Assembly (NCBI GenBank): GCA_031370675.1
Contig: JANMQT010000038.1
Span: 1 to 24,000 of the forward strand
DNA length: 24,000 bases
DNA from: Verrucomicrobiota bacterium
GTDB lineage: Bacteria > Verrucomicrobiota > Verrucomicrobiia > Chthoniobacterales > SZAS-18
Direction of reading: 5' to 3'
The notes beneath the pieces were generated by a model, which searched no databases, was not told the origin of the DNA, and saw only the letters and a list, made by a program, of their open reading frames with translations. The translations under genes were made by a program, and so were the position numbers. The first letter of the stretch is position 1. Each line of letters begins with the position of its first letter. Shown one piece after another: positions 1 to 24,000 of the stretch.

Positions 1-1
1 G

Positions 2-802
2 CCCAGCGAGCAAAACATGCCGACGCAGCTCATCAATCTCTCAACGCGCCTGCGCGTGGAGACCGGCGAAGGCGTCGCGATCGCCGGCTTTGTCGTGGCC
101 GGCAGCCAGCCCAAGCGTGTCATCATTCGCGCGCTTGGTCCAAGCCTGCTCACCAGCGGCGTGGCCGGCGCATTGAGCGCCACGATTCTCGACCTCTATA
201 ACGCGAACAGCCAGAAGATCGCGACCAACACCGGCTGGACCAGCAGCACCGACTCCGCCGCCATCACTGCGAGCGGGTTTTCACCGCGCGATTCGCGCGA
301 GTCCGCCATTATTCAGACCCTCGCTCCAGGCGCGTACACCGCGATCGTCAGCGCCCCGGGTGGCGCCACCGGCGTCGCCCTCGTCGAGATGTACGATCTC
401 GACCGCTCAAACGTTAGCGTCCGGCCGGTCAATGTTTCCACCCGCGGCCGCGTGCTCAGCGCAGACAATGTCATGATCGGGGGCTTCGTCATCGGCGGCA
501 ACCGGCCGCGGCGCGTCATCTTGCGGGCGCTCGGGCCCTCCCTCGCGGCGCGCGGCGTGAATCAGTATCTCGCCAACCCGCAGGTCGCCCTCTACGACGG
601 CGCCGGGGGCGAAATGTCGGTCAACGCCGGCTGGCGCACGTCCGATCAGGCGGCCGCCATCTCGGCCAGCCAGCGCCAACCCACGGACGACCGGGAATCT
701 GCCATCATCGCGACCCTCGCTCCCGGAGCCTACACGGCCATCGTGCGCGGAGTCGGCGGATCGACCGGTGTGGCCCTGGTCGAGGTCTACGATTTGGAGT
801 AG
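2..802 (+). CDS. C-terminal part of a repeat-domain (probably secreted or surface) protein. Two tandem copies of a ~124-aa uncharacterised domain. Gene probably starts upstream of the window.
   Basis: The frame is open from nt 2 (PSEQN precedes the first ATG at 17). No signal peptide follows that ATG, and the domain begins at about residue 6. Copy 1 is nt 32-403 and copy 2 is nt 428-799. They share 68/124 identical residues in an ungapped hand alignment. Shared blocks are N-x-STR-x-RV, GF-V-x-G, RV-I-x-RALGPSL, N-x-GW and RESAII-x-TLAPGAYTAIV...TGVALVE-x-YDL. Stop codon TAG is at 800-802. Confidence 0.7.
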   Translation, partial: PSEQNMPTQLINLSTRLRVETGEGVAIAGFVVAGSQPKRVIIRALGPSLLTSGVAGALSATILDLYNANSQKIATNTGWTSSTDSAAITASGFSPRDSRESAIIQTLAPGAYTAIVSAPGGATGVALVEMYDLDRSNVSVRPVNVSTRGRVLSADNVMIGGFVIGGNRPRRVILRALGPSLAARGVNQYLANPQVALYDGAGGEMSVNAGWRTSDQAAAISASQRQPTDDRESAIIATLAPGAYTAIVRGVGGSTGVALVEVYDLE

Positions 803-810
803 GCCCTGCG

Positions 811-3189
811 ATGGCCGACTCGCCTACGCCCGGGCCCGTTCCATCGAAACCCGCGACGCGATCGCGCGAATCCGACGAGAGTTCCCGGATTCAGGCCTTG
901 CGCCGTGAGGGTCACGAATTGGGCCGCAATCTGGAAATCGCGACCCGGCAAATTCAGACCGAGCGCGGTCGGGTTGAATCGATGCGGCGCAGCCTTTCGT
1001 GGCGGCTCACACTCCCTTTTCGCGTCCTCCAGCGCGCCTGGTCCGGCCGTTCGACCGCGCCTCCGCCACCCGCGCCTGTCACCAGCCCGGCGGCGGCGCG
1101 CGCGGCGGAACCGGGCGAGGTCGAATTTCAGTGGCATCTCGATCAGCCCTCCCCGGATCAGATTCATGAGGGGCAAATTCGATTCAGGGGCTGGTGCCTG
1201 GACGCGGGCGGGCGACCCTTTTCCCGCCTGCGCATCCACGCGGGAGCTGATGCCGTGGAGTCGGGCGTCCATCTGCCGAGACCTGATGTCGTGATGTTGC
1301 TCGGGCTCGCGCCCGCCAGCTTGCGCTGCGGATTCGATCTCCGCGTGACGATTCCGCGGGGGAGCGCCGGCGTGACGATCGAAGCCCTCAATGAGCGGGA
1401 TCTCCGCTGGCGGACGATGGAGGTGCTTGAGGTTGCCGGAGCGGCGAGCCGCGGCGGCGGTGACGATGAGGCCGCGCCGTATCGCGCGTGGCTCGCGCAG
1501 CATGACCGATTCGACAACGTGGCGCGAGGCCGGCTCGTCGCCCGTTGCCAGGCGCTGGCGACTCCGCCGCGCATCTCGATCCTGATGCCGACGTGGCAGA
1601 CGGCCGAGCTGTGGCTGCGCGCCGCCATCGAGTCGGTGCGCAACCAGGCCTATGCCCACTGGCAGTTGTGCATCGCCGATGACGCCTCCACCGCGCCGCA
1701 CGTGCGCCGGATTCTCGAGGAATATTCGCGGCTGGATGCGCGCATCGTGCACGTGGTGCGGCCGGAGCGCGGCCACATTTCGGCGGCCACCAACCGCGCG
1801 CTCGAGCTCGCCGACGGTGACTGGATCACGTTTCTGGATCACGACGACGAGCTGCATCCCGCGGCGCTGGCCTGCCTCGCGCTCGAGATTGCCGCGCATC
1901 CGGAGGCCGAGTTGATTTATACGGACGAGGACAAACTGGATGAGGCCGGCCGCCGCTCGACACCGTATTTCAAGCCCGATTGGAATCCCGAGCTCATCAT
2001 CGGACAGAATTTTGTCTGCCACCTCGCGGCGTATCCGGCCGCGCGCCTGCGGGCGCTCGGCGGGCTGCGCGTCGGATTCGAGGGCTGCCAGGACTGGGAC
2101 CTCTTGCTGCGCGCGACCGCGGCGCGGGCCGACGCGCGCGTGCGCCACATCCCGCGCGTGCTCTACCACTGGCGCATGCTGCCGGGATCCACCGCTCGCG
2201 ACCATGGCGTGAAGTCATACGTGATCGCCGCAGGCGAGCGCACGTTGCGCGAGCATTTCACGCGCGCCGGCCTGCCCGCGACGCGGCTCGACGTAAATGC
2301 CTCCGGCCACTGGCGCGCGAGTTATCCCCTGCCCGAGCCGGCGCCACTGGTTTCGGTTCTCATCCCCACGAGAAATCAGCTCGAACACCTCCGGCGCTGC
2401 GTCGACTCCATCCGCGCGAAGACGGATTATCCGAACTACGAAATCGTTGTGGTCGACAATCAGTCCGACGATTCCGCGACACGCGAACAGCTGGCGCATT
2501 GGGAGCGCAGCGGGGGCGTGCGCGTGCTGCCGTACGATGCGCCGTTCAACTACGCGGCGCTGCACAATTTCGCCGTGCCGAAGTGCCGGGGTGAATTGAT
2601 CTGCCTGTTGAACAACGACACCGAGGTCATCTCGCCCCGCTGGTTGCGCGAGCTGGCCGGACACGCAATCCGGCCTTCCGTGGGCGCGGTCGGCGCCATG
2701 CTGCTCTACCCGGACGACACCATCCAGCACGCCGGGATCTTCGTCGGCATCGGCGGCGTGGCGGAGCATCCCTACCATCGGGAACCGCGTGACAGCGGCG
2801 GCCAGATGAGCCGGTTGCTGGTCGCGCAAAATCTTTCCGCGGTCACCGGCGCCTGCCTGATGATTCGCGCGTCACTCTATGCGGAGGCCGGCGGACTGGA
2901 CGAGACGAATCTCGCCATCGCCTACAACGACGTCGATTTCTGCCTGCGCCTCGTCGCGCTCGGCTATCGCAATGTCTGGACGCCCCTCGCCGTCTTGTAT
3001 CATCACGAATCGGTCTCGCGCGGCTACGAGGACACGCCGGAGAAAGTGGCGCGCTTTCGGCGCGAGTACGATTACATGCGCCAACGGTGGGCCGCCCGGC
3101 TGGATCACGATCCGGCGTACAATCCAAACCTGACGCTGCAGCACACCGACTTCGGCCTGGCTCGCGAACCCCGGGTCGACCCCTGGTGA
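811..3189 (+). CDS. Bifunctional family-2 glycosyltransferase (two GT2 catalytic domains) with an N-terminal coiled coil and a beta-rich spacer domain
   Basis: ATG at 811. N-terminal heptad-like helix (aa ~25-60), then SLSWRLTLPFRVL, a motif I recall after coiled coils in polysaccharide-cluster GT/MT proteins. A GW...RPDV spacer domain follows. GT2 domain 1 (aa ~255-455): ISILMPTWQ...CIADDAS...FLDHDDEL...QDWDLLLR. GT2 domain 2 (aa ~513-735): VSVLIPTRN...VVVDNQSDD...LLNNDTEV...GACLMIR...YNDVDFCLR...HHES. Confidence 0.9.
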   Translation: MADSPTPGPVPSKPATRSRESDESSRIQALRREGHELGRNLEIATRQIQTERGRVESMRRSLSWRLTLPFRVLQRAWSGRSTAPPPPAPVTSPAAARAAEPGEVEFQWHLDQPSPDQIHEGQIRFRGWCLDAGGRPFSRLRIHAGADAVESGVHLPRPDVVMLLGLAPASLRCGFDLRVTIPRGSAGVTIEALNERDLRWRTMEVLEVAGAASRGGGDDEAAPYRAWLAQHDRFDNVARGRLVARCQALATPPRISILMPTWQTAELWLRAAIESVRNQAYAHWQLCIADDASTAPHVRRILEEYSRLDARIVHVVRPERGHISAATNRALELADGDWITFLDHDDELHPAALACLALEIAAHPEAELIYTDEDKLDEAGRRSTPYFKPDWNPELIIGQNFVCHLAAYPAARLRALGGLRVGFEGCQDWDLLLRATAARADARVRHIPRVLYHWRMLPGSTARDHGVKSYVIAAGERTLREHFTRAGLPATRLDVNASGHWRASYPLPEPAPLVSVLIPTRNQLEHLRRCVDSIRAKTDYPNYEIVVVDNQSDDSATREQLAHWERSGGVRVLPYDAPFNYAALHNFAVPKCRGELICLLNNDTEVISPRWLRELAGHAIRPSVGAVGAMLLYPDDTIQHAGIFVGIGGVAEHPYHREPRDSGGQMSRLLVAQNLSAVTGACLMIRASLYAEAGGLDETNLAIAYNDVDFCLRLVALGYRNVWTPLAVLYHHESVSRGYEDTPEKVARFRREYDYMRQRWAARLDHDPAYNPNLTLQHTDFGLAREPRVDPW

Positions 3190-3196
3190 CCCCGCC

Positions 3197-3919
3197 ATGA
3201 AACATCGCGAAGCCTGCTACGCGCTGCTGGCCGGCGATGGGATCGACATCGGCGCCCTGCATGAACCCGCCCCGCTGCCGCCCGCCTGCCGCGTGCGCTA
3301 TGTCGATGCCCTCACCCGCGACGAGGCCATCGCGTGCTTCCCGGAAATTGATCATGCGCGGCTGGTGACGCCTGATTTCATCTGCAACCTCGATCGGGCT
3401 GCGCTGCCGTTTCCCGACGATTCGCTGGACTTTGTCGTGCTCAGCCATGTCATCGAGCACGTCGCCAATCCGGTCCGCGTCATCGGTGAAATCTTCCGGG
3501 TTCTGCGTCCAGCCGGCCGGGCGCTAATCGCGGCGCCGGACAAACGATTCACCTTCGACGACAGCCGCGCGCTCACGCCGATCACCATGCTGCTGGAAGA
3601 CTTCCTTGAGCACCGCACGGACGTGCCCGACGAGCGTTACCTTGATTTTCTGCACGGCGCCGGGGCGCATGTTTTTGACGAACCGCCCGAACGCCTGCCC
3701 GGTCACGTGGCCCGGGCGCGCGCGCGGCGTGAACATTGCAGCGTGTGGGACAGCGCGGCCTTCCGCGAATTCCTCGAGGCGGCGCTCCGGGCGACCCACA
3801 CGCAGGCGATCCCCGTACGCGAGCACCTCGGCGACGAAACCCAGCTGGAGTATTGCGGGGTCTGGGAGAAGCACCGGCCATCAATCTGGCGGCGACTCTT
3901 CAAGGGCCATTCCGCCTGA
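3197..3919 (+). CDS. Class I SAM-dependent methyltransferase (Methyltransf_11-like)
   Basis: ATG at 3197, 8 nt after the GT stop, suggesting an operon. Motifs: GDGIDIGA (motif I-like) and LDFVVLSHVIEHVANP...IFRVLRPAGRALIAAP, typical of the class I MTase fold. Confidence 0.8.
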   Translation: MKHREACYALLAGDGIDIGALHEPAPLPPACRVRYVDALTRDEAIACFPEIDHARLVTPDFICNLDRAALPFPDDSLDFVVLSHVIEHVANPVRVIGEIFRVLRPAGRALIAAPDKRFTFDDSRALTPITMLLEDFLEHRTDVPDERYLDFLHGAGAHVFDEPPERLPGHVARARARREHCSVWDSAAFREFLEAALRATHTQAIPVREHLGDETQLEYCGVWEKHRPSIWRRLFKGHSA

Positions 3920-3932
3920 GCAATCCGCCCCC

Positions 3933-3981
3933 CCTCGACCCTCCACCCTCGACCCTCGACGCTTCGTTTTCGACTTTCGAC
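3933..3981. repeat. Seven tandem heptanucleotides: CCTCGAC CCTCCAC CCTCGAC CCTCGAC GCTTCGT TTTCGAC TTTCGAC
   Basis: Read directly from the sequence. TCGA-type cores sit at 3935, 3942 (TCCA), 3949, 3956, 3964 (TCGT), 3970 and 3977. The array lies in the 90-nt spacer between the two methyltransferase genes and ends 28 nt before the ATG at 4010. Confidence 0.9.
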
Positions 3982-4009
3982 CCACGCAGATCTCAGCCAT
4001 CTTTCCGTC

Positions 4010-5065
4010 ATGCCTCCTGCCCTCGCAGCCAGAGCGCCCGGCGCGGTTGCGCACGCGTTCGACGAGTCAGATTTCGGCCATACCGAGCTCGCGCCGACCC
4101 ATCGCATCGATCTGCGCCCGTCGAACACGCCCGATGTCTTCTTCGACGCCGAGCCGGTTTCCGACTGGACCGCACTTTCGTGGGAAAAGCTCGGCCGTCC
4201 CTACCGCGTCGAGCGCTGGTCAAAGGAAAAGCAGGCGTGGGAGCGCGAGCACGGGCAGGAAATGCCGGTGAAGGAATGCTGGACGCATTTCAACCGCTCC
4301 TTTCAGAAATACTTCGATGCCGATCCCGTCGCTGCGCGCCGCGCATCGCTCGGCAAACTGGGTCGGGCGGCCGCCCGTTTCAACGCCGGTGACGTGCGTG
4401 ACGCACTCGAGGAGACCGTGCAATGGAGCGTTTGGAATCACATCCACAAGAAGGAGGACGCCGTCTGGGACCCGCGCGGAAAGCGCGCGTTGTTCGAGGG
4501 TCTCGACGTGAAGCGGCCGAATATTCTCTTCCTCGGCGCGGCCGACGGCTACGAGGCGATGCAAATCATGGCCCTGTATCCCGGAGGGCACGCCGTGCTG
4601 GTGGACTACGACGAATACTGCCGCGATCACCGCTTTGGCGCGTTCCCCGGCAGCTATCCCTTCATCGGCACCAACCCCGCCACCGGCGGCGCAAAGGTCT
4701 GGTATCGCGACGAGATGAACATCGACTTCGAGGTATGCGACATCCGCGATTTAAAATACGGCGCGGAGTTTGACGTCGTCGTCAGCATCGGCCTGGTCGA
4801 GCATTTCCCCGATGAATTCAAACCGCTGGCGTTCGAGATGCACCGGAAATTCCTCAAGCCGGGCGGGCGCGTCATCATCACGACGCCGCGGCTGCAGTTG
4901 AAGTCGAAGCTGTTCTACACGCTCTTTGCCGACTCGATGAATTTTGCGTACCGCGAGCTGATGGACATCACGCACCTCGGGCTCTACGCGTGGGAAAACG
5001 GTTTCGAGATCCTGCGCCACGGCCGCATCAAGGCGCACAACGGCCTCATTTGCCGGGCGCGATAG
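4010..5065 (+). CDS. SAM-dependent methyltransferase with a ~170-aa N-terminal extension of unknown function
   Basis: ATG at 4010. MTase core: NILFLGAADGYEAM (motif I), AVLVDYD, FDVVVSIGLVEHFPDE, FLKPGGRVIITTP. I recognise no family in the first ~170 aa. The start codon is therefore less certain than the reading frame. Confidence 0.75.
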   Translation: MPPALAARAPGAVAHAFDESDFGHTELAPTHRIDLRPSNTPDVFFDAEPVSDWTALSWEKLGRPYRVERWSKEKQAWEREHGQEMPVKECWTHFNRSFQKYFDADPVAARRASLGKLGRAAARFNAGDVRDALEETVQWSVWNHIHKKEDAVWDPRGKRALFEGLDVKRPNILFLGAADGYEAMQIMALYPGGHAVLVDYDEYCRDHRFGAFPGSYPFIGTNPATGGAKVWYRDEMNIDFEVCDIRDLKYGAEFDVVVSIGLVEHFPDEFKPLAFEMHRKFLKPGGRVIITTPRLQLKSKLFYTLFADSMNFAYRELMDITHLGLYAWENGFEILRHGRIKAHNGLICRAR

Positions 5066-5104
5066 TTTTCTCGACTGCGCTCTCGCGGCTGGCATGGTGC
5101 CGCG

Positions 5105-5542
5105 ATGAAACGTTCGATGCTATTCCTCGTCAGTTCGCTGGTCGCGCTCACCGTCGTTCTCGGTTCCGAAGTCAATCCCGCCGACAAAACGGCGATAGAA
5201 CAGGTCATCGCCGCTCAGGTGGACGCGTGGAACGCGGGTAATCTTGAGGGATTCATGCGCGGCTACCTGAAGTCGGACAACATCCGCTTCCTCAGTGGCG
5301 CAAGCATCACGCGTGGTTGGACGACGGTGTTGGAACGTTACCAAAAGGGCTACCCGGACAAGGACACGATGGGGAAACTCTCGCTGGGTGATTTCGAATT
5401 CACCGACCTCGGTCCGGAAACCGTCCTGGTGGTGGGTCGCTGGATGGTCGTCAACACGAAGGGCGAGTTCAAGGGAGTGACGAGCCTGGTGTTCCAACGG
5501 ACCAAGGACGGTTGGAGAATTGTGCACGATCATACGAGCTGA
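5105..5542 (+). CDS. Exported DUF4440 / SnoaL-like (NTF2-fold) protein
   Basis: ATG at 5105. N-terminal signal-like segment MKRSMLFLVSSLVALTVVLG. Core pattern AIEQVIAAQVDAWNAGNLEGFM...GRWMV...VFQRTKDGWRIVHDHTS is typical of DUF4440/NTF2-like proteins. Confidence 0.7.
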   Translation: MKRSMLFLVSSLVALTVVLGSEVNPADKTAIEQVIAAQVDAWNAGNLEGFMRGYLKSDNIRFLSGASITRGWTTVLERYQKGYPDKDTMGKLSLGDFEFTDLGPETVLVVGRWMVVNTKGEFKGVTSLVFQRTKDGWRIVHDHTS

Positions 5543-5568
5543 GGCCGGACAGCGGCCGGATGGATGGT

Positions 5569-6780
5569 TCATATCTGCGCTCCCGTCGCTTGCGGAAGCG
5601 GAGGTGGTTTCACGGCCTCAAACTGACTCGCCCAATCGACCCTGGCGGTGACGGCCATCAACAATCCGAGAGTGACAATCGCGCCGATCGTGATCGTCAG
5701 GCCCGTCAATCCATCGAAGAAAAAACTGTAGCTGAACAACACGAGATACGCGAACTGGGCCGCCGCCGCAATGCGCGCGAAGGCTGGCGTGGAGAGGGCG
5801 CGTACGTAACCGGCCACGAGTCCCAGCGAGACGATCGACGCGATGACGAAGGCGACGTGCAGCGGGATGAGATCGACGAGGTAGGCGAACAGCAGCTGAA
5901 AAGCAAAGAAGCCGGCCGCGAAAAAGAAGTAATGCACCGGGTGAAAATGCAGCCCGCGCACGGCCCCGAGAATCAAGAGCACACTAAAGAAAAAGAGGAG
6001 TGACACGGGGGCGAAGAAAGTGATCCGGGAGGCGACCGGCCCCGGATTCAAGACCGTCGGCATCGCCATCCCGATCGCCTGCGCGCCTATCACATCGGGA
6101 TACTTCCAGTCCAACCGCCAGCCTGCATCCTCCCGCACCCGATCGCCCGGCGAGCCCGTCCCGACCGGGAAATCGATCTCGGCAAAATCGGTGACCATCG
6201 TCAGCGCGAAGTTTCGGATGCGATTGGCGTGACCAAAGGAATAGTCCCAGCGATCCACGCCGCGCGAGCGATAGGCTGCCTTGACCGTGGCCGAGGCGCC
6301 CGGTGGAAGCGTCACGGCCTCGGTGATCCCGGCGGAAGCGGCAACCGCGTTCGTCGAGACCTTGTCGCCAACTCGGAATGAGAAATTCTCGTAGCTCGTG
6401 TCCTTCGCCGGAAATTGAAAATGGACGTAGACTGTCTGGGTGATGGGCGTCGGGTTTTCCAGGCGATAGTCGGCCGCGAAATCGACCACATACGTGCGAT
6501 AGCGCAGCAGCCCGCGTCGCTTCGGTTCGTACTTCAGCCGCACGCGCACCTCACTCGCGGCCGGCTGGATGCGCTGCTTGCCGTCGGGGCTGGCCGGAGA
6601 CGCGTAATAGACAACCGGATGCGATTGCGACATTGCTGGGCCCCAGCCCTGGGAGATGCTCGACTCGAAATTCTTCGAGCGGTCAGCCGTGCGAAAGGCG
6701 AGACTCTGACCCAGCACGAACCAGCCCAACGAGGTGCAAAGAAAGATGGCTCCGATGGCGAGAAGACGTTGGATGCTCAT
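5569..6780 (-). CDS. creD: CreD-family inner-membrane (cell envelope integrity) protein
   Basis: ATG at 6780. Topology matches CreD: one N-terminal TM helix, a ~215-aa periplasmic region, then five C-terminal TM helices. Motifs match my recollection of E. coli CreD: RGLHFHPVHY vs QRLHPMQY, VAFVIASIVSLG vs VAWIIASLIGAI, and TARVDW vs TRNIDW. It is the last gene of a creB/creC-like locus. Confidence 0.65.
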   Translation of the reverse strand: MSIQRLLAIGAIFLCTSLGWFVLGQSLAFRTADRSKNFESSISQGWGPAMSQSHPVVYYASPASPDGKQRIQPAASEVRVRLKYEPKRRGLLRYRTYVVDFAADYRLENPTPITQTVYVHFQFPAKDTSYENFSFRVGDKVSTNAVAASAGITEAVTLPPGASATVKAAYRSRGVDRWDYSFGHANRIRNFALTMVTDFAEIDFPVGTGSPGDRVREDAGWRLDWKYPDVIGAQAIGMAMPTVLNPGPVASRITFFAPVSLLFFFSVLLILGAVRGLHFHPVHYFFFAAGFFAFQLLFAYLVDLIPLHVAFVIASIVSLGLVAGYVRALSTPAFARIAAAAQFAYLVLFSYSFFFDGLTGLTITIGAIVTLGLLMAVTARVDWASQFEAVKPPPLPQATGAQI

Positions 6781-6829
6781 AGGGTGGCGATGCGAGGTTC
6801 GGGTGGAAAAGTTTGTCGGGCGGTCTGCA

Positions 6830-8554
6830 TCAGGGGGCTACCGCGCGTTTCTGATAGAAGAGCGCCACGCGCGGGGCCTCACCTTTGCAGATCTCTTTGC
6901 GCAAGCGGATGACCGTGGCAGGGGAGGCCGTTACGGTCCGTCCCGGCGGGGCCATTTCGACGTTGCCCTCAAACGCCGTCAGTTCGTAGGCGGCTGGCAA
7001 CTGCACCTCCCAGCCAATCAAACTCGTGAAGAGTTCCGTGCGCGGCAGCATCAGCTCCAGCCGGCCCGCAACCGGTGCGAATTTTTCCGCGCGCGCCGAA
7101 TAGGAGAAAGCCACCCGGGTGAGCCTGTTTTCCGCAACCGCCGGCAACGTGAATTCGACCACGTCATTGCCCCGGTCAATCGGGCTCGCCTCCCGGCCAT
7201 TAATCGAACACTCGAGCAGTTCGCTCCCTCCTGGCAGCTCCACGCGCAGCGCCTGCGGTCGATCGTGACGAACCGTGAATTTCGCTTCGGCGAGAAGGCT
7301 TCCTTCTGCCACCACCCGCATCTCGAACTGCGCGTCGTCGATCCGGGCCTGCGAAGTTGCCACCACCGAAAGTCGCTTCACCTTGACCACGGCAGTGGTT
7401 TCGCCCGGCGCCGCGTGAATCGTCGCATAACCCAACCCGCCCAACATGCCCGTCAGGGACGGACCTGGTTCATCGAGACCGACGCTCCCTGCCGGATTCC
7501 CCGCCCCCGCGGTAATTTCCAGTCCCGGTCGAGCCGCAACAAAGAAAACCGAACGCTGGGCGACGCACCCGTTGACCATCGGCGCAGTGAGAATCCACTC
7601 ACCGTCTCGCGCGGTCAGCGGCATTTCATAGACCACCCTCACCTCGCGGGCAAAGCGTTCGAGACCGTTCCAACGAATCACCACCACGCGGTGCAGGCCA
7701 TCATCGGAGCGCGTGGTATCCCAGCGCTCAAGACTCTCGCCGTCCACTTCCCGCACGTTCGTCATGGCGGGCAGAAACAGGCGCATCTCCGTCGTGTCGC
7801 CATCGACCCCGTTCGCGAGAATGCGGGAGCGGCAGGCCAGACGGCCCTCCTCCGCGGCGACCACCGTTTGCACGTCTGCGTTCCACGAAGAAGCGACCGG
7901 TTTTTTCTTCGAGCGCCGTTCGCTGCCGACCACCGTGAACGCGAGGTCGGGCGCCGCGCCGAGTCGAAAGAGCGTTCCGGCCGCCCCGGGGCCGTTGAGT
8001 CGCACGCCGTCGGTCAGCTCCACCAGGGAGCCGGCCGGCACCCCGACAAAACTCGCCTCCGAAATCAGCGCCGGGGGAACGGTCAGACGCAGACCCGGCG
8101 CCGTTCCGGTGGCATTCGACAAGCGAACCGCGAAGCGGATCGTGACGCTGCGCTTACCGGTTCCAAACATCATCAGCGTATAGGAACCATCTCGAAGTGC
8201 GACGGCTGCCGCCTCCGGAGCAACACTTTCAATCCGCACGTCCGCCGGCAGGAGCGGCACCAGGGTCCAACCGTCTTCGAAGTTCGTCACCTCAAAGGTG
8301 GCCCGGCAGACCACCGAAGTTAGATCCGGCGAAAATTCGAAGGCATAGCGAGCCAGCGAAAGCGCGTGCGCCAGCGGTGGCGCGGGTTTGACCGGGGGCT
8401 TCACGTGCGCCGCATCCCACAGCGCGCGGAGTTCCGCGTAGGGAATCGTGACGGATGTAGCGACAACATCCGGCGGTTCGGCGAAGGCACCATCCACCGC
8501 GGAGCTGAGCGACGCGCAGCCGACTAGGAGACGAACCGGAAACGGGATGGACAT
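6830..8554 (-). CDS. Exported hypothetical protein, beta-rich, with three apparent internal modules. No family recognised.
   Basis: ATG at 8554. N-terminus MSIPFPVRLLVGCASLSSAVDGAFA is either a signal peptide cleaved after AFA or a lipoprotein signal with lipobox LVGC. Balanced amino-acid composition, unlike the Arg-rich antisense ORF at 6734-8323. Sits between the creC-like and creD-like genes with 71-nt and 49-nt spacers. Confidence 0.75.
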   Translation of the reverse strand: MSIPFPVRLLVGCASLSSAVDGAFAEPPDVVATSVTIPYAELRALWDAAHVKPPVKPAPPLAHALSLARYAFEFSPDLTSVVCRATFEVTNFEDGWTLVPLLPADVRIESVAPEAAAVALRDGSYTLMMFGTGKRSVTIRFAVRLSNATGTAPGLRLTVPPALISEASFVGVPAGSLVELTDGVRLNGPGAAGTLFRLGAAPDLAFTVVGSERRSKKKPVASSWNADVQTVVAAEEGRLACRSRILANGVDGDTTEMRLFLPAMTNVREVDGESLERWDTTRSDDGLHRVVVIRWNGLERFAREVRVVYEMPLTARDGEWILTAPMVNGCVAQRSVFFVAARPGLEITAGAGNPAGSVGLDEPGPSLTGMLGGLGYATIHAAPGETTAVVKVKRLSVVATSQARIDDAQFEMRVVAEGSLLAEAKFTVRHDRPQALRVELPGGSELLECSINGREASPIDRGNDVVEFTLPAVAENRLTRVAFSYSARAEKFAPVAGRLELMLPRTELFTSLIGWEVQLPAAYELTAFEGNVEMAPPGRTVTASPATVIRLRKEICKGEAPRVALFYQKRAVAP

Positions 8555-8577
8555 GGCCGCCAGAAAAGCCGGCCCGC

Positions 8578-8615
8578 GTGAAGCCTTGATGAACTTCGCG
8601 TGAAGTTTCGATGAA
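8578..8615 (-). promoter_or_regulatory. Candidate CreB-type response-regulator binding array: TTCAT-n6-TTCAC-n6-TTCAT-n6-TTCAC
   Basis: Minus strand 8615->8578 reads TTCATcgaaacTTCACgcgaagTTCATcaaggcTTCAC. That is four direct pentamers at exact 11-bp spacing. Each half differs by one base from the E. coli 'cre tag' TTCACnnnnnnTTCAC. It is also a 22-bp tandem duplication (16/22 identical). It ends 23 nt upstream of the ATG of the 574-aa gene. The pattern is certain; its function is inferred. Confidence 0.55.
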
Positions 8616-8625
8616 TTCCTGCGAT

Positions 8626-10104
8626 CTACGCGAGCGGCAGCCGGACCGTGAACGTCGATCCCGTACCCGGCTCACTCACGACTTCAATCGTTCCCCGTGC
8701 GGCGCGAAGTATCGATTTCACGAGGGCCAGACCCAGGCCGGTGCCACGCAATCCTGTCCGGGGATTCTCAGTGGTAAAAAATCGATCGAAAATCTTCGGC
8801 TGGATCGACGCTTCCATCCCTTTCCCCTCGTCGCGCATCGTGAGCACTGCGCTCCGCGTCGAGAGCTCGGCCTGGAGCGACAGTTCAACGGCCTTGCCCG
8901 GGGGAGTAAACTGAAACGCGTTGTCGGCGAGGTTTCCAACCACTTGGTCGAAATGTTCTCCAGACATCCGGCACCGCAGCGGTTTATCCCCCGTGGTCCA
9001 TGTGAACCGAATCCCAAGCCGTTCCGCGCGCACTTGCAAGTGGTCCTCCGCAAGTCGCCCGAGGTTTTCCCGCAGGTCGATCGGCGTCACGGTGGCGGGA
9101 GCCGGAGCGGTTTCAATCCGAGACAATTTGAGCAGGTCGTCGACGATCTGATTCAGGCGCGCCGCCTCGAGCTGGATGTTGGCGAGAAACTTCCCGCGCA
9201 CCGCTTCATCATTCACGGCGCCATCCTCCAGCAGTTCCGCGGAGCCGCGGATGGCCGCCAGCGGAGTCTTCAACTCGTGCGAGAGATTCGTCACCATTTC
9301 CTCGACGTAAGCCTTGCCCTCCAGCTTTTGGCGCATTTTCTCAACCGCTCGCGCGAGCGTGCCCAATTCGCTCCGGGTCCAGGTCTCCAACCGGACATCC
9401 GTTTCGCCCGCCGCGACCCGCTCCGCCCGCGTCGCGAGCCCCCCGACGATGCGCGTCAGGTAGGCTGAAAGCACGTAAGCGAGCAAGGTCGCGATCGTCA
9501 CTGCCGCCAGTCCCGGCAGCGCCAGTTCGCGCAAGGCCCGGATAATCGCCAGCCGGCTTCGGAGGGTCGGCTTCACAATCGTCACCGCGCCGACGATGCT
9601 TGCGCCGGTCCACACCGGGAGCGTGCTGAAGAGATTTACCCGGTTCGAATTCGGGTCGAGTTGCCACCGGCTCCCGTAACGACCCTGCAGGGCCTGCCGA
9701 ACTTCCAACAGCTGGCGGTCGTCACGCCCGCTTTGCCGGACTTGCTGCGTGTCGTAAAGCACCACGCCCTTCGCGTCATAGAAGATTAGACGAGTATCGG
9801 CGTCATCCTTCGTGAAGCCAAAGAGCCGCGCCTTGGTCGAGCGGCTGCTTTCGAAATCGGAAAACATCGCGGCAAAATTCTCCCGCAGTTTGGCCGGGTC
9901 GTTTCCGTTTTGCGCGGCAAGTCGCGCGTAGAGTTCGCCGACCACCGCCGCCGTATCGATCATGCCCTCCTCCGTGGCGCGAAGCTGGGTGGCCTCGAGG
10001 TTCAGGCGCACCTGCCACGCCAAATACACCACCGGTAGAAACAGCACCGCCAGGTGAAAGATAAACACCTTCCAGTGAATGCTGTGCAAACCGGGAAATC
10101 GCAT
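8626..10104 (-). CDS. creC: Two-component sensor histidine kinase, CreC-like
   Basis: ATG at 10104, 2 nt after the response-regulator stop. N-terminal TM, periplasmic domain, second TM and HAMP. H-box is SHELKTPLAAIRGSAELL. N/G boxes are DNAFQFT, DEGKGM and GTGLGLALV. Blocks match recalled E. coli CreC: ATEEGMIDTAAVVGEL vs ATEGTLIDTATLLAEL, LQGRYGSRW vs LRGQYGARS, and MRQKLEGKAYVEE vs MRVKLEGKNYIEQ. Confidence 0.85.
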   Translation of the reverse strand: MRFPGLHSIHWKVFIFHLAVLFLPVVYLAWQVRLNLEATQLRATEEGMIDTAAVVGELYARLAAQNGNDPAKLRENFAAMFSDFESSRSTKARLFGFTKDDADTRLIFYDAKGVVLYDTQQVRQSGRDDRQLLEVRQALQGRYGSRWQLDPNSNRVNLFSTLPVWTGASIVGAVTIVKPTLRSRLAIIRALRELALPGLAAVTIATLLAYVLSAYLTRIVGGLATRAERVAAGETDVRLETWTRSELGTLARAVEKMRQKLEGKAYVEEMVTNLSHELKTPLAAIRGSAELLEDGAVNDEAVRGKFLANIQLEAARLNQIVDDLLKLSRIETAPAPATVTPIDLRENLGRLAEDHLQVRAERLGIRFTWTTGDKPLRCRMSGEHFDQVVGNLADNAFQFTPPGKAVELSLQAELSTRSAVLTMRDEGKGMEASIQPKIFDRFFTTENPRTGLRGTGLGLALVKSILRAARGTIEVVSEPGTGSTFTVRLPLA

Positions 10105-10106
10105 GA

Positions 10107-10817
10107 TTACTCCATGGCCCGATACCCGACCCCACGCACCGTTTCAATGAGCGACGCGGCTGAGCCCAACTTCCGCCGTAAGGTCTTGATGTGCGCATCG
10201 ATGGCTCGGTCGGTGACCATTCCGCCCTCATCCCAGGCCCGATCGAGCACCTCTTCCCGCGTGAAGACCCGGCCCGGCGCACTGAGCAACAAATCGAGCA
10301 GTTTGAACTCCTGGCGCGTCAGCGCCAGCGCGGCTCCGCCACACTTCGCCTGAAAGCGCGCGCGATCGAGTTCGACCGGCCCGTGCCGGACGATGGCCGC
10401 CGCTTCGCCCGCCGGTGGCTTCGCGCTGGCGCTGAGGCGCAATGCCACCAGGTGACGGCGCACCACCTTAATCCGTGCCTGCAGCTCCCGCGTACTGAAC
10501 GGCTTCGTCAGGTAGTCGTCACCTCCGATCTCCAGGCCAACCACGCGATTGATTTCATCGGTCCGCGAAGTGAGAAAAAGAATGGGCAAGTCCGAAAACT
10601 TGCGGATCGCGCGACATACTTCGAAGCCGTCAATGTCAGGCAGGCCTACGTCGAGAATCAAAATGTCGGGGCGCTGCGTTCCGCGGCAAATCGCGATCGC
10701 CGTCGCGCCCCGGTTCGTCTTCTGCACCTCGTAAGATTCTGCCTGGAGCGCGTACTCGACGACCTCGGCCACGTGCGGATCGTCCTCAACCACGAGAATG
10801 CGCAACGGGTGTTCCAC
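10107..10817 (-). CDS. creB: OmpR-family DNA-binding response regulator, CreB-like
   Basis: GTG start at 10817 (MEHPLRILVVEDD). Receiver domain with acceptor Asp in ILILDVGLPDIDGFEVCR (E. coli CreB: ILDVGLPDISGFELCR). Also LFLTSRTDEINRVVGLEIGGDDYLTKPFS. Winged-helix output: ALTRQEFKLLDLLLSAPGRVFTRE...DRAIDAHIKTLRRKL...VRGVGY. Confidence 0.9.
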   Translation of the reverse strand: MEHPLRILVVEDDPHVAEVVEYALQAESYEVQKTNRGATAIAICRGTQRPDILILDVGLPDIDGFEVCRAIRKFSDLPILFLTSRTDEINRVVGLEIGGDDYLTKPFSTRELQARIKVVRRHLVALRLSASAKPPAGEAAAIVRHGPVELDRARFQAKCGGAALALTRQEFKLLDLLLSAPGRVFTREEVLDRAWDEGGMVTDRAIDAHIKTLRRKLGSAASLIETVRGVGYRAME

Positions 10818-10935
10818 GAGGACGGAATCTACCCAACCCGAAGAAGCGTGTCATCCGTCCATGTTGGTGCGGCAGCTAAATCGAACCAGTTAGGTCGTGG
10901 ACTTCGCCACTTCCTGACGGCATCATCGAACTGAC

Positions 10936-12600
10936 ATGCCCACCAAGCTGGCCCGCTCGGGTCTCTCCATCGCCCTTTCGTTGCTTGTGCTGATCGACGC
11001 CGGCTGCTCGCGCCGCGCGACCGACGTCGAGATCGGCAATCGCGAGGGCATCCTGCATCTTGGCGGCGGCGGCGAACCGCGCGACCTGGACCCGACCACC
11101 AACATCGGCGCCGCCGAGAGTCGAATTCTCCAGGCCCTGTTTGAAGGCCTCGTGATCGTGTCGCCCGATGGAAAAGCGATCGTGCCGGCGGCGGCGGAGC
11201 GCTGGGAAATTTCGCCGGACGGACGCGTCTATACTTTTCACCTGCGGCCCGGCCTGAAGTGGAGCAACGGCGATCCGGTTACAGCCGATGACTTTCTCTA
11301 CGGTTTTCGGAGAGTGCTCGAGCCCGCGGTCGGCGCGGAGGCCGCGCAGCAGGCTTTCATCGTCAAGGGCGCGCGGGACTACGTCGAGGGCCGGAACAAG
11401 GACCCACAATCGATCGGTTTCCGCGTGGTGGACCCGCTTACCTTCGAGGTCACGCTGGATTATCCGGCGACCTATTTCCTCGGCCAGATCGGCTACTACC
11501 CGTTCTATCCGCTGCACCGGCCCACCCTCGAAAAATTCGACGGATATCTGCGCCGCAACTCAGGCTGGACACGGCCGGGCAACCTGGTCGGCAACGGCGC
11601 CTTCCGGCTGAAAGCGTGGCGCCAGAATGACGCCGTCGCGGTGGAAAAGAGTCCCACCTACTGGGACGCGGAGCGCGTGCGCCTGCGCGGGGTGGTCTTC
11701 CACTCGATCGACAATCCCGACGCGGAGGAACTGGCGTTTCGCGGCGGTCGTCTCCATGTCACCTACGGTCTCGCCGCCACCAAGGTGGAGGCTTATCGCA
11801 CGGCGAAGTCGCCCTTCCTGCACGTCGAGCCCGAACTCCGGAGCCAGTGGATCGCGTTTAATGTCACCGAGCCACCCTTCACGGACGCGCGCGTCCGGCG
11901 CGCGCTCGCGCTCGCGGTCGATCAAGAGGCTTTGGCGCGCGATGTCCTGCGCGGCCAGCAACCCGCCGGAAGCATCGTGGTTCCCGGCGCTGGCGGATAC
12001 ACGGGCCACAGCCTGGTACGGCGCGATCCGGAACGAGCGCGCGCGTTGCTCGCCGAGGCCGGATTCCCCGCTGGCGCTGGCTTTCCAAGGGTCAGCTTGA
12101 ATTATACCGCGCGCTCGGGCTGGAAGGAAGCCTGCGAGGCGCTGCAGTACATGTGGCAAAAGGAACTCGGCATCCGGGTTGAGCTCGCGCAACTCGAATA
12201 CAAGGTCTGGCTCGACGCGCTGCGCGGCCGCAAACACCAGTTCAGCTACGACGGCTGGGGATCGTTTGTGGATGATGCGGTGGAGTGGATTGGGCTTTAC
12301 GCGTCCCAATCGCCGAACAACGACAGCGGCTGGGGCAACGCGGCCTACGATGAACACGTGAAAGCAGCTGAGCGAGCTGTCACCCAGGCGGATCGCTTCG
12401 ATCATTTTCGTGCCGCGCAGGCGATACTGCTCGAGGAAATGCCCGTCATTCCGCTCTATCACCAGAACCGCAACTACCTGATGCAAACTTCGGTGCGCGG
12501 CTGGCAGGACAACCTGCTCGACACCCACCCGCTCAAGGAGGTCTGGCTCGACGCCGCCGGCGGCGCGGTCGCCCGACCCGCCACCATCGCGCAACCTTGA
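10936..12600 (+). CDS. ABC-transporter substrate-binding protein, family 5 (peptide/nickel, OppA/DppA-like), probable lipoprotein
   Basis: ATG at 10936. N-terminus ...LSLLVLIDAGCSRR has a lipoprotein-like Cys, but position -3 is atypical. Family-5 SBP blocks: AESRILQALFEGLV, PAAAERWEISPDGRVYTFHLRPGLKWSNGDPVTADDF, LVGNGAFRLKAW, IPLYHQNRNYL. No permease or ATPase genes are adjacent. Confidence 0.85.
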   Translation: MPTKLARSGLSIALSLLVLIDAGCSRRATDVEIGNREGILHLGGGGEPRDLDPTTNIGAAESRILQALFEGLVIVSPDGKAIVPAAAERWEISPDGRVYTFHLRPGLKWSNGDPVTADDFLYGFRRVLEPAVGAEAAQQAFIVKGARDYVEGRNKDPQSIGFRVVDPLTFEVTLDYPATYFLGQIGYYPFYPLHRPTLEKFDGYLRRNSGWTRPGNLVGNGAFRLKAWRQNDAVAVEKSPTYWDAERVRLRGVVFHSIDNPDAEELAFRGGRLHVTYGLAATKVEAYRTAKSPFLHVEPELRSQWIAFNVTEPPFTDARVRRALALAVDQEALARDVLRGQQPAGSIVVPGAGGYTGHSLVRRDPERARALLAEAGFPAGAGFPRVSLNYTARSGWKEACEALQYMWQKELGIRVELAQLEYKVWLDALRGRKHQFSYDGWGSFVDDAVEWIGLYASQSPNNDSGWGNAAYDEHVKAAERAVTQADRFDHFRAAQAILLEEMPVIPLYHQNRNYLMQTSVRGWQDNLLDTHPLKEVWLDAAGGAVARPATIAQP

Positions 12601-12682
12601 GCGTCACGACGCTCGCCTCCGGGATCCGGAAGGTGCTAGGCTGCTCGCGTGCTTCGGTAGCTTTCGACGCGATCGATCCCTG

Positions 12683-14005
12683 ATGAATGCCACTTCCCGA
12701 ATGGACCTAGCTGCGGCCGCGCGCGTTCTGATGCTCGCGGGTTTGATGTTGATCTTGCCGGGTCCGGTCGCGGCGGCCGATCCCTCCGAGCTGCGGACCG
12801 ATGGCGCGGCCTACGGCGACTGGACCACCGACGCGCCCGGCGTGCGCCGCCGGATCGTCGTCCGCGATATGCCGCCGCCAAAGGCCACAAAGTCCGCCGC
12901 GAATTTTTCGCGCGTCATCGCCCGACCAGAGGGCGCGCTGCCGCGCGTGCCGCCGGGATTTCGGGTCGAGGAATTCGCCAGCGGATTCAACGAGCCGCGC
13001 ATTATCGTGACCGCGCCGAACGGCGACATCTTTGTTGCCGAGAGCAAGGGGAATCGCGTGCGCATTCTGCGCGACGCGAACGGCGACGGGAAGCCGGAGT
13101 TAAACGAGGTGTTTGTGGAGGGTCTGAACCGGCCGTTCGGAATCGCGTTTTATCCACCGGGCCCGGAGCCCAAGTTCATCTATATCGGAAACACCGATGG
13201 CGTGGTTCGGTTCCCCTATCGCAACGGCCAGACCAAGGCCGCGGGCCCGGCGCAACCCATCGTCAGCTTGCCCAGCGGCGGACTGCTCGCCGGCGGCGGG
13301 CATTGGACGCGCGACGTCAAGTTTTCCGCGGATGGAAAGCGCATGTTCGTGTCAATCGGCTCTCGTTCGAACAATGATGACGACAGCAGCGAGGCGCGCC
13401 GCGCGCGGATTCTGGAATTCGATCCCGAAGGTAGCAATGAGCGGGTGTATGCCTCGGGTCTGCGCAACGCCGTGGGCATCGCCATCGATCCGGCCACCGG
13501 CGCTCTCTGGGCCACCTGCAATGAACGCGACGGCCTGGGCGACGACCTGCCGCCGGACTATGTCACGCGCGTGAAGGAAGGCGCATTTTACGGCTGGCCA
13601 TGGTTTTACCTCGGGCCCAACGAGGATCCCAAGCATGTGGGCACCCACCCGGAACTCGCCGACAAGATCACGGTGCCTGACGTCCTATTGCAACCGCATT
13701 CCGCCCCGCTTGGTCTCGCGTTTTACAACGGGAAGAAATTTCCCGCGGAATATCGCGGCCAGGCCTTTGTGGCCTGCCACGGTTCCTGGAATCGTGCCAA
13801 GCGCACGGGCTACAAGATTGTGCGCGTCCCCGTGAAGGACGGAAAACCCATTGGCGAATACGTCGATTTCCTGATCGGCTTCGTCACGCCGCAAGGGGAC
13901 GTCTGGGGCCGGCCGGTGGGGGTGACGACGACCAACGACGGCGCGCTACTCGTGACCGACGACGGCGGCAATCGGATTTGGCGCGTAAGTTTTGGCGAGA
14001 AATAG
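12683..14005 (+). CDS. PQQ-dependent sugar (glucose/sorbosone) dehydrogenase family protein, exported beta-propeller
   Basis: ATG at 12683 (alternative Met 6 codons downstream). Signal peptide ...LMLAGLMLILPGPVAAADP. Family blocks: GFRVEEFASGFNEPRIIVTAPNGDIFVAES, RPFGIAFYP, GGHWTRDVKFSADGKRMFVSIGS, GLRNAVGIAIDPATGALWATCNERDGLGDDLPPDY, HSAPLGLAFY, FVACHGSWNR. Confidence 0.85.
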   Translation: MNATSRMDLAAAARVLMLAGLMLILPGPVAAADPSELRTDGAAYGDWTTDAPGVRRRIVVRDMPPPKATKSAANFSRVIARPEGALPRVPPGFRVEEFASGFNEPRIIVTAPNGDIFVAESKGNRVRILRDANGDGKPELNEVFVEGLNRPFGIAFYPPGPEPKFIYIGNTDGVVRFPYRNGQTKAAGPAQPIVSLPSGGLLAGGGHWTRDVKFSADGKRMFVSIGSRSNNDDDSSEARRARILEFDPEGSNERVYASGLRNAVGIAIDPATGALWATCNERDGLGDDLPPDYVTRVKEGAFYGWPWFYLGPNEDPKHVGTHPELADKITVPDVLLQPHSAPLGLAFYNGKKFPAEYRGQAFVACHGSWNRAKRTGYKIVRVPVKDGKPIGEYVDFLIGFVTPQGDVWGRPVGVTTTNDGALLVTDDGGNRIWRVSFGEK

Positions 14006-14030
14006 AAGAGGCCGGCCCTGCTGCAGGCCT

Positions 14031-14163
14031 AAACTCGACGTTCGAGACTCGAAACTCGAAGAAATGGCCGAAAGTTTGAAATGACAAAAGCTTCAAAAGC
14101 GAGCGTTTGAACTCTCCTGGTTTTCTCCGCTTAAGGTTTCTTCGAGTTTCGAGTGTCGAGTTT
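14031..14163. repeat. Long imperfect inverted repeat built from TCGA-centred heptads. Possible bidirectional terminator, structured RNA or REP/MITE-like element.
   Basis: Left arm 14031-14064 is AAACTCGACGTTCGAGACTCGAAACTCGAAGAAA. Right arm 14137-14163 is TTTCTTCGAGTTTCGAGTGTCGAGTTT. The right-arm reverse complement matches the left arm at 27/27 positions apart from a 7-nt (one heptad) insertion in the left arm. TCGA cores are at 14035/42/49/56 and 14142/49/56. The right arm is followed by TTTTT. It lies in a 163-nt, visibly AT-richer spacer between convergent genes. Confidence 0.8.
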
Positions 14164-14168
14164 TTCTT

Positions 14169-14948
14169 CTACCCGAGAATCTCCCCGTGCGAATAAGTCT
14201 TCGCGCGCCCACCGAGATGGACACGGTCGCCGTGCAGCTCACAGAACAACTCGCCGCCGCGAGGCGAAATCTGGCGGGCGTGCAACTTCTTCATCCCGAG
14301 CAACCCGGCCCAATGGGGCACGAGCGTGCAGTGCGCGGAGCCCGTCACGGGATCCTCCAGGATGCCCGAGCGAGGCGCGAAGAAACGTGACACAAAATCC
14401 TCCCCGCGGCCGGGAGCCGTGGCAATGATGCCCACCACCGCCAGCTTCGTCATCCAGGCAAAATCCGGCTCGAGCGCCGCGACGTCGTCGCGGCTGCCGT
14501 ACACCACCATGTAATCGCGTGCCTTCCAGCACTCGAGCGGCTGCACCGGCAGGGCTTCCTTCAATTCGATCGGAAGCTCGCAGCGCACGGGCGGGCGCGA
14601 GGGAAAATCCAGCACGATCAAATCGTCGCGACGTTGCACGCGCAATGGGCCGCTCTTGGAGGCAAACTCAATGACTTCGGCCGCGTGGCCGAGGTGATTG
14701 AAGAGCACGTGCGCGGTCGCCACCGTGGCGTGCCCGCACAAATCCACCTCCACCGCGGGCGTAAACCAGCGCAGGCGGTAACCCCCGCCTTCGGGCACAA
14801 AGTATGCCGTCTCGGACAAGTTATGCTCCGCGGCCATCCGCTGCAGCTCGGCATCGGGCAACCATTCCTTGAGCGGACACACCGCGGCGGGATTGCCGAG
14901 GAGACCCTCGCCGGTGAACGCGTCGACGTGAAAATACGGAATCGTCAT
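14169..14948 (-). CDS. PhzF-family isomerase (phenazine biosynthesis PhzF-like / YddE-like)
   Basis: ATG at 14948. Family motifs: FHVDAFT...GNPAAV, LSETAYF, RWFTPAVEVDLCGHATVA, GSAHCTLVPHWA. Only 32 nt downstream of the thiolase stop on the same strand. Confidence 0.85.
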   Translation of the reverse strand: MTIPYFHVDAFTGEGLLGNPAAVCPLKEWLPDAELQRMAAEHNLSETAYFVPEGGGYRLRWFTPAVEVDLCGHATVATAHVLFNHLGHAAEVIEFASKSGPLRVQRRDDLIVLDFPSRPPVRCELPIELKEALPVQPLECWKARDYMVVYGSRDDVAALEPDFAWMTKLAVVGIIATAPGRGEDFVSRFFAPRSGILEDPVTGSAHCTLVPHWAGLLGMKKLHARQISPRGGELFCELHGDRVHLGGRAKTYSHGEILG

Positions 14949-14980
14949 GAGATGACCGCGCGGCCGAAAATCGTGTCCAA

Positions 14981-16153
14981 CTAGAGTCGTTCAATGATTC
15001 CGGCCGCGCCCTGGCCACCGCCGATGCACATGGTGATGAGCGCGTACCGGCCGCCGGTGCGTTGCAACTCATGCAATGCACTCACCGTGAGTTTCGCGCC
15101 GGAGCAGCCGAGCGGATGACCCAGCGCGATCGCGCCGCCGTTCACGTTCACTTTCTCCATCGGTAGCTTGAGCGCGTCGATCACCGCGAGCGATTGCGCG
15201 GCGAAAGCCTCGTTCAGCTCGATCACATCCATGTCCTCGAGCTTGAGACCCGCCTGCTTCAAGACCTTGGGCACGGCCTCAATCGGGCCGATGCCCATGA
15301 TTTCCGGCGGCACGCCCGCAACCGCGAAACTGACGAAACGCGCAAGCGGCTTGAGGCCGAGTTTCTTCGCCTTCTCGTCGCTCATGATAATCAACGCTGC
15401 GGCGCCATCCGAAAGCGGCGAGGAATTTCCCGCCGTCACGCTGCCGCGCGGATTGAACGCCGGCCGCAAACCGGCCAGGCCCTCGAGCGTAGTTTCCTCA
15501 CGGATCAGTTCGTCGGTCGCAAACGGCACGTGCTTCGATTCAACCTTGGTCCCGTTCAACTTGTCCACCCGGACATTCACGGGGACGATCTCGTCGTTGA
15601 ACTTTCCGGCCTGGCGCGCCGCCGCGGCTTTTTGATGGCTCGCCAGCGCGAACTCGTCCTGCCGCTGGCGCGAGACCCCGTATTTTGCCGCGACGTTTTC
15701 CGCGGTGAATCCCATCCCGATGTAGGCTTCGGGCCGGTGGTCAACGAGTTCGGGACTGAGGGAAAGCTTGTTGCCGCTCATCGGCACCATCGTCATGCTT
15801 TCCACGCCGCCGGCGGCGACGCATTCGTTCATGCCGGTCATGACGGACTGGGCCGCCATCGCGATGCTTTGCAGCCCGCTGGAACAGAATCGATTGATCG
15901 TGACGCCGCCGGTGGAATCCGGCAGGCCGGCCAGCAACGCGCTGAGGCGCGCGATGTTCATGCCTTGTTCGCCCTCGGGCATGGCGCAACCGAGGATGAC
16001 GTCCTCGACATCCTTGGGATCGATCCCGGCGCGCTTGACAGCTTCCTTGAGCGCCACGGCGGCGAGCACGTCCGGCCGTGTGTTGGCGAGCGTGCCTTTT
16101 TTCGCGCGACCCACGGCGGTGCGCACGGCGGAGAGGATGACGGCTTGGGGCAT
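14981..16153 (-). CDS. fadA: Acetyl-CoA C-acyltransferase (3-ketoacyl-CoA thiolase)
   Basis: ATG at 16153. Thiolase signatures: active-site Cys in [18 protein letters not shown], and the C-terminal [15 protein letters not shown]...MCIGGGQG. Confidence 0.92.
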
Positions 16154-16163
16154 GGGGAAAGAA

Positions 16164-16198
16164 AGTGAGGAGTGAAAAGTGATGAGTGACGAGTATTT
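16164..16198. repeat. Tandem heptanucleotides AGTGAGG AGTGAAA AGTGATG AGTGACG AGTATTT (coding strand: ...CGTCACT CATCACT TTTCACT CCTCACT)
   Basis: Read directly. GTGA cores are at 16165, 16172, 16179 and 16186, a strict 7-nt period. The array lies in the 67-nt spacer between the fadN/fadB-like stop (16221) and the thiolase ATG (16153). Confidence 0.85.
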
Positions 16199-16220
16199 CG
16201 TAGCGAGCGATGGGCCCGCG

Positions 16221-18524
16221 TCAGTTCCGCAGCGGTTTGCCGGCCTTGAGCATGTGCGCGATGCGCTCCTGGCTCTTGGGATGGCCGGTCAATTCGAGGA
16301 AAACTTCGCGCTCGAGATCCAGCAGATGCTGCTCGGTCACGACGCGCTGGTGATTCTGCAGCCCGCCACTCAGGATTTTCGCGAGGCTGCCGGCCAGATA
16401 CACGTCGTGTTCGCTCGCCATGCCGGCCAACTTCATCGAGTACGCAATATATTTGAGATTTGCGTATCCCTGCTCGCCCATCACCGGGATGGAGCGCGGC
16501 ACCGGCGGCGTGTAGTCGCGCGCCATCGCCAGCATCGAGGCCTTGGCGTCCGCGATCAGGCGGCGCTTGTTCATCGTGATCAAATCATGCTCGCGCAGGA
16601 ACCCGAGGTTCTTCGCGTCGAGCGCCGAGGCCGACACCTTGCCCATCGCAATCAACTCGAACGCGCGCTTCGCCGCTTCAAAGAGATCCACGCCGGGCAT
16701 CAGCTGCTGGGTGAAGCGAATCAACATCTCCGCCGTGCCGCCACCCGCGGGGATCAGGCCCACGCCCATCTCCACGAGGCCGCAATACAACTCGGCGTGC
16801 GCCTGCACCAGATCGCTCGCCAGCAGCGTCTCGCAGCCGCCGCCCAGCGCCATGCCGAAGCCCGCGCTGACGACCGGGAACGGCGCGTAACGCAATCCCA
16901 CCACCGTGCTCTGGAAACCCGAGATCATTTTTTCAATGGCGAGAAACTTCTTCTCCTCGGCCATCTGCAGAATGAACGCGAGATTCGCCCCGGCCGAAAA
17001 ATGCTGGCCCTCGTTGCCGATGACCAGACCCGCAAACGCCTTGGGCACTGCCAACTGCGCGGCCTGCATCAACTCCATCGCGTCGTCACCCAGCGAGTTC
17101 GCCTTGCTGTGGAACTCCAGCAGCAGCGCGCCGTCGCCGAGGTCGATCAGGCTCGCGCCCTTCGACGTCTGCACGATTTTCCGCGCCCGCGCCACCTTGT
17201 AGGCCGCGAGCGAGAAATGCGCGCCGTCGCCGATGCTGGACGCGCTCTTGTCGGCGAACGACCGGCCGCTGGCGAGGTGCTCCTGCACCAGCGCAGGCAC
17301 CGACTTTCCGAGCTGCTTGAATCCTTCGATCACGTTGGCGAGGCCAAGTCCGTCATAGAGCTCAAATGGCCCCAGCTCCCAGCCGAAGCCCCACTTCAGC
17401 GCATTGTCGATCTCATGCGGATCTTCACAGACGATGCCGACCTTCTCGGCCGCGAAATGCATCATCTCGTAAAGGGTCTCACGCGTGAAGGCACCGGCCG
17501 GCGTGTCGAGCGCGAGCAGCGCCTGCGTGCGCTCGAGCGCGCTGCGTATTTTCACGATGGGTGCCAGCTCGGGCAACTCGACCTTCGGCCGCGCCTCGTA
17601 CTCCATCGTGTCGAAATTCAGCGAGAGAATTTGCGACTTGCCCTTCGTGTCCTTCACCCGCTTGTAAAAACCGGCGCCGCTCTTTTCGCCGTACGCCTTT
17701 TTTTCCATCAGCTGGTGCACGACCGGCGGCAGCGAGTAATCCTCACCCTTGGTCGAGGCGGCCAGTCCGCCCGCGACGTAGAACAACACGTCGAGGCCGG
17801 TGACATCCGCCGTTCGCAGCGTGGCGCTTTTCGGGCGTCCGAGGATCGGGCCGGTCAGGGCGTCGACGACCTCGGGCGTGAGCTTCATTTTGTCCATCAC
17901 ACGCACGCAATGCAGCATCGAGTAGACGCCGATGCGGTTGCCGACGAAGCCGGGCACGTCATTCGCGAGGACGATGCCTTTGCCGAGCACGCGGTCGCCG
18001 AAATCGCGCAACTTTGCCAGCACGCCTGGATCGGTGTCGGTCGTGGCGATCAATTCCAGCAGGTGGAGGTAGCGGGGTGGATTGAAAAAATGCGCGCCGC
18101 AGAACCGCTGCTTAAAGGAGTCACTCCGGCCCTCGGCCTGCAGGCTCATCGGGATGCCGCTCGAATTCGAGCTGACGATGGTGTGGTCGCCGATGACCTT
18201 CTCGACTTTTTCCCAGAGCGAGCGCTTCACCTCGAGTTTCTCCACGATGGCCTCAAGCACCCAATCGCACGCGGCCAGCTTGGGCAGGTCGTCCTCGAAA
18301 TTTCCGATCGTGACGAGCGCGGCCCGGCCGCGATCCATGAAGGAGGCAGGCTTGGCATTGGCGGCGCGCTCGAGCCCGGCGCGGGCGATGGCGTTGCGGT
18401 CCTTTCCCTCCGTGGGAAGGTCGAGCAGGAGCGTGGGAATCCCGGCATTGGCAAGATGGGCCGCGATGGCGGCACCCATCGTGCCCGAGCCAAGAACGGC
18501 GGCGCGGCGAATCGTCGTGAACAT
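16221..18524 (-). CDS. fadN: Bifunctional 3-hydroxyacyl-CoA dehydrogenase / enoyl-CoA hydratase (FadN/FadB-type; dehydrogenase N-terminal, crotonase C-terminal)
   Basis: NAD-binding [20 protein letters not shown] lies 8 aa after the ATG at 18524. HAD-family blocks: [20 protein letters not shown]-terminal crotonase-like blocks: [16 protein letters not shown]. The longest ORF starts at a TTG (18563) that overlaps the T-run of an upstream terminator-like hairpin, so I prefer ATG 18524. Confidence 0.9.
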
Positions 18525-18560
18525 ACGTGCGAGCGAAGCTTTGGGGTGGAAGCGCGGGGA

Positions 18561-18594
18561 CAAAAAAGCGACGGCGTTTCCGGGGAGGCCGTCG
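18561..18594 (-). terminator. Rho-independent terminator-like hairpin downstream of the 184-aa gene
   Basis: Minus strand reads CGACGGC-ctccccggaaac-GCCGTCG followed by CTTTTTTG. The 7-bp GC-rich stem pairs 18569-18575 with 18588-18594. The T6 run is at 18562-18567. It lies ~80 nt after the stop at 18674. Confidence 0.5.
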
Positions 18595-18673
18595 GTGCGC
18601 GGGATGCCTGCTTGTCTAGCGCCGGGCGCGGGAGCCGCAAGTCAAATGTTGGGTGGGCGGGGGAAACCAGCGG

Positions 18674-19228
18674 TCAGCGTTGGCCGACCCGTGAGAAATC
18701 GCCGCGGTGCGATCGAAAAAGCTCCAGAAGTTCCGAGGCGTGCTTCTCCATTTCCACCCAGGATTCCTCCGTGGGCCCAGCGCCCGACGCCGAAGCCAGT
18801 CGAGAAGAACCGCCCGGACGGATGCGACGAAACAGGACCTGCTTCTGGTGCCATTCGGTTATGGCCAATCCGTCCGCGATATCGGTGCCGCTATGCCTGA
18901 GAACGACCCGCTCGACGACAAAGACGAGCTTGCCCTTGGCCAGATAGTAATCGCGCGAAATTAAGAAGCGGCTCTTGCCCAGACCCCATCGCAACAATCG
19001 CGCATCGTCTCCAGCGATCAAGACTTCCACGCGTGCGCCATCACACGCCGGCTCATTCGTCGCACCGTCGAACCGCTCGCAATCCTTCAGTCCGGCCCGA
19101 AATCGCGGCTCGATGTCTCTTGCGTAGGGCGCTTCAGCTGCGCGGGACACAAAGGCTGATCCAAAAATCGCGAGGCCAATCAGCAGCGGGGCCAGCGAGT
19201 GTCTCACGCGGTGATTTTGGCAGGCCAC
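18674..19228 (-). CDS. Exported hypothetical protein
   Basis: The ORF opens with GTG at 19228. An alternative GTG at 19207 gives MRHSLAPLLIGLAIFGSAFVSRAAEA, a clean signal peptide. No family recognised. Composition is more protein-like than the overlapping plus-strand shadow frames. Confidence 0.55.
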   Translation of the reverse strand: MACQNHRVRHSLAPLLIGLAIFGSAFVSRAAEAPYARDIEPRFRAGLKDCERFDGATNEPACDGARVEVLIAGDDARLLRWGLGKSRFLISRDYYLAKGKLVFVVERVVLRHSGTDIADGLAITEWHQKQVLFRRIRPGGSSRLASASGAGPTEESWVEMEKHASELLELFRSHRGDFSRVGQR

Positions 19229-19377
19229 CTTTCCGGCGGCAAGGTCGGTGCGCTCTCATGCGTCACGCTCGAAATGTCTCGTCCGTCCGCGAGGGCGGCC
19301 CGCAATTCTCCGGGCGTTGCTGGACCGCAGTCTCGCGGGCTCCAGTCACGAATGATGCCTCATCCGCAAAATTTGGG

Positions 19378-19397
19378 GACGACCGGGGACGGTCGTC
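19378..19397 (-). terminator. Weak terminator-like hairpin after the lipid kinase gene
   Basis: GACGACC-n6-GGTCGTC (7-bp stem). On the minus strand it is followed only by CCCCAAATTTTG, a poor U-run. A second perfect 7-bp hairpin, CGGCTCG-gga-CGAGCCG, lies at 19407-19423, 7 nt after the TAG stop. Confidence 0.3.
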
Positions 19398-19429
19398 GCT
19401 TGCCATCGGCTCGGGACGAGCCGAACCAC

Positions 19430-20311
19430 CTACGCCACGATCACGCGCAATTTCTTTTCCGCGACGCTGAACTCGACGGGGCCCTCCCCCGCAAATTCGC
19501 CGTCGGCCTCAAACGGGACGCGGCCATTCGATTCGCTCGCCCGCGCCGTGAGGCGCTTCGTCTGGAAATAACGCACATCGGTAAAATTATGGTGATCGGA
19601 AAACAACACTCCGCGAAAATACCGCAGCAGATCAAAATGGCTCAGCCGCTTGAAGACGACCACGTCCAGCATCCCGTCGTCCAGCCGTGCATCCTTAAAC
19701 AGGCGAAGCTTGCCGCCGTAGTAGCGACCGTTGCCCACCAGCGCGAAGCGCCCCGTTTCCGTGCGGCCGCATTCGCTCTCGACGGTCACACCCACCGGCC
19801 GCGGACCGCTCGTCAGGATGTGCGACGCCGCTATCAGGTAGCTGAGCGGGCCGTACGCCCGCTTGTCGGCGCGCTTGACGCGCTCGGTCGCCTGCGCGTC
19901 GAATCCGACGCCCGCCAGCTGCACGAAATAGCGGCCGTTGGCGCGCGCGAGATCGACTTCGCGCGTCTTGCCGGACTCGATGATTTCCCAGCAGCGGCGC
20001 AACGGTTTCGAGGGCAGGCCCAACTCAGAAGCGTAAACATTCATGGTGCCGAGCGGCAGCAGGCCGAGCGCGGTGTCGGATCCCGCAATTCCGTTAGCCA
20101 CCTCGTTGATGGTGCCGTCGCCACCGGCCGCCACCACGGTGTCGAAGCCCTCGGCCACCGCCCGCTCGGCAAAGCGTTGCGCGTCACCACGTTCGCGGGT
20201 CGGCCAAATCAGGGCGTGCGGGGAAAGCGCCACCAGCTCGTCGTGCAGGCGCGCCGCGCGGTCGCCGCGGGCCGCGGGATTCAGAATGACGGGGATGGCT
20301 TTACACTTCAC
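19430..20311 (-). CDS. Diacylglycerol-kinase-family lipid kinase (YegS/BmrU-like)
   Basis: Motifs: AIPVILNPAARG, AAGGDGTINEVANG, LGLLPLGTMNVYA. The start is ambiguous. GTG 20311 gives the family-typical MKCKAIPVILNP. ATG 20365 and ATG 20404 are also in frame but would overlap the divergent asmA-like start at 20340. Confidence 0.8.
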   Translation of the reverse strand: MKCKAIPVILNPAARGDRAARLHDELVALSPHALIWPTRERGDAQRFAERAVAEGFDTVVAAGGDGTINEVANGIAGSDTALGLLPLGTMNVYASELGLPSKPLRRCWEIIESGKTREVDLARANGRYFVQLAGVGFDAQATERVKRADKRAYGPLSYLIAASHILTSGPRPVGVTVESECGRTETGRFALVGNGRYYGGKLRLFKDARLDDGMLDVVVFKRLSHFDLLRYFRGVLFSDHHNFTDVRYFQTKRLTARASESNGRVPFEADGEFAGEGPVEFSVAEKKLRVIVA

Positions 20312-20339
20312 AACCGACGGGGGGTGGCTACGTTGCCCG

Positions 20340-21869
20340 ATGAGAAAACTGCTGAGACTGTCCATCACCGCGTTAATCGCGGCGGCGGCCTTGCTTGGCC
20401 TCATCTTGCTCGGGGCGAATCTTCACGTCCAAAGCCCATCCTCGCAACAGCAGATTAAACGCCACCTCTCGACCGCGTTCGGCATGCCAGTCGAGATGGT
20501 CCGCGCCGTCTTCACGCCTTGGGGCGGCCTGCGCGTCGATGGCGTACGCACCGCCGGCGCGCCCGGGCAGCCCGTGGTGATGGCCGAACTTGTGCGGGTC
20601 CGCCTCTCGCTGCTCGCTCTGCTACGCGGAAAATTTGTGGTCAAGACCATCGGCCTGGAACATCCCACCGTGACGCTGACGCAGAATTCCGAGGGACGCT
20701 GGATGGCGCCGCTGCGCACCGTCGCTGCCGCATCCAAATCCGAACCGCTCGAAACGCCTGCGACCCAGCCCCCGCCCGCCTCGTCCCCCGCGGTCACGCC
20801 GATGCCCCATTCGGGAACGACACCCACCGAATCCGCACCGCCGGTCACGCCAGCCATGACCGAGGTGCTGGCGCCGGTGCCGACCGTGCGCATTCCGGCG
20901 GGCTTTGAGTTTTTTCGGCTTCGGCACGCGGAATTGCGCTTCCTTGACGTGAAGGGCCAGGAGGTGGCGGCGCTGCAGGACGTGAATCTCGAGGGCCGGC
21001 CCGTGGCTGGCACCGCGGGTGATTTCTTGGGCAAGATTTGGTTCGAGCAGGCGTCGTTCAATCAACGCCGGGTGCGCGTCCGGAATTTTTCGTCCAACGT
21101 GCGCATCGAGGGTGGCGTTGTCACCCTCCCCAACGGCTCCGGCGAGCTGGGCGGCGGACAAATCCAGGCGAAGTTTGTCATCCGGCCGATGGAGGACGGC
21201 TCGCCATTTGAAGTCACGGCCAAGGTGGATGAAGCCTCGTTGGGCCGCCTGATCCAGGAAGCCGGCGGCGATCCGGATTTCGCGAGCGGCCGGCTGCAGG
21301 GCACACTCACCCTGAGCGGATTCGCCGCCGACGTCAGCACGCAGCGCGGCGGCGGGGAACTTCGCCTGCTCGACGGTCAGTTCCGGCGCGGCGGCTTGCT
21401 CAAGACCTTCGGCGACCGCAGCAAGATCGAGGAACTGCGCCGCCCGGAGTTCAAAGTTGCGACGCTGACCTACACGCTCGAAGGCCAGGACCTGTTCGTT
21501 GCTCCGCTCGAATTGGACTCCGCCAACGTGCGCTTCACGGCGAAGGGCGTCTGTCATCTCCCGGCCACCACGCTGGATCTGCAGGCGAAACTCGTGCTGG
21601 GCGGGCCCATCGCGAAACAGCTGCCCGGCTTTATTGCGACCAATTTCGAAGCTTCACCCGACACGCCCGGGGAGAAATTCATCGACTTCAAGATTGGCGG
21701 GACGATTTCCAATCCCAGCACCGATCTCTTCCAGAAGACGCTCTCGCAGCCGGTCCAGTCGTTGCTCGGGCGCGTGCTCGGGCGGAATCGCAAACTCGAG
21801 GAAAATCCCGTCTCGCCGGAACCCGGGACGTCTCCCGCCCCAAGCCCGGCTGCTTCGCCACCGCCCTGA
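20340..21869 (+). CDS. AsmA-family outer-membrane biogenesis / lipid-transport-like protein
   Basis: ATG at 20340 gives MRKLLRLSITALIAAAALLGLILLG, an N-terminal TM anchor. AsmA-type N-terminal pattern: ...FTPWGGLRVDGVR...ELVRVRLSLLALLRGKFVVKTIGLEHPTVTL. Pro/Thr/Ser-rich linker. C-terminal AsmA_2-like FKIGGTISNPSTDL, then a Pro-rich tail. The ORF's upstream extension (20043-20339) is antisense to the kinase gene and is rejected. Confidence 0.75.
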   Translation: MRKLLRLSITALIAAAALLGLILLGANLHVQSPSSQQQIKRHLSTAFGMPVEMVRAVFTPWGGLRVDGVRTAGAPGQPVVMAELVRVRLSLLALLRGKFVVKTIGLEHPTVTLTQNSEGRWMAPLRTVAAASKSEPLETPATQPPPASSPAVTPMPHSGTTPTESAPPVTPAMTEVLAPVPTVRIPAGFEFFRLRHAELRFLDVKGQEVAALQDVNLEGRPVAGTAGDFLGKIWFEQASFNQRRVRVRNFSSNVRIEGGVVTLPNGSGELGGGQIQAKFVIRPMEDGSPFEVTAKVDEASLGRLIQEAGGDPDFASGRLQGTLTLSGFAADVSTQRGGGELRLLDGQFRRGGLLKTFGDRSKIEELRRPEFKVATLTYTLEGQDLFVAPLELDSANVRFTAKGVCHLPATTLDLQAKLVLGGPIAKQLPGFIATNFEASPDTPGEKFIDFKIGGTISNPSTDLFQKTLSQPVQSLLGRVLGRNRKLEENPVSPEPGTSPAPSPAASPPP

Positions 21870-21894
21870 TCGACCGCGCGACGATCCCACGACC

Positions 21895-22503
21895 ATGCTT
21901 CGCATCATCGCCGGGTCAGCCGGTGGACTTCATCTTTTCAGCCCGCCGGGCGGCCTGCGTCCCACGATGGATCGCGTGCGCGCCGCGATCTTTTCGAGCC
22001 TCGGCGATCGCGTACCAGGCGCGCGTTGCCTCGATCTTTTTGCCGGCACCGGCGCAATGGGGCTCGAGGCCCTGAGCCGCGGCGCGGTTTCGTGCGTCTT
22101 TGTCGAGCAACGCCGCACGCACGCCACCTGCATCGAGCGCAACCTCGAGCGGACGAAACTCGCCGACCGTAAGAACTCGCCGGTGCTGCAAATCGATGCG
22201 CTGGCGTACGTCGAACGCCGCGCACCGGCGGCGGCGTTTGACCTGATCTTCGCGGATCCGCCGTACTATCTGCAGAACCACCAGGACGTGGATTTTCCGA
22301 CCATGCTGCTCACATCGGAAAAACTCCCTCTGGCGCTCGCGCCCGACGGCATGTTCGTGCTCGAGAAAAATCCGCTCGCACCCTGCGTGATTCCGCCCGC
22401 CTGGCAATTGCGCAAGAGCAAGCGATACGGGATCACGGAGATCAATTATCTCATGGCGGCGGAATCGAACCTCCAGGAAGAGAAGGTATACCAAGAGATC
22501 TGA
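21895..22503 (+). CDS. rsmD: 16S rRNA (guanine966-N2)-methyltransferase RsmD
   Basis: ATG at 21895: MLRIIAGSAGGLHLFSPPGGLRPTMDRVRAAIFSSLG. Then LDLFAGTGAMGLEALSRGA and the IFADPPY motif. The length of 202 aa is typical. The longer ORF starting at 21499 overlaps the 3' end of asmA-like. Confidence 0.88.
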   Translation: MLRIIAGSAGGLHLFSPPGGLRPTMDRVRAAIFSSLGDRVPGARCLDLFAGTGAMGLEALSRGAVSCVFVEQRRTHATCIERNLERTKLADRKNSPVLQIDALAYVERRAPAAAFDLIFADPPYYLQNHQDVDFPTMLLTSEKLPLALAPDGMFVLEKNPLAPCVIPPAWQLRKSKRYGITEINYLMAAESNLQEEKVYQEI

Positions 22504-22514
22504 TGGCTCAGAAT

Positions 22515-22541
22515 TCCTTGGTGCTCCTGGAGTCCTTGATG
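22515..22541. repeat. Three tandem nonamers: TCCTTGGTG CTCCTGGAG TCCTTGATG
   Basis: Read directly. Lies in the 52-nt spacer between the convergent rsmD (stop 22501-22503) and the S46 peptidase (stop 22556-22558). Confidence 0.6.
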
Positions 22542-22555
22542 GTGAACCCGATGGA

Positions 22556-24000
22556 TTACTTGCTGCGCTTTCCGTTGATCAGCTCGTTGGCCAGCGCGGG
22601 TGCATCGTACACCTTGTTCAGCGACTCGATGACCGCGGGACTGGCCACGCTGATGGCGCGATTCATCCCGTCCTCATAGGCGTAGTCGCCGGACAGGCTG
22701 TAGAGGTTGCCGTCGAAGATAATGCCGACAAATTCACCCGCGCGATTGACCACCGGGCTGCCCGAATTGCCGCCAATGATGTCCTGCGTGCTGGTGAAGT
22801 TGAACGGTGTCTTGAGATTGAGCTGCGGCTTCGCCTTCACCCAGCGCGCCGGGAGATTGAACGGCTCGCGGTTGCCCTGCTCGGTGCTGCGCTCAAAGAG
22901 TCCGGCGAAGGTCGTGATGGGAGGAATCTTGACCCCGTCCTCCACGATGCCCTTCACCACGCCAAACGACAGGCGGAGCGTGAAAGTCGCATCGGGAAAG
23001 GTGTTGGTGCCATCGAGGCTGAACTTGGCCCTCGCCAGCGCGGCCTGGCCCTGCTTCTTCAATTCCGTCTGCGCCTCGGCGACTTTGCGCGCGGCGCGTG
23101 CATCCGTGTCGACCAGCCGGGCGAGCTCGATCATCGGATCGTTGGCGGCACTAACCGCCGGTGCCCCGCCCTCGTAAAGCTGCTTGCGAAACGCGACGTC
23201 GCGAACCTTGGTGGCCTTGATCAATTCGGCTGCCCGCGCGCGCGGCGACTTTCCGGCCAGCACCTTGACCACCAGCGGATTGGTCGCTCCGAATTCCTCC
23301 GCCATCGACTGCAGCGAATCGGCGAGCAGAATAATCTCCAAATCCTCATAGATCGGCTTCTCCGAAAGGAGCTGCTGCTCGAACGAGGGAAGGCCCGCGT
23401 CGCCGTACTCTCGCAGGCGATCCCCATTCGGCTTTGCCTTTTCGTCACCCGCGCGGAGCAGTTGCCGCGCGATATTGAAACTGTCGCTCGAAAAGCCGAA
23501 GCCGTTCTCAAGATAACGCACCTGCGGCGCGACTGTCGCAATGGTTTTTTGGGCGGCGGCAATCTTGTCGAAGGCCGCGAGGGCCTCGGCGAATTTCTCG
23601 GGATTCTCGCTCAGGCGGTTGCGCAGGTTGGTCTCGGCCTGGGCTTTGGCGGCCATAAATGCAGGATCATAGAGGGCCGCGAGCCGGCCGTCATAGACCT
23701 TGCGGCTGTTCTGGATGCCGAACACGTCCTCCTTCGCGCGACGCGAGTTCTCCGCGCTGCGTCCGCTCCAGGCCGTCAGCAACACTTCGCGCCGCTTGAG
23801 CCGGTTGTTGACGAATGGCGCCTGGCTGTCGCGGATGTAGTTCAGCTCATCCATGGTGAGCTGGCGGCTGGTGCCGCCCGGATTGCCCGAAACAAAGGTC
23901 AGCTCGCCCTCGGCCGCGCCTGCCTTCGAAAATTTTAGGAAGTGCGGCGGCTGGATGGGCTTGCCGTCCTCGTAAATGCGGAACAGGCAAATATCGAGAT
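22556..24000 (-). CDS. S46-family serine dipeptidyl-peptidase (DPP7/DPP11-like), C-terminal ~480 aa. The gene continues past the right edge of the window.
   Basis: Catalytic-Ser motif DIIGGNSGSPVVNRAGEFVGIIFDGN near the C-terminus. The frame stays open upstream of the first ATG (23854) to nt 24000 and reads ...LDICLFRIYEDGKPIQPPHFLKFSKAGAAEGELTFVSGNPGGTSRQLTMDEL, which matches the S46 pattern. The true start is therefore outside the window. Confidence 0.85.
   Translation of the reverse strand, partial: LDICLFRIYEDGKPIQPPHFLKFSKAGAAEGELTFVSGNPGGTSRQLTMDELNYIRDSQAPFVNNRLKRREVLLTAWSGRSAENSRRAKEDVFGIQNSRKVYDGRLAALYDPAFMAAKAQAETNLRNRLSENPEKFAEALAAFDKIAAAQKTIATVAPQVRYLENGFGFSSDSFNIARQLLRAGDEKAKPNGDRLREYGDAGLPSFEQQLLSEKPIYEDLEIILLADSLQSMAEEFGATNPLVVKVLAGKSPRARAAELIKATKVRDVAFRKQLYEGGAPAVSAANDPMIELARLVDTDARAARKVAEAQTELKKQGQAALARAKFSLDGTNTFPDATFTLRLSFGVVKGIVEDGVKIPPITTFAGLFERSTEQGNREPFNLPARWVKAKPQLNLKTPFNFTSTQDIIGGNSGSPVVNRAGEFVGIIFDGNLYSLSGDYAYEDGMNRAISVASPAVIESLNKVYDAPALANELINGKRSK

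Follow-up and report, generated by a model that had tools for sequence, protein, structure and literature searches.

A candidate CreBC-CreD module of Verrucomicrobiota in which a large exported protein is encoded directly upstream of a distant CreD-family membrane protein

Studies of the β-lactam response and of envelope integrity take CreD as their standard read-out for CreBC/BlrAB activation, although what the protein does at the molecular level is still not known (PMC10039701; PMC4689548). The locus described here raises the question of whether CreD-family proteins act together with a second, exported protein. It lies in a stretch of Verrucomicrobiota DNA of 24,000 nucleotides, here called the window, in which four genes follow one another on the minus strand, encoding a response regulator, a sensor kinase, a large exported protein (here termed X), and a CreD-like membrane protein (here termed D). 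The gene order, coordinates, and gaps given in a preliminary description are all borne out by the open reading frames (Table 1), with 2 nt between regulator and kinase, 71 nt between kinase and X, and 49 nt between X and D. That description had also stated that creD directly follows creC in enterobacterial and pseudomonad loci, and the order creA-creB-creC-creD is indeed seen in Escherichia coli K-12. The reading that we consider probable is that the locus is a Verrucomicrobial CreBC-CreD module, with a CreB-controlled operon for X and D and with these two proteins acting as a unit.

Table 1. Features of the locus, with positions counted along the window.
Feature	Positions	Strand	Basis
creB-like OmpR/PhoB-family response regulator, 236 aa	10817-10107	minus	Pfam Response_reg and Trans_reg_C
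creC-like sensor histidine kinase, 492 aa	10104-8626	minus	Pfam HAMP, HisKA, HATPase_c
cre-tag-like array, four TTCAY half-sites, 11-bp period	8615-8578	minus	sequence and motif scan
23-nt spacer from array to X start codon, putative core promoter	8577-8555	minus	inference
X, 574-aa exported all-β three-module protein	8554-6830	minus	AlphaFold2 model, signal peptide
D, distant CreD-family inner-membrane protein, 403 aa	6780-5569	minus	Pfam CreD, hhalign, AlphaFold2
sigma-70-like promoter match ATGACA-17-TAGATT, upstream of regulator gene	10826-10854	minus	consensus scan, weak

The regulator has its best NCBIfam match in the CreB model NF008296 at 244.2 bits, with BaeR next at 204, and the kinase in the CreC model NF008312 at 316.2 bits over residues 9-490, the next model reaching 195; both scores lie below the equivalog cut-offs of these models (273 and 356 bits, respectively). 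In alignments with the E. coli proteins, the regulator shows 43% identity to CreB along its entire length, and the kinase shows 31% identity to CreC across residues 42-489, a span that includes the periplasmic sensor domain. Elsewhere, a pair adjoining X and D (locus L001) passes both equivalog cut-offs, with 312 bits for CreB and 569.5 bits for CreC, and another CreB-type regulator adjoining X and D (locus L007) reaches 269 bits on NF008296, for which the cut-off is 273. Upstream of the regulator gene in the window, the consensus scan found one sigma-70-like site, with 0.8 expected in shuffles.

Judged by its sequence, D belongs to the CreD family as a distant member and is too far from E. 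coli CreD to count as its equivalog. It exceeds the gathering score of the Pfam CreD profile PF06123 (28.3 bits against 23; E 1e-6) through residues 251-383, a match limited to its C-terminal membrane part (profile positions 294-427 of 428), and it scores 29.3 bits on the NCBIfam equivalog NF008712, again through the C-terminal part only, against a cut-off of 275. BLASTP against E. coli CreD gives an E-value of 5e-6, and hhalign with enterobacterial (E. coli) CreD aligns residues 188-390, the membrane half only, at 84% probability, pairing H279 with H322, D302 with E345, R213 with R240, and T377-W382 with T421-W426, all of which are invariant in both alignments. Residues 1-187 are left unaligned by Pfam, BLASTP, and hhalign, both hhalign profiles being of low diversity (Neff ~2). 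The earlier assignment of D to the CreD family is thus upheld, but for a distant relative, and the 1+5 arrangement of transmembrane segments proposed with it is agreed upon by hydropathy and by the AlphaFold2 model (pLDDT 76.5, pTM 0.61), in which an N-terminal helix is followed by a β-sandwich at residues 49-238 and five helices at residues 245-378. Together with a periplasmic domain, an HPxxY motif, an intramembrane acidic residue, and a T..DW motif, this is the architecture of CreD. More than 3780 relatives of D were found, some of them named 'inner membrane CreD family protein' by NCBI. Fold searches with the model of D gave architecture-level matches only, to pentameric ligand-gated channels (TM-scores <0.25) and to 4g2a (TM-score 0.36-0.43), and neither is counted as evidence.

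X had been described as β-rich and as either secreted or a lipoprotein. Its AlphaFold2 model is all-β and is made up of three β-sandwich modules (pLDDT 76, pTM 0.39), and a signal-peptide-like N-terminus is present in 39 of 42 family members. A secreted periplasmic protein is favored over a lipoprotein because lipobox-like motifs are rare (6 of the 42) and not conserved in position; Cys14 of the window protein is not conserved in its close homologues, and the lipoprotein reading is rejected. The window protein has no Pfam or NCBIfam match, Pfam searches with eight distant relatives, and with the 42 members at E ≤ 1, returned nothing recurrent, and sequence searches of the PDB found no relative. 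To judge from sequence matches, X represents a large protein family that is without a curated model, 3186 representative clusters (50% identity) matching at E ≤ 1e-3, and a scan of species genomes with a narrow X alignment gave just seven loci, all in Verrucomicrobiota. The residues that are invariant across the 42 diverse members are nearly all G, P, W, and Y, which fits a structural or binding role. Double-length relatives of 1400-1500 aa run on from the conserved C-terminal motif into transmembrane segments of their own, which are unrelated to D, and their genes do not adjoin CreD genes. No fusion of X with CreD was found among 149 representatives. The idea that X arose as a copy of the periplasmic domain of CreD and then diverged was rejected (hhalign probability 0.25%).

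The spacer between the kinase gene and X contains, on the minus strand, the array TTCATcgaaacTTCACgcgaagTTCATcaaggcTTCAC. Avison and colleagues reportedly defined, in 2001, a cre tag with the consensus TTCAC-N6-TTCAC, a direct repeat. The only exact matches to the degenerate form TTCAY-N6-TTCAY in the 24 kb are three overlapping ones within the array, against a chance expectation of 0.07, and none of 100 shuffles reaches three, which confirms the array as a real feature; with one mismatch allowed, four extra matches appear in the 24 kb, which is chance level. E. coli creD is preceded by TTCACcgtcacTTCAC at the equivalent place, and a cre tag upstream of the target gene, by which members of the CreBC regulon are recognized, is found here at 8578-8615. 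The array is kept in 54 of 58 distinct regions upstream of X, 29 of them perfect, while control sets (shuffles and other windows) never exceeded 15 matches in 20, and it stands upstream of X also in loci without adjoining two-component genes. A terminator-like hairpin at 8585-8571, overlapping the last half-site, is at chance level (5 found, 6.7 expected), and an Rfam search of the 24-kb window found no RNA family.

The position of the array is regular: among 54 loci, 26 have 22 nt between it and the ATG of X, and in 44 the distance falls within 20-25 nt. In the window, counted from the ATG, it spans approximately -61 to -24 and overlaps the -35 position, and it ends ~10 nt before a -10-like hexamer that is poor (TTTTCT). 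Across 49 loci, the pattern nAnnnT occurs at -12 to -7 from the ATG in 21 cases and in at most 6 in other registers, and T at -7 is present in 32, with a Shine-Dalgarno-like core upstream of X in just 10 of 54 loci. This regular promoter design, with a constant ~22 nt between array and start codon, predicts leaderless expression, and the mRNA of X is probably leaderless or near-leaderless. Repeats over the -35 position followed by a weak -10 are the pho-box layout of PhoB-dependent promoters, which the window resembles in its tandem repeats of 11-bp period; it differs from the pho box in its half-site, which is TTCAY and not CTGTCAT, and in its presumed leaderless transcript, the layout in the window being a prediction. 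Being so near the start codon, the array could equally serve as an operator; in Stenotrophomonas maltophilia, creD is repressed by CreBC (PMC4689548).

The gene neighborhoods all come from uncultured Verrucomicrobiota. Of 71 metagenomic loci retrieved with D, 70 have an X homologue directly upstream of D, at D identities between 45 and 62% and through three rearrangements of the neighboring genes, and the 11 independent Verrucomicrobial loci retrieved with X or with D contain all four genes without exception. The two-component genes may precede X and D (regulator-kinase-X-D), follow them (X-D-regulator-kinase), or adjoin them divergently as kinase-regulator. Synteny of X with creD and creBC homologues, on which the preliminary description had depended, is thereby established, CreBC-type genes being often near. 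They are missing from the flanks in 11 of 23 loci with enough flanking sequence and lie downstream of D in seven others, from which it appears that X is tied to D and not to the kinase. The X-D junction has a median length of ~40 nt, with 4-nt overlaps in 14 of 88 cases, and such short or overlapping junctions, together with the conserved array, point to the co-regulation of X and D that had been suggested. It is unusual for genes without a functional relation to stay linked so persistently. That X is not wholly indispensable is shown by one locus (L061), which keeps a CreD-like gene and a cre tag without it.

In the mechanism proposed here, the CreB-type regulator would be under the control of a CreC-type kinase whose periplasmic sensor domain is homologous to the one in E. 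coli CreC, and this regulator would bind the four direct TTCAY repeats, presumably as two head-to-tail dimers. The array and the weak -10-like hexamer would together provide a promoter of PhoB-dependent layout, from which the genes of X and the CreD-like protein would be transcribed as one bicistronic mRNA, leaderless or nearly so. The Sec pathway would deliver X to the periplasm as a soluble protein of three β-sandwich modules that has no conserved catalytic-type residues, and D would be held in the inner membrane by its 1+5 helices with one β-sandwich facing the periplasm. Most likely the two would work together on the periplasmic side of the inner membrane, as a single device that serves envelope maintenance in a structural or binding capacity and not as an enzyme. 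A bolder version, which is put forward tentatively and with some doubt, holds that X and D constitute an obligate inner-membrane device, that this device is the conserved direct output of CreBC in Verrucomicrobiota by way of an activator-dependent leaderless mRNA, and that X belongs to a large uncurated family of ribophorin-I-like tandem β-sandwich proteins (>3000 clusters) with soluble, short, and membrane-anchored double forms; if it were true, the pair would reveal the general function of CreD proteins.

Other readings of the same locus have to be weighed against this one. X might be a co-regulated neighbor only, an independent periplasmic protein (binding, adhesin-like, or scaffold) that shares a promoter with D, as could be expected from the absence of any detectable sequence relation or fusion between X and D, from the X-type ectodomains in double-length proteins away from CreD genes, from the locus that has D without X, and from the faster divergence of X, which in the same genomes retains 48% identity to the window protein where D retains 75%. 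Such a reading is nevertheless unlikely when adjacency persists in all but one of 71 loci, at the D identities given above and through three rearrangements, and when X and D genes overlap at 14 of 88 junctions.

Quite improbable, in our assessment, is that X serves as a CpxP-like accessory or feedback protein on the sensor of the CreC-like kinase, with D as an unrelated second output. X does share with CpxP-type proteins a periplasmic location, which is also that of the kinase sensor domain, and a gene that lies beside, and is probably regulated by, an envelope-sensing two-component system; in the window this gene directly follows that of the kinase and is the first behind the array. Yet X stays with the CreD-like gene and not with the kinase, both in the loci that lack two-component genes nearby and in the seven where these lie downstream of D, and known periplasmic feedback inhibitors are small, CpxP-type proteins being small and helical, whereas X, at 574 aa and with three β-sandwich modules, is far larger and all-β. 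Hardly any credence is given to the possibility that the pair is not of CreBC type at all, but another member of the OmpR/PhoB family, with the array bound by a different regulator or incidental. Direct repeats at 11-bp spacing are in general use throughout that family and both window proteins fall short of the equivalog cut-offs, but CreB outscores the next model by 40 bits and CreC by 120 bits, the alignment of the kinase with E. coli CreC runs through the sensor domain, the L001 pair passes both cut-offs, the half-site TTCAC at N6 spacing is that of the E. coli cre tag, and the array recurs in 54 of 58 loci.

With the preferred reading of a CreBC-CreD module in place, the locus can be set beside its known counterparts, E. 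coli creABCD, creBCD of Pseudomonas aeruginosa and S. maltophilia, and blrABD of Aeromonas. It shares with them the regulator and kinase families, a CreD-family inner-membrane protein of 1+5 transmembrane segments encoded beside these, and TTCAC-N6-TTCAC direct repeats just upstream of the output gene. It differs from them in that X separates the CreD-like gene from the repeats, a position kept in 70 of 71 loci, in having four half-sites instead of two and no creA, in a CreD-like protein recognizable by its membrane half only, and in two-component genes that are often unlinked from X and D or downstream of them.

In Foldseek searches, the X model is matched best by chains of Ribophorin I/Ost1, a subunit of the eukaryotic oligosaccharyltransferase (E 3e-10 to 1e-8, ~434 columns), and the two may have tandem luminal or periplasmic β-sandwiches in common. 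Ribophorin I ends in a transmembrane anchor, and the double-length relatives of X likewise continue into transmembrane segments; window X has no such anchor. TM-scores are 0.21-0.32, rmsd is ~17 Å, and identity is 8-13%, with the domain arrangement of X uncertain at its pTM of 0.39, and the Pfam profile Ribophorin_I matches neither X nor any of the 42 family members, even at E ≤ 1. The resemblance may be a generic β-sandwich similarity, since integrin legs and M1-aminopeptidase N-domains match the X model nearly as well.

X is a concrete candidate for a partner of CreD, almost never being apart from a CreD-family gene and standing behind the same predicted regulator-binding array, and the pair gives a new handle on the role of CreD, with the limit that X has no counterpart in the model organisms used to study CreD. 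A search of the literature at hand for CreD in Verrucomicrobia found no report, and the present loci document that CreBC, its DNA motif, and CreD are conserved together in a phylum distant from Proteobacteria. The host of the locus is a soil-type Verrucomicrobial genome with a CreBC-like envelope sensor system.

The four genes form an uninterrupted minus-strand series whose order, sizes and gaps agree exactly with the preliminary description (see the table), and the best-supported reading of this module is a CreBC-type two-component system that directly controls, as its conserved target, a bicistronic X-creD operon; the exported protein X and the CreD-like membrane protein (D) would act together. 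The co-directional string stops at D, since a SnoaL-like gene converges on D and ends 26 nt past it. The flanks on either side (10936-16153 and 3197-5542) are syntenic with a related locus, L004, in which thiolase, PhzF-like, glucose/sorbosone dehydrogenase-like and SBP_bac_5 genes are followed by creB-creC-X-creD and, on the other side, by SnoaL-like and methyltransferase genes; this shared order indicates that the module is, as judged from its sequence context, chromosomal and stable, and not on a mobile element.

Features of the window discussed in the text
Feature	Position	Strand	Remark
792-aa protein	811-3189	plus	two family-2 glycosyltransferase domains
Methyltransferase gene	3197-3919
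Methyltransferase gene	4010-5065
D, membrane protein, 403 aa	6780-5569	minus	ORF, 49-nt gap after X
X, 574 aa	8554-6830	minus	ORF, 71-nt gap after kinase
TTCAY direct repeats	8578-8615	minus	before X
Kinase, 492 aa	10104-8626	minus	ORF, 2-nt gap after regulator
Regulator, 236 aa	10817-10107	minus	ORF
922-aa ORF	16179-18947	plus	no Pfam match
780-aa ORF	16221-18563	minus	opposite the 922-aa ORF

Regulator, kinase, X and D are all present in 11 of 11 independent Verrucomicrobial genomes or contigs found via X or D homologues, and occur in three arrangements: regulator-kinase-X-D, as in the window; X-D-regulator-kinase (locus L001); and a divergent kinase-regulator pair beside X-D (locus L007). 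Scanning metagenomes with D as the anchor yielded 80 loci, in which D identities range from 45 to 62%. In 70 of the 71 whose sequence extends 300 nt or more upstream of D (L054 being judged by eye), an X-family ORF ends beside D, which bears out the proposed synteny of the 574-aa gene with the CreD-like gene. The X-D junction has a median length of about 40 nt, with a 4-nt overlap in 14/88. In the 23 loci with enough flanking sequence, the two-component genes lie upstream in 5 and downstream in 7, and are absent from within the flanks in 11; taken with the adjacency count, this marks X and D as a tight pair to which CreBC is often, not always, adjacent. The only one of the 71 loci that lacks X upstream of the CreD-like gene, L061 (5780-7203), has a cre tag, TTCACggggagTTCAT, immediately in front of D, and its two-component genes follow D, a layout of proteobacterial style.

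The 71-nt spacer between kinase and X, gaaTTCATcgaaacTTCACgcgaagTTCATcaaggcTTCACgcgggccggcttttctggcggccATG, contains four TTCAY half-sites repeating every 11 bp. TTCAY-N6-TTCAY occurs there in three overlapping copies and nowhere else in the 24 kb (0.07 expected by chance; three reached in 0/100 shuffles), and when one mismatch was allowed, the other sites in the window were at chance level only. When the best four-half-site window was scored over 20 positions in 58 non-identical X upstream regions, at least 17 positions matched in 54 and the array was perfect in 29, compared with a maximum of 15/20 in controls (shuffles and windows taken elsewhere in those loci). The consensus is TTCAC-N6-TTCAC-N5C-TTCATCA-N4-TTCAC, and the array is kept irrespective of whether two-component genes are adjacent. 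The spacer that separates the fourth half-site from the start codon is fixed in length (22 nt in 26 of the 54 loci, 20-25 nt in 44) and variable in sequence. Upstream regions aligned on the ATG show T at -7 (32/49), nAnnnT at -12 to -7 (21/49, with at most 6 in neighbouring registers) and a G-rich stretch immediately before the ATG; a Shine-Dalgarno-like core is found in only 10 of 54. The T at -7, the nAnnnT register, the scarcity of Shine-Dalgarno cores and the fixed spacing fit a putative -10 element 6 nt before the X start codon, and hence an mRNA that would be leaderless or nearly so. The array would then cover about -60 to -23 and end approximately 10 nt before the -10 element, the layout known for PhoB at pho boxes. 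X of the window has a 23-nt spacer and a poor -10-like hexamer (TTTTCT), as might be expected of an activator-dependent promoter. In E. coli, TTCACcgtcacTTCAC is located at the creC end, some 65 nt ahead of the creD ATG, and agrees with the cre tag published by Avison et al. in 2001. Binding of CreB to the cre tag has been summarized (PMC3962086), and creD is activated by CreBC in E. coli and P. aeruginosa and repressed in S. maltophilia (PMC10039701, PMC4689548).

The assignment of the system to the CreBC type has to be weighed against its being a system of another kind. The regulator combines a receiver with a winged-helix domain, and HAMP, HisKA and HATPase_c domains are found in the kinase; their best NCBI curated models are CreB (244 bits; runner-up BaeR, 204) and CreC (316 bits across the whole protein; runner-up 195), both scores lying under the respective equivalog cut-offs (273 and 356 bits). 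The regulator is 43% identical to E. coli K-12 CreB over its full length, and the kinase 31% identical to E. coli K-12 CreC from residue 42 to the end, periplasmic sensor domain included. Since related X-D-linked pairs score higher, that of L001 above both cut-offs (CreB 312, CreC 569.5) and that of L007 at 269 for CreB and 323 for CreC, the window pair is assigned to the CreBC lineage as a diverged representative rather than a strict equivalog, and a system of another type, to which the sub-threshold scores might point, is less well supported.

Within a CreBC-type system, the partnership of X and D is favored by their near-universal adjacency, the survival of the pair through rearrangements, the common array and the coupled junctions; the two proteins would work jointly on the periplasmic side of the inner membrane. 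Against certainty stand the failure to find any X-D fusion, the locus at which X is absent, and some X-type ectodomains that have their own anchors and lie away from CreD. These observations would also suit an X that is merely co-regulated and does not act with D; the retention of the pair in its various contexts makes this the less well supported view. Feedback of X on the kinase would fit the kinase-X order of the window, and it too has less in its favor than joint action of X and D, which stay together where the two-component genes have moved.

D had been proposed to be CreD-like with 1+5 transmembrane (TM) segments. It scores 28.3 bits against Pfam CreD (gathering score 23), over residues 251-383 and the last third of the profile only, which places the 403-aa protein within the family, though distantly; the NCBI CreD equivalog model gives 29 bits, far under 275. 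BLASTP aligns residues 189-383 with E. coli CreD (E 5e-6), and when a profile of 28 Verrucomicrobial D homologues is compared with one of 12 enterobacterial CreD proteins, the probability is 84% (E 7e-6; 188-390 against 216-434). Residues invariant in both alignments coincide: H279/H322 (HPxxY), R213/R240, the intramembrane acidic D302/E345, and T377..W382 with T421..W426 (the C-terminal T..DW motif); H279, D302, R213 and T377-W382 of D are candidates for marking a functional site of the membrane domain. No similarity to E. coli CreD is detectable in the first ~190 residues. In the AlphaFold2 model (pLDDT 76.5, pTM 0.61), a long helix at the N-terminus precedes a beta-sandwich modelled with confidence (49-238) and five helices (245-378); model and hydropathy profile together confirm the 1+5-TM architecture. 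D is thus a distant CreD-family member with the architecture of CreD.

X has no Pfam or NCBIfam match; Pfam gave none in eight distant relatives and no recurring family among 42 members at E<=1, and PDB sequence searches were empty. A word-indexed search found only 10 relatives, and an exhaustive profile search 3186 representative clusters at E<=1e-3 (331 of these at E<=1e-30); the family is therefore large and uncurated, and X goes under just 'hypothetical protein' in the source records. Of the earlier description as a beta-rich secreted protein or lipoprotein, the first two elements hold and the last does not: the AlphaFold2 model (pLDDT 76, pTM 0.39) is all-beta, the N-terminus of X is a typical Sec signal peptide (AFA-E cleavage motif; mature protein, residues 26-574), with an N-terminus of this kind in 39 of 42 members, and a lipobox-like motif is seen in 6/42 only, Cys14 of the window X not being conserved. 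Behind the signal peptide the model places a conserved short helix (TIPYAELRALW) and three sandwich modules (roughly 60-210, 220-350 and 375-570); a conserved C-terminal motif reads GEAPRVALFYQKR. Residues invariant in the 42 diverse members are nearly all G, P, W and Y, which points to structure or binding, and not catalysis, as the likely role. In the PDB, Foldseek ranks Ost1/ribophorin I chains from oligosaccharyltransferase first (E 3e-10 to 1e-8), at TM-scores of only 0.21-0.32 and with integrin legs and M1-aminopeptidase N-domains close behind, so that this model-based resemblance may serve as a lead, not a family assignment. Short forms (~360-395 aa) are without the middle module; those of about 380-395 aa at L023, L028, L038, L046, L050, L056, L064-L066, L069 and L070 keep the four-half-site array before X and the CreD-like gene after it. 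Double forms of 1400-1500 aa (P0254, P0263, P0275 and P0279, none in the window) contain X twice, and in each copy TM segments follow on directly from the C-terminal motif; P0254 does not adjoin a CreD gene, the TM parts are unrelated to D, and X and D have no mutual sequence relation.

Compared with known CreBC-CreD modules, that of the Verrucomicrobia is the same kind of module in a distant phylum, but it adds a conserved extra component, X, its binding array is doubled, and its promoter geometry is unusual and regular. Among the papers searched, none mentions CreD in Verrucomicrobia. The finding draws on metagenomic Verrucomicrobia, X being absent from model organisms, and provides a testable candidate partner for CreD.

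At locus L014 (3802-7723; MAG contig CAWERT010000004.1) the reading frames of creB, creC and X have been disrupted and joined, yielding an odd 683-aa protein (P0010) with HAMP and HisKA plus the X N-terminus; indel errors of long-read assembly, and no real fusion, are the most likely cause. In the window, the 922-aa ORF is overlapped almost fully by the 780-aa ORF. The 792-aa glycosyltransferase gene is followed by two methyltransferase genes, and this group (811-5065), not far from the envelope module, is a possible cell-surface polysaccharide cluster.

Follow-up and report, generated by a model that had tools for sequence, protein, structure and literature searches.

A tandem array of four TTCAY pentamers, repeated every 11 bp, lies directly upstream of a gene for an exported 574-aa protein in the window (the whole 24,000-nt stretch of Verrucomicrobiota bacterium DNA analyzed here, GCA_031370675.1 JANMQT010000038.1:1-24000). 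The array is a genuine and conserved feature that goes with the 574-aa gene and the creD-like gene after it, and it is enriched upstream of creD-type genes. It probably consists of tandem sites for the phosphorylated form of a CreB-like regulator encoded in the same cluster, which would recruit RNA polymerase for near-leaderless transcription of the 574-aa/creD pair. From sequence comparison we infer the identity of the binding protein, activation as the effect of binding, and the position of the transcription start.

OmpR/PhoB-family regulators bind 11-bp-period direct repeats head-to-tail, one monomer per repeat, and in promoters controlled by PhoB the pho box (repeat CTGTCAT) replaces the -35 element and lies 10 bp upstream of the -10 hexamer. 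We propose that the four TTCAY pentamers are likewise head-to-tail half-sites for the neighboring CreB-like regulator, that the CreC-like kinase would phosphorylate this regulator and so load tandem dimers onto the array, and that the array would stand in for the -35 element of a promoter whose weak hexamer TTTTCT (8567-8562) is located 10 bp downstream. RNA polymerase would then be recruited in the manner of PhoB at pho boxes, and transcription would start on the ATG at 8554 or no more than 1-3 nt away, yielding a leaderless or near-leaderless mRNA for the 574-aa exported protein and a divergent CreD. The 574-aa and creD-like genes would thus be what the system controls locally, in the role that creD has for E. 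coli CreBC. The features concerned are listed in Table 1.

Table 1. Positions in the window of the array, its half-sites, the predicted promoter element, and the genes of the cre-like cluster
Feature	Position	Strand	Remarks
CreB-like OmpR/PhoB-family response regulator gene, 236 aa	10107..10817	(-)	Response_reg and Trans_reg_C domains; candidate array-binding protein
CreC-like sensor histidine kinase gene, 492 aa	8626..10104	(-)	HAMP, HisKA, and HATPase_c domains
Four-pentamer array	8615..8578	(-)	Reads TTCATcgaaacTTCACgcgaagTTCATcaaggcTTCAC
Half-site 1, TTCAT	8611..8615	(-)	Conserved aa just before
Half-site 2, TTCAC	8600..8604	(-)	TTCAC in orthologues, with TTCAT in L010 as the exception
Half-site 3, TTCAT	8589..8593	(-)	Followed by conserved CA(A)G; TTCATCA near-invariant
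Half-site 4, TTCAC	8578..8582	(-)	Nearest the predicted promoter
Putative -10-like hexamer, TTTTCT	8562..8567	(-)	10 bp past the last half-site; last T conserved
ATG of the 574-aa gene	8552..8554	(-)	Predicted transcription start at the ATG or 1 nt before
574-aa exported beta-sandwich protein gene	6830..8554	(-)	Unnamed family; opens the predicted operon
Divergent creD-family inner-membrane protein gene, 403 aa	5569..6780	(-)	Follows the 574-aa gene at 49 nt in the predicted operon

The regulator, kinase, 574-aa, and creD-like genes are all on the minus strand, and the array is housed in the 71-nt spacer between the 492-aa and 574-aa ORFs, its first pentamer being 10 nt downstream of the stop codon of the kinase ORF (TAG, 8628-8626) and its last pentamer 23 nt from the ATG of the 574-aa ORF. 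Reading out the minus strand returned the same coordinates, sequence, and 23-nt gap as an earlier note on this DNA. The pattern TTCAYN6TTCAY is matched at three places in the 24-kb window, which are the three overlapping dyads of the array, against 0.07 expected from dinucleotide-preserving shuffles (0/100 shuffles gave three); when one mismatch is allowed, four further dyads are found scattered in the 24-kb window, none in array form. The array is not a product of chance. Both dyads are TTCAT-N6-TTCAC, each with a single mismatch to the cre tag TTCAC-N6-TTCAC, in agreement with the statement in the earlier note that each half is one base off the E. coli CreB element, and the first dyad is an exact TTCAC-N6-TTCAC in most orthologues. 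With the 11-bp spacing, all four pentamers fall on one face of the DNA helix. That much of the former reading (four pentamers on one helical face, fitting two dimers) stands, but a fixed pair of dimers does not, as the number of half-sites is four to five here and apparently three at E. coli creD; because of this variation we take the array to be a tandem oligomer site that varies in length. A weak terminator-like hairpin (8571-8585, minus strand; GGCTTCACGCGGGCC then GGCTTTTCTG) shares positions with half-site 4 and with the putative -10 hexamer; the hairpin count is within shuffle level (0.7 expected), and the hairpin is present in the closest relatives only, being missing in L006-L010.

A word-based protein search with the 574-aa protein yielded nine relatives on the contigs L001-L011, whose sources point to Verrucomicrobiota. 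The CreB- and CreC-like genes are adjacent with a creD-family gene nearby, and the order regulator-kinase-574aa-CreD-like is kept in eight loci, all of which (8/8) have four pentamers in register at 22-23 nt from the ATG, with 6-nt spacers that vary. Alignment of orthologous spacers had been proposed in the earlier note as a check on pentamer conservation, and over 12 loci, with 27-86% identity among their 574-aa proteins, the pentamers are indeed conserved (1.85 bits per column) while the spacers drift (0.82 bits); the 12 nt of upstream flank and the 22 nt downstream have 0.45 and 0.85 bits per column, respectively, and the 12-locus consensus is aaTTCACnnAnnnTTCACnnnnnnTTCATCAnGnnTTCAY.

A second gene order, 574aa-CreD-like-regulator-kinase, is found in L010 and the metagenome loci L134-L139, where the gene upstream is unrelated and the 574-aa protein is 27-34% identical to that of the window. 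The array is still directly before the 574-aa gene in these loci, with its last slot 22-23 nt from the ATG. It comprises four or five in-phase slots, of which the next-to-last is often CGCAT with the following CAAG/CAAC kept; the slot equivalent to half-site 3 in the distant lineage is CGCATCAAG, and its CATCAAG/CATCAAC core is kept in L135-L139. The array keeps its place before the 574-aa gene despite the swapped order; it therefore belongs to the start of that gene and does not simply result from the way creC ends. The regulator and kinase of L010 both score above the curated cut-offs (CreB: 312 vs 273; CreC: 569 vs 356).

In the window itself, the best NCBIfam model of the regulator is CreB (244 bits, against 204 for BaeR and 185 for PhoB), and the protein is 43% identical to E. 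coli K-12 CreB, which bears out the earlier view of a CreB-like neighbor, with a score just under the curated cut-off of 273. Similarly, the best NCBIfam model of the kinase is CreC (316 bits, cut-off 356), with positions 3-473 of 477 aligned. Both proteins therefore fall short of the equivalog cut-offs for CreB and CreC (NF008296 and NF008312), although these are the best matches for both and are full-length. The recognition helix of the regulator reads DRAIDAHIKTLRRKL in the window, ERTVDAHIKSLRAKL in L010, and DRTVDTHIKTLRAKL in E. coli CreB, the window helix being identical to that of E. coli CreB at 12/15 residues; DNA specificity appears to be conserved between the CreB types of Proteobacteria and Verrucomicrobiota. 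There is no solved CreB structure, and BaeR is the closest solved relative. No TTCAY array, which would be a sign of autoregulation, is present upstream of creB in the window, L010, or L134-L137, so the system of the window lineage is not obviously autoregulated through the TTCAY motif. In the lineage with the order 574aa-CreD-CreB-CreC, feedback could occur by read-through over the gap of 70-170 nt.

The cre/blr tag TTCACN6TTCAC upstream of creD is reported to be critical for binding of activated CreB/BlrA (PMC4689548), and creD serves as the standard measure of CreBC activity in E. coli, Aeromonas, and P. aeruginosa (PMC4689548; PMC7873081). The closest known system is E. coli CreBC with its cre tag upstream of creD (also Aeromonas BlrAB with the blr tag and blrD, and P. 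aeruginosa CreBC-CreD). Shared with the window are the genes for an OmpR/PhoB-type regulator and its kinase immediately upstream, the 11-bp-period direct repeats of TTCAC type at the junction of creC and the next gene, a CreD-family membrane protein as the local target (predicted here), and near-identical recognition helices. In E. coli K-12 (L012), the creC stop codon carries TTCACcgtcacTTCAC, which precedes creD (the sequence at the creC end is cgaCTTCACcgtcaCTTCACaTAGcTTCAAattc..., 61 nt ahead of the creD ATG), and a cre tag on the creC stop is in a position equivalent to that of the window array. The array is also promoter-proximal in the way of a cre tag, being 23 nt upstream of the 574-aa/creD-family operon, and likewise in L115, a verrucomicrobial locus from the species scan described below. 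There are, however, several differences. The canonical E. coli site has two half-sites (plus the apparent third, TTCAA), whereas there are four here and five in the sister lineage; two of the four half-sites in the window are TTCAT; an extra 574-aa gene intervenes between the site and creD; the distance from site to ATG is 61 nt in E. coli (from the second TTCAC) but 22-23 nt in the verrucomicrobial loci; and the E. coli system is proteobacterial whereas the window is from Verrucomicrobiota, with a regulator and kinase under the curated cut-offs.

The likeness to PhoB and its pho box lies in the 10-bp spacing to a hexamer ending in T and in multi-box arrays in both. In contrast, the pho-box repeat is CTGTCAT, the recognition helix of E. 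coli PhoB (DRTVDVHIRRLRKAL) differs from that of the window at the HIRRLR vs HIKTLR positions, the window regulator scores 185 bits as PhoB vs 244 as CreB, and the predicted target here is no phosphate-uptake gene.

To characterize the promoter geometry, we aligned 25 verrucomicrobial sites anchored on the last pentamer. Position +16 is T in 24/25 of these sites and position +12 is A in 14/25, whereas +16 is T in 47/108 (44%) of the other sites among the matches listed. The hexamer at +11..+16 thus has the form nAnnnT, with the TTTTCT of the window clade lacking the A at position 2, and is separated from the ATG by 6-7 nt. The first base of the start codon falls on +23 or +24 in both 574-aa clades, L115, L051, and L066, and on +26 or +27 in Akkermansiaceae. 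Taking the T at +16 as promoter position -7 would put the transcription start at about +23, which in the window is the start-codon A or the base ahead of it. This geometry predicts that the mRNA of the 574-aa gene is leaderless or near-leaderless and activator-dependent. A scan of 8300-8900 for consensus sigma-70 promoters returned no promoter, with one weak hairpin, and no conserved sequence upstream of the array is fit for an independent promoter (flank 0.45 bits, 12 loci). The earlier note had left three readings of the short gap, namely a very short leader, an internal promoter overlapping the site, or repression by occlusion; our results favor an overlapping promoter with a very short or absent leader, and occlusion is less favored.

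A layout of 10 bp and then a TAnnnT-like hexamer can also be read at three sites outside the phylum. At the E. coli creC/creD junction (L012 4100-4180), a third half-site-like TTCAA occurs at 10-bp spacing and is followed, exactly 10 bp on (attcttccca), by CATAGT, which suggests that the E. coli creD promoter shares the geometry of repeats, 10 bp, and hexamer. In L075 the 10 bp are tgcgccccta and the hexamer is TAAGGT, and in L099 they are attaaaaatg and TATCCT. The leaders at these three sites are about 30-60 nt long, with a clear Shine-Dalgarno sequence in L075.

Most of the confidently called genes of the window have no Shine-Dalgarno sequence within 20 nt of the start codon, and translation initiation in this organism appears, from these start regions, to be largely Shine-Dalgarno-independent. 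We therefore rejected the missing Shine-Dalgarno sequence of the 574-aa gene as evidence for a leaderless mRNA. In Akkermansia muciniphila, Cappable-seq placed about 10% of transcription starts at annotated start codons (PMC4782308). As this species is of the same phylum and has transcription starts at start codons, a start at the ATG is plausible here, but the leaderless promoters of A. muciniphila are not linked to a response-regulator site in PMC4782308.

The convergent orientation of the next downstream gene indicates that the putative operon ends at the creD-like gene. Neither Pfam nor NCBIfam has a family for the 574-aa protein or for eight distant or fused relatives. Its N-terminus (MSIPFPVRLLVGCASLSSAVDGAFA/EPP) looks like a signal peptide, as it does in all homologues, and a C-terminal membrane helix is absent. 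The AlphaFold2 model (nine sequences, mean pLDDT 73) is all-beta, a chain of sandwich domains. Foldseek matches of this model in the PDB were the luminal domain of OST1/ribophorin I, integrin legs, and N-terminal domains of M1 peptidases, with TM-scores of 0.2-0.3; such low-scoring matches to generic multi-beta-sandwich proteins make the fold class uninformative on function. The family had seemed very rare in the word-based search (10 matches), but this was overturned by an exhaustive profile search of a 50%-identity library, which returned 3183 cluster representatives at E <= 1e-3 and 331 at E <= 1e-30. A few family members are about 1,400-1,500 aa long (P0011-P0159 set). P0010, 683 aa long and apparently joining the kinase to the 574-aa N-terminus in L011 5546-10538 (the same contig as L095), was rejected as a true fusion; frameshifts break the regulator, kinase, and 574-aa genes in this long-read contig, and the fusion is an assembly artefact.

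Wherever the flank is visible, the gene next after the 574-aa gene is CreD-like, and the 574-aa protein may be a functional partner of CreD. The identification of that gene as creD-like, already made in the earlier note, holds up. The 403-aa protein passes the gathering threshold of Pfam CreD (PF06123; 28.3 bits vs 23), with only its C-terminal part matching, and hhalign aligned the 403-aa family with the CreD proteins of E. coli, L115, and L075 over 384 columns, end to end, at 97.7% probability, so that the 403-aa protein is a divergent but full-length member of the CreD family. The protein fails the NCBIfam CreD equivalog cut-off (29 vs 275), which makes it part of a divergent CreD subfamily.

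We searched one genome per species (185,579 species) for four TTCAY at N6 spacing, which gave at least 120 loci, and assigned downstream genes by tblastn with the window proteins and E. coli CreBCD. A creD-type gene lies downstream of the array, directly or after a 574-aa homologue, in 5/120 of the matches listed. As creD-family genes number no more than one per few thousand genes, well under one such match would be expected among the 120 listed. A 574-aa homologue and then a CreD-like gene follow the array in L095 (Verrucomicrobiae, the window's own family) and in L065 (Akkermansiaceae, with the 574-aa homologue at 27% identity). In L089 (Verrucomicrobia), with a CreB-like regulator nearby, the CreD-like gene comes directly after the site, so that it can follow an array without an intervening 574-aa gene. 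L115 (Verrucomicrobia) has the ATG of a CreD (491 bits in Pfam) 22 nt after the array, together with a CreB of 328 bits and a CreC of 573 bits, all three above the curated cut-offs, and in L075 (Desulfatitalea) five pentamers are followed by a CreD 34% identical to E. coli CreD. In addition, the cultured Oceaniferula spumae NT6N (L082, NZ_AP026866.1) has an array and then a 574-aa-like N-terminus that runs off the end of the block.

Verrucomicrobiota account for 13/120 of the matches listed, two of which are plain microsatellites (L032 and L097). Most of the other verrucomicrobial arrays listed are 22-27 nt before the ATG of varied genes (L015, L044, L051, L066, and L114), encoding a DUF817 membrane protein, a class I methyltransferase, a DUF5412-like lipoprotein, and small membrane proteins; with their shared short-leader geometry, these arrays look like a wider regulon. 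Five matches (L032, L056, L069, L070, and L097) are pure 11-nt TTCAC microsatellites (ttcacacacag repeats; ttcacagccaa x7) and represent false positives. In an uncultured Planctomycetia contig (L099 1154-5078), genes for a PhoB-like regulator and a kinase are followed by 4xTTCAY and then a gene for a Na/Pi cotransporter-PhoU fusion, and the regulator scores best as PhoB (279 bits). This layout implies that TTCAY repeats can act as a pho-box-like element in another phylum; judged by such sequences, the TTCAY-N6 motif is not exclusive to CreB. Four-pentamer arrays also occur before genes with thioredoxin-reductase-like N-termini (…IIGTGPGGLTAAIYLARA…) in Cohnella sp. (L077 5515-5552) and Paenibacillus doosanensis (L029 7643-7680), and these Paenibacillaceae arrays may be the site of another OmpR-family regulator.

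The same regulator and site could act in the opposite sense, the bound array blocking RNA polymerase or read-through from creBC, a reading that we regard as unlikely. The array does end only 23 nt from the ATG, and CreBC of Stenotrophomonas maltophilia negatively regulates creD, lowering creD promoter activity (PMC4689548), so that activation is not to be assumed here. The stretch between creC and the array has no terminator (one weak, non-conserved hairpin), which makes a roadblock to read-through conceivable; by the same token, read-through from the creBC promoter may also express both downstream genes. Against repression, however, there is no conserved promoter upstream of or within the array to occlude (flank 0.45 bits), L010 and L134-L139 have no upstream co-directional transcript to block, and the fixed 10 bp to the -10-like hexamer is the geometry of an activator, as at pho boxes.

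That another OmpR/PhoB-family regulator encoded elsewhere, e.g., a PhoB orthologue, binds the array strikes us as improbable, even though adjacency does not prove the identity of the binder, the planctomycete L099 has TTCAY repeats before a Na/Pi cotransporter-PhoU gene beside a PhoB-like regulator, and verrucomicrobial arrays also precede unrelated genes (DUF817, methyltransferase, lipoprotein). The array and a CreBC-like pair are linked wherever flanks are visible, in two gene orders; the motif is the one established by experiment as the CreB site of E. coli (PMC4689548); and the recognition helix is nearer to CreB than to PhoB. Least probable by far is an array without function, a chance 11-bp tandem repeat or part of a creC terminator. 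The scan did match TTCAC 11-mer microsatellites (L032, L097, L069, L056, and L070), and the weak hairpin at 8585..8571 overlaps half-site 4, but the spacers differ from one another and among species while the pentamers are kept, the hairpin is within shuffle level (0.7 expected) and missing in L006-L010, and the 22-23 nt to the ATG are fixed across proteins only 32% identical. This conservation pattern effectively refutes both a functionless repeat and a creC terminator, and we retain the reading of the array as tandem sites through which the CreB-like regulator would activate the 574-aa and creD-like genes.

Each prediction of the earlier note that is open to a computational check was borne out. 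The unit of CreB, cre tag, and creD is already known; what is new here is its occurrence in Verrucomicrobia, the doubled tag, the extra conserved candidate target gene, and a geometry predictive of leaderless transcription. An experimentally characterized CreB-cre tag-creD unit is thereby carried from Proteobacteria into Verrucomicrobiota, a phylum with almost no characterized transcription factors, for which the array offers a concrete candidate regulatory site. CreD, an envelope-integrity protein, is linked to a conserved exported candidate partner, and the fixed spacing predicts activator-dependent leaderless mRNAs. A broader and more tentative reading, which we consider possible but somewhat short of an even bet, is that CreB-type regulators across Verrucomicrobiota drive leaderless transcripts (array, 10 bp, nAnnnT, 6-9 nt, and ATG) and that their regulon includes the unnamed exported beta-sandwich family (~3,000 representatives), possibly the missing partner of CreD.

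The neighbors of the cre-like cluster are conserved across L001-L008 (window 811-5065 and 10936-12600, both on the plus strand). One flank holds a gene for a family-5 solute-binding protein (OppA-like), divergent from the regulator gene, and the opposite flank comprises a SnoaL-like gene, two genes for methyltransferases, and a gene for a double GT2 glycosyltransferase.
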